The translations under genes and the position numbers were made by a program. Positions 1 to 64,000 of a DNA stretch of 64,000 nucleotides are shown in pieces. Position 1 is the stretch's first letter. Each line of letters opens with the position of its first letter. The notes under the pieces were generated by a model. That model was not told the origin of the DNA, searched no databases, and saw nothing but the letters and a program-made list of their open reading frames with translations. The DNA comes from an uncultured archaeon (GTDB lineage Archaea; Micrarchaeota; Micrarchaeia; Anstonellales; Bilamarchaeaceae). The DNA is taken from contig CAVTHI010000008.1 in assembly GCA_963734525.1 (NCBI GenBank), positions 20,714 to 84,713 on the forward strand. Direction: 5' to 3'.

Positions 1-14
1 AACAGGAAAGGGCG

Positions 15-1088
15 CTATTGCCCGGAAATCGAGCGTATGGCCGCTTCCGATGCCGCCCTGACGAATTCGTTCGGATCGTTCCCGGCCAGTTCCTTCAGCA
101 CCGGCAGGGCGCTGGAGACTTCCATCATCCGGAGCGCATTTGCGGCATCCCCGCGGACAGCGGGGTGCTTATCCTTAAGAGCCCTGAGAAGGGCTGCCTC
201 CGCACGATGGTCGCCGATATTGCCGAGCGAGCGGGCTGCATAGGACCGCAGGGTATTGTCCGGGTGGTCCAGCGCATCAATCAGTGATGGGACGGCCGTG
301 CCGCCCATCGCCACGAAAGATTCCATGTATTGAAGGTGATAATCCGGATTGCCGAATACTATGGCATCGAAAAGGAAGGGGATGGCGGGTTCGCCGAGTT
401 TCCCGAGGGCCGAGATGGCGCTGGCCCGGACATAGTCGGATTTGTCCTCAAGTGCGAGAACGAGCGGCAGCGCCGCATCCGGGGGCTTGAGGATGCCCAG
501 GGCCAGGGCCGCCTTGTTCCTCACGGGCGCCTCCTTGTCCTTCAGCATGCCGATGAGCCGGTTTGCGGATGATGCCGAACCCGCTTTTCCAAGGCCTTCT
601 GCGGCAGCCGCCCGGAAGGCGGAATCATCGCTTTCAAGCATTTTTTCCATCAGGGGAACGGCCCTCGAATCCCCGAATCCGGCGAGGAAGACGAATAGGT
701 CGAAGCCGTATGGATGGCCCTGCCCCGCAAGGCCGATGAGGACTGGAACTGCCCGCGCATCCGCGAGATTGGCAAGCGCTTTTGCGCATATGAGCTGCGT
801 TTCAGGATTCCTGCCCCGGAGCTCGTCAAGCAGGATTGCGGATACCGAAGCGTCGGCGGTTTCCTCCAGTCGCTTGGACGCATCAAGTCTCTCGGCTTCA
901 TTTCCGAACTTGATGGCGTTCAGCAGCCCCCGCATATGCTGCTTTGGGCTGGTCATGCCGGATGCGGGGACGAGCCGGAGAAGCGGCATGTCCCCGGCGG
1001 GCTCGGCCATCGGCATCCTTTGGCGGATGCATGAGGAAAGTGCCATTGCAGCTATTACGGCTGGAAGGATTTTTTTGTCGTGGCGCAT
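15..1088 (-). CDS. HEAT/PBS-lyase-type repeat protein, probably secreted or lipid-anchored
   Basis: ORF 15..1100 starts with GTG; the ATG at 1088 is preferred. Repeated helical motifs are present (DKSDYVRASAISALGKLGEPAIPFL, HPDNTLRSYAARSLGNIGDHRAEAALLRAL, DKHPAVRGDAANALR). The N-terminus KKILPAVIAAMALSSC resembles a signal peptide with a lipobox Cys. Confidence 0.7.
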   Translation of the reverse strand: MRHDKKILPAVIAAMALSSCIRQRMPMAEPAGDMPLLRLVPASGMTSPKQHMRGLLNAIKFGNEAERLDASKRLEETADASVSAILLDELRGRNPETQLICAKALANLADARAVPVLIGLAGQGHPYGFDLFVFLAGFGDSRAVPLMEKMLESDDSAFRAAAAEGLGKAGSASSANRLIGMLKDKEAPVRNKAALALGILKPPDAALPLVLALEDKSDYVRASAISALGKLGEPAIPFLFDAIVFGNPDYHLQYMESFVAMGGTAVPSLIDALDHPDNTLRSYAARSLGNIGDHRAEAALLRALKDKHPAVRGDAANALRMMEVSSALPVLKELAGNDPNEFVRAASEAAIRSISGQ

Positions 1089-1157
1089 AGGTTCTACCAC
1101 AACAGTATATATCTGGAAACATTTAAAGAAATTGTGATTTTATATGGAAAATCATCT

Positions 1158-1895
1158 TTATCTGGCGAGGGGGTATTTCTCCATGTACATCTGGGTCTGG
1201 AGCACGGTGAAGAATGGCAGTATCAGCAGGCAGTTCACGAGCAGGACGAAGAAACCGGAAAACGGGCTCGAGAATACGAGGTCCGCCCCGATTTTTACGA
1301 CCGACACCGACAGAAGCAGGAGCACGGTCCAGAGCATCACGAAGTGCGGGTTCTGGATTGCCATCGCGACCGAGCGCCTTATCGAGGTCGGCGTGTCCGA
1401 GTTGTCTATGACGACGGCCGGAGGCACGAAGAAGAGCAGGAAGGAGAGCGCAAGCACGGCCAGGGGATATATCCATGACTGCAGGGGGTTGTCGTAGGTG
1501 ACGAGCTGGAGTATGAACATTATCAGGAGGAACATGGTCATGATGTAGAATATCCTCATCGCATAGGAACCCATCGCGTTGATTACCTCGTGCCTGATGG
1601 ACGTGAGCGTCCTTTTCGAGCGGATGATGATGTTGATGTTGACGATGGTGTCCCCCATGATGAACATGCCGAGCGCGTAGGCGATCGCCGTGATGACGAT
1701 GTCGAGAAGCGAAAGTTCCGGGAGCGAGCCCGTGCGCAGGAAGACGCCCCCGAGCGCCAGGTATGTCGGGGCAGGCACCAGGATGGGAATCAGGAACGCG
1801 AGGATGAACGGGACCGAAAAGACGATGATAAGGCCCAGCCGCTTCAGGTAGAACTCTTTCGCATACTTGAAAGTCCTCGTTAAGTCATCTTCCAT
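1158..1895 (-). CDS. polytopic membrane protein, function unknown
   Basis: ORF 1158..1973. The internal ATG at 1895 (MEDDLTRTFKYAKEF...) is preferred because the upstream part is Pro/Arg-rich. There are 6-7 hydrophobic segments and high GC3. Confidence 0.6.
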   Translation of the reverse strand: MEDDLTRTFKYAKEFYLKRLGLIIVFSVPFILAFLIPILVPAPTYLALGGVFLRTGSLPELSLLDIVITAIAYALGMFIMGDTIVNINIIIRSKRTLTSIRHEVINAMGSYAMRIFYIMTMFLLIMFILQLVTYDNPLQSWIYPLAVLALSFLLFFVPPAVVIDNSDTPTSIRRSVAMAIQNPHFVMLWTVLLLLSVSVVKIGADLVFSSPFSGFFVLLVNCLLILPFFTVLQTQMYMEKYPLAR

Positions 1896-2095
1896 GCCCA
1901 CACTTCGAGCGCATAATTTAAATAATTCTCGGATATCGCCGCGGGCGGGGATGGATGGGGGTGGGCCGGGCACGAGCCGGAGCGCGCACCGGATGGAGGG
2001 CGGCGCCGGCCCGGGGGATGGGAGCGAGCAATTAGCTTTAAAAAAGGAAGCAGATGAATTAATTCGAAGATTATACGCTTTCTAGAGGTTTTGAT

Positions 2096-2566
2096 ATGAA
2101 GACTATTGATGCGATTGTGGAAGGCGGAAAGGCCTCACCGGGCCCGCCGCTCGCGCCTGCGCTGGCCCCCATGGGAGTCAACATAGGCCAGGTCGTTGCG
2201 AAAATCAACGAGATGACGAAGGATTTCGGCGGGATGAAAGTCCCGGTCAAGGTCCACGTGGACCCGAAGACGAAGACGTTCACCGTGGAAGTCGGCAGCC
2301 CGCCAACGGCCGAAATCATCAAGAAAGAGGCCAAAATCGAGAAGGGCGCAGGCAACAGGGAAGCTCCGGCAGGCAACCTGACCATCGAGAAGGCCATCTC
2401 GATTGCCAAAACGAAAAGGAATTCGCTCGGAAAAGACCTTCGCGATACGCTTAAAGAGGTGCTCGGTTCATGCGTTAGCATGGGAGTCACCGTCAACGGC
2501 AAGAACGCGAAGGAGGCAATAAAGGAGGTAAACGAAGGAAAGCACGACTCGCTGCTCAGTGGATGA
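2096..2566 (+). CDS. rpl11: 50S ribosomal protein L11 (uL11)
   Basis: 156 aa with KASPGPPLAPALAPMGVNIGQVVAKINEMTKDF...VEVGSPPTAEIIKKEA, a typical uL11 sequence. GAGGT lies 8 nt upstream of the ATG. Confidence 0.95.
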   Translation: MKTIDAIVEGGKASPGPPLAPALAPMGVNIGQVVAKINEMTKDFGGMKVPVKVHVDPKTKTFTVEVGSPPTAEIIKKEAKIEKGAGNREAPAGNLTIEKAISIAKTKRNSLGKDLRDTLKEVLGSCVSMGVTVNGKNAKEAIKEVNEGKHDSLLSG

Positions 2567-4232
2567 GGACATGAGACACGCGCTTTTCCTGCTCCTGATA
2601 TTGGCGTTATCCAATGCGTCGCTCGTCTGGCAGTACAGCACGGACGGCGCAGTCAACGGGAAGCCGGTCATCTTCCAGGGCGCCGCCGTGGTCGCCTCGG
2701 ATGACGGCATCGTCTACGGCCTCGACCCCGCGACCGGCGTCCGGCGCTGGCAGACGACGGTCGGGAAAAAGCCCAACGACCTCATTCTCGCGGACAACTC
2801 CATATACGTTTCCACCAGCAACGGCAGGATATCCAAGCTCGGGGCGAACGGCGTGAAGCAGTGGGAGGCGAACCTCAACGTCTCCACGTACAATGTCTCT
2901 AGGCTTTACGGGGCAAGCGTGAACGCAAAGGCGGTCTACGTGACCGCCAACAACGGAGTATACGTAATAGAGAAGAACGGCTCCATAGGGAAGAAGATCG
3001 CCAACTACAACGATACTGTGCTTACGCCGCCCACGGCCGGGACGGATTTCATCCTCTTCGGCAAGGAAGGCGACCTGATGAAGATAAACGAGGCGGGCTC
3101 CGTGCTCTGGAGGACCGGCCTCGCGGAAGGCTCGTTCTGGCTTTCCGAGCCGGTCATCGAAGGCAACGTGGTCTATATCGGCTCCCTCGATGACAAGATG
3201 CACGCTTATTATACGACCAACGGCGCCGAGCTCTGGGGCGTGCGCACCCGCAACTGGGTCGTCAGCACGCCGCTGGTCAAGAACGGCGTCGTATATTTCG
3301 GCAGCAATGACGGGAACGTCTACGCGCTCGACGCCGGAGACGGCAATGCGAGGTGGACCGCGCAGACGCAGCTTGCGGTTCAGTCCCAGCCCGAATCGGG
3401 AGTGATGGGCGGCATAGAGGTCATATTCGCAGGCGGCACGGACAAGAGCATCTACGCGATTTCAACGGAAACGGGCGAAATCGTCTGGAAGGGCTCTTCG
3501 ACCGCGGCGGCCGGCAGCCCCCTGTTCTACCAGAACAAGGTCATTTTCGGCTCGGATGACGGAAAGGTTTACGCCTACAGCACCGAGCGCGCCTGTTCCA
3601 TCACGAACCCGCACGAGGCCGACCTGGTCGGCTTCAAGGAGCTCGTCGTGAACGGCAAGCACGTCTCGGAAAGCGGCGGTGCGACCGTGCTGGTCCAGAT
3701 AAACCAGGGCGAGTGGCTCCAGGCGAACACGACCGATGTCGACTGGGTGTATTACGTCAATCCGAAAACTATGCTCGTGCCCGGGCTCAACGTCATCTCC
3801 TGCCAGGTCTCGGATGCAGGCGGCAGCGAAATCGGCCCGGCGTTCACGACGGTGACAATCAACCATGACCCCGGGACGCCGCTCAGCGACCTGGTCGTGA
3901 CGGTGTCGCCGGACATCATCGAGGGAAGGAACTTCACGGTGTATGTCAACGACGCCGATGACGGCTCTTCCGTCGACAGGTTCAACATCACCGTCGATGG
4001 CAAGGCCTACAAAAAGGACAAGAACTTCACGACGAGCATCGCCACTCCGGGCGAGTACGTCATTTCCGTCAGCAAGATAGGCTTCAAGGACGCGGCGATT
4101 AAAATCAACGTCAACGCGAGCGGCGTCAACCCGCTATACCTCGCGGCCGGCGTCCTGCTGATAGTCATTATCATCTGGCAGGTATGGACCAAGGTCCTGA
4201 AAAAGAGGTTCGCCGCCAAGAAGAAGAAATGA
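2559..4232 (+). CDS. surface-anchored PQQ-like beta-propeller repeat protein
   Basis: 557 aa with an N-terminal signal peptide (ALFLLLILALSNASLV). Repeats match the PQQ/BamB-like propeller pattern (DGIVYGLDPATGVRRWQ, GNVYALDAGDGNARWTA, KSIYAISTETGEIVWKG, GKVYAYS). C-terminal TM anchor plus basic tail LLIVIIIWQVWTKVLKKRFAAKKKK. Confidence 0.8.
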   Translation: MDEDMRHALFLLLILALSNASLVWQYSTDGAVNGKPVIFQGAAVVASDDGIVYGLDPATGVRRWQTTVGKKPNDLILADNSIYVSTSNGRISKLGANGVKQWEANLNVSTYNVSRLYGASVNAKAVYVTANNGVYVIEKNGSIGKKIANYNDTVLTPPTAGTDFILFGKEGDLMKINEAGSVLWRTGLAEGSFWLSEPVIEGNVVYIGSLDDKMHAYYTTNGAELWGVRTRNWVVSTPLVKNGVVYFGSNDGNVYALDAGDGNARWTAQTQLAVQSQPESGVMGGIEVIFAGGTDKSIYAISTETGEIVWKGSSTAAAGSPLFYQNKVIFGSDDGKVYAYSTERACSITNPHEADLVGFKELVVNGKHVSESGGATVLVQINQGEWLQANTTDVDWVYYVNPKTMLVPGLNVISCQVSDAGGSEIGPAFTTVTINHDPGTPLSDLVVTVSPDIIEGRNFTVYVNDADDGSSVDRFNITVDGKAYKKDKNFTTSIATPGEYVISVSKIGFKDAAIKINVNASGVNPLYLAAGVLLIVIIIWQVWTKVLKKRFAAKKKK

Positions 4233-4264
4233 TTTGTCATAATCGGCGCGTTATACCGGGTTTA

Positions 4265-4540
4265 TCATGTTGGGGTGACCGGATTAATACCCAAAGGTCT
4301 ATTTTGGATAAAAAAGCTGATTATTCCAATAATTAAACCCAAGGCAGTTAGTATAAGCATTAATACGGCGATAGAATTTGCATCGAGCAAAGGTTTTTCT
4401 AATAACTGATTTGAAATCGAGACGACTTCTTTAAGATGTTTAATCTTCTCATCTGAAGATAACGTTTTTAGATTGTCATTTAATTCATTTCTGAGTTTTT
4501 CTAGATTATTATGAAGCTGTTTTGGAATCCGTTTTCCCAA
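4265..4540 (-). CDS. small coiled-coil protein with C-terminal TM helix (AT-rich islet)
   Basis: 91-aa ORF. It is the last gene of a same-strand string of overlapping or adjacent small ORFs in a roughly 33% GC islet. Confidence 0.5.
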   Translation of the reverse strand: MGKRIPKQLHNNLEKLRNELNDNLKTLSSDEKIKHLKEVVSISNQLLEKPLLDANSIAVLMLILTALGLIIGIISFFIQNRPLGINPVTPT

Positions 4541-4545
4541 TTAAT

Positions 4546-4833
4546 TTATGAAATGCAATTTTTAAAGAATTGTCTACTTTTGCTAATCGATCGTTTGCGA
4601 CCGCTTCTCCAAACATCAATTAAAAGGTTATTTAGATCTGTCTCAAGTTCAGCCATTGTTGAGGGTTCTATTTTCTTTTCATCTACCTCGCACAGAGATA
4701 GATAACGCCGAGTCATCTCTGCGAATTTATTGAATGCTTGTAAAAATATTTGGCTATTTAATTCCGAATCTTTTATAGCATTTTCTAGGTCGTATGCAGA
4801 ATTTATCAAACGAGTTTTAAAATCGCTTACCAT
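4546..4833 (-). CDS. small helical hypothetical protein (AT-rich islet)
   Basis: 95-aa ORF. Its start overlaps the stop of the upstream 65-aa ORF by 7 nt. Confidence 0.5.
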   Translation of the reverse strand: MVSDFKTRLINSAYDLENAIKDSELNSQIFLQAFNKFAEMTRRYLSLCEVDEKKIEPSTMAELETDLNNLLIDVWRSGRKRSISKSRQFFKNCIS

Positions 4834-5024
4834 CTTGTTGTCACACCCACAATGGTTGAGCTAAATAAAAGTCCGATTACAATTCCAAGTATGAATATTC
4901 CTGCGTCTATAGGATTACTTATTACGAAGGCAAATATGGCTATAAGATAACCAACCGCCATTAGTGCAAACAAAATTTGTTTGTTCTTTAAGATTATATC
5001 AAGAAAGGTTATTTTCTTCAACAT
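4827..5024 (-). CDS. small two-TM membrane protein (AT-rich islet)
   Basis: 65-aa ORF with two hydrophobic helices (ILFALMAVGYLIAIFAFVI, GIFILGIVIGLLFSSTIVGV). Confidence 0.5.
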   Translation of the reverse strand: MLKKITFLDIILKNKQILFALMAVGYLIAIFAFVISNPIDAGIFILGIVIGLLFSSTIVGVTTRW

Positions 5025-5259
5025 AATCCACTCCTGAAGCAGTTAATCTTGCACTTATGAAAACAGAGCCAAGAGCTTTAAATAATGTTACTCTACCTTT
5101 TTCTTCAAGATATAACATATTCGCAGCCAATTCTTATTCAGGTATTTTTAAGACGCTTATTAGGTCATCTCGCGTACTGTGAGCGTAGGGAGTCTTAAAA
5201 TAAATATCATATAGATGTTTCAGAATTTTCTTTCGAATTTCGTCCCGGTTCTTCTCCAT
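4999..5259 (-). pseudogene. winged-helix-like small regulator interrupted by an in-frame TAA
   Basis: My own translation of the minus strand gives MEKNRDEIRKKILKHLYDIYFKTPYAHSTRDDLISVLKIPE-TAA-ELAANMLYLEEKGRVTLFKALGSVFISARLTASGVDYVEENNLS-TGA. Both halves are below the 60-aa ORF-track cutoff. Read through, they form one 85-residue wHTH-like sequence. Confidence 0.45.
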
Positions 5260-5374
5260 CTTCTCAACCCACAAAATTGATATTTGCAAATCTTCTTAAT
5301 GCCCAGTGCTTTATTCGTTTTTTTTAGTATAATAGGTACATTGATACTATTCTCATCTCAGAGTATTGGCGATT

Positions 5375-7131
5375 TCATTCCACCGTGACTGATTTCGCCA
5401 GGTTCCTCGGCCTGTCCGGGTTGATGCCCCTAAGCACGCTCGCGTGGTATGCAAGGAGCTGCAGCGGCACGATGAGCGCGAACGGATAGAGGACGGGGTC
5501 GATGCCAGGCGGTAGCGGAATCGACAGGTCGCTTTCCTTCCTCGCCTCGTCGTCGTCGGTTATGCTCAGGATGAACGCGCCCCTCGCCTTGGCTTCCCGG
5601 ATATTGCCAAGGAGCTTCTGCAAGGTCTCGTCTTTCGGGGCGAGCGCCACCACCGGGACGCCCGGCACGATGAGGCTGAGCGTCCCGTGCTTCAGCTCTC
5701 CGCCGGGATACGCCTCCGAATGGATGTATGTTATCTCCTTGAATTTGAGCGAGCCTTCGTAAGCGATGGGGACGTTCCTCCCCCTCGCGATGAAGAACGC
5801 GTTCTCCTTCCCGGCTATTTTCTGGGCGATGGCCTTGATTTCATTGTCATGGCCGAGCATCGCTTCTATAAGGCCGGATACCGGTTTCAGCTTCTCTTTC
5901 CCGTAGAACATCTTGTAGATGACCGCGAGCTGGGCCGTGAACGTCTTTGTCGCCGCCACGCCCACCTCCGGGCCCGCATTCAGGAATACGACGCAGTCCG
6001 CGAGCGTGGTTATCGTGGAGCCGACGACGTTCGTAATCGCGATTTTCCTGCATCCTTTCCCGAAGCGCAGGGCCTGCAGGACGTCGGCTGTCTCCCCGCT
6101 CTGGCTGATTGCGATTATGAGGGTCTTCTTGTCCGGTTTCGCGATGAATGGGTAGTCGCTTGCGATGTAGGCCTGGGCCACCTTGCCCGAGTTCTGCAGG
6201 AGGTAGGACAGCATGATTCCGGCGTGGAAGGAGGTCCCGGCGGCGATGATATCGACGCGCCCGCATGATTCGATAAGCTTTCCGGCCTCTGAAACGTCGG
6301 ATGCGAGGCTCTCGTTGATGAAATGCTTCTGGTCCGCGATTTCTTTGAGCATGAAGTGGGGATACCCGCCCTTCTGGGCCATTTCCACGTCCCAGTCCAC
6401 GGATATCTGCTTCCGGGTCGCCTCGGACCCGTTGTGTTCGTATATCTTGTAGCCGCTCCTGCTTATGACGGCGATGTCGCCTTCCTGGAGCGGGATGAAC
6501 GTGCGGGTGTATTTCAGCATCGCCGGGATGTCCGAGGCACAGAGCATCTCCCCCTTTCCCGCACCTATGACGAGCGGGCTGTTGCGCCGTGCCATGAATA
6601 GGCGCTCTTCGGTGTCCGAGGCGCTCATGGCGACGATGGCATACGAGCCTTCGAGCATGTTGACCGTGCGGATGAAGGCCTTGAGGAGGGGCTGCGTTTT
6701 GGCGTTCTCCTCGATAAGGTGGGCGATGACTTCGGAATCCGTCTGCGAGGCGAACTTATGGCCCTTGGATGCGAGCTCGTCCCGGAGCTTGGTGAAGTTC
6801 TCTATCACGCCGTTGTGCGCCAGCACTATCTTGCCCGAGCAGTCCGTGTGCGGATGCGCGTTCTCCCTGCATACGGCTCCGTGCGTTGCCCACCGGGTGT
6901 GGCCGATGCCGATGTTTCCGTCCATCGAGGTGAAACGGAGGGCGGCCGAAACCTCTTCCACCATGCCTTTGTCCTTGCGGATTTCAACCTCGGTGGGGGT
7001 CTGCAGGGTTGTCTGTACTTTACGCACCGCTATGCCTACCGAATCGTAGCCCCTGTATTCGAGCCTTTTCAGGCCGTCGGTTATGACCTGCGAAGCCCGC
7101 CAGGACCCACGTATCCTATTATCCCGCACAT
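5375..7131 (-). CDS. glmS: glutamine--fructose-6-phosphate aminotransferase (isomerizing), with an apparent 1-nt frameshift after codon 9
   Basis: 588-aa ORF with LKRLEYRGYDSVGIA, HTRWATHG, two SIS domains and a C-terminal ...NLAKSVTVE. The true N-terminus MCGIIGYVG is read from the ATG at 7131 in another frame. The frames meet at the CCC run at 7106-7108. Confidence 0.9.
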
Positions 7132-7164
7132 CAGTCATCAATACAATGGCAAGATAATAAAGGT

Positions 7165-8343
7165 TTATTTAATGAATTCGACTTTCGCGGTATCCCGGTC
7201 GTAGAGGGCGAGCGTTATCGTTTTCCCCATGCCGGACAAGTCGGCGACATCCTGCGAGCTCCGAAGGAGCCTCTCCCGCACGGCCCGAAGGGTTTCCACG
7301 TCCGTATCCAGTATCACGATATGCCTGTTGCCGTCCTTCTCCCCCACTCCCGGCACATGGCCGCTGTCCAGGAAGCCGGCGTATCTCAATGACCCGATGG
7401 CTGAGAGGGAAAGGGGCTGGCCGCTGGATGCCGCCCTGAAGTCCTCCGTCACGCAGAAAATCTCGTTCGGACTGGAATCGAATATCTGACGTGGGCCGTT
7501 CACCCGGCCAAGCCGGTAGGGGTCGTAGTATATTATCGCATGCGAATACTGGTTTTCAGGCGTTATCCCGTTCGACATGGAATACTCCCACGTCCTGATG
7601 GTGGCTGCCCTCAGTTCCTTGAAGATGTCGTCGGGCACGGCCTGTGTGATGGACAGCCATTCGAGGTCGAAACGGCCTTCCGTCCATCCGCTCCAGTTCT
7701 CGAACAGGGGGTGCACATCGTTGCCCAAGCCTGCCGAATCCAGGATTGCAGAGGCGTTGAGGGCCTGTGTCCTAGCATTCCATCTCGAGAGCATATCTGC
7801 GTCTTCTATGATGGCGACCCCGTGGGGAATGGAATCGATGATGTGGTCGATTTGCGGGTCCCTGGTCTTTTCGCCCTTGATATGGAATTCGTGCGCCGTC
7901 TTCTCCCCGCCGCAGCTCTTGTGAGTCGACACATAGCCCCTGCCGAACGGGTCCAGGACCTTGAAGACCCCCCCTTTCCTGACGACAGAGCCTGCGGTCC
8001 GCTCATGTATCACCGGGTGGCGGAGCAGGGTCATGAGATTGAAAAGCGCGGATCTTGCATCCACGCATTGCTTCACCCCTATCATGTACTCGCCGGGGGA
8101 CGGATGCAGAAGGGGGCCGAAAGATTCGGTGAATTCGGAGACGACCGAGACCACGCGCTCATTGCCGAGCAGCAGCGCCCTCTTGGACAGCTCGATGGGT
8201 ATGGGTTTCTTGTCCCTCATCGCCCCGTATACTGTTTCTATCATGGGCCGCTCCGCATGATTGCGGTAGAAATCGTGTTTCCGTTCATAGAACGTTCTAT
8301 TTGCCTCTGCCAGATAACGTATTTTCGGGCTCGTCATTTTCAT
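7165..8343 (-). CDS. two-domain beta-carbonic-anhydrase-like protein, paralog A
   Basis: 392 aa. The N-half carries LLLGNERVV, KQCVDAR (C-x-D-x-R) and THKSCGG (H-x-x-C-G). The C-half (HAIIYYDP...SSPNEIFCVTED...RHIVILDTD) repeats the pattern without the Cys ligands. It is clearly paralogous to 8521..9720. Confidence 0.6.
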   Translation of the reverse strand: MKMTSPKIRYLAEANRTFYERKHDFYRNHAERPMIETVYGAMRDKKPIPIELSKRALLLGNERVVSVVSEFTESFGPLLHPSPGEYMIGVKQCVDARSALFNLMTLLRHPVIHERTAGSVVRKGGVFKVLDPFGRGYVSTHKSCGGEKTAHEFHIKGEKTRDPQIDHIIDSIPHGVAIIEDADMLSRWNARTQALNASAILDSAGLGNDVHPLFENWSGWTEGRFDLEWLSITQAVPDDIFKELRAATIRTWEYSMSNGITPENQYSHAIIYYDPYRLGRVNGPRQIFDSSPNEIFCVTEDFRAASSGQPLSLSAIGSLRYAGFLDSGHVPGVGEKDGNRHIVILDTDVETLRAVRERLLRSSQDVADLSGMGKTITLALYDRDTAKVEFIK

Positions 8344-8483
8344 CTACCTGGAAGCCCCATAGCAAAGCCAAACCCAGTTGAGGCTGGGGCCGGTTTTGCT
8401 AGGGGGTTGTTTCCGTATTATATAGTGTTTAAAAGTGCTTATAATGGTATCGATTAAATACATATTGAAACTTATTTTGACAC

Positions 8484-8501
8484 AATATAATAATTAATAT
8501 A
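8484..8501 (+). promoter_or_regulatory. TATA-like box for 8521..9720 (divergent AT-rich promoter region 8410-8505)
   Basis: aatataataattaatata is centred about 28 nt upstream of the ATG at 8521. Further TATA-like elements (ttatatagtgtttaaaag) could serve the divergent gene. Confidence 0.4.
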
Positions 8502-8520
8502 CCGGCCGTGGAATCACATC

Positions 8521-9720
8521 ATGGCAAACAGACTTCCACAGGGGATGCGGCATGTTGCGGCGCTCCACCACGAGGAGCATGTGCGGAGGCACGCCATATT
8601 CAAGAGCTACCATGCCGAGGACCAGCATAAGCGGATACATGAGATGATACGGGAACGGAAGATGCTGGACCCTATAGAATCTGCGTACGCCCTCCAGGAG
8701 GGGAACAAGGGGCATGCGGCCCGCGTGTCCGGCTTCCAGGGGGAATTGCCGGAAAAGATAAAGACGCTCATGCTGGTATGCGCCGATGCGCGCATGGGGG
8801 GGATGTTCGATTTCGATGATTTCGCGAGGCGCGGCATCGCCGCGGTGTATGTGGCCGGCAATGTGTCCGACTTCCTGAACACATCCGGGGTGAAGGAGGT
8901 CTTCAGGCGAATGGACAAGGATTCCTCGATAGTCATCGCCGGCCACGCCAAATGCGGCGCCGTCCATTGCGCATCGGAGAAGGAGCAATACTCCCACCTC
9001 AAGAACATCGCCGTCCTCCTCCACCTGGTCTCGCCGACCGGGGAGCTCGACAACCTGCGGGCGCAGGCCGGGACGCTCGCCGCGAACGAAGCCTTCCAGA
9101 AGCTCACCGCCAGGAAGAACGTGCGAATCGTCAGCGCTTTCGTCGATATCGCGCACCATGAGCCCCAGATACGCCTGGTGGACGGCGACAAGGCGCAGGA
9201 GCAGGATAGGGAGCTCATCGACAGGCTTGACCGGGCCTTCCGGCGTTCGAACGGAGGCATGGACCTGTCTTCGCACCAGTTCGCGCATGCCGTAGTGATA
9301 TCCGGGCCGGCGCTCCCGTTCGACGCGCGTGAGATATTCTCCGCGGGCTCGAACGAGATATTCTGCGTGACCGGCGGGGATTATGGGGGGAAGAAGCACA
9401 AGGGCCACCTGTCCGAGGCCGAGATTGCCACGGTGGAGATGGCGTCGCTGGGGATGCTCGACGAGCAGTCGGTGGCGTCAATCGAGTATTCGGTCGAGAA
9501 GAACAAATCCCAGCATATCCTCCTGCTCCATACAGACCTCGCGGTCATCGATGCATGGGAAGCGCAGTTGATAAGGAAAAGCGACATCGTCTCGAACGCC
9601 CTCATCGAAGGCAGGCTCGAGATAACGACCGCCGTGTACGATTCGAGCACCGGCCGGGTGACGATGGTGCGCCACCTGGTGAACGAGGACGCCGCGGCCG
9701 CGATTTCCTCGAAGGTTTGA
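8521..9720 (+). CDS. two-domain beta-carbonic-anhydrase-like protein, paralog B (closest to canonical beta-CA)
   Basis: 399 aa. The N-half has LQEGNKGHA, LMLVCADARMGG (C-x-D-x-R), AAVYVAGNVSD (xAGN) and SIVIAGHAKCGAVHCA (G-H-x-x-C-G-A), in the order and spacing of beta-class CAs such as archaeal Cab. The C-half (HAVVISGPALPFDAREIF..SNEIFCVTGG..HILLLHTD..TTAVYDSSTGRV) is a degenerate second copy. Confidence 0.7.
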   Translation: MANRLPQGMRHVAALHHEEHVRRHAIFKSYHAEDQHKRIHEMIRERKMLDPIESAYALQEGNKGHAARVSGFQGELPEKIKTLMLVCADARMGGMFDFDDFARRGIAAVYVAGNVSDFLNTSGVKEVFRRMDKDSSIVIAGHAKCGAVHCASEKEQYSHLKNIAVLLHLVSPTGELDNLRAQAGTLAANEAFQKLTARKNVRIVSAFVDIAHHEPQIRLVDGDKAQEQDRELIDRLDRAFRRSNGGMDLSSHQFAHAVVISGPALPFDAREIFSAGSNEIFCVTGGDYGGKKHKGHLSEAEIATVEMASLGMLDEQSVASIEYSVEKNKSQHILLLHTDLAVIDAWEAQLIRKSDIVSNALIEGRLEITTAVYDSSTGRVTMVRHLVNEDAAAAISSKV

Positions 9721-9767
9721 CGGGCGGCCCTTTCCAGCCGCACCCCCGAACAGGGTTTCCCAGCCCA

Positions 9768-10598
9768 TCAATCCAGCAGCGCCAGGACAGACGGCTCCCT
9801 TATGCGCCTGTTGAGCACGGATTTGTGGTCTTTCGGGAAATCCTTTATCGACTGGTGTATCATCTTCCTGAGGTCTGGCTCGACAGTGGAGACATACGAG
9901 TTGATGCCTTCCGCTTCGACTTCGGGAACGGTCAGGACGTGCAAATGGACGCCCAGGTGCTGCATGATTGTGCTCATGATAGGGTCGTTCTTGACCTTCC
10001 TCCGGATGTTATTGGCTTCGAGGACGTCCTTGCCGAGAAGGTAATAGTCGCGGAGGCCGAGGGTGACTATCGAATAGCATATGCCCCCCAGCTTATAGGG
10101 CCCGAAACTGCTGAACGGATTAAGCACGTTGGAGCCCGTCGCCAGGAACACGCTGCCCGCGACGTCGTAGTCGCTGGACTCCTTCAGGTTGAGGTATCGG
10201 ATTAGCGTTTCCCTCGGGTTGGCGATGTCCGGCGCGCATATAAGGCCGCAAACCGGCTTCTGGATGCTGCTCCGGCGAATCCTTTCGGGGTGGTTCTCCG
10301 GAAGGTGGTCCATGACGTAGCGCATGAGGCCCGCCATGTCGTCCAGTATCGTGTGGACGTGGAGGTTGTCGTCGATGCGTATCTTCAGGCCGGTCCGGTA
10401 ATTGAGGACGCCGCAGTTGACATGCACCGGAATCCGCTCCAGCTCGTTGTCGGCGTCCAGCGCCGTCCTCAGGTACTTCTTGGATTTCAGCGGCTCCTTG
10501 ACCGTGTCTATGCTGGTGAGGAAATCCTCGGCGCTCGTGCCCTCGTGGGCATAGACGTTTTTCAATAGGAGATAGAGGTCATCGTCGTTATCCAGCAT
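9768..10598 (-). CDS. beta-CA-like degenerate (C-terminal-type) domain protein, paralog C part 2
   Basis: 276 aa. VCGLICAPDIANPRETL...VAGSVFLATGSNV...GGICYSIVTLGLRDYYLLGKD parallels the C-halves of paralogs A and B. Its start overlaps the stop of 10588..11133 by 11 nt next to an A-rich run, so the two may be one gene. Confidence 0.5.
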   Translation of the reverse strand: MLDNDDDLYLLLKNVYAHEGTSAEDFLTSIDTVKEPLKSKKYLRTALDADNELERIPVHVNCGVLNYRTGLKIRIDDNLHVHTILDDMAGLMRYVMDHLPENHPERIRRSSIQKPVCGLICAPDIANPRETLIRYLNLKESSDYDVAGSVFLATGSNVLNPFSSFGPYKLGGICYSIVTLGLRDYYLLGKDVLEANNIRRKVKNDPIMSTIMQHLGVHLHVLTVPEVEAEGINSYVSTVEPDLRKMIHQSIKDFPKDHKSVLNRRIREPSVLALLD

Positions 10599-11133
10599 GA
10601 TTGTCTTTTCTTTCTTTGCGGCTTTTATCGAAGAAGGAGATTTCCGGCTTTATGTTGTAGAGCAGGCCCCGGATGGTTTTCCAGGCCTCGTTGGAATGGC
10701 TCATGCCGCAGTTGATGGCCGAGTCTGGGTTGATCATCTCCACCTCGGTTTCGGGATTGTACACGAGCTTGTTGACATCCGGCACCTTTATGTCCGCATG
10801 GCCGGAAATCTGGACGACCGTCTTGTGCAGGACGCCCGGACCCTGGTCCACCCTCACTTTTTCCCCGAATTCGCTCAGGCTGGAGTTGAGTCCGCCCTTG
10901 ATGATGTCCTTGATTTCGATATAGGATTGCTTGTTCACGACCGAGCCGGCGATGGTCACCCGGGAAATGAGCACCTTTACCCCGCGGGCGGCGTATTCCA
11001 GGATGAGGCTCCGCAAAATCTGATTTTCCACCGCACCCCCGTCGCGCGCGTCTGCGCAGCGGACCTGGATGACGTGCTGCACCTCGTCAACCGGATAGTT
11101 GACATTGAATGATAGCGTTGCTCTGGTTCCCAT
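10588..11133 (-). CDS. beta-CA-like N-terminal-type domain protein, paralog C part 1
   Basis: 181 aa with VIQVRCADARDGG (C-x-D-x-R), VVQISGHAD and a distal AINCGMSH. It is the first gene downstream of the NuoB-like gene on the same strand. Confidence 0.5.
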   Translation of the reverse strand: MGTRATLSFNVNYPVDEVQHVIQVRCADARDGGAVENQILRSLILEYAARGVKVLISRVTIAGSVVNKQSYIEIKDIIKGGLNSSLSEFGEKVRVDQGPGVLHKTVVQISGHADIKVPDVNKLVYNPETEVEMINPDSAINCGMSHSNEAWKTIRGLLYNIKPEISFFDKSRKERKDNHAG

Positions 11134-11241
11134 ATGTACTCAGTCCGGGTACATCCGGCCCAATCCCATGCGGGATGGCGGCCGTCTCGGCTATGGCTGC
11201 TGCCATTCCGAACCCCCCGGAAAATAGTTGGTTGCTATGGA

Positions 11242-11820
11242 TTATATGGATTTCGGTTTTGCGTTTTTTGGCGGACTGCGGGTTTCTTCGCCCTTCCGCT
11301 TCTTGTCGATGGCCATGCCGGCTTTCAGTATCCCCGCGAGGAGCTCGTATGGGTCCGGCGGGTTGCCCGGGACTTTCACGTCAACCGGGACGACGCTCTC
11401 GACGCGCCCGTCCCCGGCCAGGGCGTAGCTCCCCTTGAACGGCCAGCCCGTGCATGCCCCGTCCCCTGCGGCGACGACGGCGCGGGGTTCGGCCATGGCT
11501 TCGTAGCTTTTAATCAGCGCGACTTTCATGTTCTGGGTGACCGGCCCGGTGACTATGAGGACGTCCGCGTGCCTCGGGGAGGCTACAAAGTGCACGCCGA
11601 AGCGCTCCGCATCGACGCGGGGGGCCATCATGAGCTGCTCCTCGAGCTCCACGTCGTTCGGCGAGCCGGCATCCACCATGCGCACGTGGATGGAGCGCGA
11701 GAACAGCGACATAGGCCGCTGCCTGAGCAGGAGCGCGACCTCGCGCACCGCAGGGTCGGGCGATTTCTCCGACACGCGGTCCGGGAAATATTCGAATGCG
11801 AGCTTCAGTGTTTCAAGCAT
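11242..11820 (-). CDS. NuoB/HycG/HyfI-like small subunit lacking the [4Fe-4S] ligands
   Basis: 192 aa. ERFGVHFVASPRHADVLIVTGPVTQNM...VPVDVKVPGNPPDP is unmistakably the NuoB/group-4 small-subunit fold. The Cys-ligand positions read DAGSPND, GDGACTGW and PGNPPDP, so 3 of 4 Cys are lost. Confidence 0.85.
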   Translation of the reverse strand: MLETLKLAFEYFPDRVSEKSPDPAVREVALLLRQRPMSLFSRSIHVRMVDAGSPNDVELEEQLMMAPRVDAERFGVHFVASPRHADVLIVTGPVTQNMKVALIKSYEAMAEPRAVVAAGDGACTGWPFKGSYALAGDGRVESVVPVDVKVPGNPPDPYELLAGILKAGMAIDKKRKGEETRSPPKNAKPKSI

Positions 11821-11829
11821 ATCAATCCC

Positions 11830-13407
11830 TCACAGGTCTGTTCCGGCATACGACATATTGAAACTCTTGTTTATCAGCGGGAAATCCGGCACGATGTCGC
11901 CGGGGACGAGGTTCTCGGCGCCGCGCCAGTTCTTGAACGACGCGGTCCTGCATGCGAGCCGCTCGATTTTGCCGTCATCGGAGAGCTCGACGAGGAACGC
12001 ACAGCCCCCGCGCGGAGCCTCGGCCCAGCCGACCCCGGTTCGCACGGATTCCTCGCTATCGGCCACCGCAGGTTCGCACTGCAGCTTGCCTGATGGCATG
12101 TGGGACGCGAGCCAGTTCACCAGCCGGACGGATTCCTTGACCTCCGCGAGTTTCACGAGGAATCTCGCGAGGACGTCGCCGGTCTTTTCCGTCGATTCCC
12201 TGAAGCCCGCATCCGCATAGGCCGAATAGGGAAGCGATTTGCGCAAATCGCAGCTAACCCCGCATGCGCGGGCGACAGGGCCCACGAGCGCGAGGTCTGC
12301 CGCTGCCTTCTGGGGGACGGCGCCGGTCGAGAAAACGCGGTTGAGGTATGTCGATGACTCGAGCGTGAAGCGCTCCACGCGCGCAAGCCGCTTCTCGAAA
12401 TCCGCCAGCGTGGAAGCGATTAAGGCCAGCTTCTCTTTCGGAAGGTCGCCGCTGACGCCGCCAACGACGCACATACCGCGGAGGAATCGGCTCCCCGTGA
12501 CTTTCCGGTTGAGCCTCATCATGTCCTCGCGGAGGACTGCGAACCTTGATGCGGACATCGTGAAGCCGACATCGGTCGGCATGCCGCCGAGGTCCGAGAG
12601 GTGGCTGTATATGCGCTCGAGCTCCAAGAGGATTGCGCGTATGTATTCGGCGCGCTCCGGGACCTTGAGGCCGCAGGCGCGCTCGACCGCATGGCAGTAG
12701 GCGACCCCGTTCGCGACGGACTCGTCCCCGGAAATCTGCTCAATCACGGGCAGTATTTCTACGGCGGCCTTGCCTTCGACGCTTTTCTCGACCCCCCGGT
12801 GCAGGTAGAACATGCGGGTTTCCAGCTTGTTTATCTGCTCGCCCACGATATGGAACCTGAAGTGCCCCGGCTCTATTATGCCGGCGTGCACCGGGCCGAC
12901 CGCCAGCTCGAATTCCCCTTCGGCCCCGGTGCCCTTTATCACGTAATCATCGTTCTTCTGCCGGACCAAGGCCTTGCCGCCGACCGGATGCTTGTCAGGC
13001 ATGCCGCTTTCAGGGTGGAAGATGAGCGGCCTGGAATCGGGTATCCCGGAGAGTCTCAGGCCGGTTAGGTCCTGCATCTTGCGCTCGTCCCATAACGCGG
13101 CGTTCACCGTCGCAGATAGCGCGGCGAACTCCTTCCCCTTGGCCCGGAGTATGAGCATCCGGCCTATCGCAGGGACGCGGAACAGGTAGGAGACCTCGAA
13201 TGCGCCCCCGGGGCGGGACGAGATGAAGCCTGAATCGAAAATCGCCCCGTTCGCCATGCTAGCCTTGCAGGCGGGGACGAGGTCGCTCTGGCGGAGGGAC
13301 GCCCAGATGCAGGCGCCGCGCTCGCTCCATGCCTCGATGGCCCCCTGCTTGAGTGATTTTTGGATTATTCCGGAGAATTTTTTCGTTTCGTCAGTCATAT
13401 CATCCAC
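11830..13407 (-). CDS. NuoC-NuoD fusion / HycE-HyfG-like large subunit lacking NiFe-binding cysteines
   Basis: 525 aa. GPVHAGIIEPGHFRF, FYLHRGVEK and EAPRG are family motifs. The N-terminal RxCGxC position reads IEQISGDESVANG. The C-terminal DPCxxCxx(H/R) position reads KSFNMSYAGTDL-stop. Confidence 0.85.
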   Translation of the reverse strand: MDDMTDETKKFSGIIQKSLKQGAIEAWSERGACIWASLRQSDLVPACKASMANGAIFDSGFISSRPGGAFEVSYLFRVPAIGRMLILRAKGKEFAALSATVNAALWDERKMQDLTGLRLSGIPDSRPLIFHPESGMPDKHPVGGKALVRQKNDDYVIKGTGAEGEFELAVGPVHAGIIEPGHFRFHIVGEQINKLETRMFYLHRGVEKSVEGKAAVEILPVIEQISGDESVANGVAYCHAVERACGLKVPERAEYIRAILLELERIYSHLSDLGGMPTDVGFTMSASRFAVLREDMMRLNRKVTGSRFLRGMCVVGGVSGDLPKEKLALIASTLADFEKRLARVERFTLESSTYLNRVFSTGAVPQKAAADLALVGPVARACGVSCDLRKSLPYSAYADAGFRESTEKTGDVLARFLVKLAEVKESVRLVNWLASHMPSGKLQCEPAVADSEESVRTGVGWAEAPRGGCAFLVELSDDGKIERLACRTASFKNWRGAENLVPGDIVPDFPLINKSFNMSYAGTDL

Positions 13408-14866
13408 CGATTACTTCCTCGACCACCATCGAGATGAGCCGGATGAGCGGTTCGGGCGGCGTCAGGCCGAAATAGACCGCGAGCAGCAAAAGCGCCAGGA
13501 ACGGCACGACCATCAACAGGGATGGTTTGAATTTTTCGACCCCTTCGGGAATTTTGCCGAAGCACATGCCGGAAGCGCGGTAAAGCAGGCTCGCGAATGT
13601 GATCGTCGTGCAGATTATGAACAGGAGGGCGACCAGGTACTGGCCCCCGGAAAGCGAAGCCGCGAGGACTCCCACCTCCGAGATGAACGTGCCGAAAGGC
13701 GGGCTGCCGGAAATCCCGACCGCGATGAAAACGAAGGGGATTGCGACCACCGGGACCACTTGGGCGGCGCCGCTGATGAGCCGTATCTCCTTGGTCTTGA
13801 ACGCCAGCGCTATCACGCCGCTTGAGAGGAAGGCGAGGGGCTTGGCGAGGGAATGGGACACCATGTGGAAGAGCGCGGCGAACATGCCTATCGGCCCCCC
13901 GAGGCCGAACGCGAGGACGACTATCCCCATGTTCTCGACGCTGGAATAGGCCAGCATGCGCTTGAGGTTGTCCTGGTAGAAGAGGCGCAACGCGCCCACG
14001 GCAAGCGAGAGCATGCCGAACACGATGAGCAGGCTGGACGCGAAAGACACGAGCTCAGGGTACGGGGCCAATATCTGGTAGGCCCTCACAATCCCGTGGA
14101 ACGCGATGTTCAGCAGGACGCCGGATAGCAGGGCGCTGACAGGCGTCGGGGCCTGGCTGTGCGCGTCCGGAAGCCACACGTGCAAAGGCACGAGGCCTAC
14201 CTTCGTACCGAACCCGACGAGTATGAATGCGAAGGCGATTTTCATGAAGAACAGGTTCACGCCGGTATGCGGGGCGAGGAGGCTCGGCCAGTCCCCCCAT
14301 GATGCCGAGTCCGGCGGAAGGACCGCGTACATGAGGAACATGATGCCTACGAGCGCGAGCAGGATGCCCACCGAGTTTATTATGAAGAACTTCCAGGCCG
14401 CCTCAATCGAGCTGGTCGTGTTATAGAAGCTGATGAGGAAGACGGACGCCAGCGTCGTGGCTTCAATCGCCGCCCACATCACGACGATATTCGAGGCGAG
14501 GGGGGCCACAAGCATCGCCGCGAGGAAAAACGAGAGCAGGCCGTAATATGTCCCCAGCCGGCTTTCGTCCACGGTCTTTTCCTCGACCTCGTGCCTGAGG
14601 TAGCCGATGGAATAGATGAATACGAAAAACGACACCAGGGCGGTCAGGGAAGTGAAAAGCGCGGAGATGGAATCGAGGTAGAGGAGGCCGTAGGACTCGA
14701 CGTACGGCACCGGCGCCTGGATGAAGCCCCATGTCACGAAGAGCGCGAAGAATGCTGCGAGCGAAGCGCCTGCCACCGCGGCCAGTTCCGCGGCCCTGGG
14801 GTGCTTGGACAGCAGGAACGCAAGGATTCCGGAAATGATCGGCGGCAGGATTATGAGTTCAAGCAT
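13400..14866 (-). CDS. antiporter-like subunit (NuoN/HyfF/MrpD family)
   Basis: 488 aa, polytopic, with AAIEATTLAS, GFGTKVGLVPLHVWLPDAHSQAPTPVSALLSG and HMVSHSLAKPLAFL. Confidence 0.85.
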   Translation of the reverse strand: MLELIILPPIISGILAFLLSKHPRAAELAAVAGASLAAFFALFVTWGFIQAPVPYVESYGLLYLDSISALFTSLTALVSFFVFIYSIGYLRHEVEEKTVDESRLGTYYGLLSFFLAAMLVAPLASNIVVMWAAIEATTLASVFLISFYNTTSSIEAAWKFFIINSVGILLALVGIMFLMYAVLPPDSASWGDWPSLLAPHTGVNLFFMKIAFAFILVGFGTKVGLVPLHVWLPDAHSQAPTPVSALLSGVLLNIAFHGIVRAYQILAPYPELVSFASSLLIVFGMLSLAVGALRLFYQDNLKRMLAYSSVENMGIVVLAFGLGGPIGMFAALFHMVSHSLAKPLAFLSSGVIALAFKTKEIRLISGAAQVVPVVAIPFVFIAVGISGSPPFGTFISEVGVLAASLSGGQYLVALLFIICTTITFASLLYRASGMCFGKIPEGVEKFKPSLLMVVPFLALLLLAVYFGLTPPEPLIRLISMVVEEVIGG

Positions 14867-14870
14867 GGGT

Positions 14871-15557
14871 TCACCTTTTCTCTATGAGTTCATCGAGTTC
14901 TTTCGTATCGAGGGTGCCGACCGTGCCGCGTATCTTGAGCGCCAGGAGCATGGCGACTATTATCAGGATCACCACGTCGAAAAGGGCGACCGCGTCGCTT
15001 ACGAAGGGCAGCTGTATCGGAAGGGCTATCGGAAGCAGGACCACGCCGTTCTCCATGAGGAGGAATCCGAGGAGCTGGAGCAGGAGGTTCGTCTTGACCG
15101 CGATTATGAGCATGCCTATCAGGATGAGCGACAGCACGAGCGGCAGCATGATGGTGGTCCCGCCGAGTATCGACGAGAGCAGGAACGCGAGGACGATGAG
15201 TATGCCGGAGTATGCCAGGATGCGCGCCGGGGTGACGTAGGAGCCGGTGAAGAGCGGGTCGAAGTCGAGGTTAAGCCTCAGGTCCTCCTTCGTCGCACGG
15301 AACACGTTGTAGAAGCGCGTGGGCAGCAGCTTCACTTCGCCGGGCATCACCCTGAACAGGTTGAAGAGCATGACCGGGATGAGCAGGAATTTCAGGATGA
15401 AGGTCGTGCCCACGCGGAAATACAGGTCCGGGGCGCCTTCACCCAGGGCGGACACGGCGAAGATGATGACGAGGCATGCGCTCTGTATCATGTAAAGCTC
15501 GACGCTGCGGTTGAATGTCGCGCTGAAGACGAAATACAGGGAGCTCAGCAGCATCAC
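14871..15557 (-). CDS. HyfE-like small polytopic membrane subunit
   Basis: 228 aa, about 7 TM. Its position between the NuoH-like and NuoN-like genes matches E. coli hyfE. Start is GTG 15557 or ATG 15554. Confidence 0.6.
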   Translation of the reverse strand: MMLLSSLYFVFSATFNRSVELYMIQSACLVIIFAVSALGEGAPDLYFRVGTTFILKFLLIPVMLFNLFRVMPGEVKLLPTRFYNVFRATKEDLRLNLDFDPLFTGSYVTPARILAYSGILIVLAFLLSSILGGTTIMLPLVLSLILIGMLIIAVKTNLLLQLLGFLLMENGVVLLPIALPIQLPFVSDAVALFDVVILIIVAMLLALKIRGTVGTLDTKELDELIEKR

Positions 15558-15574
15558 GAATACGAGCGCCGTTT

Positions 15575-16534
15575 CTATGGGCGACTCCGCCGGCCCCGGT
15601 GCCGGACAGCGTCGTGAGGAACGAGAGCAGTGCGAGGAGCATCGCGAGCATCAGGAGCTCGCCGACCTTGAACAGGCGCACCTTCACGCTGATGCTCTCC
15701 ACGACCGCGGTGAGCATCGCGAGGAGAAGCGAGACGCCGAGCACGAACACCGAGCGCATGATTGGGTCCGGCAGACGAGAGCGGCAGGAATATTATCGGG
15801 ATGAGCGCGAATAGGAGGAAAATCTTCGACGCATGGGCCCATTCGACGAAGGCGAGGCCGGGCCCGGAGTTCTCGAGTATCATCGCTTCGTGGACCATGG
15901 TGAGCTCGAGGTGCGTGGCCGGGTTGTCGAACGGAAGGCGTCCGGTTTCCGCCAGGATGATGATGAACAGGCCGAGCGCCGCTATCCAGTGCGCGGGCGA
16001 CAGCGCAAGCGCATCCCATGCGATGCCGCCTGATGCCAGCGGGGCGATGACGTTGAAGCCGCCCGATGCCGCCAGGAAGAGCACGACCGCGAAAAGAGCG
16101 GGCTCGATGAGCACGGAATAGAGCATCTCCCTGCTCGAACCCAGCCCGCCGAACGAGCTTCCCGCGTCAAGCCCGGAAAGCGCCGTGAGGAAGCGCCCGA
16201 TGGAGAAAAGGTATGCGAATACGATGATGTTCACCGCGAGGAATGAGACCGGCGAGAGGACGGGCAGCATGACGGACGCTATCGCGACCGAAACGAATCC
16301 GGCTACCGGGGCGATGACGAAGATGAACGACGTGGTGGAGCTCTTGGATTCGCCCTTTGAAAGGAGCTTGGCCAAATCCAGGTAAGGCTGGATTATGGGG
16401 CTGCCGGACCTCCCCTGCAGGCGGGCCTTCACCTTGCGCATGAGCCCGACGATGAGCGGGGAGAAGCCGAAGATGAAGATTATCTGGAGGAATGCCAGGA
16501 GAGCGGGTGTGGTGTCAGCAGCCATAAGGATCAC
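15575..16534 (-). CDS. NuoH/HyfC/HycD-like membrane subunit, apparently frameshifted near 15765-15790
   Basis: The N-terminal 255 aa are convincing (RKVKARLQGRSGSPIIQPYLDLAKLL, ETGRLPFDNPATHLELTMVHEAMILENSG). After ...IPIIFLPLSSAGP the sense continues in the frame of ORF 15439..15759 (IMRSVFVLGVSLLLAMLTAVVESISVKVRLFKVGELL...). The true 3' end is uncertain. Confidence 0.75.
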   Translation of the reverse strand: MILMAADTTPALLAFLQIIFIFGFSPLIVGLMRKVKARLQGRSGSPIIQPYLDLAKLLSKGESKSSTTSFIFVIAPVAGFVSVAIASVMLPVLSPVSFLAVNIIVFAYLFSIGRFLTALSGLDAGSSFGGLGSSREMLYSVLIEPALFAVVLFLAASGGFNVIAPLASGGIAWDALALSPAHWIAALGLFIIILAETGRLPFDNPATHLELTMVHEAMILENSGPGLAFVEWAHASKIFLLFALIPIIFLPLSSAGPNHALGVRARRLASPRDAHRGRGEHQREGAPVQGRRAPDARDAPRTALVPHDAVRHRGRRSRP

Positions 16535-18513
16535 AGCAGGGCATATATCAGTACTAATCCCAGCGTCACCATCAGGTAAACCAGGTAATCGCTTAGTTTT
16601 CCGGTCTGGAAAAATCTGGAGTAGGGCGCGAGCGCCTGGTACACGAGGGATATCGGCGTATATATCGTATAGTTGAACAGCTTGGACCCGTAAGCCGCCG
16701 GCTTTGACAGCGGGTCAAGCCAGACGTTGAGGCTCCGGGTTACCGGCATGGCGAATCCCGCCGCAGAATACTGCATGCGCGAAGTCACCGGGATGAAGCC
16801 GCAGGCCCATGTGTCGCCGGATTCCTGGCGCCTGCCCCTGCCGGAGAGCCAGGCCACCCCTCCGAGAAGGACCGAGCCAAGCACGAGCGCGAGCAGGATG
16901 GTGGACGTCTGGAGCCCCTCGGATGCGGCCACCAGCTGGAAGCTGGATGCTGCGGTGAAGCCGAAGGAATCGAAAATGCCGAGCGTTGCCTGCGCGATGA
17001 CCGCCGGGAATGCGCCTGCGGCGATGCATGCCAGCCCGAGAAGCGCCATCCCGGCCAGCATCGACGCGGGGGCCTCCTTCGCCTTCAGGGCATGAGGGCT
17101 CCGCGGAAGGCCGAGAAACGGGATTCCGAACGCCTTTACGAACGCCCCGACCGCGAGCGCGCTGGTGAGGGCGAGGAAAAGGACGGCCAATGAGAGGATG
17201 AGGGAAACCGGCGCCGGGATGCTTACGCCCCCGAGCAGGGCCTCGAATGTGAGAAGCTCGCTCACAAAGCCGTTCAGCGGGGGGATTGCGGCGATGGATG
17301 CGGAACCAAGGAGGAACAGCACGGCGGTGACGGGCATGAGTTTTGCCAGCCCGCCGAGCTCTTCGATGTTCCGCTCGTGCGTCGAATACGCTATGCTCCC
17401 TGCGCCAAGGAAAAGGAGGCTCTTGAACAGGGCGTGGTTGAGCGTGTGGTAGAGGCAAGCGAAAAGGGCGAGGGCGGCCAGCTCAGGAAGCTTCAGGGAC
17501 GCGAAAATCACCGCGGCCCCGAGGCCGATGAAGATTATCCCGATGTTCTCGATGCTGTGCATGGCGAGCAGGCGCTTCATGTCGTGCTCCAGCAGGGAGT
17601 AAAGGACCCCGAGCACGGACGAGAACATTCCGAGGACGAGGATTGCGACGCCCCACCACATCTCGTTCCCGGTGCCCACGATTCCCAGGAATCCGAAGAG
17701 GACGCGCACGAGGCCGTATATGGCGGTCTTGAGCATGACGCCGGACATGAGCGCCGATACGTTGCTCGGAGCCTGCGGGTGCGCGAGGGGGAGCCAGATG
17801 TGGAGCGGTATGATGCCGCATTTAGAGCCGAACCCCACCAGGGCGAGAACGAAGACCGCGTCCAGAAGGAGCGGGGCGTACGAAGCCTGCGGGAAGGAGC
17901 TGAAATCCGCCGACCCGGAGCCGCTCGCAAGTATGAGGAACATCAGTATGAGCGCGACGGCGCCCACGTGGGTGATGACGAGGTAATTGAAGCCGGCGGA
18001 TTTGACGCCCTCCTCCTTGTGCTCGAAGGTGACAAGGAAGAACGAGCTCAGGGCCATGGCTTCCCAGAGGACCAGGAATAGCACGGCATTCTGCGCGGCG
18101 ACGACGAGAATCATGGAGAGCAGGAAGATGTTGTACAGGAATGCGAAGCGGCTCAGGCTGTAGCCCTTTTCCCGGTATTCGTCGGCATAGGAAATCGAGT
18201 ATATGGAAACCGCGGCCCCGACGAATGCGATGATGGATACGAAAAGGCCGGAGAGCGCGTCGATGCTGAATGAAAGCGAGCCGAGCTGCCCGAGCTCGGC
18301 GAGGGTGAAGGCCTGCGTGCCTGCGCCGAGGAAGGATGCTATGCCGGCCGCAAGGGCTGTTATGCTCCCCGCCAGAGCGAGGCCGAACCCCAGGATTGAG
18401 CTTATGCGGGGGTTCCGCGCGGAAAGGAGGGGCAGGAATGCGCCTGCGAGGAAGAAAAGCGACGAGACAATTAGTGCGGGCTGACCTAAAATATTCATAT
18501 CGAGGGGAGTCAT
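16531..18513 (-). CDS. antiporter-like subunit (NuoL/HyfB/HycC family)
   Basis: 660 aa with LWEAMALSSFFLV, GSKCGIIPLHIWLPLAHPQAPSNVSALMSGVMLK and HTLNHALFKSLLFLGAGS. It is the first gene of the operon. Confidence 0.9.
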   Translation of the reverse strand: MTPLDMNILGQPALIVSSLFFLAGAFLPLLSARNPRISSILGFGLALAGSITALAAGIASFLGAGTQAFTLAELGQLGSLSFSIDALSGLFVSIIAFVGAAVSIYSISYADEYREKGYSLSRFAFLYNIFLLSMILVVAAQNAVLFLVLWEAMALSSFFLVTFEHKEEGVKSAGFNYLVITHVGAVALILMFLILASGSGSADFSSFPQASYAPLLLDAVFVLALVGFGSKCGIIPLHIWLPLAHPQAPSNVSALMSGVMLKTAIYGLVRVLFGFLGIVGTGNEMWWGVAILVLGMFSSVLGVLYSLLEHDMKRLLAMHSIENIGIIFIGLGAAVIFASLKLPELAALALFACLYHTLNHALFKSLLFLGAGSIAYSTHERNIEELGGLAKLMPVTAVLFLLGSASIAAIPPLNGFVSELLTFEALLGGVSIPAPVSLILSLAVLFLALTSALAVGAFVKAFGIPFLGLPRSPHALKAKEAPASMLAGMALLGLACIAAGAFPAVIAQATLGIFDSFGFTAASSFQLVAASEGLQTSTILLALVLGSVLLGGVAWLSGRGRRQESGDTWACGFIPVTSRMQYSAAGFAMPVTRSLNVWLDPLSKPAAYGSKLFNYTIYTPISLVYQALAPYSRFFQTGKLSDYLVYLMVTLGLVLIYALL

Positions 18514-18645
18514 TCTTTGACCTTCTGGGAGTTGATGACTGATTATTGTTTATTTCAAGAATACATTTAAAAAGATTAGCAGGGGTCGGTCGCCCGGCGG
18601 CGAATTCCACTCCCGCGTCCCCGCAGTTCTGCGCCAGCGTTTCAG

Positions 18646-18658
18646 TTTATTTTTAAAT
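18646..18658 (+). promoter_or_regulatory. TATA-like box for purE
   Basis: tttatttttaaat is centred 28 nt upstream of the ATG at 18680. A second box (catttaaaaag, 18564-18574) faces the minus-strand hyf-like operon. Confidence 0.45.
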
Positions 18659-18679
18659 CATTCATGATGAGATGATACC

Positions 18680-19117
18680 ATGGAGAAAGTGCTCATTTTG
18701 GCCGGAAGCAAAAGCGACGAGGATGTGGCAAGGCAGGCCATGGACGTCCTTGCGGCGTTCAGCGTCCCGTACCGCTTTGAAATCGCGTCGGCCCACAGGA
18801 ATCCCGAGAAGGTCGACAGGCTGGTCAGGGAAACGACAGCGCAGGTCTTCATCGCCATCGCGGGGATGAGCGCCGCGCTCCCGGGCGTGGTCGCCGCGAG
18901 GACCACTAAACCGGTCATCGGGGTGCCCGTCAACGCGTCGCTCGACGGCCTGGACGCACTCATGTCGGTGGCCCAGATGCCGCCGAACGTGCCTGTCGCG
19001 GCGGTCGGAATCGGGATGGGCAAGAACGCCGCGCTCCTGGCGGTGCAGATGCTCGCCCTCGGCGATGCGGCGCTTGCGGCGAGGCTCGCCGAATTCAAGG
19101 AAAAACTCAAGCAGTGA
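18680..19117 (+). CDS. purE: N5-carboxyaminoimidazole ribonucleotide mutase (PurE)
   Basis: 145 aa with ILAGSKSD, ASAHRNP, IAGMSAALPGVVAARTTKPVIGVPV and LMSVAQMPPNVPVAAVGIG. Confidence 0.9.
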   Translation: MEKVLILAGSKSDEDVARQAMDVLAAFSVPYRFEIASAHRNPEKVDRLVRETTAQVFIAIAGMSAALPGVVAARTTKPVIGVPVNASLDGLDALMSVAQMPPNVPVAAVGIGMGKNAALLAVQMLALGDAALAARLAEFKEKLKQ

Positions 19118-19120
19118 ACA

Positions 19121-20347
19121 GTGAAGCGAATGGCAGACTCCGAACAGACTTACCAGCTGAAGAAGACGCTGAAGAAGCTCGAGGGATACCGCGGCAGCGG
19201 GACCGAGCTGATTTCGGTCTACATACCGGCGGGCTCGCCCATACACGAGATGGGCAACAAGCTCCGCGAGGAGATGAGCCAGGCGAGCAACATCAAGTCG
19301 AAATCCACGAAGCTTAACGTGCTCGGTGCGCTCGAGCGCATTATGAACCACTTCAAGATTTACAAGAAGCCCCCGGCGAACGGCATCGCGGTGTTCGCGG
19401 GGAACGTCTCGGACAACCCGGCGAAGGTGGACATCGAGCTTTTCGCCATCGAGCCCCCGGAAAAGCTCAACATCGGGGCGTACCGGTGCGACAGCAGGTT
19501 CTTCCTCGAGCCGCTCCAGTCCATGCTCGGCTCGACCGATTCCTACGGCATCGTGGTCCTGGACGGGCGCGAGGCGACGGTGGCGATGGTCAAGGGGACC
19601 AACATCACGATAATAAAGAAGCTGAACTCGACGGCGCATGCCAAAATCAGGAAGGGGGGCCAGAGCGCCCGCAGGTACGAGCGCCTCATCGAGGAGGCGA
19701 TAGAGGTATATTACAAGAGGGTCGGCGACTCGATGGACAACGCCTTCCTGAGGAACGAGAAGAGCATCGTCAAGGGCGTCATCGTGGGCGGACCCGGGCC
19801 GACGAAGGAGTTCTTCATGAAGATGAGCCCGTTCAACTACCAGCTGAAGGTCCTGGGCGTCGTCGACACCGGCTACACCGAGGAATACGGCATCCGCGAG
19901 GTGCTTTCCAAAAGCGAGGACATACTGTCCCAGCAGGAGGCCGTGAAGGAGAAAATACTCGTGGACAGGTTCATCAAGTCCGTGGTCAACGAAGGGCTCG
20001 CCACATACGGCGAGAAGGAGGTGCGCGAGGCTATACTGTCGCACCAGGCCGACAAGGTCATGCTGTCCGAAGGCCTCGCGCACACGAGCGTTCTGTACAA
20101 ATGCCCGTCCTGCGGCACCGAGGCGAGGAAGGCCTTCCGGGACAAGCCGGAGGACTCGATGCCGTGCCCGAAATGCAATTCGTCGATGAAGGAGCAGTCC
20201 AGGGAGCTCCTTATCGACGAATTGAACGAGCTTGCTCGGCAGAACGAGATTCCGGTGGAGATTATCTCGACGAACACCGTGGAGGGCAACCAGTTCCTCA
20301 CCGGCTTCGGCGGAATCGGCGCGTTCCTCAGGTACAAGACGAGGTAG
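19121..20347 (+). CDS. prf1: peptide chain release factor aRF1
   Basis: 408 aa with the NIKSKSTK motif, GGQSARRYERL (GGQ) and a C-terminal Zn-ribbon-like CPSCG...CPKC. Confidence 0.95.
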   Translation: MKRMADSEQTYQLKKTLKKLEGYRGSGTELISVYIPAGSPIHEMGNKLREEMSQASNIKSKSTKLNVLGALERIMNHFKIYKKPPANGIAVFAGNVSDNPAKVDIELFAIEPPEKLNIGAYRCDSRFFLEPLQSMLGSTDSYGIVVLDGREATVAMVKGTNITIIKKLNSTAHAKIRKGGQSARRYERLIEEAIEVYYKRVGDSMDNAFLRNEKSIVKGVIVGGPGPTKEFFMKMSPFNYQLKVLGVVDTGYTEEYGIREVLSKSEDILSQQEAVKEKILVDRFIKSVVNEGLATYGEKEVREAILSHQADKVMLSEGLAHTSVLYKCPSCGTEARKAFRDKPEDSMPCPKCNSSMKEQSRELLIDELNELARQNEIPVEIISTNTVEGNQFLTGFGGIGAFLRYKTR

Positions 20348-20438
20348 GACAGGCGGCTTTGAATCCTAATCCTAGGCGGCAGTTCACTCGATGCGGCAGT
20401 TAAGGAGAAAGTTGGAGTAATACCGAAAAAGGGTTTTG

Positions 20439-20458
20439 GACCTGACTGGAATCAGGTC
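20439..20458. terminator. bidirectional hairpin between convergent genes
   Basis: GACCTGA-ctggaa-TCAGGTC is a perfect 7-bp stem. It is preceded by gggtttt and followed by actttta, and overlaps the stop of the minus-strand gene. Confidence 0.45.
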
Positions 20459-21171
20459 ACTTTTATGCCGCAGGTGCCGAGGCTGTATTCCGGCCCGACG
20501 AAGACTACCATGCCGTTGCTGTAGTATTTCGCCCCGCCCGGGCCTTCCCGGACGTAAATCGTGGTGCCGTCTTTCAGCATCGCGAAGCACTCCTTCGGCT
20601 TGCGGAAGCCGTCGGGAGTCACGCACCCGTCGTTCCCGAAGGAAATCGGGGTGACCTCCTTGCCGCCCATGCCGCTGCTCGCCGCGAAATCCACCCCGCA
20701 TTGCAGGATGTTGTTGGCGACCGCGGTGTTCGATGCGCCCCGGACGTCCATGACGATGAACACGTTCGTGGAGTGCGTGAATATGCCCTTGAACGTCTCG
20801 GCGTCGACTTCGGTGCCCGGAACGAACGAGTTCTCATTGAGCGCCAGGAAGTAGTATGCGAGGAACAGCACCGCTGCGACGAGCCCGAAAATCATGATGC
20901 CTTTGACTAGCCCGCCCTGCTCGCGCCTGCCTTCCATGCCAGCCCCGGATTTTAGCGAAATCGGAACGGGTTTGGAGCTTGCGCTCGCGGGCCCGGCGAT
21001 TGGCGCGAACGCCGGCTTTTCGCCGGATACCGCGGCTTCCTGCGCGGGTTTCTGCTCCGCTGCAGGCTTGGGCTTGGCCACCTCTTTTTCCATCGGGGCT
21101 TTTGCGGTCTCGGGCGCTTTCGCCGCGCCCTTTGCAGAAGCCGTTTTAGCGGTTTTTTTTGCCATATGCAT
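20452..21171 (-). CDS. membrane-anchored extracytoplasmic protein with Lys/Ala/Pro-rich N-terminus
   Basis: ORF 20452..21198. The ATG at 21171 overlaps the TGA of the upstream gene by 1 nt. One TM (IMIFGLVAAVLFLAYYFLAL). The C-terminal domain is related to the C-terminus of 21171..23273. Confidence 0.65.
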   Translation of the reverse strand: MHMAKKTAKTASAKGAAKAPETAKAPMEKEVAKPKPAAEQKPAQEAAVSGEKPAFAPIAGPASASSKPVPISLKSGAGMEGRREQGGLVKGIMIFGLVAAVLFLAYYFLALNENSFVPGTEVDAETFKGIFTHSTNVFIVMDVRGASNTAVANNILQCGVDFAASSGMGGKEVTPISFGNDGCVTPDGFRKPKECFAMLKDGTTIYVREGPGGAKYYSNGMVVFVGPEYSLGTCGIKVT

Positions 21172-23273
21172 CAGCTGAAAAGAGCCACGAGCGGGCATGA
21201 CTCATAATAATCGAGGTTTGCGTTTATCTCCGCCCGGTTCTGGTAGATGACCGAGAAGCGGGGGGGCTCGTTCTTCTGGGAATATCCGAGAACGAACGAC
21301 GATGAGGCGTTGCGCGCGGTATCGAGGCAGTCCGCGGAGGTCAGGCTCGCGTTCGCGCCGAGGCTGTCTGTCTTCGTGCAGGTGTTCGGGGTTATCTGGT
21401 ACAGCGTCCAGCTCTTGTTGTTTTCGCCGAACGAGGATGCCAGCAGCCCGGCGCACGTGTTCATGGCCTGCGCGTCGGAGAACGACGCATTGCGGAGGTC
21501 GACCACTATGTCCGTCGAATTCCTCGAATTCAGGTCGGATATGAATTCCGGCAGTGTCGCATCGGTCGAGGTCTTGCCCAGGAACAGGTACATCATCAGG
21601 CTGAAGATGAAAAGCAGGACCACGATGGTTATGAAGGACGCCAGCAGTATGTGGTTCGTCTTGGGTATCGTGAACCGGTTGGTGGAGAACACGTAGAGGT
21701 ACACCAGCATCGCGATGGATGAGAACGACAGGAAGACGAGGAGCGAGAACAGCCCGAGCGTGGTGGGGCTGTCTGGAATCTCGGCCTTCGGGACGATTTC
21801 GGTCTTCTCTGCCATGTTGGCGATTCCGGTGTTGACCCTGCGCGCGAACCCGCGGAAAAGGAGCAGCACCCGCGTCGCAGGCGTGTCGCTTTCGGCCTTC
21901 AGGAGGTCCTGCTCCTGGTTCGAGAGGGACGTATAGTTCGCCCCGAGCTCTTCAAGCTGGGTGAGCGTCAGGCCGTCCCGGAACTGCGCGTCCAGGTCCA
22001 TGGTCTTGTTCTCTATGAGCTCGAGCGATTTGCTCGAGACCGGGTCCAGGTCCTTGCTCTGGAGGATTATCAGGAGCGAATTTTCCAGGTTCTTGGCCTC
22101 GAGGGTCTGGTTGTACGCCCCCATGAGGAATTCCGAACCCTGGGACACCTCGTCCGCCAGGCGGGAATAATCCGCGATGTCCTGGTCGAGGTTCGTGAAA
22201 TTGTGCGATGATATGTCCTCCGGAATCGTGCTGTGGAGCGAGCGGAGCGAGTCCAGCTTGTCAGTAAGCGTGCGGTTCTGCACGTGCGACAATGCGTCGG
22301 TCGCCACGCCTATCGTTTCCGCGCCGGTCTGGTTGATGGGCACGAACAGGTCGTGGTAATATGTCGCCATGTTGACCTGCCGCGTGTACTCGAGGCGCGT
22401 CACGGTCCGGTTGTAGATGGTTGCCGTATTGGACGCGTAAGAGCTGAGCGGCGCGAGCTTGGCTGAGAGCGCGGTGGATTTCGACTGGATGTCATCAGCT
22501 GCGGCCTGGTCCAGGTCGAATGACGGGCAGATGCCCCAGCACACGAGGTTGCAGTCTGCCCTGTCCTTGGTGTCGTTGAGGCGGGGCGTCCTGAAGATGG
22601 ACGCCTCAATCTTGAGGGAAAGGGGCTTCAGTTCGCCGGACGTGTCCTTGATGTAGCCGATGGTTTCCGCGACGTTGCTTTCGTTCATCGCGTCAAGACG
22701 CTTCGTATAATTCTCAAGGAACGAGTCCATCCTGAGGCTTGTGGGCGTGAAGTCCGTAAGCGGGCCGATGATGACCGAAGGGGAGCCGAGGCCGAGCCCC
22801 TGGCCGTAAACCGAGAACAGCAGCATGGCGTTCTTCGTGCAGGATGCGTTGTCCGTGCACCTCACGACCACGCCGGAGACGGTTATCTTGCCGTTTGACA
22901 GGAGCACGTCGTCCCTGCAGATGTATTCCTCCTTGTTCTTGTAATCGTAGCCGTCGTTCCTGCTGTCGTTGAACTTCTTTATCGAAGACCGGAGCGAATC
23001 GAGTTCGGCCTGGCTCGGGTAGAACGTGCGCGTATAGTACGTGTACATCGTCGAATCGAGCACCGGCTTGTCCGATATCGGCTCGCCGTTCTTCAGAAGG
23101 AACGTCTCGAGGCCGTTTATCTTGACGATGGAGTATGCTGAGCCGTCCTGGGTGAAATTCGTGAATGACACGGTGGCATTCGCCTCTTCGGGCAGGAGGT
23201 AATCGGCCAGGTTGAACGCTGAGAACAAGCCGATTAATAACAATAGGCTTACTACGACTTTATGGGAGGTCAT
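21171..23273 (-). CDS. large secreted/membrane protein rich in N-glycosylation sequons
   Basis: 700 aa with a signal peptide (VVSLLLLIGLFSAFNLA), more than 20 N-x-S/T sequons and two TM helices around residues 500-560. A TATA-like aaaagtatataaatt (23294-23308) lies 28 nt upstream of the ATG. Confidence 0.7.
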   Translation of the reverse strand: MTSHKVVVSLLLLIGLFSAFNLADYLLPEEANATVSFTNFTQDGSAYSIVKINGLETFLLKNGEPISDKPVLDSTMYTYYTRTFYPSQAELDSLRSSIKKFNDSRNDGYDYKNKEEYICRDDVLLSNGKITVSGVVVRCTDNASCTKNAMLLFSVYGQGLGLGSPSVIIGPLTDFTPTSLRMDSFLENYTKRLDAMNESNVAETIGYIKDTSGELKPLSLKIEASIFRTPRLNDTKDRADCNLVCWGICPSFDLDQAAADDIQSKSTALSAKLAPLSSYASNTATIYNRTVTRLEYTRQVNMATYYHDLFVPINQTGAETIGVATDALSHVQNRTLTDKLDSLRSLHSTIPEDISSHNFTNLDQDIADYSRLADEVSQGSEFLMGAYNQTLEAKNLENSLLIILQSKDLDPVSSKSLELIENKTMDLDAQFRDGLTLTQLEELGANYTSLSNQEQDLLKAESDTPATRVLLLFRGFARRVNTGIANMAEKTEIVPKAEIPDSPTTLGLFSLLVFLSFSSIAMLVYLYVFSTNRFTIPKTNHILLASFITIVVLLFIFSLMMYLFLGKTSTDATLPEFISDLNSRNSTDIVVDLRNASFSDAQAMNTCAGLLASSFGENNKSWTLYQITPNTCTKTDSLGANASLTSADCLDTARNASSSFVLGYSQKNEPPRFSVIYQNRAEINANLDYYESCPLVALFS

Positions 23274-23363
23274 TGAGGATAATTGGGCGTTGGAATTTAT
23301 ATACTTTTACCCGGCCCCCTCAGGCGTTGGAACCCAGGGTATTGCGCCGATTTGCACCGCCAA

Positions 23364-24350
23364 TCAGCGCTCGCGGGTGATGACATAGGCGGCTATGGAT
23401 TCCAGGGCCGAGCGGTCAACCGATTCCGGAAGGCGCTTCAGCTCGGCCTTGGCCTCTTCCACAAGCCGCAGCGCGCATTCCCGGGCATAATCAATCGAGC
23501 CGCTCCCGCGCATCGCTTCGATTGCCCATGCGATGTCCTCTTTTTTTGCGGAATGCGTAGAGAGTATCGAGACCAGCCTCGCCTTGTCCTTGGCCGGGGC
23601 GTTCTTGAGGAAATGGACCACCATGAGCGTCCGCTTCCCCTCGGATATGTCCCCGCCGATTTCCTTCTTGTATTTCTCGAAATCGCCCACCAGGTTCAGC
23701 ACGTCGTCCTGTATCTGGAAAGCCGCGCCGATTTTTTCGCCGTATGAGCGCAGCGCCCCCCTCGTACGGGACGGGGCCCCGGCGATGGCGGCGCCAGCCT
23801 CGCATGAGAGGCCCATGAGCGCGGACGTCTTCCCGTCAATCATGTGGAGGTATTCCTCCTCGGTCACGTCGAAGCGCCCGGATTTTATCCAGGAGAGCTC
23901 TATCCCCTGGCCCTCCACTACGCGCTTGAAGGCGTCGGCATAGAGGGCCTGCATGGACACCAGCTTTTTCGGGGGCATCTTCAGCAGGACGAGGCGCTTC
24001 CAGAGCAGGGTGTACAGCGCATCGCCCGAGTTCAGGGCGATGGGTATCCCGTGGCTGACATGGAGGGTCGGCTCGCCCCTGCGGAACCTGGAGTCGTCCT
24101 CGATGTCATCGTGGATGAGGGTGAAGTTATGGAACATCTCGATGATTGCGGCCGGGGCGAGCATGTCATCATACTTCCCGCCAGCCGCGGAGCATGAAAG
24201 GAGCGAAAGGGCCGGCCGGATGCGTTTCCCCCCTCTCCTCAGGAAAGGGAGCAGGAGGCCGAACACGCGCTGGTCCTCCTTCTCAAGGTCGGCGGCCATT
24301 ATCCGCTCGACCTCCGAGAGGTGATTGGTGATGTGAGGATAAAGTTCCAT
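23364..24350 (-). CDS. polyprenyl (geranylgeranyl) diphosphate synthase
   Basis: ORF 23364..24491; the ATG at 24350 (MELYPHITNHL) is preferred. It has both Asp-rich motifs, LIHDDIEDDS and FQIQDDVLN. Confidence 0.9.
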   Translation of the reverse strand: MELYPHITNHLSEVERIMAADLEKEDQRVFGLLLPFLRRGGKRIRPALSLLSCSAAGGKYDDMLAPAAIIEMFHNFTLIHDDIEDDSRFRRGEPTLHVSHGIPIALNSGDALYTLLWKRLVLLKMPPKKLVSMQALYADAFKRVVEGQGIELSWIKSGRFDVTEEEYLHMIDGKTSALMGLSCEAGAAIAGAPSRTRGALRSYGEKIGAAFQIQDDVLNLVGDFEKYKKEIGGDISEGKRTLMVVHFLKNAPAKDKARLVSILSTHSAKKEDIAWAIEAMRGSGSIDYARECALRLVEEAKAELKRLPESVDRSALESIAAYVITRER

Positions 24351-24385
24351 GCCACAACCTTGATTTGTCCGTTTTTTAAGAGTTG

Positions 24386-24685
24386 CTACAGCCTTTTCGA
24401 GTAATTGCACTGGCACCGTATCCTGAGGCAGTCGTTCTTCCTGTCGAAGTAAACGGTAGCCGTCTTGCCAGGCACCCAGATTGTGAAGCATTTCCTGCAG
24501 AAGCTGTTGCGGAGCTCCTGCGGAAGCCCGACCTTGTGCTTCCGCATCAGGTCGAATGCCATGCGGACGTACCGCCTCGAGCGGACCGGATTCCCCTTCG
24601 CATGCGCGGAACGGGCCTCCGCCAGCAGCTTCGCTATCGAGGAGCGCACGCTGGATTTAATAAGGCTTTTCCGCGAACTCTGCAT
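24386..24685 (-). CDS. rnp4: RNase P protein component 4 (Rpp21/Rpr2)
   Basis: This is the C-terminal 99 aa of shadow-extended ORF 24386..25210: MQSSRKSLIKSS...RRYVRMAFDLMRKHKVGLPQELRNSFCRKCFTIWVPGKTATVYFDRKNDCLRIRCQCNYSKRL. It has a basic helical N-terminus plus a CxxC...CxC zinc ribbon. Confidence 0.8.
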   Translation of the reverse strand: MQSSRKSLIKSSVRSSIAKLLAEARSAHAKGNPVRSRRYVRMAFDLMRKHKVGLPQELRNSFCRKCFTIWVPGKTATVYFDRKNDCLRIRCQCNYSKRL

Positions 24686-24697
24686 GCAGTTGGTTCG

Positions 24698-25531
24698 ATG
24701 GATAACTTTATATACGATTACTTTGTCAGCCCGATATGGGACCGTTCGGGATACAATATAATCAACACGCTCGCCTATGCCCTGATCGCCATCGCTTCGG
24801 TATATGCCATCAGCCGGGCGCTTAAGGGCAGGGTGGCGATTGACCGGGCGTTCATCTGGGGCGTCATGGCTTTCGTCATGCTCGGCTCGACCGTGCGGGT
24901 CGTAACCGATTCCATCGACAACGGGCGCTTCCTGGACGTGTCGCCGCTGCACGGGCTCGTCCTCCAGAGCCATATATATGATTACGGTTATCTCACGGTG
25001 TCCCCGGGCATATATATAGTGACGGCGGCCCTCATGCTTGGCACCCTCGCCGCCCTGTACCTGGTGAAAAGGACGGGGTGGCTGGCTTATGTCGGCCTGG
25101 CGCTGTGGCTTCCGCACTTCATCCTCCTGCTCCCGTTCATGGGATACGCCGCATACGCGCTGCCGATACTCGCGCTGGCCGCGATACCGGCATACGCGGC
25201 ATACAGGCACTTCAAGGACGCCGCCCTGGCCCTCGTCGTGGCAGGGCAGGCGCTTGACGGGGCGGCGACGTTCTTCGTGATAGACGTCTTCTCCAAGGTG
25301 TCAGGCATACAATACTTCGAGCAGCACGTCGTCGGCGGCTTCATCGGGACGTTCTTCGGGACGTTTTTCGCGTTCTACCTGCTGAAGGTGGGGATTGCCT
25401 TCGCGGCCTCCTATGCCCTGCAGAAGGAGAGGATGGATGAGGAGGACAGGAACTATGTCGCGCTCGTGCTCATGATAATGGGCTTCGCTCCCGGGATACG
25501 GGACATCCTCAGGATGGTGATTGGCGCATGA
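24698..25531 (+). CDS. archaeal polytopic membrane protein (DUF63-like, from memory)
   Basis: ORF 24383..25531; the ATG at 24698 (MDNFIYDYFVSPIWDRSGYNIINTLAYALIA) is preferred. About 7 TM. The family assignment is a recollection, not a search result. Confidence 0.6.
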   Translation: MDNFIYDYFVSPIWDRSGYNIINTLAYALIAIASVYAISRALKGRVAIDRAFIWGVMAFVMLGSTVRVVTDSIDNGRFLDVSPLHGLVLQSHIYDYGYLTVSPGIYIVTAALMLGTLAALYLVKRTGWLAYVGLALWLPHFILLLPFMGYAAYALPILALAAIPAYAAYRHFKDAALALVVAGQALDGAATFFVIDVFSKVSGIQYFEQHVVGGFIGTFFGTFFAFYLLKVGIAFAASYALQKERMDEEDRNYVALVLMIMGFAPGIRDILRMVIGA

Positions 25532-25998
25532 AAACCGGGAAGGCGTACATGGAGAAGGCGATAGCGGTGGCGCTCGCGGGTGTCAGGAAGGGGAACTCGC
25601 CCTTCGGCTCCTGCATCGTCAAGGGCGGGAAGGTATTGGCCGCCGCCCACAACACGGTCCTGCAGGAGCATGACGCCACGAACCATGCCGAGATGAACGC
25701 AATCCGCCTGGCGTGCAGGAGGCTCGGTAATCATGAGCTGGAGGGCTGCGTCGTCTATTCGACCACCGAGCCCTGCCCGATGTGCTTTTCCGCCATCCAC
25801 TGGGCTAAGGCCGACGCGATTGTTTTTGGCACCGGCATCGCGGACGTGAAGAGGCTGGGATTTTCCGAGCTGACCGTCAGCGACCGCAGGATGAAGAAGG
25901 AGGGGCATTCAACACTCCGCATAACAGGCGGGTTCATGAAAAGGGAATGCCGGGAGCTCCTTGATTATTGGAAGAAAAGGAACGGAAAGACGTACTGA
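25528..25998 (+). CDS. CMP/dCMP-type zinc deaminase (TadA/guanine-deaminase-like)
   Basis: 156 aa with HAEMNAIR and EPCPMCFSAI (H-A-E ... P-C-x-x-C). Confidence 0.85.
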   Translation: MKTGKAYMEKAIAVALAGVRKGNSPFGSCIVKGGKVLAAAHNTVLQEHDATNHAEMNAIRLACRRLGNHELEGCVVYSTTEPCPMCFSAIHWAKADAIVFGTGIADVKRLGFSELTVSDRRMKKEGHSTLRITGGFMKRECRELLDYWKKRNGKTY

Positions 25999-26015
25999 TC
26001 GGCTATTCAGGCTGG

Positions 26016-26234
26016 CTATTCAAGCGCAGGTGCGCGTGGCGCCTCTGAAGACCTGCATTCAAGATTCCTTAGGGCTTCGGCCACCCGGGGGTTGTGCGCC
26101 TCGTGGAAATGGGTGAGCAGCTTGTGCGCGAGTCCGAGGCCGCCGACCTCTTCGAGGCCGTCGCGCCTGCGCAGGCGGTTGATTTCGCCGTGCAAATCCG
26201 GGATGCTTATCTTTGCTGGGAGTTTCGATTTCAT
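26016..26234 (-). CDS. small hypothetical protein
   Basis: 72-aa ORF. GC3 is strongly biased on this strand compared with the overlapping plus-strand ORF. Confidence 0.4.
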   Translation of the reverse strand: MKSKLPAKISIPDLHGEINRLRRRDGLEEVGGLGLAHKLLTHFHEAHNPRVAEALRNLECRSSEAPRAPALE

Positions 26235-26343
26235 TTTTCATCACCGTTGATGGGTGGATCTAAGCCAAAAAATAATTCTGGGAGCCCATGAACATAGTTG
26301 TTATTAGTGGATAATAATTATAAAGGAACCGGAATCAAGGCCG

Positions 26344-28104
26344 TCAGATATTGGTGACTATGGCAATCAGGAGCAGGAGCCCTCCGAGGAACACGAGGGG
26401 CAGGGTTATTTTCGCCACGGAGACGATGGAATTCACCGTGGATATGACCTCTATGGACTGCTTCGCGCCGAGGACGCGGATGTCGAACCAGCGCGTGTCC
26501 GAGAAATATTTCGCGGCCTTCATGTCCGCGACCGCATCGCGGACGCCGTCGCTTATGATGGACAGGGCGGTTTCCTCCTCCTTGAGGGGGTTCAGCACCC
26601 CGCGCACCATGTTGGTCTGGTGGGTGTCGGTCGTGAACACGCCCACGATGAAGTCCCTGCCGAGCTCTTTTCCGACCGACCGGACCTCGGCCTCTATCCT
26701 GGTTCGGAAAGCAGGGGTGACGCCGTTGGAGTCTATCAGGACGATACAGTATTCCGGCTCGGACGAGATGACCGCGACCTTGATCCCCGCCTTGCCTATG
26801 ACGTCCGAATCGACGGGCCGGAACGATGCGCCAATTTTCAGGGGCTTCCCTGCAGGCACTTTCGATAGCGCATCCCGGATGGCATGGATGTAGCTGAATC
26901 CCACGATGCTCCCGGGCTCGAAGCTCGTGATGTCGCCTGTTTCAGCGTTGTGCTGGTCGATTATCATCGCCTGGCCCACGTGCTTCTGCGCCTCGAAATA
27001 CATGGCGAGGCCGAGCCCGAAGTTGACGTCTTCGGTGACCTCCGGGGCCCTGCTCAGCCCGATTATCGCCGAGTCGTTGATCCGCAAGGACTCCGCGCGG
27101 CATTCGTCCTTCTTCCCCAGCGAGATGGACACCTTCGCGTCCTTGTATGCTGCGGATTTCACTGCGGAATCGAATTCGGCGAGCAGCTTCGATATCTCGC
27201 TTGTGGCGACCGGGTTGAGGTCGTGCGTCACTGTCCCGTGGAATACGAACGTCCGGGACTTGTACCTCCGGTCTATGTCCTCGGCTATGAGGTAGGAGAA
27301 CTCGCTCCCCCCGAGGTTGCCGAAAGGGCCGTAATGCACGCACGGCGTGACGAAGAAAATCGTGCCGTCCTTCCTCGAGAAGCCGCTGACGGAAATGAGC
27401 GTCCGGACGTCCTCGCCGACCTGCGCGAATACCTTCTCGACGTCCTTGTTGTGGTAAAGCCACTGGCTGAACAGGTAGGACATCGCGTCGGTGCTGCTGA
27501 GGCCGAAGTTCTTCTTCATCGGCGCGTTGATGATGAAGAAGAACAGGGTGAGCGCGGCGAGGAGGACGAAGGCCGAGATGTAGAAACGGACCGCCACGTC
27601 GAGGAACGGCTCGCTCGTGACATGGATTGCCTGGTTGCTGATGAAGAAGAGGAGGTAGAAGAGCATCTGGAGCATGGCGAACACGATCGAGCGGTATTTC
27701 AGTATGAAGACGAACCGCGCAATCACGTACCAGAGCACGAAGACGATGGCCGAGCCGACAAGCACGACGAGCTGGGCCCACAGCGGGTTGACCCCGGCGA
27801 GCAGGAGGTTGGACGAATATGCGAAGCAGTATACGACCTCGCCTGCGAGCGCCGTCGCGGCTATCCTCCGGTACGGCATCTTCCGCACCATGAGCTTGAT
27901 GAGCGCGGAGGACAGGAGCGCGGGCAGGGAAAGCAGCATCAGGCCGTCGACTATCGCGAGTTCTATCGGCTTTCCCGAACCCATGTTGAACAGCAGGCCG
28001 GATGCGACGCCAAGTAGGACGATGGAGAGCACGATGTACCGGGCTGGGGGGAGGGTAATGAAGTAAGAAGTGAGGTTTACCGCCTGGTTGATGTTCTTGC
28101 TCAT
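26344..28104 (-). CDS. archaeal membrane protein with large soluble C-terminal domain (DUF2070-like, from memory)
   Basis: 586 aa. The N-terminal roughly 200 aa are polytopic, then there is a soluble domain and a terminal TM (LPLVFLGGLLLLIAIVTNI). Confidence 0.6.
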   Translation of the reverse strand: MSKNINQAVNLTSYFITLPPARYIVLSIVLLGVASGLLFNMGSGKPIELAIVDGLMLLSLPALLSSALIKLMVRKMPYRRIAATALAGEVVYCFAYSSNLLLAGVNPLWAQLVVLVGSAIVFVLWYVIARFVFILKYRSIVFAMLQMLFYLLFFISNQAIHVTSEPFLDVAVRFYISAFVLLAALTLFFFIINAPMKKNFGLSSTDAMSYLFSQWLYHNKDVEKVFAQVGEDVRTLISVSGFSRKDGTIFFVTPCVHYGPFGNLGGSEFSYLIAEDIDRRYKSRTFVFHGTVTHDLNPVATSEISKLLAEFDSAVKSAAYKDAKVSISLGKKDECRAESLRINDSAIIGLSRAPEVTEDVNFGLGLAMYFEAQKHVGQAMIIDQHNAETGDITSFEPGSIVGFSYIHAIRDALSKVPAGKPLKIGASFRPVDSDVIGKAGIKVAVISSEPEYCIVLIDSNGVTPAFRTRIEAEVRSVGKELGRDFIVGVFTTDTHQTNMVRGVLNPLKEEETALSIISDGVRDAVADMKAAKYFSDTRWFDIRVLGAKQSIEVISTVNSIVSVAKITLPLVFLGGLLLLIAIVTNI

Positions 28105-28140
28105 CGTTTTTTAATATCATTCTCAATGGTTTAAAACGAT

Positions 28141-28764
28141 ATGTCAGCTCTCGTATGCCCGAAATGCGGAAGGACGGAGAACGAGGTCGAATTCATCGAC
28201 GCCTTCTGCAAGGACGACTACCCGGTGAAGATAAAGGCGCCGGACCGCGTCGAAATCGAGCAGTGCACCAGGTGCAAGAGGGTCCGCATCCAGGGCGAGT
28301 GGGCGCAGTACAACCCGAGGAAGCTGTCCGACTACGTGATAGGCAAATGCAAGGGGGAATTCGACTCGGCCGGATACGACCCGGACAAGCAGGTGGCCGT
28401 GTTCGTCATGAGGGGGAACAACGCGAAAGTCGAGCTTCCGCTTCCCCTCGACCTGAAGAAGACGATATGCCAGCAGTGCTCGCGCATGAGCGGCGGATAC
28501 TTCGAGGCGATAATCCAGCTCCGCGGCGACCCGATCAGGGTCCTCGGCCATGCCCAGATGATGCTGAAGAGGCTGTCGAAAAAGAAGACGTTCGTCACGA
28601 AAGAGGAGGAGAAGGACGGCGGCGTCGACCTCTATGTCGGCAATTCCAAGGTCGTAGTGGCGCTGATGGGCGAATTGGGGCTCAAGACGCTCATGACGAA
28701 AAAGCTCGTGGGGCGCGACCAGGGCAAGAGGCTTTACCGGACGACGTTCCTGGTCAGGCTCTGA
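28141..28764 (+). CDS. NMD3-family protein (short archaeal form)
   Basis: 207 aa with CPKCGR...FCKDDYP...CTRCKRVRIQGEW...CQQCSRMSGGYFEAIIQLRG, the NMD3 Cys-cluster/AxxQxR signature. Confidence 0.8.
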   Translation: MSALVCPKCGRTENEVEFIDAFCKDDYPVKIKAPDRVEIEQCTRCKRVRIQGEWAQYNPRKLSDYVIGKCKGEFDSAGYDPDKQVAVFVMRGNNAKVELPLPLDLKKTICQQCSRMSGGYFEAIIQLRGDPIRVLGHAQMMLKRLSKKKTFVTKEEEKDGGVDLYVGNSKVVVALMGELGLKTLMTKKLVGRDQGKRLYRTTFLVRL

Positions 28765-28829
28765 TGCGGACACCCGACCGGGAGGGCGCAACGCCACACA
28801 TCCCGCCCCAGTCGCTGCGGCAGCGCAGG

Positions 28830-29811
28830 TCATTTCTGCTTTTCATTAATCCCTTGCGGGACCCTCAGCGCTTCCGGGACGGCCGGAAGGTGGAGCAGGG
28901 TGCTCTTGAACCGGACTATCAGGGCGAATGTCGCGGCCTGAGCGCCCGCGATGCCAAAAAGCGAGAAGACGAGCGTGGTGCCGCTTTCGCTCAGGCCAAG
29001 GCCCGCTATCGTCGGGCTCGGCACGAATTCGAGCATGGTGACGAGGGGCTGGAGGAAGAAGTAGAATGCGACTTCCGGGAATTCCGGTTCCGAGCGTTAT
29101 GCCGACGCTTTTGGCGGCGAAATACCATGAGAGCGAGCGGAATACCCAGCTCACCATGATGAGGAAGAGAATGTGCGGGGTTTTCCTGACGACGACGTGC
29201 GAGCTGTCCTGCATCCTCACCACCACGTCGTAAAGCCGGGAGACGACGGGCAGGCCCCTCGCGAACGAGAAGAGCGCCAGGAAGCGCTTGGAGAAGAGGA
29301 TGAGGAGCATCAGGACCACTATCGCGGTTATCACGAACGCCCCGGCTATCAGCACGAGGCCCTGCCCCGGGCCTATGAAGACGAATATTATGTAGAGTAT
29401 GGCGACGCTCCCCGCGACGACCTTGAAAATGAAATCGAACATCTGCGGGCCGAATATGGAGAGCAGCGCCTTGTCCGAGGGGACGCCGTAGTTGTAGCGC
29501 AAGGCCGCCACTGTGGCGAAATAGCCCGTCCGCGAAGGCGTGAAATCCGCGAGCAGCATGCCGACGAAATGCGAGCGGAGTATGTCGGCGAAGCGGATTC
29601 CCGCCTTCATGTCGTCTAGGAGCAGCTTTATCCGGAAGGCCATCACGACGTCCATCCCGAAAAGGCAGAGTATGCTGAGGAACAGGAGGAAGAAATCCAT
29701 CCCGGCGAGCTGAACGAGCACCTCCTGCAGGCCGACCAGGTGGAGCAGGAATGCGACGAGGACTACGGAAACAGCAGCGTTGAGAAGGATGAATATCTGG
29801 TTCCGGTCCAT
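28830..29811 (-). CDS. flippase-like / UPF0104 (lysylphosphatidylglycerol-synthase TM region) membrane protein, frameshifted near 29077
   Basis: ORF 28846..29811 is convincing up to ...AKSVGITLGTGIP. The sense then continues in ORF 28830..29036 (..FYFFLQPLVTMLEFVPSPTIAGLGLSESGTTLVFSLFGI...). The frames meet at the ccggg run. Confidence 0.7.
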
Positions 29812-29815
29812 TTCC

Positions 29816-30632
29816 TCAGACCTCCCTGAACTTGAGCTGGAACGGCAAGTCCTTGGTGTCCGGGGCCAGGCTTGAGGACGGGGGGATGCTCCTGTTGACC
29901 TTGTTGATTACGGCGAGGGCGGAGTCTATCCGTTCCTGGCTGAGCGCATGCGGGAAGCAGTTGAGGAAGCACATCAGGTTCTCGGCGCAGAGGTAGAGAA
30001 GCGGCCGACAAGTTCCCGTGGAGCTCCCCGACGCTCGAATCCAGGGTGGTGCCCATGCCCATCGTGGGCGTGTTGTGGTTGATTCCGAATATGCTCGAGT
30101 GCGACTTCTGGCAGAACGCCCAGTACTGGCTGTAGAAGAGCCTCTCGTAATGCTCCTTGGAGTAAAGCGCCTTCAACATCTTCTGGAAGCTGTATTTCCT
30201 CCGCAGGTTCTCGAGCGCGCGCTCGCGGGTGTTGGACCATTTCCCGCTTTTGATGAGCATGAGCTTCTCGCCGTCCAGTGCGCTCATCTCCCGGTAATTC
30301 GCGTATATGCCGTCATCGGTGAGGTATGCATACTGCCAAATTATGGTCTCGAAGACGGTCCGCATGTTGTTCCCCGCTGGGTCCAGCAGGCCTCGCCGGA
30401 TGAGCTGGTAGGACGCCGAGAGGTAGATGCAGTTCCTGTAGAAGAACGCGAGGAGGTCCTGTCCCCGGGAATCCAGCTTCGCATCATGGGACAGCGAGCC
30501 GTAGAGCGAGAACGACGCGGAAACCGCCTCTTCGATTAGGGAGCATTCGGCAGGATATCGCCTGGCGCTTTCAGAATAGACCTTTTCGTTGAGTGCGGCA
30601 ATTGCGCCATGGTCCTGGTTCATTTCCGCCAT
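29816..30632 (-). CDS. hypothetical protein, frameshifted near 30012
   Basis: ORF 29763..30656 is coherent up to ...DSSVGELHGN. My own translation of a second frame then gives CRPLLYLCAENLMCFLNCFPHALSQERIDSALAVINKVNRSIPPSSSLAPDTKDLPFQLKFREV-TGA at 29816. The start is at 30656 or 30632. Confidence 0.5.
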
Positions 30633-30837
30633 ATTGCCTTCCCGTCCTTCCCGCATTCATTCTTTCCCTAGTGACCAGATACGCAGTCGCAATGATTATT
30701 TATAAGGTGCTCCAGGGGCAGGCGCTCCAGGGACGGACGCCCCGGTGCCAGGATGCGCCGCAGGCGCACCCCGTGCTCAATTCCTGCCGAGGGGCCGCCC
30801 TTTCCGAATCTGGCGGCTCGGCATTCGATAGCAACAG

Positions 30838-31086
30838 TCAGTCTATGATGACGTCCTTTCCCGTCAGTTTTTTGTAAATCGTCTCGCTCAGTGTCTTGTC
30901 GTCAACCTGGAATGCGAGGTATATGTCCGGCCTGTCATCCCGCAGCTTTGTGAAGAACGCGGACTTCTCGTCGCGGACGCGGACCGCCTCCTTCGCATCG
31001 CCCTTCTCGAGCCGGCCCTTCCAGGCCGCGACCTTCGCCTTTGCATCCAGAAACGCCTTGGATTTCACAAGTTCGCCTAATTTCAT
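30838..31086 (-). CDS. small soluble protein following the HExxH gene (possible cognate partner)
   Basis: ORF 30838..31113. The ATG at 31086 lies 4 nt after the stop of 31091... The sequence is MKLGELVKSKAFLDAKAKVAAWKGRLEKGD... Confidence 0.5.
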   Translation of the reverse strand: MKLGELVKSKAFLDAKAKVAAWKGRLEKGDAKEAVRVRDEKSAFFTKLRDDRPDIYLAFQVDDKTLSETIYKKLTGKDVIID

Positions 31087-31090
31087 CACA

Positions 31091-32237
31091 TCACCTGAAA
31101 CGTTCAACAGCAATCTGATTATAGCACTGCGCCATTATCGGATTCGATTCCCATGCATGGTAATCAATTCCCGCCGCGCCGACGCGCCCCATTATGTACG
31201 AAAATGCATCGGGAGCGGAACTTTGGGCCATAAGCGCATCGAACGTGCCGGCCCCCAGCTTCTCGTCCGTCAGCCTGCGGACTTCCGTGAAGTCGCCGCT
31301 GAAATAAGCCTGCCGGAGCGGCTCCTGCCCGACAACCTGCTCCAGCGCGAAGCAGACCGAGGTTTCGAATGTGTATGCGACCCCGTTCGGAGAATAGCCG
31401 TTCGCCCTGGCAAGCTCGTTTGCAAGGAGTTCGGTGGTGCCCTCGTGGATGTTCCACCCGCCCACCCTTGGCTGGATGATTGCCCTTCCGGAATCGTCGC
31501 GCCAGCGGACCGTCTGGCCGCCACCGAGATACGCCGCGTAGTGGAGCTGCTCGTGGGCAAAAAGCTTCAGGACATCCCCTTCCTCCCGATCCGCCTGGTA
31601 TGCGCCAACGATTATATGGTTGGTTCCAGGGTAATATGTCCCGGGGTGGAAACCGCCGGTAGTGCGCGCCATGGTCATGAGCCAGGAATCGTCTTCCCCG
31701 GTGATTACGGGCGGCGCGCCCGTGTAGCGCCGATAAACGGTTTCGCCAAGAAATTCGCTGGTGAACCATGTTCCGGATACTCGTGCTGCTGTACCCATCG
31801 ATTGTCGCCTGGGCCTGCGCCAGGTCCTCGTCGCTCAGCGCCTGTGGCGGTGGCACGAACGCTGTCGCGCTGCCCGGATTTTGCGCTGATGATGACGGCC
31901 CCCGGGCAAGCTCCAGGACGGCATTCGAATGCTCCCGCGCCTCTTCGGCATTCGCGAAGACCTGGCTCGGGCGTTCAATTCCCCTCGCAGCTTCGGTGAA
32001 TGCCTGCTCGGCCCGCTCGGGCCGATGGGCAAGGATAAGGCTGCGGATTGTATCCAAGTTGACAGCCAGCGAACGTGTCGAATCGACGGCCGCCCGGGTT
32101 GTTGATTCGAGCCGCTGCTCCTCCGTCTGCAGGCGAATTGGGACTGCCCCTTCCACCCTGCGCCGCTGGTCGGTGACCACGCTGCCGGTCGCATGCTCTG
32201 CATCCTCTACCCTCCGTTCAAGCTTGGTTCCGCTCAT
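31091..32237 (-). CDS. HExxH zincin-like protein with helical N-terminal region, copy 2, frameshifted near 31795
   Basis: The C-part is ORF 31091..31798 (PPVITGE, YPGTNHI, LFAHEQLHYAAYLGGG, NIHEGTTELLANE). The N-part lies in ORF 31164..32300 starting at the ATG at 32237 (MSGTKLERRVEDAEH...AQATID). The frames meet at the CCC run at 31794-31796. Paralog of 32670..33884. Confidence 0.6.
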
Positions 32238-32368
32238 CGTGCCCCCTCCATGTTTGCTATTCCCCTGAAGCATCCCGAAAGCACAGGATTGCTTTCCCAT
32301 GCGGTGAAATTGATTCCTGCCGGGGCCATCTTCCCCGTGATGAACTCAAGCGCCTTCTCACCGGCCAT

Positions 32369-32653
32369 TCAGTTTGCCCTCTGGGATTCGAGCGTGTCGC
32401 ATATCTCGGTGAACCGGGCCAGCCGCTCCACCGAGGATTGCAGGTCCTTTTTCCCCTTCAGCGACTCCTTCGCCCAGCCGGAGAGCAGCTTGTGGGAAAG
32501 TTGGAGGTATTCTATCCGCTTCTCGAGCTTTTTCGGCTTCCGCCTTGCAGCTTCCCATTCGGAAAGGGCGACCTCGATTTTCGAAATCGACTCGCTCACC
32601 TTCATCCGCGTCTCGCTTTCAAGCTCGAACGTCTTTTCCATCAAATCTTCCAT
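32369..32653 (-). CDS. small helical protein, copy 2
   Basis: ORF 32369..32698; the ATG at 32653 (MEDLMEKTFELESETRMKVSESISKIEVALSEWEAARRKPKKLE...) is preferred. Paralog of 33885..34175. Confidence 0.55.
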   Translation of the reverse strand: MEDLMEKTFELESETRMKVSESISKIEVALSEWEAARRKPKKLEKRIEYLQLSHKLLSGWAKESLKGKKDLQSSVERLARFTEICDTLESQRAN

Positions 32654-32669
32654 GGCATGCACCTTATAA

Positions 32670-33884
32670 TCAATTTCCCCTTGAGCCGTGTATCGCATTC
32701 GGGTCGCGCTCGGCCTCCCTTCGCGCCTCTTCCGCCTCGCGGTGCTCCTCCACCACGCCGGCGGCCCTCACGAGGGCATTCCGGTCCCATGACGCGAGCC
32801 TTGCGGACATCCCCCGCTCCCCGAGGCGCCCACGGAGGTAGAAGAATGCGCTCGCGCCGCTTCCGGCATCCGCGATGCCCTCGAAGGTCCCGGCCCCGAG
32901 CTGCCTGTCCACGAGCCTGCGGACCTCGCTCAGGTCGCCCGTCAGGTAGGCGTTGCGAAGGACATCGGCCCCGACAAGCTGCTGCAGGTAGAATGATACG
33001 GTGGTCTCCGCGGCGTATGACACCGTCGGTGGCACATGGCCGCGGTCCCGTGTCATCTGCTGGGCGTGGAGCTCGGTCATCCCCTCATGAAGCCATGAGA
33101 GGACCTCGCGGAACACGGGCTCCCCGTTCGGCCCCCTCCAGCGCAGGGAATACCCGCCACCTAACATCGCCGAGTAATGGAACATCTCGTGCGCGAGGAT
33201 GCACCTGCGCTCAGCTTCGCTCGGGTAGCGGTCCTCGTCGAATATGCCCTCGGCGTCAATCGCGATGTGGTTCGTACCGGGATACTGCAGGCCGACGGTG
33301 TGCCCGGCAAGGCCGTTGACTATGCTGACATGGCGGAAGAACTGGTGCGTCTCGCCCGTGATGACGGGCGGCGAATTCAGGAAGCGCGAGGCGACTGCCT
33401 GCCCGACCGCACCCGGCCCGAACCAGCCCCGCACTTCGGCGGCCATGCGCTCGAGTTCCCCGGCGCGCGGCGCGCGCGCCGCAGTCGCATCCGCGGGGCG
33501 CGAATCGGGATGCATCGCTTTCAGCAGCGCTCTCGATGCGACATCCTCTTCCCGCGAATGCACCCTCGCCGCCTCCGCGGACTGGAAGTACCTCTCCGGC
33601 CGCACATGGCCGCGGGACGCAGTACGGTAGCGGGCCTCGGCGGAGAGCGCCTCGGCGACCGGCCCGGCATGCGGGACGGAAAATGCGGGGTTTATCGTCC
33701 GGGCGTAGGATGCGAGGGCGGCAAGGGACTCGCGGGCCGCCGCGACGGAGGCCCGGGCCCTTTCGCCACCTGATGAAACGGGAGCCGGGGCGACATGCGC
33801 CCCGACGATGCGCGCCTGGCGCGACAGCGCCTGCGCCGCACCGGCGGCCTCGTCCATCCTTTTCTCAAGCTGAGGCTGCCCCAT
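32670..33884 (-). CDS. HExxH zincin-like protein with helical N-terminal region, copy 1
   Basis: 404 aa with PPVITGE, YPGTNHI, ILAHEMFHYSAMLGGG and WLHEGMTELHAQQ. The N-terminal roughly 170 aa are Ala/Arg-rich and helical. Confidence 0.65.
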   Translation of the reverse strand: MGQPQLEKRMDEAAGAAQALSRQARIVGAHVAPAPVSSGGERARASVAAARESLAALASYARTINPAFSVPHAGPVAEALSAEARYRTASRGHVRPERYFQSAEAARVHSREEDVASRALLKAMHPDSRPADATAARAPRAGELERMAAEVRGWFGPGAVGQAVASRFLNSPPVITGETHQFFRHVSIVNGLAGHTVGLQYPGTNHIAIDAEGIFDEDRYPSEAERRCILAHEMFHYSAMLGGGYSLRWRGPNGEPVFREVLSWLHEGMTELHAQQMTRDRGHVPPTVSYAAETTVSFYLQQLVGADVLRNAYLTGDLSEVRRLVDRQLGAGTFEGIADAGSGASAFFYLRGRLGERGMSARLASWDRNALVRAAGVVEEHREAEEARREAERDPNAIHGSRGN

Positions 33885-34175
33885 CTAGCTCATCCCCGCA
33901 TCATCTATCTTGCTGCAAATCTCATAGAAACGCCGGAGGCGCATTGTAGCCGACGCCTCGTCCTTCGGGCCTTTTTGCGAATCGCGCGCCCATGCGGACA
34001 GCAGGCCGTGGAAGCGCCGCAGGCTCCGGACCTGCCCCTTCAGGTCGGCGGGCTTGTCCTTCGACGAATCCCATTCCGATATCGCCGCCTCGATTTTCGA
34101 CAATGAATCGCTGACGATTTTCTGCGTCTCCTCCTCGAGCCGGAGCGGGCCCTTCTTTGCGCCGGGCATAAGCAT
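33885..34175 (-). CDS. small helical protein, copy 1, translationally coupled to orc1/cdc6
   Basis: This is the last 96 aa of shadow ORF 33885..35498: MLMPGAKKGPLRLEEETQKIVSDSLSKIEAAISEWDSSKDKPADLKGQVRSLRRFHGLLSAWARDSQKG... Its ATG overlaps the cdc6 TGA by 1 nt, and its stop abuts the ATG of the next gene. Confidence 0.55.
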   Translation of the reverse strand: MLMPGAKKGPLRLEEETQKIVSDSLSKIEAAISEWDSSKDKPADLKGQVRSLRRFHGLLSAWARDSQKGPKDEASATMRLRRFYEICSKIDDAGMS

Positions 34176-35233
34176 CACCTCAGCCTGAACACCTTCGGCC
34201 GGAGCATCCCTTCGGCCGGGATTTCGCGGGATTCCACTATCCCCTTCTTCTCGAGAAGCTCGAGGTAGTTCCTTATCTGCCTTTTCGTCTTGGGGATTTT
34301 CAACGCGAACTTCTCGTAAATGTCCGACGAGCCCAACTCGCCGCCCTTGAGGATTTCCATGAGGAGCAGCTCCTCGCTGCTCAGCTTCAGGTCCGGCAGC
34401 TTGAACGCCGGCTCCTGCATCAATGCGTCCTCCAGGTCCTGGAGCAGGATTTTCGTCCGCCCGGCCTTCTCGGCGTGCTTGGCCGCCTTCCAGAGGCGCT
34501 CGATGGCCACGCGGGCCGAGCCGTCCTCTACCGAGCGGGCGATTTTCAGCAGCAGCCTCTCGTCGAATCCGCCGGGAACGATGGCGCGCTCGGCGCGCAC
34601 GCGCAGGATGGAGAGCAGCTGCTCCTCGCCGTAGCGGGCGAATTCCATCTCGGAAAAACGCAATGAGCTGCGTATGCGCGAATCCAGCCTGGAAAGGAGG
34701 GCCTTGTTGTTCGTCAGGCCGATTATCCCGAACGTGAGCCGCTGCTCGTTCGAGCGGGCGGCGACGTAAAGCAGCTTGTCGTGGCGCAGGCCGTCCATCT
34801 CGTCGAGGACGAGGAGTATAGGCTTCTTGTAGTTCTTGACGAACTGCATTATGCGGTCGAATATCTCGTCCGCGGCGAGCCCCCGCCGCGGAAGCGGGAG
34901 GCGCATCTCCTCCACGATGCGGTTGTACACCGCCATCTGCGTCGGGTTCTCCCAGCAGTTCACGTAAACGGGAAGCACGGCCGACGAATGCTCGGCCAGC
35001 TGCTTGAGGATGTATTTTACGCAGGTTGTCTTCCCCGTCCCGGACACGCCGTGAATGAAGAGGTTGTTCGGCGTCCTGCGCGCGAGCAGGGGCTTTATGG
35101 AATCCGCGATTGCGGAGAGCTCCCTCTCGCGGTGAAGGAGCGCGTCGGGCAGGTAGTCCGGGAGCAGGACCTCTTCCGAGGCTATCAGCGAGGAACCGCG
35201 GTCCGCCCCGTCGAAATAGTTCGGCATGCACAT
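34175..35233 (-). CDS. cdc6: Orc1/Cdc6 replication initiator
   Basis: 352 aa with LPDALLHRERELSAI, Walker A IHGVSGTGKTT, Walker B LLVLDEMD, and a C-terminal winged helix (YEKFALKIPKTKRQIRNYLELLEKKGIVESRE). Confidence 0.95.
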   Translation of the reverse strand: MCMPNYFDGADRGSSLIASEEVLLPDYLPDALLHRERELSAIADSIKPLLARRTPNNLFIHGVSGTGKTTCVKYILKQLAEHSSAVLPVYVNCWENPTQMAVYNRIVEEMRLPLPRRGLAADEIFDRIMQFVKNYKKPILLVLDEMDGLRHDKLLYVAARSNEQRLTFGIIGLTNNKALLSRLDSRIRSSLRFSEMEFARYGEEQLLSILRVRAERAIVPGGFDERLLLKIARSVEDGSARVAIERLWKAAKHAEKAGRTKILLQDLEDALMQEPAFKLPDLKLSSEELLLMEILKGGELGSSDIYEKFALKIPKTKRQIRNYLELLEKKGIVESREIPAEGMLRPKVFRLR

Positions 35234-35334
35234 CCATTTGGCGGGGAAGGTTTAAATGCACCGCGGAATGCCGGATTTTCCGCGGAAATTTCTTCGCAAT
35301 AACCCATAAAACGCTTCCCGTCCCATGTAGCTTC
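35234..35334. promoter_or_regulatory. divergent promoter region (cdc6 / ATP-cone gene)
   Basis: tttaaa at 35251-35256 lies about 20 nt upstream of the cdc6 ATG. cataaaa at 35305-35311 lies 27 nt upstream of the ATG at 35335. The 10-bp palindrome TTCCGCGGAA sits between them. Confidence 0.4.
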
Positions 35335-36165
35335 ATGGAGCAGAAGCAGATATGGGTGGTGAAAGAAAGCGGCGAGAGGGAGCCGTTCGACAGGCAGAAG
35401 GCGAGGGGGGCGCTCCGGCGTACCGGCATGAGCGGCAAGGAGTCGGACACGGCGCTCGCAAGGCTCGAGGAGAGGCTCCACGACGGGATTACGACCAAGA
35501 AAATTTACGCCATACTCTATGAAATCATCGAGGGCATGAAGCCGCAGGTGTCGCACAAGTTCAACCTGAAGCGCGCGCTCTTCGACATCGGACCGGAGGG
35601 GTACGAGTTCGAGGACTTCATCGGGAAGCTGCTCGTGACGCAGGGATACGGGGTCGAGCTGAGGCAGATTATGACCGGCATGTGCGTCAGCCACGAAATC
35701 GACGTCCTCGCGCAAAAGAACAGCCACTCGTACTCGATTGAATGCAAGTTCCACAACCAGTACGGGACGCGGTGCAGGATACAGACCGCGCTATATGTAT
35801 ATGCCAGGTTCCTCGACCTGCGCGAAGGCTCGAAGAAAGGGCTTTGCAAGAAGGTGACGAAGCCCTGGCTGATAACGAACACGAAATTCTCCGAGGACGT
35901 CATCAGGTACGCCGAATGCATGGATTTCCCCCTGCTCGGGTGGCGGTATCCGCTGCAGGACGGCCTCGAAACGCTCATCGACAGGACGCGCTGCTACCCG
36001 GTGACGGTGATACCCATGAGCCGCGATATAATCGGCCGGCTGCTTTCGCGCAAGATAGTGACGATTGCCGACATACCCGAGAATGCGCAGGGGCTTTCAG
36101 ACCTGAGCGGGATCCCGCTCGCCAAGGCGCGCGAGGTCGTGGAGAGGGCCGAATACGCGAGATGA
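35335..36165 (+). CDS. ATP-cone domain + PD-(D/E)xK (Mrr-like) nuclease-fold protein
   Basis: ORF 35110..36165; the ATG at 35335 is preferred. The N-terminus (IWVVKESGEREPFDRQKARGALRRTGMS...) is ATP-cone-like. The core has EFEDFIGKLL...HEIDVLAQKNSHSYSIECKF (D...E-x-K). Confidence 0.7.
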   Translation: MEQKQIWVVKESGEREPFDRQKARGALRRTGMSGKESDTALARLEERLHDGITTKKIYAILYEIIEGMKPQVSHKFNLKRALFDIGPEGYEFEDFIGKLLVTQGYGVELRQIMTGMCVSHEIDVLAQKNSHSYSIECKFHNQYGTRCRIQTALYVYARFLDLREGSKKGLCKKVTKPWLITNTKFSEDVIRYAECMDFPLLGWRYPLQDGLETLIDRTRCYPVTVIPMSRDIIGRLLSRKIVTIADIPENAQGLSDLSGIPLAKAREVVERAEYAR

Positions 36166-36906
36166 GGGCGCTTGCGAATGGACTGATTCGAGAGCGAGAC
36201 TGAGCGGGCTGGATACGCTGCGCGGGGTGGCAATCACGGCGATGATTGCATACCACCTCATGTTCGACCTGTGGTACCTCAAAATCGCGGAATTCGACCT
36301 GATGTCGCTTCCGCTGTCGATATTCCAGCATTCCATAGGCACGCTTTTCCTCCTGCTCGTCGGCATATCCCTCACGCTCAGCGAAAGCCGCAACAAGGAA
36401 GGGTACATGCACCATGTGAAGCGGGCGGCGTACCTTGGCGCGGTCGCGCTTTCGATAACGCTTGCCACCTGGGTGTATCCCCACGAGGGCATGATAACCT
36501 TCGGCATAATCCACTGCATCGCCCTCAGCGTCCTCCTGGCGCCGCTGTTCTTCGGCCTTGGGAGGCTGAACATCCTCCTCGGCCTGCTCCTGATTAGCGG
36601 CCGGGATTCCTCGTCCAGGAAATCCGGACCGATTCGCCCTACCTGTTCTGGCTCGGGATAACTACGTCGGAATACACCGCGCTCGACTTCTACCCGATAA
36701 TCCCGTGGCTCGGCGTGGTGCTGATTGGCGTGTCCGCCGGGCAGATGATTTATCCGGGGGGCCGGGTCATGGACGCGCGCAAGGAGACGAGGCTCTCCAG
36801 GGCGCTCGCGTTCGCCGGGAGGCATTCGCTCGCCATCTACCTCATCCACCAGCCGGTGCTGATGGCAATCCTATTCGCATACAAGGCATTCGTATTAGGC
36901 GGCTAG
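36162..36906 (+). CDS. DUF1624 / heparan-alpha-glucosaminide N-acetyltransferase-like membrane acyltransferase, two apparent frameshifts
   Basis: The ATG at 36162 overlaps the upstream TGA (ATGA). The sense switches to RLSGLDTLRGVAITAMIAYHLMFD (ORF 36227..36661), then near 36600 to GFLVQEIRTDSPYLFWLGITTSEYTALDFYPIIPWLGVVLIGVSAG (ORF 36715..36906 and upstream). Confidence 0.65.
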
Positions 36907-37145
36907 GCGGATTGGACTGGCGCGGGGGCAGGAACACCCAGCCACGGCAGAGCGCCTCATCTGCCGGAAGCGCGGCAAGCCGGGGTAAGGATTGGCGTAT
37001 TAATCAGGGGAGGGACTGGAAGGGGGAAAGACGAAAGGGATAGACGAAAATAGGGATGATGAAATAAGAACAGCGAAAATAAGGGGATTTGATATTTGAA
37101 AAAAGTATTTTATAAAAAAAATATAGAAAGATAAAAAGAAAAAAA

Positions 37146-38441
37146 TTATTTCTTCTGCCCCCTGCTTCTCCAGTAGACTATGCCCAGGACAAGCAGGAGC
37201 AGCAGCACGACAAGCGCGAGCATCGCGCCCAAATCAGGGCCGGTTGCCGCGGGCTTCGTGGGCTCCTCGGGCTGCGCCTGCGGGAAGGCCTTCACTTCTA
37301 TGACCTTCACGACGCTGCCGTTCTGGAGGAGGGCGACCCTGTATATGCCTTCGGTGTTGAGGGGCAAATCGAAGTTGCCGTTCTCATCGGTCCTTCCGGT
37401 GAAGTTCTTGCCGGCCGGGTCCGTGTACACGAAGTCGCAGAGCACGCATGGCACGCCGTTCTCCTTGGCCTCGCAGGTCTTCTTGTCGCCTACGATGCCG
37501 GTAGTCGGGCAGCTCAGGTCGTTCTGGATGCACTTGTGGTCAAGGCAGGAAAAGCCGCTTGCGCATGTCGGGCATCCGGCTTCTGTGCCGCACTCGTATC
37601 CGTATGGCACGAACGCGTGGTTCTCGACCACGCCGCACTGGCCTGTGACGTCCTTGCACGAGCCGCCTGCGGCCCCTACGGGTATGTCGCAGTATTTCGA
37701 GGCCGGGCATTGGCCGTCAGCGGTGCACTCGAACTGCGGCTTCTTGGTGCACAGGTGGTTCTGGCAGAGCTCGTCCGCCGCGCACTGCGAATCGGAGCAG
37801 CACGCGTAAGGCACGCACTGGTGGTTCTCCACCTTGCCGCATTCGCATGGCACTTTCACGCACACTTGCGAGACGCACTCCTGGTTCAGGAGGCAGTCCT
37901 CGTCCTTCGTGCAGCCGGGCGTGACATTCTGGCCGCATTCAGAGCATGATACCGTGTTCTTCCCGGTGACGGTCGTTACCGCGTATCCGGACTGGGATGC
38001 CTTGACTTCGAGGTCCTCGAGGTCGCAGCCCGAGAACGTGAATTCGTCCGACTCGGTGTCGCCGGCGGCTATGATGTTGCCGTCGGAGTCCTTGACCACG
38101 ACGTGGGCATCGTTGCCTGCGCCGCTCACTTCCACGGTGTTGGCGTCGCAGTCCGAGCTGAAGCTTATGTCAAGCGACGGGGAATGCGTGTCGGTGTCGT
38201 CGCTGCAGCCGTAGCGGTATCCGTAGTAACCCGCGCAGTCGTATCCGTAATTGCTCAGGTCGCAGGGATAACACCCGCCCCAGCAGTTCATGCTACAGAC
38301 CCAGTAGTTCATGGAGCCGTAATCATAGAACGCCGGAAAACCTGTGGGCGAGCCACAGCAAAATGGAATCGCAGGCTGTGCGTACACGCCTGGGATAAGC
38401 ATCAACAGGGCCAAGACGGCCGTAAGATATATTAGTCTCAT
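37146..38441 (-). CDS. cysteine-rich surface protein with C-terminal TM anchor
   Basis: These are the C-terminal 431 aa of chimeric ORF 37146..41195. Signal peptide MRLIYLTAVLALLMLIPGVYA, about 60 Cys, a duplicated CG-x-VENH-xx-VPY motif, a CarboxypepD_reg-like beta domain (FTGRTDENGNFDLPLNTEGIYRVALL), then TM plus RSRGQKK. TTTTTAAAA at 38462-38470 lies 25 nt upstream of the ATG. Confidence 0.75.
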   Translation of the reverse strand: MRLIYLTAVLALLMLIPGVYAQPAIPFCCGSPTGFPAFYDYGSMNYWVCSMNCWGGCYPCDLSNYGYDCAGYYGYRYGCSDDTDTHSPSLDISFSSDCDANTVEVSGAGNDAHVVVKDSDGNIIAAGDTESDEFTFSGCDLEDLEVKASQSGYAVTTVTGKNTVSCSECGQNVTPGCTKDEDCLLNQECVSQVCVKVPCECGKVENHQCVPYACCSDSQCAADELCQNHLCTKKPQFECTADGQCPASKYCDIPVGAAGGSCKDVTGQCGVVENHAFVPYGYECGTEAGCPTCASGFSCLDHKCIQNDLSCPTTGIVGDKKTCEAKENGVPCVLCDFVYTDPAGKNFTGRTDENGNFDLPLNTEGIYRVALLQNGSVVKVIEVKAFPQAQPEEPTKPAATGPDLGAMLALVVLLLLLVLGIVYWRSRGQKK

Positions 38442-38452
38442 GACAAGGTCGC

Positions 38453-40610
38453 TCACTTTAGTTTTAAAAAGCTTCTGCATTGCTTGCCCAATTCTACACG
38501 AAATGACACAAGCAATGAAATGGCCGCGGACGCCAAAAGAAGCGCGCCGATTCCGTGCGGGCCGAGCGTGCCGTCCGAGATGGGGAGGGCCAGCAGGGCG
38601 AGGGGGGCGGCGAGGAACGCGGCCGCGGGGGGAGGGGCGCCGGACAAAAGGGCCAGCGCGATGAGCCAGGCGAGCAGGAAGAACGAGAGGACCAGCGGGA
38701 AAATAGTGTTCGTCACGGTGGTCGGCCCGGCATATTCGAAGGCGTTGTCGAGCCTGTACCATGTGCTTCCGGGGGAACCGTTGAATCGGAGCGTCGAATC
38801 CGGCGGCGATACGTACACCACGTACCGCGAGGGGGAGCCCGTGACGCGGTATGTCGCGGGATTGATGCGCGTGTACTCGGCCGGGGATAACGCACGGAAC
38901 CCCGCCGTTCGCCTTGTAGAAGCGCGTGAAGCTGTCGTTGCCGGGGTCGTCCGTGGAAAGGAACGGGCCGGCCGCAAGGCGGTTCCTGAAGAGGTAGAGC
39001 GTAGAGCCCTCGAAAACCAGCTCGATGTCCTCGACCCCGCCCTTCCTCTTGAAAAGCCATAGGTAATCGTCGCTGTCTGAATATGCCTTGAGAACGACGA
39101 TATATTTCACGTTGAGCGGAACGAGAAGCTCGGCGGTATTGTTTATGCGCTGGCGCTTGTCGAAAAGGTAGGTCATGTAGCCCCCGTATGTGTCCTTGAT
39201 GTCGCTGTAGACATGCTCGGTCATGACGCTCTGGGAAACGATGACGGGCTTGCTGAACACCTGGCCCGCAGGGCTCGCGAGCGTCTTCTGGTTGGCATTC
39301 GACCAGTAGTACGTGTTGTAGAGGTAGGGGGGCAGGACGAGTATGTTCGTCTCGCTCGTGTCCCCGGATATTATGCGCGCGGCCTCGAGCCAGTCCGTAG
39401 GATACTGCGTCGGCCTTATCTGCCCGAGCAGGCCGAAAAAGCCGAAATTGAATATGACCGGGACGAGAATCGCGAGCGCGAGCAGGACCGGCTTCCAGCG
39501 GGGGCGGGAGCGCATCAGGTGGCTCACGCCGTAGGACGACAGGAGCGCATAGCCGAGGCACATCATCCCCACGAACTTCTGCGAATCGCGGAAGAGCAGG
39601 TAAATCGGGAATTGCGTGCCGAGCAAAGTGAAAATGAAGGACAGCGGACTGGCCTCGCCGAGCGAGAGAAGGAACCCCACGACGAGAAGCGAAAGGAGGA
39701 AGAGCGCATGGAGGGCGCGCTCCTTGAGAAGCGATACGAAGCCGATGGACGCGGCCGCGACGATGAGGAGGAACGGGACCCACCACAATGGGAAGACGTC
39801 CTTGGTGTATACGAACCCGCCCCTCCAGAACCCGTGCATCGAAGCGAGCGACGCGCCCAGCGACATCCCCATCGTCATCGGCTTGAAATCCGCGAAATAT
39901 GCGTCGGGCGATGCGGGCGCGTACGTCTTTCCGAAAAGCATCAGGGTGGGGAGTATCCAGTAGAGGTTCATGGCCAGGATTATCCCGCCGAGCAGGGCGA
40001 GCCTGGACACGAGGGCGCGCTCAAACCCGTTCTTCAGGATATGGAAAACGAGCATCAGCGCGAAGCAGGCGAGCAGGATGATGACGCCGTGCGAGCTGAT
40101 GGAGGCGAACGCTACGAGCAGCGCGCTTGCGGCGAAAGGCATCCGCTCCTTCGGCTTTTCGAGGAATTGCGAGAATGACAGCAAGGCGAGGGGCCAGACG
40201 GAGTACGAAAGGAGGAGGGACCAGTGGCCCGCGAGGAACCTGACGTATATGAACGGATTCAGCATGTAAAGCAGGCCTGCAACATACCGGGCGTTCCCGT
40301 GCTCCTTCGGAAGGGAGAAGTGCGCGCCGGCCCCGGCAAGGAAGAGGATGGAGAAAAGCAGGAGCTTCTCGACGCCCTCGGTTCCAATTATGTCCGAAAC
40401 CGCCCCCATCGCCATCCTCAGCGGGAAGTACGCCCCATACGAGCTCGGCTGGATTCCGTAGAAGTCATCGAACTTGATGTCGGAAAGCGACTGGGGGCCG
40501 AACTGCATGTCGAGCGCGAGATAATAGCCTGGCCCGAGGAGGGGGAGCATGACGAGGAATGCCATCAGCAGGTATACCGATGCCGCGAGCTTGCTATCCA
40601 GGTCCGTCAT
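38453..40610 (-). CDS. large polytopic membrane protein, putative GT-C-type glycosyltransferase/polymerase, frameshifted near 38902
   Basis: It starts at the ATG at 40610 (MTDLDSKLAASVYLLMAFLV...) and has more than 12 TM. The soluble C-part ends ...TRFYKANGG. The sense then continues in ORF 38453..38977 (FRALSPAEYTRINPATYRVTG...terminal TM). The function is inferred from context. Confidence 0.6.
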
Positions 40611-40750
40611 GAAGAAATCCCGCCTTCGCGCCTTCGCAGACGCAGATATGGCTTCTTGCGGGTAAAGCATTAAAACAAGGCTATAAGGCGGGGTATGAGG
40701 GGGGCAATGGCGAGAGCCATGGGACGGGCAAAAGGGTGGCGGCAGGCCGC

Positions 40751-41605
40751 TCATTTGCCCCGGTCCGCGTAAGAAGCCAGGAACCCAAGGGCGAACGCGG
40801 ACGCTTCGAGCGACTTGAGCGCGAGGAGGCACGCGCCCACGAGCGGCTTTTTGGCTATGACGCGGAGGCGGCCGAGGAACAGGAGGCGGCCGGGCGACGC
40901 GGACTTTCCGGCGCCCGGATGCTTTTTGGAATAAAACGCCCGGGATGACCGGCCGTACCTGAATGCCTTCCGGAGGCAGCCATAAAGCGACAGGTTCCCG
41001 GCATCGTGGAAAAACACGCGCGAGGTGCGGCCGGTCGTGGAGGACTGCGCGATGCGGCAGTGAAGGTCGCGGTCCTCCCCGAACAGCAGGCCGGGGTCGT
41101 AGCCATTGGACGATTCGAAAGCCGCCCGCGTGAAGGCGCGCGCGGATTCCATGTCCGCATCGCCCAGGTAGCACTCCTTTTCGAGTGCCTTGCACCGGGC
41201 TATCAGGCCTTCCCCCATGCCCAGTTCAGGCACGACCAGGGAACCGTGCGAATCGATGCGCCGGGCGATGTCCCCGAGAAGGCCGGGTTCCATCACCATG
41301 TCGGAATCCATCGAAAGGAATATCCCGCCGCGTGCGAGCCTGAAGCCCTCGTTGCGGGAAGCGGGGACTGACAAGTCCGCCTCGAGGAAGCGGTCGGATT
41401 GCCTCCTCGCGATTTGCGCCGTGCCGTCATCGCTGAACCCGTCTACGACGATGATTTCGTAGCCGGTGAAGTCCTGGGCGCGTATCGAATCAAGGCATTC
41501 CCGGATTGTCGTGGCGCTGTTTTTCGTCGGTATGACTATGCTTATGAGAGGCGGCGAAAGCGCGTCTGCGGCCTTCTTGCGAACGGTTGCGGTCGTCACG
41601 GGCAT
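40751..41605 (-). CDS. family 2 glycosyltransferase
   Basis: 284 aa with ISIVIPTKNSATTIRECLDSIRAQDFTGYEIIVVDGFSDDGT and SMDSD. Confidence 0.85.
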   Translation of the reverse strand: MPVTTATVRKKAADALSPPLISIVIPTKNSATTIRECLDSIRAQDFTGYEIIVVDGFSDDGTAQIARRQSDRFLEADLSVPASRNEGFRLARGGIFLSMDSDMVMEPGLLGDIARRIDSHGSLVVPELGMGEGLIARCKALEKECYLGDADMESARAFTRAAFESSNGYDPGLLFGEDRDLHCRIAQSSTTGRTSRVFFHDAGNLSLYGCLRKAFRYGRSSRAFYSKKHPGAGKSASPGRLLFLGRLRVIAKKPLVGACLLALKSLEASAFALGFLASYADRGK

Positions 41606-41611
41606 GATGCA

Positions 41612-42739
41612 TCACTTGGGCAGGCCATTCTTTATATTTTTTTTCGATTGGCGGCCGATGACTTCCCGGAACAATGCCTCGTATTCGCCGGCGCTCTTTT
41701 CCCAGCTGAACCCGCGGGCGTATGCCACAGAGGAGGAGGAAAGCGAACCGAGCAGGCCCGGCTCGGACAGGAACGATACGGCCTTTTCCGCCATCGATTC
41801 GTAATCCCCGTCGCGGACCAGGTGCCCGTTGATGCCGTCCCTGATGCTGTCCCGCAGGCCCGGCACGTCATAGCCGATTGCCGGCGTGCCGCAGGCGTTC
41901 GCTTCAAGGACGACCAGGCCCCAGCCCTCCCTGACGGCCGGAAACAGCATGACATGGGCTCGCGAGAGGAGCTCGGCCTTCCGCCCCTCGCTCACCTTGC
42001 CGAAGAAAGTGACGGACGGGGCGATTCCAAGCTCTTGCGCAAGGGTGCGCAGGCGCGCCTCCTCGGGCCCGGAGCCGACAACCCACATCCCCGCGCCGGG
42101 CATCTTTTTGCGGAGCGCGGAGAACGCGCGCAGCGCATGGTCGACGCGCTTGGATTTCGTGAGCCTGCCCAGGTAAATCAGGGTGGGCGCGCTTTCCTTG
42201 GCGACGCCGGCGGGCTTCTTGATTTGCGCGGCGCCGTAGATGATGCGGACGTCGCCGAACCCCAGCTTCTCCAGGTCGCTTTTCGTCGAGGGGGACGGGG
42301 CGACCGAGGCGTTGCGGCGGTAGATGCGCAGCATCGCATCCTCCATGTGATAACCGGCGAAAGCGACGGGGAACGGCAGGGCGGAATACCAGTTTTCCCG
42401 CGTGAGCTGGTGGATGAGCGGGATGACCGGCTCGCCCGCGAAAAGCGGCGTGAAGAACGGCACGCCGTTGACGCTTTCCACGATGACATCGAACCTGCCG
42501 CGGATATGCTTCCTGTAGCAGAGGGCGGCCGTGGCGTACATCGAGTAGCGGCCGCCGAAACGGACGTGCTCGATGCCGTCGATGGTTTCCCGCTCCGATG
42601 AGCCGGGGAAGCGCGAGGAGAAGAGCGAGGCTGAGTGCCCCCTTGCGACGAGCGCGCGGAGTATCTCGTGGACGTACACCTCCGCGCCGCCCGCCATCGG
42701 ATGGCGGATATCCCGCCAGTTGAAAAACGAGATTCTCAT
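41612..42739 (-). CDS. family 4 (GT-B) glycosyltransferase
   Basis: 375 aa with MRISFFNW...GGAEVYVHE and EGWGLVVLEANACGTPAIGYDVPGLRDSIRDGINGHLV. Confidence 0.85.
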   Translation of the reverse strand: MRISFFNWRDIRHPMAGGAEVYVHEILRALVARGHSASLFSSRFPGSSERETIDGIEHVRFGGRYSMYATAALCYRKHIRGRFDVIVESVNGVPFFTPLFAGEPVIPLIHQLTRENWYSALPFPVAFAGYHMEDAMLRIYRRNASVAPSPSTKSDLEKLGFGDVRIIYGAAQIKKPAGVAKESAPTLIYLGRLTKSKRVDHALRAFSALRKKMPGAGMWVVGSGPEEARLRTLAQELGIAPSVTFFGKVSEGRKAELLSRAHVMLFPAVREGWGLVVLEANACGTPAIGYDVPGLRDSIRDGINGHLVRDGDYESMAEKAVSFLSEPGLLGSLSSSSVAYARGFSWEKSAGEYEALFREVIGRQSKKNIKNGLPK

Positions 42740-42792
42740 CTGGAGGATATTCCACGCGAGCCATTATTAAGATTTAATAAAACTCCCGAACG

Positions 42793-44148
42793 ATGAGGGG
42801 GATGATGGGAAAGGGAATGGCGCCTGCCGCGCCCGGCGCGGCGGAACTCGTGTCTGAGGCGAGGGACGAGCGGCGCAAGGGCGGGAGGGCTGAAACCGCA
42901 GTGCTGATTCCTTCATATGGGAATCCGGCCGCCCTGCGGGCCCATCTCGCGAGGCTGGGGAGCCAGACGCGGAAGGATTTCGACATTATAATAATATATG
43001 GCGAAGGCGACGCCTTTGAAAAAACCCCGGAGTGGGCCGGCATCCTGCACTTCAGGGAGAAGGGAAGGCTGGGATGCGCAGGGGCGTATTATCTTGCGGA
43101 GCGCATCGCGCTCGACGAGGGATATGCGTTCATCATAGAGGCCGACGACGACTGCCTTCCGGAGTCGGACGCGCTCATCGCTGGCTTGGTCGATTCGGCA
43201 AGGGCAGGGCGCCCCATCACGCTCCCCCTCGTCCGGATGGGTGAAAAAAGCGGCGGGGCGCGGACAGGGCTCCCGCATTACTACGGCTGCTTCCGGAGGG
43301 AATGCTTCGAAAAGGCCGGGCTGACATTCCTGCCGCTGTATTTCGGCGGGGAGGACATCGAGCTCATGGAGAGGATGGGAAGGGCGGGGTTCTCCGCATG
43401 CTACATAGAAGGGACGGCCGCCCATCCACGGATGAGGCCCGTGCTCATAAGCGCCCCGGAACGGAATTATTATTATGAGCGGGGGGAAATCGAGGCGGCG
43501 CTCCTTTCGTCGATGCGCATGCGGGCGTTCGCGGCGATCGCGACGTATCTTTTCCTCGCCGCGGCCCAGTTCTCGTTCGGGAATTTCCACGCGGGGCGCA
43601 TGATGGCATCGGCAGTCTGGGACGCGTCGGGCATGGAGTTCTTCCAGAAAAAAATGGTAGCCGTGAAAACCGGGAAGGCGGGCATGGCCGGAGCGGCAGA
43701 CGATGGAGGAGCGGCTTGGATTATGGCCCCAGGCCTTGAAAGCGGGGGAGAGCCGGGTGCAATAGCACGCAGCTGGCTGTCGGCAGTCGCGAGTGCAGGA
43801 AAGGCGGTCATGTTCCAGGGGTGGACCAGCGTCCATTCCATGCCTGCCGCGCTCCTGGCGCGGAGCGCGTCAATCATGCACGAAGGCTCGCCCTACAGGC
43901 TGTATTCGGGCAGGGGCGCGGCCCGGATTGCCGGGGGCCTGGCCATCATGGCGGCCGCCCTGCCCCTACTTCCGGTCATTTCGTTCCTGCTGGTTTTAAG
44001 GGGGGCCTTCTCCGCATGGACGAAGCGTCCCGGCAACCGGGACTACGGCAGTGGAACCCGGGGAGCCGATGAAACGCCCGCCGCAAATCCGGGCAAGGCC
44101 GGTTTTCCGATAAATAGGTTTAAAATAGCGCAAAAGGAAGTATATCCG
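42793..44148 (+). CDS. GT2-like glycosyltransferase with hydrophobic C-terminal region (3' end uncertain)
   Basis: This is the first part of ORF 42793..44856: AVLIPSYGNPAALRAHLARLGSQTRKDFDIIIIY, EADDDC. No in-frame stop precedes the next start, so this is either a true fusion or an undetected indel. Confidence 0.55.
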
Positions 44149-44856
44149 ATGGGAAAAGGCAAGGTCTCTGTCATCCTGCCCGCATACAATGAAGGGGCGG
44201 TCTTGCGCAGCAACGTCGAGAGGCTCGAAGGAATGCTCCAGGGAATCCTTGACGACTTCGAGATCATCATCAGCGAGGACGGCAGCACGGACGGCACCGG
44301 GGACATCGCGAAAAGCATGGAAAATGGGAGGATAAGGGTCCTCAGGAATGAAAGGAGGCTGGGCAAGGGGGCCGCGATAAGAAAGGCCGCCGGCCAGAGC
44401 AAGGGGCAAATCGTGATATTCATGGATGCGGACCTCGCGTCCAACCCGTCGCATGTCAAGGAGCTCGTCGGGTTGATGGAAGGCGGGGCGGACATAGTGA
44501 TAGGCTCCAGATACCTGAGGGAGTCCAGGGCGAAAAGGAATGCGGTCAGGTTCGTCGCGAGCAAGGGGTTCAACTGGCTTGTGAGGACTGCGCTCGGCTC
44601 GAAGCTGAGCGACCACCAGTGCGGCTTCAAGGCGTTCCGAAAGGAACGCGTGCTCCCGGTCATCGAGGAAGTCGAGGATGAGAAATGGTTCTGGGACACC
44701 GAGCTTCTCGTCCGGGCGCAGAAAAGGGGGCTCGTCATAAGGGAAATCCCCATCGAATGGAAGGAGGCCCCGGGCTCCAAGTTCCGGCTGCTCCGCGACA
44801 CCGCCAACATGGGCCTGAGCCTCGCCAGGTTCAAGCTGAAGAACATACGGAGCTAA
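44149..44856 (+). CDS. dolichyl/polyprenyl-phosphate hexosyltransferase-like GT2 (DPM1-like)
   Basis: MGKGKVSVILPAYNEGAVL...IIISEDGSTDGT...RLGKGAAIRKA...IFMDADLASNP. It has its own TATA-like ataggtttaaaatagc (44113-44128) 27 nt upstream of the ATG at 44149. Confidence 0.75.
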   Translation: MGKGKVSVILPAYNEGAVLRSNVERLEGMLQGILDDFEIIISEDGSTDGTGDIAKSMENGRIRVLRNERRLGKGAAIRKAAGQSKGQIVIFMDADLASNPSHVKELVGLMEGGADIVIGSRYLRESRAKRNAVRFVASKGFNWLVRTALGSKLSDHQCGFKAFRKERVLPVIEEVEDEKWFWDTELLVRAQKRGLVIREIPIEWKEAPGSKFRLLRDTANMGLSLARFKLKNIRS

Positions 44857-44888
44857 TCAGGCCATTATCTGACCAAGGATGATTGTTG

Positions 44889-47358
44889 ATGAACGACCGC
44901 TTTTCAGCCGCAGCGCCCGCTGCCGCCCTGGTTCTGGGCGTCCTCTTCGTCCTCGCCGCATATTATCCAGTCCTTGCCCCGCTGCAGGACAACAGCCTCG
45001 TGTTCGCCAGGGGCGATTTCACGACAATCGGCGGAAACGAATCCGGTGCCGTCCGCCTGGAGCAGACCATTTCCACCTTCAGCGACGGCTCGGGGAGGAG
45101 GGACACCAACAGGTTCCTACTGCTGGGGGGGCTCAGCATTTTTTCCGAATGGGTCGCGTTTTCCGACGCGCAGTTCAACAGCGCGCTCATACTCGTTTCC
45201 ACAGTCCTCGGAAGCGCGGGGATTTTTTTCCTGGCCAGGCGTTTCATCGATGACTGGCGCTACCGCGCCGCGGCTGTCCTCCTGTTCATTCCGTTCTATT
45301 TCCTCAACCTCTGGTCGGTCGAGCGGATAGGCCACATATGGATTTGGTTCACGTATGCCGTTTTCCCGCTCTTCGCATCGATAGGATTCTCCTATCTGGA
45401 GAACCGCAAGGATTCGCGGCTGGTCCTCTATTCGCTGGCATTCGCGTTCTACGGCGCGGTCCCGCACTCGTTCATCTACCTTGGGATGATACACGGCCTC
45501 CTCGCCGCGTACGCCTGGGTTTCCGGCTGGAAATTGATGAGCATCGCGAAATTCGTCTTCGTGCCGCTCGCCATATATTTCCTGCTGTACCTCCCGGTCC
45601 TGCTCGCCGCCACAGCCAATGAGGCCAAATACCCGGTCGATGTCACGAAATACAGCTTCACCTACCTTTCAAACAACGGGGAAATTGCAAGGCTGCTCTC
45701 GTTCACGAACAACTGGTGGCCGAGCCTGGACGAATCGCGCGTCAAGTCGGATTGGGCGGCGAAAGGCTCCGCGTTCGGGATTTTCATCCTCACATTCGCG
45801 GCCATCCTCCTGTCGTTCCCCGTTCTTGAGAAGGGCCTGAAAGCACTCATCACCCTCTGCGCGCTGTGGATGATGGGCTGCATGTTCGTGGCGCAGGGGA
45901 CGCAGAACCAGATAGTGAAGTGGGCCACGGACACCATGATTGATGCCGGCCTCGGCCTGCTCCTCGGCCCGTTCCGGGAATGGGCGAGGATAAGCCTGCT
46001 CATCCCCCTGTTCATGGTCATCATACTTTCAATCGGCCTTCCAAGAACCAAGTGGCGTTTCGCGGCGGTATGCATCCTCGCGGTGCTGGTCGCCGCCAAC
46101 GTGGTTTTTTCGCCCTCATGGGCGTACCTTAAAGACGTCCACGGGGCGGTCCGCATGGGCGACGAGTTATCACGGCTCGGGACCATGCTGCCCAAGGACA
46201 GCAAGGTGCTGTGGGTGGACCTTCGGGGCAAGGGCCTGCCCGCCACCAGCCTCGACGGGGCCGACGAGGGCGTCAGGCCGCCGATATCGAACGCCGGGGA
46301 CACGTACATTTATCCGCCCATCATCAGGGCGATAAGGGTATCCGGGGCCCCGCCAGGGCTTCTCGAGGCATTGAACATCCATTACCTGGTGAAAAGGGCC
46401 GGGACGAGGAGCGACGATTGGTATCCGTGGATGGGGTGCAGCGATGTCGGATATTTGAGGCTCTGCGGCGACGGCAAGGGGCCGGAGCCGTTCAGGGTTT
46501 ACCAGGGCACGATACTCGCGGACGACGGGGACGTCCTCTCGCTTTCGTACGCCCCGCTCGGCGGCTTCGCGCCTTCGCAGGGGATGGGGGAGCACGCGGC
46601 GTATGCTGTCTCGGGCAGCCGGAGGCAGGCGGCTCAGGCCGGAATGCGCGCGGTGTATGTCCTTGAAGCCGAAAGCGCGTTCACCGGGAAGCGGTGGCGG
46701 TCCGAGCGCATTGGGGCGAGCAATAATTCCGCGGCGAATTTCAGCGGCATCATCAATGCTGCGGTGAACATCAGCAGGGGCGGCATGTACCGCATCGCCC
46801 TCGTCGGCAGCGGCCCTGTCGAAGTCATGGTGGACGGCACCTCCGTGGCGAACGCGGACTCGATGGACGGGTTCTCGTACGGCGTGCCGGTTTACCTGGG
46901 GCCCGGGCCCGCGATGATAACAGTAGATGGAAAAGGGAACAGCAACGCGACGCTCGATGTCTTATGGCTGTATGAGGACAGCGGGGAATACGACGATAGG
47001 CACGCTCTTCGAAAGCGCGGGGCCACCCCCCGCGTCGGTGGTGTCGTTCGCGCGCGAAGGCCCGACAAGATGGAATGCGTTGGTCAATGCCTCGCGGCCC
47101 TTCCTGCTCGGGTTCGCCGAGGCGTACCAGCCGGGCTGGGAAGCGAGGATTATCGAGCACGGGAACGTAGTGGAGACAATCAAGCCCGTCCAGCTTTACG
47201 GCGTGATGAACGGGTACTGGATAAACAGGACCGGAGAACTGGATATCGAGCTGAGGTATCAGCCGCAGGACATGTTCGAAACCGGGCTCTATGCAACGTT
47301 CGCGACACTCGCCGCATGCGCAGCGTTCCTTGCATATGCGGCCTCGCGGGGTGGATGA
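44889..47358 (+). CDS. large polytopic GT-C-like membrane protein, paralog 1, frameshifted near 46985
   Basis: ORF 44883..47417 is coherent to ...LDVLWLYEDSG. The sense then continues in ORF 46927..47358 (NTTIGTLFES...RPFLLGFAEAYQPGWEARII...ELDIELRYQPQ...terminal TM). The frames meet at the GGGG run at 46983-46986. Confidence 0.65.
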
Positions 47359-47359
47359 G

Positions 47360-47800
47360 ATGCCTGTCGATGAGAAAAAGCTTGGAAGGGATATTCTCGA
47401 AAAGGGCAGCATCCTGATTCCCGGGGCCTGGCTGTTCATCGCATATTACGTATTCACCGGCAACCAATGGATGATTGGCCCGTTCTCTCTGGTTCTGGCC
47501 GCGGCGTACCATTTAAAGGGCTGGGACGGAAGGCATTTGCTCGCCTGGGGCATCGGGGCCCTGACGCTCGCAGCGCTCATCATCGGGGGTGCGCAATGGA
47601 CGGCGAATATCATCGCAATCGCAGGCTATTGGCTGTGCCTGGCGGGAATCCTCAGGATGGGTTCGGAAGTCGCCACAGGGCGGGAAGCCAGCCGGGCAAG
47701 GCGCGGAAAAAGCCGGAGGGGGCAGGCACCGGAAAAACCGGGCAACTGGAAAGAAGATGGGAATGAAAGGCGCGAATGGAAAACAGAAAAGGCGGGGGGC
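47360..47800 (+). CDS. small 3-4 TM membrane protein following paralog 1 (3' end uncertain)
   Basis: MPVDEKKLGRDILEKGSILIPGAWLFIAYYVF... within ORF 47291..48046. It starts 2 nt after the upstream stop and is the counterpart of 51421..51795. Confidence 0.45.
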
Positions 47801-47807
47801 CCTCAGG

Positions 47808-48898
47808 ATGAAAATCTGCTTCATGGTCAATGGATGCTGGCGCAACCCGCACGCGGGCGCAGTCCGGCCGTTCATCACCTGGGCCGGCGCGACACGGGGG
47901 CACGATACATCGGTCGCCCTGCTGAAGGCGGGGAGCAGGATGCTCGACGGCCTGAAGGAGACGGGGATTCCCTACGGGAATTTCTCCAGCGTGGACGCGC
48001 TTTCCGCGCACCTGAAATCCGCAAGGCCGGACATTGTGGTGGCTGACGACAACCCCCCGCAACTGGAAATAAGCCGCACGCTCGCAAGAAAGACCGGCAT
48101 CCCATTCGCCACGTACGCGCAAATCCTGCTCGGCACCCAGTCCATCGTCGATGCAATCGACGGCAGCGGGTCGTCCATTATAAAGAAGGTGCGCCACAGG
48201 CTTAGCGCGTTCGTCCCGTTTTCCGCATTCCGCACGGCGTACAAGGGGCTCGTGGGGAGCGGCACGCCGGTCATCGGCAACAGCCGGACCACCGCGACAT
48301 TGCTCCAGGCGTTCTATGGAGTCGAGCCCGAAGGCGTCGTATACCCGCCGCTGGACCGCCGGGTGTTCCGCCCGCGCAAAAGCAGGGGGCGGGACGGGGC
48401 CCTCCTTTATATCGGCTCGTTCGGCCTCGATACGGACTGCGGGCTCATAAGGGAGATAATCCGCACGCTCAGGGAAAACGGAAAGGCGGTCGCCGTTTTC
48501 GGGAACCGCGAGCTCGGCGCGAAGCTGGCGAGGGATTACGGTGTCGAGTTCCTCGACCGATGCACCGATGACGAACTCGCCCTGCGGTACTCGTCTTCGG
48601 TGATTACCGTCTGCCCCCAGAAATGGGAGCTCTTCGGCTATGTCCCGGCGGAGTCGATAAGCTGCGGGACGCCGGTCCTCGCGTATGACTGCATGGGCCC
48701 GGGCGAAGTGCTGTCCAGGCATGGCGGCGGGGTGCTCGTGAACAGGAAGGCGGAATTCCTTTCCGCGCTCAGGGATATCGACCAAGCGGCGGAAGGGAGC
48801 GCCGCGAAATCAACCTCGATTCGGCGGGCTTCGATTCGGAAAGGTCGGCAGCCCATCTCGCGTCCATTCTCGAAAGGGTGTGCGGGGGGCGGAAGTGA
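47808..48898 (+). CDS. GT-B (GT4-like) glycosyltransferase, paralog 1, frameshifted near 48808
   Basis: It starts at the ATG at 47808 (MKICFMVNG...) in ORF 47589..48935. WELFGYVPAESISCGTPVLAYDCMGPGEV. After ...AAEGSAAK the sense continues in another frame as INLDSAGFDSERSAAHLASILERVCGGRK-TGA (48896-48898). Confidence 0.7.
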
Positions 48899-48906
48899 AT
48901 GCGCCG

Positions 48907-51428
48907 ATGAAAAAGATGACAGGAACCGGGGATGACGAAGCCCGTTCGTGGGCGTGCCCAGCCGCGCTCGCGTTGGCCGTCCTTGCGCTGATAATCGCAT
49001 ACTGGCCCGTGCTCGCCCCCCTGCTCGACGGGAAGCTCCTTTTCACATACGGGGACTTCTGGACGGCGTACGGCGGGAATTCGGCCTCGCTCCGGAGCGA
49101 TGAGACGTTCTTCACGTTCTACGGCGGCACGAACCGGCTCGAAACGAACAGGTTCTATCCGCTCGCGGCCTTCAGCGCGCTTTCGCATTTCACGGCGTTC
49201 TCGGACGCGCAGTTCATCAGCGCGCTCATCCTTGCCAGCATGGCGCTAGGCTGCTTCGGGCTCTACGGCATCGCGGGCTTCTTCATCAGGGACAGGCGCT
49301 TACGTGCGGCCGCGATATTGGCCCTCGCGCTCTTCTATTTCCTCAACCTGTGGTCGGTGGAAAGGATAGGCCACATCTGGATATGGTTCGCATATGCCGT
49401 ATTCCCGCTGTCCCTGTTCCTCGGCCTGAAGGCCGTGAAGGAAGGCGGGGCCGCCTATCTCATGGCGTATTCCCTGGCGCTGTCCTTTTTCGGGATTATG
49501 CCGCACGCGTTCATGTACCTCCTGTTCTTCCACGCGTTCCTGGTTGCATTCGCCATATCGGCGAAAAACAGGCCTGCGGCGATATTGAAATTCGCAATCA
49601 TCCCCCTCGCCATATATGCCCTCATCAACCTGCCGTCTATAATCCTGAGCCAGTCGGCCGAAGGGACGCTAATTTCCGGCATACACAGCGACAGCATAGG
49701 CCTGCTGTCCAGGAACGGGGAGCTCGCTGAACCTGTTCGCGTTCTCGAACAACTGGTGGCACCAGGTGGGCAAGGCCATCATATACGCCAATCCGGCATT
49801 CACGTACTCCGGAATAGGCATTTTCGCGGCCCTGTTCCTCGCCGCCGGATTGACAATCGGGCGGATGGGCGCCGACGAGAGGCATATCACAATCCTCGCC
49901 CTCGCAGGGATGCTTGCGGTGATTTTCGTCGCCCAAGGCGCGAACAACCATTTGCTGGCGCCTGCGCTGGAGGCAATCGCCAAATCGGATTTCAGCTTCC
50001 TGCTCCGTCCGCTACGGGAATGGGCGAGAATCAGCCTATTGCTGCCGCCCTTGATGGCAATCATCCTTGCCGCGTGCATGAACGACCGGAAATGGGGATT
50101 GCCGGTGCTTGCGGGTTTTTTCGCCCTGGTGGCGGTTAACATCGCGGTTTCACCGGCCTGGCCTTACTTATACGAAGTCCATTCAGCTACGCACGTTTCC
50201 GGGGAAATCGGCCTCCTGCAGGAAAAGATGTCGGGCGGAGGCAAGGACATATGGCCGGGCGTTTATGGCAAGCACCTGCCCGCAACCAACGTGGCGGGGG
50301 AGCAGAGGGACACCAGCACTTACATCAGGCAGATTTCCGGCATATACCGGAGTTACAATTCCTACGTCGCCTCAGGCTATGAGAACAGCACTTTCTGGAA
50401 GGTCATGCCGCGGCCCCTGATGGACGCGCTGGACATCCGCGATGTCATCCTTATGGATATCAAAGGCTCGCCCGGAGGGTATGCCTGGATGGATTGCAGC
50501 GACCTGGGGCGGATGATGCTCTGCCAAGACACCCGCGACGCGGTCCCGCTAAGGATATACGACGGGGCGATTTCCTCGGACGCTGCATCTATGGAGCCGC
50601 TGTTCTACTTGCCGATGGAGGACTACGCGCTGACCAGCGCAAACATATCGCCTGCCGCGTATACGGCCACGGGGATATCCGGCAACGGCTCGGCCGCAAT
50701 CAGCGGCCGCATGTATGTAATCGAAGCCGAATCGGGACTGAGAGGCAGGAAATTCGCGTTCAATTCGCCCGGGGCGAGCAACAGGACCCTGGTTTATTTC
50801 GCAGACAACCTGACTGTGGATGTGAGCATCCCCGAAACCGGCGACTATGGCGTGGCGATTCTTGGGCAGGGGCATGTTCAACATATCCGCGGGCGGGAAT
50901 TCCGCGAGCGTCACGGTCCCTGAATCCGGATATGCCTTCACCGGCCCGTTTCGGCTGGATGAAGGCCCAGCCGTGTTCACGATGGCTCACGGCAACCGCT
51001 CCGCAAGCCTCGATGCGATTGTCATCTACGAAATCACGGACGGCTTCCCGTTCGGGCCGTTCACGAACCTGACCGCGCCGCCGGCGAGGATAGGAAATTA
51101 CACGAACATCGACCCGACGGACTGGCATGTGGAAGTCAGCGCGCTGAGGCCGTTCCTCCTCTCATTCGCCGAAACTTACGACCCGCAATGGATTGCCGAT
51201 ATTTACAAGGATGGCCGGCAGGTGGGCACAATCAGGCCGATAAGCCTGTACGACACGATGAACGGGTACATGGTCAACGAGACCGGTGAGCTGGAAATCC
51301 GCCTGAAGTACGAGCCGCAGGAAAGATATATGTGGGCGATGATTGTGAGCATGGCGACGATAGCAGCTTGTATAGCATTTCTTGCCCTGTCAATTAGGAA
51401 GGAAGGCGCGTCACATGGCAATGCCTGA
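48907..51428 (+). CDS. large polytopic GT-C-like membrane protein, paralog 2, two apparent frameshifts (near 49728 and 50870)
   Basis: It is spread over ORFs 48880..50139, 49766..50923 and 50847..51428. It shares NLWSVERIGHIWIWF.YAVFPL, FSDAQF.SALIL and RPFLL.FAE.Y.P.W with paralog 1. Confidence 0.65.
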
Positions 51429-51795
51429 AAGGAAGGAAGATGCGATTTCAAGCGACATCGGCGTCTGCGCCATCCCGGTCCTTGCCCAGGCTATCGCGAT
51501 AGCAATCGGCAATGAGCCCGTCAGCGTAGCCATATCCATCGCCACAGCCGCCGCGTATCTTCGGATGCGGTGGGATGCAGGGGTTATTGTCGCTTCGGGC
51601 GCGGCAGGGCTTATAATCGCTGCATCGCTTTTCAGCCCGCCATATGCCGCGGCGAACACGGCGGCGAACGCTGCTTTTTGGATGATTTGCGCGGGCGTTG
51701 CGGCCCTCGCGCTCGGGGAGATGAAAGTTGGAAGAGGAAGCGGCGGCGGGATTGCAGGGAAGAAAGCTGCCCCTTACCGGACGAGTGCCTCATAA
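51421..51795 (+). CDS. small 3-4 TM membrane protein following paralog 2
   Basis: MPERKEDAISSDIGVCAIPVLAQAIAIAIG... within ORF 51382..51795. It overlaps the upstream stop. Confidence 0.5.
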   Translation: MPERKEDAISSDIGVCAIPVLAQAIAIAIGNEPVSVAISIATAAAYLRMRWDAGVIVASGAAGLIIAASLFSPPYAAANTAANAAFWMICAGVAALALGEMKVGRGSGGGIAGKKAAPYRTSAS

Positions 51796-52874
51796 AGCCG
51801 GATATAAGCGGAAACGGTATTCTTCACGTCGTATTTTTCCGCGAGCGCCAGGCCGTTGGAAACGCATTTCTTCCTGAATCCGGCATCGCCGATTGCGGTT
51901 TTTATCCCCATCGCCAATGATGCGGCATCCTGTTTGACGAATACGCCGGCCCCGTCGTACAGCCCTTTCCAGAAGGGCAAATCGAACGCCACGACCGGAA
52001 CGCCCGCGGCGAGCGATTCGGCGAACACCATGCAGAACGTTTCGGAAACGGAGGGGATGACGACGGCGTCTGCGGATTTCTGGATTGACGTTTTTTCCGA
52101 AAAACCCAGGGCGCCCAGGAAAAATACCCTGGAAAGGCCGCGCTCCCGCACGATTCTTTCGAAATGCGCGCGTTCGGTCCCTTCGCCCACGACCACGAAT
52201 GCGATGCTCTCGTCCCGAAGCAGCGCGGCCGCCTCGATGAAATGCGAGAGTCCCTTGGCCGGGCTGTCGAGGCGGGCGATGTATGCGACCGCGTGCTCGC
52301 ACCCGAACCTGGACCTTAGGTCGATAGTCGGGCAGCCCCGGATTTTTTCCGTGTCCACGCCGGGCGGGATGGTTTCGAGCTTGGATTGCGGGAGGTTAAA
52401 CGTGCTGAGCAGGTCGTCGCGGTGGAAAGGGGACTCTGCCACGACCTTGTCCATCCGCCGGAAGGAGAATCCGTCTATGGCATTGGAATAGAGCGAGTAT
52501 GCCGATTCAACCGCCCGCGACGCGGGGTTCCCGCCTCTCCGGTAGCTGTAGTGCGACTTTCCGAGTATGTGGGACGTCGCCACCTTGGTCCCCTTCATCC
52601 CGAGCCCGGACGGGGCTAGCGACGAATCCAGGAAGTGGATTATGTCGTGGCCATCATTCCCGCGCAGGGAGCCGTACGCCCGCACGATGCCCGGGATGCG
52701 GGTATAGCGGACAAGCCTCGAGAGGTCCTGCCGGGGGAGGAAATCGGTGCCGATTTCGCAGCTCTGGACGCCTATGCCGGATTCGATTAGGCCGCGGGTT
52801 AGGTTTTCCACGAAAACCATCTCTCCGGTTATCGTGGGCGCGTTCGGCTTCTGTGAGACGAGTAGGACCCGCAT
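51774..52874 (-). CDS. family 4 (GT-B) glycosyltransferase
   Basis: ORF 51774..53144; the ATG at 52874 (MRVLLVSQKPNAP...) is preferred. ETFCMVFAESLAAGVPVVAFDLPFWKGLY. Confidence 0.8.
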   Translation of the reverse strand: MRVLLVSQKPNAPTITGEMVFVENLTRGLIESGIGVQSCEIGTDFLPRQDLSRLVRYTRIPGIVRAYGSLRGNDGHDIIHFLDSSLAPSGLGMKGTKVATSHILGKSHYSYRRGGNPASRAVESAYSLYSNAIDGFSFRRMDKVVAESPFHRDDLLSTFNLPQSKLETIPPGVDTEKIRGCPTIDLRSRFGCEHAVAYIARLDSPAKGLSHFIEAAALLRDESIAFVVVGEGTERAHFERIVRERGLSRVFFLGALGFSEKTSIQKSADAVVIPSVSETFCMVFAESLAAGVPVVAFDLPFWKGLYDGAGVFVKQDAASLAMGIKTAIGDAGFRKKCVSNGLALAEKYDVKNTVSAYIRLYEALVR

Positions 52875-52922
52875 GGAATAAGTCTTGCGAAAACTGATTT
52901 TAAGACCATCAGTAGGATATCT

Positions 52923-54062
52923 GTGCAGGATATGGACGGGATAACATTTTTCACGGAAGCCATGGGAAGGCCGGCGTACGCGGGCGCGGTCAGGCCTTTC
53001 CTCGGCTGGGCGTCCGAGCTCGAAAAGGCCGGGCGCGAGTGCGAGGTCGTCACCCTCAAGGCGGACAGGATGTTCTGCGACGAGCTGGACCGGATGAAGG
53101 TGCGGCACAGCAATTTCGACGACATCGCCAGCGCCGCGAGGCATGTAAGCGCGAGCAGGCCGGGCATAATCATCAGCGACGATAGCCCTGAGAACCTGTC
53201 CCGGACCTCGGATTTGAGGAAGCGGACCGGAATCAGGACCGGCACCTACGTCCAGCTGCTAATGGGCACCCATTCGATAGGCTCGGGCTATGATTTGGGG
53301 AAGGCGCCGCTCAGCGTCAGGGCGGGAAACGCGCTCATGAAGGCGGTCCCGTTCATCTTCTTCAGGAAGGCGTACCAGCGCCTTTCCGGGAGGAAGGACG
53401 AGATTCTCATATGCAACAGCAAATCGAGCGCGGACATGCTCCAGGTACTCTACGGGATGGAGCCGTATGGCATCGTGTATCCGCCGGTGGACCGCGAGGT
53501 GTTCAGGCCCGGCCCCTCACCGCATGCGAAAAAAAGGCAGGCCATGCTTTATCTCGGCTCGTATGGCTGGGACACGGACAGGGCGCTTGCGGCCGAGGCG
53601 GCAAGAAGGCTCGCGGACGGCGGCGTCAAGGTGCTCGCATTCGGCAACAAAGGCCTAATGGATGCGTCCGGGGAAGCGGGCGTCGGGAAGTTTGCAGAGC
53701 ACATCGGCCATTGCACGGATAGCGAGCTTGCGAGGCATTACTCGGATTCGTCGCTCACGGTCTGCCTGCAGAAGTGGGAGCTTTTCGGATATGTCGCCGC
53801 GGAGTCCGTCTGCTGCGGCACGCCCGTGATTGCGTTCAACTGCATGGGTTACGGCGAGATAGCCGACCAGACAGGCTTCGGCGTGCTCGCCGACAACAGG
53901 CGGGAACTGCTGGAATGCCTCGGGAACCTGGACCAAACCCTCGCAAGAATCAGCCGCCTGCAAGGCATGCAGGCCCAGAACGAGCCTTTCCCGTTCGGCA
54001 GGAAGCAGTCCACGGACAGGCTTCTTGAAATCCTCAGGGAAGCCATGCCGGGAAGGTTCTGA
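52923..54062 (+). CDS. GT-B (GT4-like) glycosyltransferase, paralog 2 of 47808..48898
   Basis: 379 aa with GAVRPFLGWA and WELFGYVAAESVCCGTPVIAFNCMGYGEI. It is colinear with 47808..48898. Confidence 0.8.
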   Translation: MQDMDGITFFTEAMGRPAYAGAVRPFLGWASELEKAGRECEVVTLKADRMFCDELDRMKVRHSNFDDIASAARHVSASRPGIIISDDSPENLSRTSDLRKRTGIRTGTYVQLLMGTHSIGSGYDLGKAPLSVRAGNALMKAVPFIFFRKAYQRLSGRKDEILICNSKSSADMLQVLYGMEPYGIVYPPVDREVFRPGPSPHAKKRQAMLYLGSYGWDTDRALAAEAARRLADGGVKVLAFGNKGLMDASGEAGVGKFAEHIGHCTDSELARHYSDSSLTVCLQKWELFGYVAAESVCCGTPVIAFNCMGYGEIADQTGFGVLADNRRELLECLGNLDQTLARISRLQGMQAQNEPFPFGRKQSTDRLLEILREAMPGRF

Positions 54063-54128
54063 CGGCTTCGAGCACCATGCGCAGCGAATCTGCAAGGCCG
54101 GGGCGCAGAGCGGCGTATCCAGGGGGCA

Positions 54129-55838
54129 TCAAACCGCACCGGCCGAACCGCCTTTCGCATCATTCCCCGGACCTTTCCCCGGGTTCCCGATGCCGTATGA
54201 TGCGACGCCCACTGCGATGGAAACGAGCCCGTGCGGCAGGCGCATCTTCATCAGCGCTTTCTTCATCATCGCGACATCCTCCTTGCGGAAGCACTTCAGC
54301 GTGAGCGCAAGGCCGGCGTACAAGGGAATTGTAAAGCAGACCAGGAGGGCGATGAATGCGAGGTATACGGCCTTCGTCACAAAGAAGGGCGCATCCTTTC
54401 CGAGCATCCCGTTGAAAAAGGAGGGAAGGTGCGACGCCCCCGGGCTGAGAAGCGTGATTATCGCGAGCGTAACGAGCGCTGCGAGCGCCAGCTTCCACAC
54501 TTCGGGGGGCAGGACGAACTTGAAATGCTTGTGCGAATAATATCCGGACTGGACGGCGTTGACCGCGAATCCGCAGACCGCCGCGGCAGCCGCGCCAACC
54601 ATTCCGAACTGCGGTATCAGCAGCACGCATGCGGCCAGGTTCACGGCGCCGGACACCATCAGCATTTTCAGCTGGACGCCCACGAGCTGCATGGCGGCCA
54701 GCGTCATGTACAGCATGTAGGTCAGCACGCGCAGAACCATCCCGAACGCGAGTATCGAGAGGACGAGCCCGGCCGGCCGGTACGAGTCCCCGTAAAGGAG
54801 GGAAAGGATGTCCTGCGAGAATACCATCATGACGAGGGCGAAGGGTATGGATATGAACAGCGACCAGCGCTGCGCGGTCTCGGTCACTGTGCGCATCTGC
54901 GCGAAATCATCCTTCCCGAACAGCTTCGACATGATGGGAAGGAAGATGCTGCCGATTGATGCAGGCAGGGTGAGGAGGACGGCGGCAAGCGTCGCGCTGA
55001 CCGAATACATGGCCACCATCTGCGTGGAGGTGGAAGGGTCGCCGAGATACCCGAGCAGGAGCCGGCTGGCCGAGAGGATGAGCATGCTGAGCGACGAAGC
55101 CAGGCTCAGCATGAGCCCGAAGGGGAGTATTTCCATCGCCATCTGGGACGTGCTGATGGCGTCCGCAGCGGGAAGGTCGGCGCATTTTTTGCGCACGATG
55201 AGGAACGAAAGGAGCGTCGGCGGGATGAAAGAGAGGAAGAAAGCGCAGGCAAGCGTCAGGGCCGAGGCCCCGTAAAGCTGGAACAGGGCGATTGTCAGCA
55301 CGAGCTTGAGGGAATTCTGGAACGCGGAGAGCATCTGCACGGTCCGGATGTCGGCCCTGCCGCGTATGAATGCGGTGTTCACGCCGAACAGGTTGCTGAA
55401 GAGCAGGAAGGCCGAAAGCAGGCGCAGCGGCTCTGCGAGATCGGGCTTCTGGTAGACTGCGCTGATTGCGTCGGCCCCGAGCCAAAGCGCCGCAACGGTT
55501 ATCAGGGCGGAGGCCGTGACGAGCTTCTGCGCAAGGCCGATAAGGGCACGGATTTTCCCCTTCTCGGATTTGCCTTCGAAAAAGGGGACGTACCTCGCGA
55601 GCGCGCTGGCAAGCCCCAAATCGTCGAAAACCGCGCTCATCGATGCGACGCTCAGCGCGAGGAAGAAAAGCCCGAGGTCGTCCTGGCCGACGGCCCTTGC
55701 GACGATGATGTTGTATATGAAGGATATCGAATAGAATACCCCGCTTCCGGCAAGGCTCCACATGCTTCCCCTGGCAACGGCCTTGGAATATTCCGACGGC
55801 TCGTCGCCGGGCGGGCGCGTTTCAGCGGCATCGTCCAT
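54129..55838 (-). CDS. oligo/polysaccharide flippase (MOP/Wzx family)
   Basis: 569 aa, about 14 TM. The typical N-terminus SKAVARGSMWSLAGSGVFYSISFIYNIIVARAVGQDDLG is present. Confidence 0.8.
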   Translation of the reverse strand: MDDAAETRPPGDEPSEYSKAVARGSMWSLAGSGVFYSISFIYNIIVARAVGQDDLGLFFLALSVASMSAVFDDLGLASALARYVPFFEGKSEKGKIRALIGLAQKLVTASALITVAALWLGADAISAVYQKPDLAEPLRLLSAFLLFSNLFGVNTAFIRGRADIRTVQMLSAFQNSLKLVLTIALFQLYGASALTLACAFFLSFIPPTLLSFLIVRKKCADLPAADAISTSQMAMEILPFGLMLSLASSLSMLILSASRLLLGYLGDPSTSTQMVAMYSVSATLAAVLLTLPASIGSIFLPIMSKLFGKDDFAQMRTVTETAQRWSLFISIPFALVMMVFSQDILSLLYGDSYRPAGLVLSILAFGMVLRVLTYMLYMTLAAMQLVGVQLKMLMVSGAVNLAACVLLIPQFGMVGAAAAAVCGFAVNAVQSGYYSHKHFKFVLPPEVWKLALAALVTLAIITLLSPGASHLPSFFNGMLGKDAPFFVTKAVYLAFIALLVCFTIPLYAGLALTLKCFRKEDVAMMKKALMKMRLPHGLVSIAVGVASYGIGNPGKGPGNDAKGGSAGAV

Positions 55839-55839
55839 G

Positions 55840-57441
55840 TCAGACCCCGTCCCACTTGCGGCTCCTGAGGTCCCGGCCTACAACCCGCCTTATTGATACG
55901 AGCGTCCGGTGCCTGAGCGAATCCCGCTCCGGGCCCCCCGGCCCGCCGCTTCCCAGGATGGCCGCCGGCTTCCCGTCCATGAACGCGGGGATGGGATAGC
56001 CGTAGTAAGCGAGCACAGTCGGCGCTATGTCGGCGACGGAAAGCGGCGGCATCACGCCCTTTGCGGCGAGGTTCGGCCCGGTGGAGAGGAAAACGCCCTC
56101 CTGCCTGTGCGAGCCGCTTATCTGGACCGCCGGGTCGATGTCGGCGGAGAGCGTCCTGGAGAACGACGAGCTGTATTCGAAATCGTCGTAGGGCAGTGCG
56201 AATATGTCCGCGGCACCGGGGACCTGCCCTTTTCCGTACGCCTCTTCCCGAGTTACGACCTTCCGGACGACTTTCCGCCCCCCCTCGTCCTGCGCTTCGG
56301 CGACAATCTTCACGATTTCGTCCAGGTGGGACTGCCCGTTGCCGCTGTTAATCACGATTCCCCCGCTCGTGGAGAAGAGGAACGCCTTCGAATTGGCATG
56401 GTCGATGACGTCGCCCCGGATGTTCTTCGAGGGGAAAATCCGCCTCCCGAGGCCGGAAAGGAAATTCGAGCGGCTTACGATGTTGAAGAGGAACGGCGGC
56501 ACGAACGCCAGCACCTTGTCGCGCGTCATGCCGGCGTTCTGCATCATCGCGCGGCGGCTGCCTTCCTTGAATTTCAGCAGGCCCTTGCTGGTGAGGTAGG
56601 CGTTCATGAAGAATGTCCTTCGGACCTCCCGGAAGCCGTGGTCGGACACGATGATGATGTCATGGCCGTCCCGAACCAGCTTGCCCAGGAATTCGTCGAT
56701 GGGCTTGTATATGCGGGCCACCTCAGTCGCGGATTTCTTCCCGGCCTTCCAGAATTCGTGGATGAAGTAATGCTGCACCCAGTCCGTCTCGGAAAAGACG
56801 ATGAACGCCGAGGTCCATTCCTTCTTCCCGAGGAGGTGGGTGGCGACGGTTATCCTCTGCCGCACCCCGCGGAGGAGCGCGTCGGAAATCTTCGACTTGT
56901 CCCTGGAGGCGCCGAGCTTCACCAGCTGGGCCTCGGCCGCGATGTTGAAATCGTAGTCCGGGACCAGCGCGAGGATTTCATCGCGGATGGAGTGCGGCTG
57001 GGCGAACGGGCAGCCCGGGTCCGGCGTGCAGAACCCTGAGACCACGATGGCGTCCTTGCATGGCCGCGGGGGATACGCGCAGGGGATGTTGAACGCGATT
57101 GCCCGGTCCGAATCCATCATCTCCCAGACGTACGGCGTGCGCAGGTCCTTGCTGGAGGCGTACCTCGACTTGCCATCCTCGATGAGCGCGAAATCGTACA
57201 GGCCGTGCTTGCCGGGGTTCACGCCGGTGAAGATGCTCGCCCATGCCGCGGCGGTGCGCGGCGGGGTGGTGGAGAGGAGGTCCGCGGTCGAGCCTCCGGA
57301 TACGGCGGCGGAAAAGTTCGGCAGGAAGCCCTCGGCCATCAATGCGCGGAGGATGTCCCAGTCCGCGCCGTCTATGCCCAGAACAATGAGTCTGCCTTTT
57401 ACCATTTGAATTGGATTGATGCTGCCTTGGTTTTTAATCAT
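55840..57441 (-). CDS. alkaline-phosphatase-superfamily enzyme (nucleotide pyrophosphatase/phosphodiesterase type)
   Basis: 533 aa with VLGIDGADWDIL, STTPPRTAAAWASIFTGVNPGKHGLYDF (Thr nucleophile ... TG..P..HG) and IIVSDHGF. Confidence 0.8.
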   Translation of the reverse strand: MIKNQGSINPIQMVKGRLIVLGIDGADWDILRALMAEGFLPNFSAAVSGGSTADLLSTTPPRTAAAWASIFTGVNPGKHGLYDFALIEDGKSRYASSKDLRTPYVWEMMDSDRAIAFNIPCAYPPRPCKDAIVVSGFCTPDPGCPFAQPHSIRDEILALVPDYDFNIAAEAQLVKLGASRDKSKISDALLRGVRQRITVATHLLGKKEWTSAFIVFSETDWVQHYFIHEFWKAGKKSATEVARIYKPIDEFLGKLVRDGHDIIIVSDHGFREVRRTFFMNAYLTSKGLLKFKEGSRRAMMQNAGMTRDKVLAFVPPFLFNIVSRSNFLSGLGRRIFPSKNIRGDVIDHANSKAFLFSTSGGIVINSGNGQSHLDEIVKIVAEAQDEGGRKVVRKVVTREEAYGKGQVPGAADIFALPYDDFEYSSSFSRTLSADIDPAVQISGSHRQEGVFLSTGPNLAAKGVMPPLSVADIAPTVLAYYGYPIPAFMDGKPAAILGSGGPGGPERDSLRHRTLVSIRRVVGRDLRSRKWDGV

Positions 57442-57479
57442 TTCCCGATGATAACATATTACGTTATACTATTAGCGGT

Positions 57480-58275
57480 GTGGAGATGGCCGAACTTCAG
57501 GATTTGGATGGGCTCGAAGAGAAAAGCGTTTACATCCTCAGGGAAGCGAAAGCGAGGTTCAAGAACCTGGCCGCGCTCTGGAGCATGGGCAAGGATTCGA
57601 CGGCAATGCTCGCGATAGCGAGGAAGGCGTTTTTCGGCAGGGTGCCGTTCCCGGTCATCCATATCGACAACGGAATCGATTTCCCGGAGACGTACGAGTT
57701 CCGGAAAAAACTCAGCGACGAGTGGGGAATGGAGCTTATTGTCGCGAAGAGCGAGATAAAAGACGATTTGTCCGGAATCCGCTGCTGCGGGGCGAACAAG
57801 ACCGATGCCCTCCGGAAGCTCCTGGACGACCGGGGGTTCGACGGGCTCATCGTATCGATTCGCAGGGACGAGCACGGCATCCGGGCGAAGGAGAGGACGT
57901 TCTCGCCGAGAGACAAGGACTTCAAGTGGAACTACAAGGAGCAGCCCCCGGAGATTTGGGACTTCACGAGCAAGTTCGAGGACAGCTCGCACGTCCGCAT
58001 CCACCCGATACTCCAGTGGAACGAGATAGACATATGGAGGTACGTGAAGCGCGAGAGCATACCCGGTGAACAGCCTCTATTTCTCGAAGGGGGGCAAAAG
58101 ATACCGCAGCCTCGGTTGCACGCAGTGCACGGTGTCTGTGGAATCAAAGGCCGCATCGGTGGACGACATCATCGCGGAACTGCAGGGGACGGCTACGGCC
58201 GAGCGCTCGGGCAGGATGCAGGACAAGGAGCAGGAGAACGTGATGCAGCGCCTCCGAGCCCTTGGGTACATGTGA
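57480..58275 (+). CDS. cysD: sulfate adenylyltransferase subunit 2 (CysD), frameshifted near 58062
   Basis: PP-loop WSMGKDS and VIHIDNGIDFPETYEFR. ORF 57480..58301 is coherent to ...YVKRESIP. The sense then continues in ORF 58066..58275 (VNSLYFSKGGKRYRSLGCTQCT...RLRALGYM). Confidence 0.85.
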
Positions 58276-59544
58276 ATGCGGGGACGCCATATGCCGAATG
58301 AAATCAGGATTTCGCTTCTCGGGCACAAGGACCACGGGAAGTCCACCCTCATAGGAAGGATACTGCACGATACGGGCTCGATAACGAAGGACCGGATAGA
58401 GGAGGCGAAGGGAATCTGCAGGAGCCTCGGGAAGGAGTTCGAGTTCGCCTTCCTGCTCGACAGCTTCGTCGAGGAGCGCGAGGGCGGGTTCACGCTCGAC
58501 ACAACGGTCGCGCAAGCCAGGCACGGGGACAACATATACAACCTCATCGACGTGCCGGGCCACAAGGAGCTCGTGAAGAACATGCTCAGCGGCGCTTCGA
58601 TGGCTGACGCGGCCATACTCATCGTATCCGCGAAGGAAGGCGAGGGACTGCAGGACGAGACCAAGCTCCATATCTACCTCGCCCGCCTGCTCGGCATCAG
58701 CCGCCTCGCCGTGGCGGTCAACAAGATGGACGCCGCAATGTACAGCGAGGCGGAATTCAGGCGGATTGAATCCGGGGTCCGGGCCCTCCTCGACTCTTTC
58801 GGGTTCCGGGGAAAGGATATCGAGTTCATTCCCATTTCAGCCATGAAGGGCGATAACGTGATGAACCAGTCATCGGCCATGCCATGGTACAGGGGCAGGA
58901 CGCTTATAGGGCATATGGAGGGATTTGCGGCTGGCGGCAGGCTTGATTCGAACCTTCACCTCCCTGCGAGGATGCTCGTGCAGGACGTTTATGAGATGAA
59001 CGGGGAACGCCTCGCGGTCGGCAGGGTCGAGGCGGGCGTTTTCAAGGATGGCGACGAGATAGAAATCCTCCCTGCAGGCAGGCGGGCGCGCATCGATGGA
59101 TTGCGCTCCGGAAACGGCAGCGCCCTCGCTCAGGCGTCAGCGGGGCAGAACGTCGGCGTTTTGTTCGGCGGTGATTCCGCGGTCGGGAGGGGGACTGTTT
59201 TTGCCGAGTCCGCGCGGAGCGTGAAACCGTCCAGCCGCTTGCGGGCCAGGGTGTTCTGCCTGCCTGAATCGTCAATCGGCATCGGCGAAGCGCTGACCGT
59301 CATCTGCGGGCCGCAGGAATCCGGAGGCAAACTGGCTGCAATCATGAATACGATGCACCCCATCCACGACCGGGAACCGAAAAAAGGGGGCGGCATCACG
59401 ATTGTCAATGGCAGCGAGGCTGCGGAAGTCGAGATAGAACTGGGCAAGCCCCTCGTTTTCGAGCCGTTTTCAGCCATGCCTCCGCTCGGGCGGTTCGTCC
59501 TTGCAAAGGGGGGCAGGGTTGCCGGAGTGGGGGTAGTGCTATGA
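58276..59544 (+). CDS. cysN: sulfate adenylyltransferase subunit 1 (CysN GTPase, no fused APS kinase)
   Basis: 422 aa with GHKDHGKSTLIGRIL, DVPGHKELVKNM and NKMD, plus EF-Tu-like domains II and III. Confidence 0.85.
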   Translation: MRGRHMPNEIRISLLGHKDHGKSTLIGRILHDTGSITKDRIEEAKGICRSLGKEFEFAFLLDSFVEEREGGFTLDTTVAQARHGDNIYNLIDVPGHKELVKNMLSGASMADAAILIVSAKEGEGLQDETKLHIYLARLLGISRLAVAVNKMDAAMYSEAEFRRIESGVRALLDSFGFRGKDIEFIPISAMKGDNVMNQSSAMPWYRGRTLIGHMEGFAAGGRLDSNLHLPARMLVQDVYEMNGERLAVGRVEAGVFKDGDEIEILPAGRRARIDGLRSGNGSALAQASAGQNVGVLFGGDSAVGRGTVFAESARSVKPSSRLRARVFCLPESSIGIGEALTVICGPQESGGKLAAIMNTMHPIHDREPKKGGGITIVNGSEAAEVEIELGKPLVFEPFSAMPPLGRFVLAKGGRVAGVGVVL

Positions 59545-60302
59545 TAGTCATCGGGCTGGACGGGGCGACCTGGAGCGTGATTCGGCCGTCGCTAGGCTCG
59601 CTCCCCGCGTTCAGCGAGCTCCTTTCGAAGTATGACAGCGCCACGCTGGAGTGCGACATCAGGCCAGTGCATTCCGGGCCTTCGTGGACGACGATTTTCT
59701 CCGGGCGCAAGCCCGAGGAGCACGGAATCACGCACTTCGTCATGGGAGAGGAGGCGAGGGATGCCCTCCTGCGCCGGAAGATGTTCATCTGGGATAAGGC
59801 GGAAAGGGCGATAGTCATGGGCGTCCCGATATCCCTGCCCCCGATAAATGTGAATTACCAGCTCCGGGACTGGGAGCGGCTTGTGCTTTCGGTCGAGGAG
59901 GGCGAGATGTTCGACAGCACGTCGAAATTGGCGCAGGACGCCTCAAGCGCGATAGAGTACGGCGAGGCCGAACTCGTGGTGGCGGTGTTCTCCGAAACTG
60001 ACCGCGCCCAGCACTTGTTCTGGAACGAGCCGGAAAAGCTGCTGAAGCATTACCAGAGCGTCGACAAGGCGCTGTCAAGGCTGATGAAGCATTTCGCGGA
60101 TGACGATTTCCTCATCCTCAGCGACCATGGCTTCACCTCCGCGGAAGAGACCAGGAGGAACGGGTGGGACACCGTCAGGGAGAACCAGAGCGGCGGGCAC
60201 CACCCGATGGGGATTGCGATATCCAACCTCAAGCCGCCGGAGAAAGTGACCGGGGTATACGGGTTCCTCCTTGAAGCCATGAAGAAAAAATCCCGGATTT
60301 AA
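59541..60302 (+). CDS. short alkaline-phosphatase-superfamily protein
   Basis: 253 aa with VIGLDGATWSVI, SGPSWTTIFSGRKPEEHGITHF and LILSDHGF. ATGA overlap with cysN. Confidence 0.7.
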   Translation: MIVIGLDGATWSVIRPSLGSLPAFSELLSKYDSATLECDIRPVHSGPSWTTIFSGRKPEEHGITHFVMGEEARDALLRRKMFIWDKAERAIVMGVPISLPPINVNYQLRDWERLVLSVEEGEMFDSTSKLAQDASSAIEYGEAELVVAVFSETDRAQHLFWNEPEKLLKHYQSVDKALSRLMKHFADDDFLILSDHGFTSAEETRRNGWDTVRENQSGGHHPMGIAISNLKPPEKVTGVYGFLLEAMKKKSRI

Positions 60303-60323
60303 ACGTTTGGGCAACAAGTTGGT

Positions 60324-61526
60324 ATGATGAAGAAAGTCGTTGTCGCGCATTCCTGGAGCCTGAACATGGGCGATGCCGCCATGCTCCGGACGATAGCGGA
60401 CATCGTGCATGGCATTTCTCCGGAAATCAGGATTACCGCCCTTGTTTCCCACCCGGAATTCACCATCGAGAGATGCAAGGGACTCGACGCCGCGATAAAG
60501 GGATGGCCGTGGCCCGTCTCGCGCGGAAAACGCGGGATTGCGGATTATGCAATCGTTTATCCCGCCATTTACCTGAACAACATGCTTTCCGCGGCGCTTT
60601 ACCGGCTCATCAAGGCGAAGCTTTTCCTGTTCAACCGCGCATATGCGGAACCCCTCTCGGCCATCTTCGAATGCGACGCGTTCATCTGCCCCGGAGGGGA
60701 CTTCATCAGCCCGAAATACTTCTTCCATTCCACGTTCGGGGAAATCATGATGGCGAGGATGCTCGGCAAGAGGATAGTCGTCTGCGCCCAGACAATCGGG
60801 CCTTTCACCGGCTTTTTAGACCGGAAGATGGCGGCGTTCGTCCTCAACATGGCGGATGTCGTCATCGTCAGGGAGGAAGTCACCGCGAAGCACGTCAGGG
60901 AACTCGGCGTACGCAACGTGGAGGAGACATCGGACCTTGCGTTCATGTTCATGGCTGGGGGGAAGTGGAGCCCGAAGAGGGGGAAGAAAGTCATCATCAG
61001 CCCGAAGAAAATCAGCGGTGGCCGCGCGGCCTACGTCGAGGGCATTTCGAACCTGGTGAAAAGGCTCGTCGACGAACTCGGATACGAAGTCGAATTCCTG
61101 CCGAGCGATGCTTACGACTCTGATTTCCAATCCGAAATAGCTTCCGGCCTGGGGGGGAGGGTGAGGCTGGCCGGCGGCGTGTTTTCCCCGGAAGAGATAG
61201 CAATGCGCATGTCCGGGGCGGAATTCGTGGTTTCGAGCAGGATGCATGCCATTATACTCGCGACGCTGTCGGGAACGCCGTTTTTCGCCATAGGCGACAG
61301 CCACAAGTTCGAGGCGATACTCGGCGGGCTGTGCGATGATTGCACAATCGGCATCGACGGGCTCGACGATAAGGGGGTAAGCAGGGTCCTCGATGCGGTA
61401 AAGGACGGCAAACGGATTTCCGCCTCGATAGGGCGGAAATATCCGCAGGTCCTTGCCAAGTCCAGGAGGAACGCCGAGATACTCGAATCGAAATTCAGGG
61501 AATGGGGTTTTGCAGATGGAGAATAA
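60324..61526 (+). CDS. polysaccharide pyruvyl transferase family protein
   Basis: 400 aa with HSWSLNMGDAAM, CPGGDFISP, FVVSSRMHAIILA and the PS_pyruv_trans pattern (WcaK/CsaB-like). Confidence 0.75.
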   Translation: MMKKVVVAHSWSLNMGDAAMLRTIADIVHGISPEIRITALVSHPEFTIERCKGLDAAIKGWPWPVSRGKRGIADYAIVYPAIYLNNMLSAALYRLIKAKLFLFNRAYAEPLSAIFECDAFICPGGDFISPKYFFHSTFGEIMMARMLGKRIVVCAQTIGPFTGFLDRKMAAFVLNMADVVIVREEVTAKHVRELGVRNVEETSDLAFMFMAGGKWSPKRGKKVIISPKKISGGRAAYVEGISNLVKRLVDELGYEVEFLPSDAYDSDFQSEIASGLGGRVRLAGGVFSPEEIAMRMSGAEFVVSSRMHAIILATLSGTPFFAIGDSHKFEAILGGLCDDCTIGIDGLDDKGVSRVLDAVKDGKRISASIGRKYPQVLAKSRRNAEILESKFREWGFADGE

Positions 61527-61740
61527 ACCGGAAAGGAACAGCGTGGAAATCCCGAAAAAGCTGTATGACAAGCTCGCGGAACGCATCAAGGGCACCGAGT
61601 TCTCGTCGGTTGGAGACTACGTCGTCTTCGTGATGATGGAGGTGCTCGCGGCCGAGGAGGCGGAAGCGGGCCAGGGGCCGGACAAGGAAGGGGAAGGCAA
61701 GGTCAAGGACAGGCTGCGCTCGCTGGGATACCTTGATTGA
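61516..61740 (+). CDS. small ribbon-helix-helix-like protein with acidic linker and RLRSLGYLD tail
   Basis: The ATG at 61516 lies inside ORF 61453..61740: MENKPERNSVEIPKKLYDKLAERIKGTEFSSVGDYVVFVMMEVL...KVKDRLRSLGYLD. It overlaps the upstream gene by 11 nt. Confidence 0.6.
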   Translation: MENKPERNSVEIPKKLYDKLAERIKGTEFSSVGDYVVFVMMEVLAAEEAEAGQGPDKEGEGKVKDRLRSLGYLD

Positions 61741-61793
61741 GCGCAGTGGAAACCGTTTAAAAAAGAACTGTCGATATGTTTTCTCGCTTATTA

Positions 61794-61945
61794 GGGCCCG
61801 TAGCTCAGCCTGAGCCTTTGCCTGTTTGTTCGCAATGGCTCCTGAAATGGTGGAGCGTTCGACTGATAGAAACTTTTTGGGAAAAAGTTTCATCAAAAAC
61901 TTTCTGGAAATCGAAAGGTCGTGAGTTCAAATCTCGCCGGGCCCA
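61794..61945 (+). tRNA. tRNA-Ile (anticodon GAU) with two introns (D-loop and 37/38)
   Basis: Folded by hand. Acceptor stem is GGGCCCG/CGGGCCC plus discriminator A. D stem is GCTC/GAGC. Anticodon stem is TTCGA/TCGAA with loop CTGATA|A. T arm is GTGAG-TTCAAAT-CTCGC. 152 nt equals a 74-nt mature tRNA plus a 37-nt and a 41-nt intron. A T-tract follows at 61953-61958. Confidence 0.85.
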
Positions 61946-62092
61946 AAATCCTTTTTTCCAATAATCATTCCTGTTTACCCCATGATCCGGCTTGATTTTC
62001 CGTTTTTCGCGTTTTTAGCGCTAAACACGCAAAAGTTGTCGTAGATAGTAATATTTTAAATAACAAGGCAACACATACTAACCGGTGCAATT

Positions 62093-62707
62093 ATGAAATT
62101 CAAACAGGAGATGCGGGAAATACCAGGGCAAAACGACAAGAAAAAGCCTTTTGCCAGGTTCAAAGAGGCAATTGAAAGGCCTTCCAGGGTGGCGATTGCC
62201 GCTTTGGCGGTATCGTTTGCGGTAGGCTGCGGTCCAGGCGGGCCGACCGAGGACAGCGGAACGGACGCAGGCATCGACGCCCATTCGGACGGCGGACCGA
62301 CCGACTCAGGAACCGATACCGGAACGGACGGCGGCAACCCGACGGGATTGTGCGCGCAGTACGGCCCGGGCCACCCCAACAGGATAACGCTCACGCTCGG
62401 CCAGGAGGTCAAGGTCGAATCCGAATCATGCGGCTCGAAGCTGGTCTTCCTGGGAGTCGTAGGCACCGGCCCGGGAAACCAGGCAAGTTTCGGCCTGTAC
62501 GCGCCCCCGGACACCCATCCGCTCGGCTCGTGGGAGCTTCCGGTCGGGGACCAGAAGCGCGTCTATTTCGACGGCGCAGGATGGACGTATATCGAGCCCT
62601 GCGAAATAAGCGCCCAGCCGTGCAACATCAACCCGGCCACCCATATCACAAGCGGGGATACCGGATGCACAGTCAGCGCGGCAGCGGACAGGGCGTTCCT
62701 TCCGTAG
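62093..62707 (+). CDS. secreted/lipoprotein-like hypothetical protein
   Basis: 204 aa. A hydrophobic segment with a lipobox-like motif (IAALAVSFAVGC) is followed by a low-complexity DSGTD linker and a Cys-containing beta-rich domain. Confidence 0.6.
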   Translation: MKFKQEMREIPGQNDKKKPFARFKEAIERPSRVAIAALAVSFAVGCGPGGPTEDSGTDAGIDAHSDGGPTDSGTDTGTDGGNPTGLCAQYGPGHPNRITLTLGQEVKVESESCGSKLVFLGVVGTGPGNQASFGLYAPPDTHPLGSWELPVGDQKRVYFDGAGWTYIEPCEISAQPCNINPATHITSGDTGCTVSAAADRAFLP

Positions 62708-62740
62708 CATATCTTATTCCTTTTCTTACATTTTTTTTAC

Positions 62741-63937
62741 ATGAAGATAGCCATCGTCTCCGACCTGCACCTCGGATACGCGAGGTTCGAGTCCGATTCC
62801 TACATCCAGGCGCAGAGGGCGGTGGAAGACGCCTCGAAGAAAGCAGACCTGATTCTTTGCGCCGGCGACATATTCGACATCAAAATCCCGAAGCTCGAGA
62901 CGCTCAAGAAGGCCGTGGAGATTTTCAGCAAGTCATCCGTCCAGGTTTATGCAATCCACGGCAACCACGAGCGGAGGGCCAGGGACATGGTCAATCCCGT
63001 GCAGCTCCTCGAGGCAAGCGGCGGGATACGGGTTCTGCATGGCGGGAGCGATGTCTTTGAAAAGGGCGGCGAGAGGGTGCAGGTCCTCGGAATGGGCAGC
63101 GTCCCCGAGGAATATGCGGAAGAGGCCCTGAAGAAGACGATGGAGCGGTTCGTGAAAGATGAGGGCGCATTTTCCATTTTGATGATACACCAGTCCGTGA
63201 GGGAGCTCGTCCCTGGGGGGAAGGACGAGGTGTCCATCGAGTTCCTTGAAACGCTCCCTTTCGACCTCATCGTGAACGGGCACATACATGAGACGATTGT
63301 GAAACTGGGCGGGAAGTTCCTTATACCCGGCAGCACGGTGATTACCCAGCTCAAGAAGGAGGAGATGGCCAGGAAGGGGTATTTCCTCTTCGATACGCAT
63401 GACAGGAAGGCGGAGTTCATCGAAATCGAGTCCAGGCCGTTCTTTTACGAGGAGATGGTGTTCGACAAGGCCACGGATGCGCAGGTGCGGGAGCGGATTC
63501 GCGAAACGGTCGCGCGGATAAGGAAGGAGCGCCCGGACTGCCTGATTGCCATCAAGGTGGACGGCACGCTCAAGGAAGGGCTTGCCGGGAGCGACATCCG
63601 TCTCGAAGGCTACGAGAACGTGTTCATAGAAAGCAGGCTCGACGTCGAAAGCCTGTCGTCGCGCCTGGAGAAAATCAGGAGCGGGCGCGAGGCGAGCCTT
63701 TCCGTGCGTGATTTGGCCCTCCGGGAGCTCCGGGAGAAGACAGCGGGGAAAATAACGCTGTTCGACAGCTCGGAGCTGTTCGAAAAGCTGGTCGAAGGCG
63801 CGGACGAGACGCTCGAGTACCTTGAGAAGCATAATAAAAAGGGTAAAGTAGCTAACTTGACCCGTTTTGTCAAACGTCCTTATTGTTCGGCACCCCGAAC
63901 AATGGGCGCAATGAACTTTGTTCATTGCCGTTACTAA
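62741..63937 (+). CDS. mre11: Mre11/SbcD-type DNA double-strand-break repair nuclease
   Basis: 398 aa with the calcineurin-like phosphoesterase motifs MKIAIVSDLHLG, CAGDIFD, AIHGNHE, MIHQ and NGHIHE. The last roughly 25 codons run through three hairpins and may not all be coding. Confidence 0.85.
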   Translation: MKIAIVSDLHLGYARFESDSYIQAQRAVEDASKKADLILCAGDIFDIKIPKLETLKKAVEIFSKSSVQVYAIHGNHERRARDMVNPVQLLEASGGIRVLHGGSDVFEKGGERVQVLGMGSVPEEYAEEALKKTMERFVKDEGAFSILMIHQSVRELVPGGKDEVSIEFLETLPFDLIVNGHIHETIVKLGGKFLIPGSTVITQLKKEEMARKGYFLFDTHDRKAEFIEIESRPFFYEEMVFDKATDAQVRERIRETVARIRKERPDCLIAIKVDGTLKEGLAGSDIRLEGYENVFIESRLDVESLSSRLEKIRSGREASLSVRDLALRELREKTAGKITLFDSSELFEKLVEGADETLEYLEKHNKKGKVANLTRFVKRPYCSAPRTMGAMNFVHCRY

Positions 63938-64000
63938 AAGTTTGCAGGGATGACAGAGCCTGGTCAAATGTGCAGCGCTTAGGAAGGCTTTTTGGCCCCA

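Follow-up and report, generated by a model that had tools for sequence, protein, structure and literature searches.

A cassette of a predicted gluzincin and two small partner proteins shares the operon of cdc6 in Micrarchaeota

The locus lies on the minus strand of the window, by which we mean the whole 64,000-nucleotide stretch of DNA from an uncultured micrarchaeote analyzed here, and all features that an earlier note had described from the sequence, gene positions included, were present on that strand (Table 1). The orc1/cdc6 gene (cdc6) is followed by a gene for a small protein (small A), a 404-aa HExxH protein (HExxH-1), a second small protein (small B), a frameshifted HExxH paralogue (HExxH-3) and an 82-aa protein (p82), with a spacing of 0-4 nt from cdc6 to the downstream genes. 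The ATG of small A does overlap the cdc6 TGA, as had been noted, with one base in common (TGATG) and a further ATG 6 nt on, and the junction between small A and HExxH-1 reads TAGATG. In other genomes these genes all have conserved counterparts that are arranged alike, so the layout is not a product of chance.

Table 1. Features of the cdc6 operon and its upstream flank in the window
Feature	Position	Strand
ATP-cone/Mrr_cat gene	35335-36165	+
Divergent intergenic region between cdc6 and the ATP-cone/Mrr_cat gene, 101 bp; presumed promoter	35234..35334	.
orc1/cdc6, 352 aa, first gene of the operon; AAA+ domain, lid and winged helix	34175..35233	-
Small A, 96 aa, predicted three-helix protein	33885..34175	-
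Hypervariable block (small A and HExxH-1 residues 1 to ~215)	33230..34175	-
HExxH-1, 404 aa; N-terminal helical region (~140 aa), then predicted gluzincin domain (~235 aa)	32670..33884	-
Predicted gluzincin catalytic domain of HExxH-1, residues 140-380	32745..33467	-
Small B, 94 aa, paralogue of small A	32369..32653	-
HExxH-2 remnant, 44 codons	32234..32368	-
HExxH-3, reading frame interrupted by an additional base (381 aa if intact)	31091..32237	-
p82, 82 aa, conserved downstream partner	30838..31086	-

The assignment of cdc6 is supported by a TIGR02928 score of 201.5 bits (cut-off 181.3) and by matches to AAA_22 and Cdc6_lid. Its product is 99% identical to that of the closest relative, strain L005 (dN/dS 0.06), and the flanking genes are identical in kind at all syntenic loci, with ATP-cone/Mrr_cat, DUF5677, LPG synthase, NMD3, DUF2070 and Rpr2 recurring as housekeeping flanks in relatives. 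No ORB-like repeats were seen in the divergent intergenic region, and a repeat search over positions 28000-38000 revealed no origin-like repeat family. The earlier note had asked whether this cdc6 is chromosomal or belongs to an integrated element; with its strong conservation and recurring flanks it looks chromosomal rather than part of an integrated element.

The HExxH proteins of this family (HEx; 370-450 aa) combine a variable helical N-terminal region with a constant C-terminal domain, which carries HExxH and, ~30 residues on, a Glu within W.HEG.TE. The zincin-like core proposed for HExxH-1 is indeed present, with the motifs PPVITGE, YPGTNHI, HEMFH (33177-33191) and WLHEGMTE (Glu267 at 33084-33086), and its N-terminal region includes a conserved motif, G.E.P..F....EAR.HS, at residues 92-110. 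Conservation of the metal motif, on which the earlier note had made its reading depend, held in about 149 of 150 relatives: among ~150 diverged relatives at ≤50% identity, the two His residues were retained in 148/149 and 149/149, the intervening Glu in 149/149 and the downstream Glu in 150/151. An AlphaFold2 model of the catalytic domain, built from an 80-sequence alignment, reached a pLDDT of 96.7 and a pTM of 0.93, and in it an edge strand accompanies the helices that carry HExxH and the Glu; for full-length HExxH-1 the pLDDT is 68.8 and stays under 50 over the first 95 residues. The nearest sequence match of the domain profile was the M61 peptidase 7xyo (E 2.1e-4), and this match, like that to ColH (E 0.15), spans both metal motifs. 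The family, which the earlier note did not recognize, is undescribed: sequence searches of Pfam, NCBIfam, PHROGs, PADLOC and the PDB gave no match, and a Foldseek search of the PDB with the catalytic-domain model returned no neighbor with E <0.9. Sequence and model together indicate that the C-terminal ~235 aa form a predicted gluzincin domain that is undescribed. The HEx genes have dN/dS values of 0.12-0.27 and are therefore functional.

Small A, which has no relative in Pfam or the PDB, follows the pattern LE.ET..VS.S[IL]SKIE.A[LI]SEW..K.KP...W..S.KG.KD...RL..F.EIC, and the residues E14, A31, W35, P42, L52, W62, S66, G69, R79, F83 and C87 are invariant in the small family. Small B is, as proposed, a related second copy (41% identity to small A), and shares 96% of its residues with the orthologue in L005. 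The 82-aa gene had been set aside as unrelated and turns out to be a conserved member of the cassette, with a conserved C-terminus (...LTG[KR][DE][VI]IID). No other gene accompanies the HExxH protein as persistently, with one p82 per up to three HEx genes, and p82 is found directly 3' of the very distant HEx homologue P0129 (p82 E 3e-30); the end of another distant homologue, P0065, overlaps the start of an 83-aa gene that is similar to p82 in place and size.

The repeat unit is accordingly not the pair of small and HExxH proteins first described, but a triad in which p82 joins the small and HExxH proteins. A small gene is directly upstream of 23 HEx genes and p82 directly downstream of 20, often with overlapping HEx-p82 junctions, and the linkage between small and large genes that the earlier note wished to see elsewhere was thus found in many genomes. 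The triad lies directly 3' of cdc6 in at least 10 of the 14 Micrarchaeota (DPANN) genomes in which it was found, and elsewhere in some (L015 and L021-L024 have triads away from cdc6). Gaps between cdc6 and the small gene range from overlap to 31 nt across ten syntenic loci and the window, while in L016 HEx directly follows cdc6 after a 45-nt gap. A minimal form, cdc6-small-HEx-p82, is seen in L020 and L011, triads flank cdc6 on both sides in L012 and L013, and a 4.2-kb insertion lies within the array of L010. Several paralogues share genomes that, as is general for DPANN, would measure only ~1 Mb; the copy number of the cassette genes varies between genomes. The cassette was absent from the viral and plasmid collections searched. 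It is a lineage-specific cassette, headed by cdc6 as the first gene of the operon.

Within the window, the proposed tandem duplication was confirmed as an amplified array that has also undergone deletion and possibly decay. Where two large HExxH genes had been counted there were originally three, since the 44-codon remnant preserves 8 codons from the start and ~36 from the end of a third paralogue, HExxH-2, which is intact in L001 and L005 (438-450 aa). Its loss was an in-frame deletion of ~1175 bp between imperfect 12-bp direct repeats, (A/G)AGGCGCT(T/G)GAG, and related-strain contigs in runs X2 and X3 continue into HExxH-2 sequence at 32345. Compared with L005, the frameshift reported in the other copy, HExxH-3 (HEQLH and HEGTTE), amounts to a single additional base at position 31781. 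When this base is skipped, '...DGYSST' runs on into 'VSGTWFTSEF...' exactly as in L005; intact orthologues measure 373-380 aa, and HExxH-3 is a pseudogene unless the additional base reflects an error of assembly. The ancestral array of this strain is small-HEx1-small-HEx2-HEx3-p82, tandemly amplified and now partly eroded, with HEx2 deleted and HEx3 bearing a +1 base.

Comparison with L005 further revealed a sharply bounded hypervariable block. Flanking proteins are 97-99% identical between the two strains, whereas small A is 63%, HEx1 76% and p82 79% identical, and small A together with the N-terminal half of HExxH-1 is ~70% identical to the L005 allele. At the nucleotide level, identity runs at 92-98% through cdc6, drops to 67-82% between its stop codon and ~33230 and recovers to 95% beyond, and dS in the block (1.25-1.29) is 7-fold higher than in the flanks (0.09-0.19), with a dN/dS of 0.26-0.27. 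The high dS implies recombination rather than positive selection as such, and small A and the N-terminal half of HExxH-1 have been swapped as one block.

Based on these sequence data, it is possible that the module is an effector/adaptor/inhibitor-like system for conflict or host interaction, a reading that we favor only tentatively. The HExxH proteins would be active zinc endopeptidases, and gene order, conservation and co-variation suggest that the small protein may be a dedicated adaptor or chaperone for the variable N-terminal region, setting partner or target specificity, and that p82 may act on the conserved catalytic domain as a dedicated inhibitor or immunity-type factor. Pairwise distances among small proteins correlate more closely with those of the N-domain (partial r 0.50) than with those of the catalytic core (0.25), which favors the pairing of small with the N-terminal region, as does their exchange as one block. 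Against the role proposed for p82, its distances do not follow the catalytic core specifically (0.14), and a single p82 has to serve up to three HEx genes. The invariant hydrophobic-hydrophobic-Asp tail of p82 may sit product-like in the active-site cleft. Such an effector, adaptor and immunity module could serve conflict or interaction with the host archaeon that sustains these episymbionts, and its placement in the cdc6 operon would give constitutive, growth-coupled expression without requiring a role in replication. The allele block swap, copy-number variation and deletion favor conflict-like dynamics. However, conflict systems do not usually keep so stable a place as this one behind cdc6 across deep divergence, and such constancy could equally mean a housekeeping link. 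The Micrarchaeota proteins lack a signal peptide, a TM segment and any known domain for secretion or trafficking, and a TM-like segment occurs in only 12/155 family representatives, which counts against the favored reading.

The same lack of export signals would fit a cytoplasmic toxin-antitoxin-like or abortive-infection module, in which a HEx protease toxin is kept inactive by the small protein, as an antitoxin-like binder encoded upstream, and/or by p82, as an inhibitor, and is released upon virus attack or stress. The small gene lies upstream with stop and start overlapping or abutting, as in type II pairs, the zincin core is weakly like IrrE/ImmA-type zincins commonly paired with small regulators, and partner and toxin parts are co-swapped in a fast-evolving, multi-copy, decaying locus. 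We nevertheless consider this unlikely, given that no PADLOC model matches, that neither small nor p82 has an HTH or known antitoxin fold, that there are three components rather than two, and that toxin-antitoxin and defense systems are usually patchy and mobile, whereas this cassette is missing from viral and plasmid collections and, in at least 10 genomes distinct at species level, occupies a fixed place behind cdc6. A housekeeping or regulatory protease tied to replication, with small as its adaptor and p82 as its regulator, acting in turnover of Orc1/Cdc6 or the replisome or in removal of DNA-protein crosslinks, would explain co-transcription with the initiator, and is consistent with the persistence of the closely spaced cdc6-small-HEx order from 99% to 66% cdc6 identity, with a distant HEx+p82 pair flanked by genes for an XPD-like helicase and an RFC-large-subunit-like protein, and with weak SprT-like Pfam matches in five family members (best E 5e-4). 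Yet synteny extends across the entire region, so that plain inheritance may account for the adjacency, and other family members have unrelated neighbors (exosome/SBDS, eRF1, tRNA synthetases and metabolic genes). The third metal ligand is the Glu of gluzincins and not His as in SprT, and neither the allele swap, nor paralogue gain and loss, nor a first HEx position only 44-76% identical beside cdc6 at 85-99% would be expected of a core regulator, making this explanation decidedly unlikely. It is very improbable that a lineage-specific expanded peptidase family for general proteolysis or peptide scavenging merely landed behind cdc6 next to unrelated small ORFs, for although compact DPANN genomes commonly have short intergenic gaps, all three proteins are without functional assignment and not every family member has small or p82 beside it, the small-HEx and HEx-p82 adjacencies recur at other sites and in very distant relatives, the small gene and the HEx N-terminal half were exchanged as one block, and signal peptides for extracellular scavenging are absent.

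In organization, the tentatively favored effector module resembles the LXG toxin/Lap helper/immunity cassettes of bacterial type VIIb secretion systems. Both share the order of a small helical helper, a protein with a helical N-terminus and C-terminal enzyme, and a small downstream gene (here p82, with a putative immunity role), as well as tandem paralogues and a recombination-shaped locus. Archaea are not known to have a T7SS, however, and the archaeal cassette has the opposite polarity. The proposed resemblance to polymorphic toxins and effector-chaperone cassettes holds for gene layout, recombination and possible decay, but the cassette is not a polymorphic toxin as defined, because its C-terminal enzyme is constant and its N-terminal part and upstream small gene are variable. 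The suggested search for Tox-MPTase, WXG and LXG domains gave no match to these Pfam models. LXG and WXG have been catalogued (PMC3482391), as have the metallopeptidase toxin domains Tox-MPTase1-5, HopH1 and anthrax-LF-like (Zhang et al. 2012, PMC3482391). The latter are zincin HExxH domains that serve as heads of toxins or effectors. A C-terminal position in long proteins is a shared possibility, shown in the present family by P0092, P0094, P0105 and P0129, but no RHS, FilH or other delivery repeats are present here, and the Foldseek match to anthrax lethal factor was non-significant (E 3). ImmA/IrrE (COG2856) and SprT-like proteins likewise have a compact cytoplasmic zincin core encoded beside a small partner; local Foldseek matches to them were weak and none was significant (IrrE E 1.9 in the PDB, IrrE-like E 0.14 in BFVD), and here the partners have no HTH and the metal ligand pattern is that of gluzincins. 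Among the clan MA(E) gluzincins (M61 7xyo, M9 ColH/ColG and M1), no Pfam M61, M9 or M1 model was significant for the window proteins, and single family members gave sporadic Pfam M1 and M9 matches. The cassette shares with this clan HExxH on an active-site helix, a third-ligand Glu ~30 residues on in the next helix, within W..EG.(T/A)E, and an edge strand before HExxH (G[TY].. in ColH, GTNHI here), but differs in its distinct C-terminal helical bundle (Y290, AY..GD, LG.G.F), its helical N-terminal region and its two dedicated small partner genes.

The orc1/cdc6 gene of this Micrarchaeota stretch heads an operon that carries a conserved triad of genes, encoding a small helical protein, a HExxH protein (HEx) and an 82-aa protein (p82). 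Every feature that the earlier note had claimed at 30838-35233 is present on the minus strand, and its list of cdc6, two small proteins, a pair of HExxH genes and an 82-aa gene stands, although it missed the remnant of a further HExxH gene, HEx-2, and misjudged p82. The features of the locus and its surroundings are collected in the table, together with their identity to L005, the locus of the closest relative.

Features of the orc1/cdc6 operon and neighbouring genes, with identity to the closest relative (L005)
Feature	Position	Strand	Description	Identity to L005
orc1/cdc6	34175-35233	minus	352 aa; TIGR02928 201.5 bits (cut-off 181.3), AAA_22, AAA_16, Cdc6_lid	99%
small A	33885-34175	minus	96 aa, helical; ATG shares a base with the cdc6 TGA	63%
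HEx-1	32670-33884	minus	404 aa; PPVITGE, YPGTNHI, HEMFH, HEGMTE; abuts small A (TAGATG)	76%
small B	32369-32653	minus	94 aa; paralogue of small A (41% identical)	96%
HEx-2 remnant	32234-32368	minus	44-codon ORF	
HEx-3	31091-32237	minus	second HExxH gene, interrupted by an extra base at 31781	90-95%
p82	30838-31086	minus	82 aa	79%
ATP-cone/Mrr_cat	35335-36165	plus	276 aa	98%
Membrane protein ORF	37146-41195	minus	1349 aa	
DUF5677 (split)	29763-30656, 29816-29974			
LPG_synthase_TM (split)	28846-29811, 28830-29036			
NMD3				97%
DUF2070				98%

A word-index search returned only five other close homologues of HEx-1, and the five contigs share one gene order, in which cdc6 is followed by genes for proteins of 95, 403, 94, 438-450, 373-380 and 82 aa. 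In a scan of one genome per species, homologous loci number 20, in 14 MAGs all labelled Candidatus Micrarchaeota or 'archaeon', which makes the window a DPANN (Micrarchaeota) chromosome. When homologues of every cassette product were mapped on all loci, the recurrent unit consisted of a small gene (~93 aa), HEx (~370-450 aa) and p82 (~82 aa), in that order. L020 and L011 show it in its simplest form, cdc6-small-HEx-p82, while other lineages carry tandem expansions of the triad, and L012 and L013 have one triad on either side of cdc6. These genomes also carry copies at other sites, such as the interval between exosome genes and SBDS in L021 and L022. Between cdc6 and the small gene, spacing ranges from an overlap up to 31 nt; L016 has no small gene in between, its HEx starting 45 nt after cdc6.

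The earlier note had set p82 apart as unrelated, but it is instead the most persistent partner of HEx. It lies directly 3' of HEx in 20 cassettes, frequently with an overlapping junction, and a clear p82 homologue (E 3e-30, C-terminus KIIID) follows the distant family member P0129, a 931-aa protein that matches the HEx profile at only E 2e-18. Another distant member, P0065 (475 aa), is followed by an overlapping 83-aa gene, similar to p82 in size and position. Downstream of HEx, p82 thus persists as a partner coupled to it in translation. The DUF5677 gene, a conserved neighbour, was considered as a fourth component and rejected: it is absent from cassettes away from cdc6 and, in several loci, is separated from p82 by a proline-dehydrogenase-like gene (assigned by reading its sequence).

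At L027 (3222-9286), a 931-aa family member and a p82 homologue lie between genes for an XPD-like (DEAD_2) helicase and an RFC-large-subunit-like AAA+ protein, so that replication or repair genes adjoin the family in a second and independent setting. At L010 (5802-9744), a 4.2-kb insertion encoding a two-domain KaiC-like ATPase (563 aa), a membrane protein, a HAMP/PAS-type sensor and a 189-aa protein sits within the array, between HEx-1 and small B, indicating that the array tolerates insertions.

The cdc6 product belongs to the Orc1/Cdc6 family and has its architecture (AAA+, lid, winged helix), as its TIGR02928 score lies above the curated cut-off, it matches AAA+ and lid models, and Walker A (GVSGTGKT) and Walker B (LVLDEMD) motifs can be read in its sequence; against equivalog-level models it scored below threshold. 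Whether this gene is chromosomal or borne on an element had been raised as a point to check, and the signs are chromosomal: identity across species is 66-99%, with housekeeping synteny retained over the whole range, and dN/dS is 0.06, indicating strong purifying selection. An integrated mobile element with its own cdc6 was rejected, given that the flanks are the same across species, that no tRNA or Rfam feature lies within the 64-kb window, and that neither IMG/VR (viral) nor PLSDB holds a relative of HEx; plasmid Cdc6 proteins in PLSDB are at most 30% identical to that of the window. Judged on these points, cdc6 appears to lie outside any integrated element. A repeat search around cdc6 found no ORB-like repeats.

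In relatives, the opposite strand upstream of cdc6 holds HGSNAT-like and ATP-cone/Mrr_cat genes, and beyond p82 lie genes for DUF5677, LPG synthase, NMD3, DUF2070, dCMP deaminase, Rpr2 and polyprenyl synthase. The ATP-cone protein, with its restriction-endonuclease-like Mrr_cat domain, is encoded divergently from cdc6 over a 101-bp spacer in the window, and the pairing recurs in all syntenic Micrarchaeota loci (55-98% identity). The long ORF farther upstream encodes a large multi-pass membrane protein in its N-terminal part and a Cys-rich, probably surface-exposed C-terminal part with a TM anchor at its end (…LALVVLLLLLVLGIVYWRSRGQKK); its L005 equivalent is two separate genes (718 and 445 aa).

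The failure of the earlier note to recognise the HExxH family was borne out by the database searches. When all six products were scanned against Pfam, NCBIfam, PHROGs and PADLOC, small, HEx and p82 had no match, and the window HEx proteins remained without a Pfam match at E up to 1. Among PDB sequences, a single HEx sequence found nothing and profiles of small and p82 found nothing meaningful, and literature searches returned no account of the HEx family and none of a Micrarchaeota protease linked to cdc6. Searched exhaustively with the HEx profile, 1.84 billion cluster representatives yielded 305 relatives at E <= 1e-3, of which 159 reached E <= 1e-10. Among representatives at <=50% identity, the HExxH motif, on whose conservation the earlier note had made its reading depend, is almost invariant (His232, 148/149; Glu233, 149/149; His236, 149/149), as are Glu267 (150 of 151), Gly268 (147 of 151) and Tyr290 (146 of 152). 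Glu267 mostly follows the HExxH at a spacing of 35 residues, and a conserved HExxH with a third-ligand Glu on the next helix is the gluzincin arrangement.

An AlphaFold2 model of the domain (residues 140-380, 80-sequence alignment; pLDDT 96.7, pTM 0.93) displays a zincin-like order of elements, namely a sheet whose edge strand is GTNHI, the helix of the HExxH motif (model residues 84-103), a hairpin, the helix carrying Glu267 (model residues 124-141) and a helical bundle. Compared with PDB sequences, the HEx profile matched an M61 aminopeptidase (7xyo, E 2.1e-4) and the collagenase ColH (E 0.15), in alignments that span both metal motifs and cover the metal-motif stretch only. Foldseek was uninformative with the full-length HEx-1 model (pLDDT 68.8) and, with the domain model, found no significant neighbour in PDB or BFVD; zincins among its non-significant matches were selecase (TM 0.47 target-normalised, ~92 columns), IrrE, lethal factor and SprT. 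Taken together, the conserved HExxH and Glu, the modelled element order and the M61 and ColH profile matches predict that the C-terminal domain of HEx is a gluzincin of the clan MA(E) type, representing an undescribed family; its catalytic residues are intact and the protein is under purifying selection.

Some relatives are long (778-3693 aa); in these the gluzincin domain, the one domain that could be recognised, is C-terminal or nearly so, and the family contexts that were inspected are archaeal. TM-like segments occur in only 12 of 155 family representatives, and the Micrarchaeota copies have neither a TM-like nor a signal-like segment. In the HEx-2 paralogues (L001 11530-12882, L005 11524-12840), the N-domain and the catalytic domain are separated by ~35 additional residues of hydrophobic or amphipathic character (GFWEGLWDGI..VFSAIG.F...I), which HEx-1 and HEx-3 lack and which may form a membrane-interacting element. 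A motif, G.E.P..F....EAR.HS (HEx-1 residues 92-110, window 33555-33610), is conserved in all paralogues despite the variable N-terminal region, with Gly92, Pro96, Ala106, His109 and Ser110 nearly invariant; the full-length HEx-1 model passes 50 in confidence at residue 96 and reaches high values by about residue 100. This motif might be a latency (pro-segment-like) element.

Comparison with L005 revealed an abrupt change within the operon. Nucleotide identity is 92-98% through cdc6 and drops to ~70% from exactly the cdc6 stop codon. This lower level covers small A and extends into HEx-1 as far as about residue 215, shortly ahead of the HExxH helix, beyond which identity is again 95%. Within this block dS is 1.25-1.29, compared to 0.09-0.19 in the flanks, and dN/dS is ~0.27. 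Such a difference in dS implies replacement by a divergent allele, beyond mere faster drift, and we conclude that recombination exchanges the small gene together with the N-terminal half of HEx. In more distant genomes, the first HEx is only 44-61% identical where cdc6 is 85-92% identical, and array composition varies among genomes.

Since this exchange moves small and the N-terminal half of HEx together, we infer that they are cognate partners. Mirror-tree analysis weakly supports this pairing, with a partial correlation for small of 0.50 with the HEx N-domain and 0.25 with the catalytic core; it gave no specific link between p82 and the catalytic core (0.14). Profile comparisons detected no mutual homology among small, the HEx N-domain and p82. 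The C-terminus of p82 is nearly invariant, 18 of 20 terminating in two hydrophobic residues and Asp. In the mechanism that we propose, HEx would be an active zinc endopeptidase, small would serve as an adaptor or chaperone that binds its variable N-terminal region, and p82 would restrain the catalytic domain, perhaps with its C-terminal ...IID tail occupying the substrate cleft as a product would. Metallocarboxypeptidase inhibitors employ their C-terminal tails in such a manner.

The array of the window has also lost a gene. The 44-codon ORF, MAGEKALEFITGKMAPAGINFTAWESNPVLSGCFRGIANMEGAR, is an in-frame fusion of the start and end of a third HExxH paralogue, HEx-2, of which the two closest relatives have an intact copy (438-450 aa); ~1175 bp have been lost between imperfect 12-bp direct repeats, and the stop codon of the remnant overlaps the HEx-3 ATG (ATGA). 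Contigs of related strains in two public sequencing runs (X2, X3) run into HEx-2 sequence precisely at the deletion junction, and these strains carry HEx-2. The best-matching run, X1, contains a strain that is nearly but not fully identical, at low depth, and its reads span neither the junction nor 31781. With its clean microhomology junction, the deletion is very likely real. The frameshift that the earlier note had read in the second HExxH copy, HEx-3, is also there, as one extra base relative to L005. Uncompensated single-base insertions relative to L005 affect conserved genes as well: one near 30000 splits the DUF5677 gene, one at 29091 splits the LPG_synthase_TM gene, one near 38891 merges or shifts two genes into the single membrane protein ORF, and others lie at 36595/36606, 36173/36183 and 28797/28811. 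In L011 (8278-9330), from the long-read MAG MFD03804.bin.2.25, cdc6 is in three ORFs, probably through assembly frameshift errors. Like insertions in neighbouring genes and the split cdc6 of L011 make an assembly error at 31781 a serious possibility, and the indels of the window suggest errors in its assembly and make the HEx-3 frameshift doubtful.

DPANN archaea, such as Micrarchaeota, live attached to other archaea, and to our knowledge almost nothing is known of the proteins they use on hosts, rivals or viruses. The HEx locus provides a concrete, testable candidate for such proteins. What is new is a gluzincin family without earlier description, accompanied by two dedicated partners in a Micrarchaeota orc1/cdc6 operon, itself a rare example of an archaeal orc1/cdc6 gene leading a multi-gene operon. 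The family comprises ~300 clusters at 50% identity in public data, and neither a Pfam model nor a solved relative exists for it; two dedicated small partners accompany each protease, several copies are kept in very small genomes, and the N-terminal half is diversified by cassette exchange. The cassette is real, lineage-defining dark matter with unusual dynamics, whose function we infer.

A multi-copy, hypervariable and decaying pattern in a small-genome episymbiont would fit the logic of effector, adaptor and immunity proteins, and our tentative preference, at somewhat short of an even chance, is for such a cassette serving conflict or host interaction, which would open DPANN host-interaction biology. 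A more specific version, in which DPANN episymbionts use the triad as a contact-dependent effector system, is rather doubtful. Here a signal-less zinc protease would be passed to host or rival through a cell-cell junction, with delivery or target specificity determined by the swappable pair of small and N-terminal domain and the producer shielded by p82; through its place in the orc1/cdc6 operon, effector dose would be tied to each replication round. If true, this would be the first recognisable effector/immunity-type system in Micrarchaeota. It is unlikely that the triad is a purely intracellular toxin-antitoxin or abortive-infection module; PADLOC, in which small, HEx, p82 and DUF5677 had no meaningful match, returned only a generic P-loop for cdc6. 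Deep conservation of the cdc6 link and the one RFC/XPD neighbourhood, that of L027, favour a replication-linked regulatory or repair protease, which, if true, would point to proteolytic control of an archaeal initiator, but allele swapping and the unrelated gene contexts at other sites argue against this and leave it distinctly unlikely. That HEx is a peptidase family with merely inherited neighbours, in spite of the recurrent triad, is very improbable. Whether it acts as the effector that we tentatively favour or in replication, the HEx domain merits a family definition and a structure.

Compared to known peptidases, HEx is by sequence nearest the M61 and M9 gluzincins, without reaching any curated family model: the window proteins fail the Pfam models for Peptidase M61, M9 and M1, and among 80 members one matches M1 and one M9, both at E ~6e-3. 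No cassette product matches Tox-MPTase, WXG or LXG models. As a whole, the earlier interpretation keeps its undescribed family, its conserved HExxH and its linkage of small and large genes, but loses the polymorphic toxin, the WXG/LXG hairpin and the unrelated p82. The small proteins differ from WXG100/LXG helpers in having no family-model match in Pfam and none in PDB, and their conserved turn motif is SEW[DE]..K.KP rather than WXG. With LXG/Lap/immunity and chaperone/effector/immunity cassettes the likeness is functional only, as the triad is without a trafficking domain or signal. Polymorphic toxins join a constant N-terminal trafficking or secretion domain to diverse C-terminal toxin domains swapped by recombination (Zhang et al. 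2012, PMC3482391). HEx has no Pfam domains and no export signal or domain (signal peptide, WXG/LXG, RHS, PVC), and its enzyme is constant while the exchanged block is the small gene and N-terminal half. The polarity of the HEx cassette is therefore reversed relative to bacterial polymorphic toxins, a variable N-terminus being joined in all copies to a constant C-terminal domain, the predicted gluzincin.
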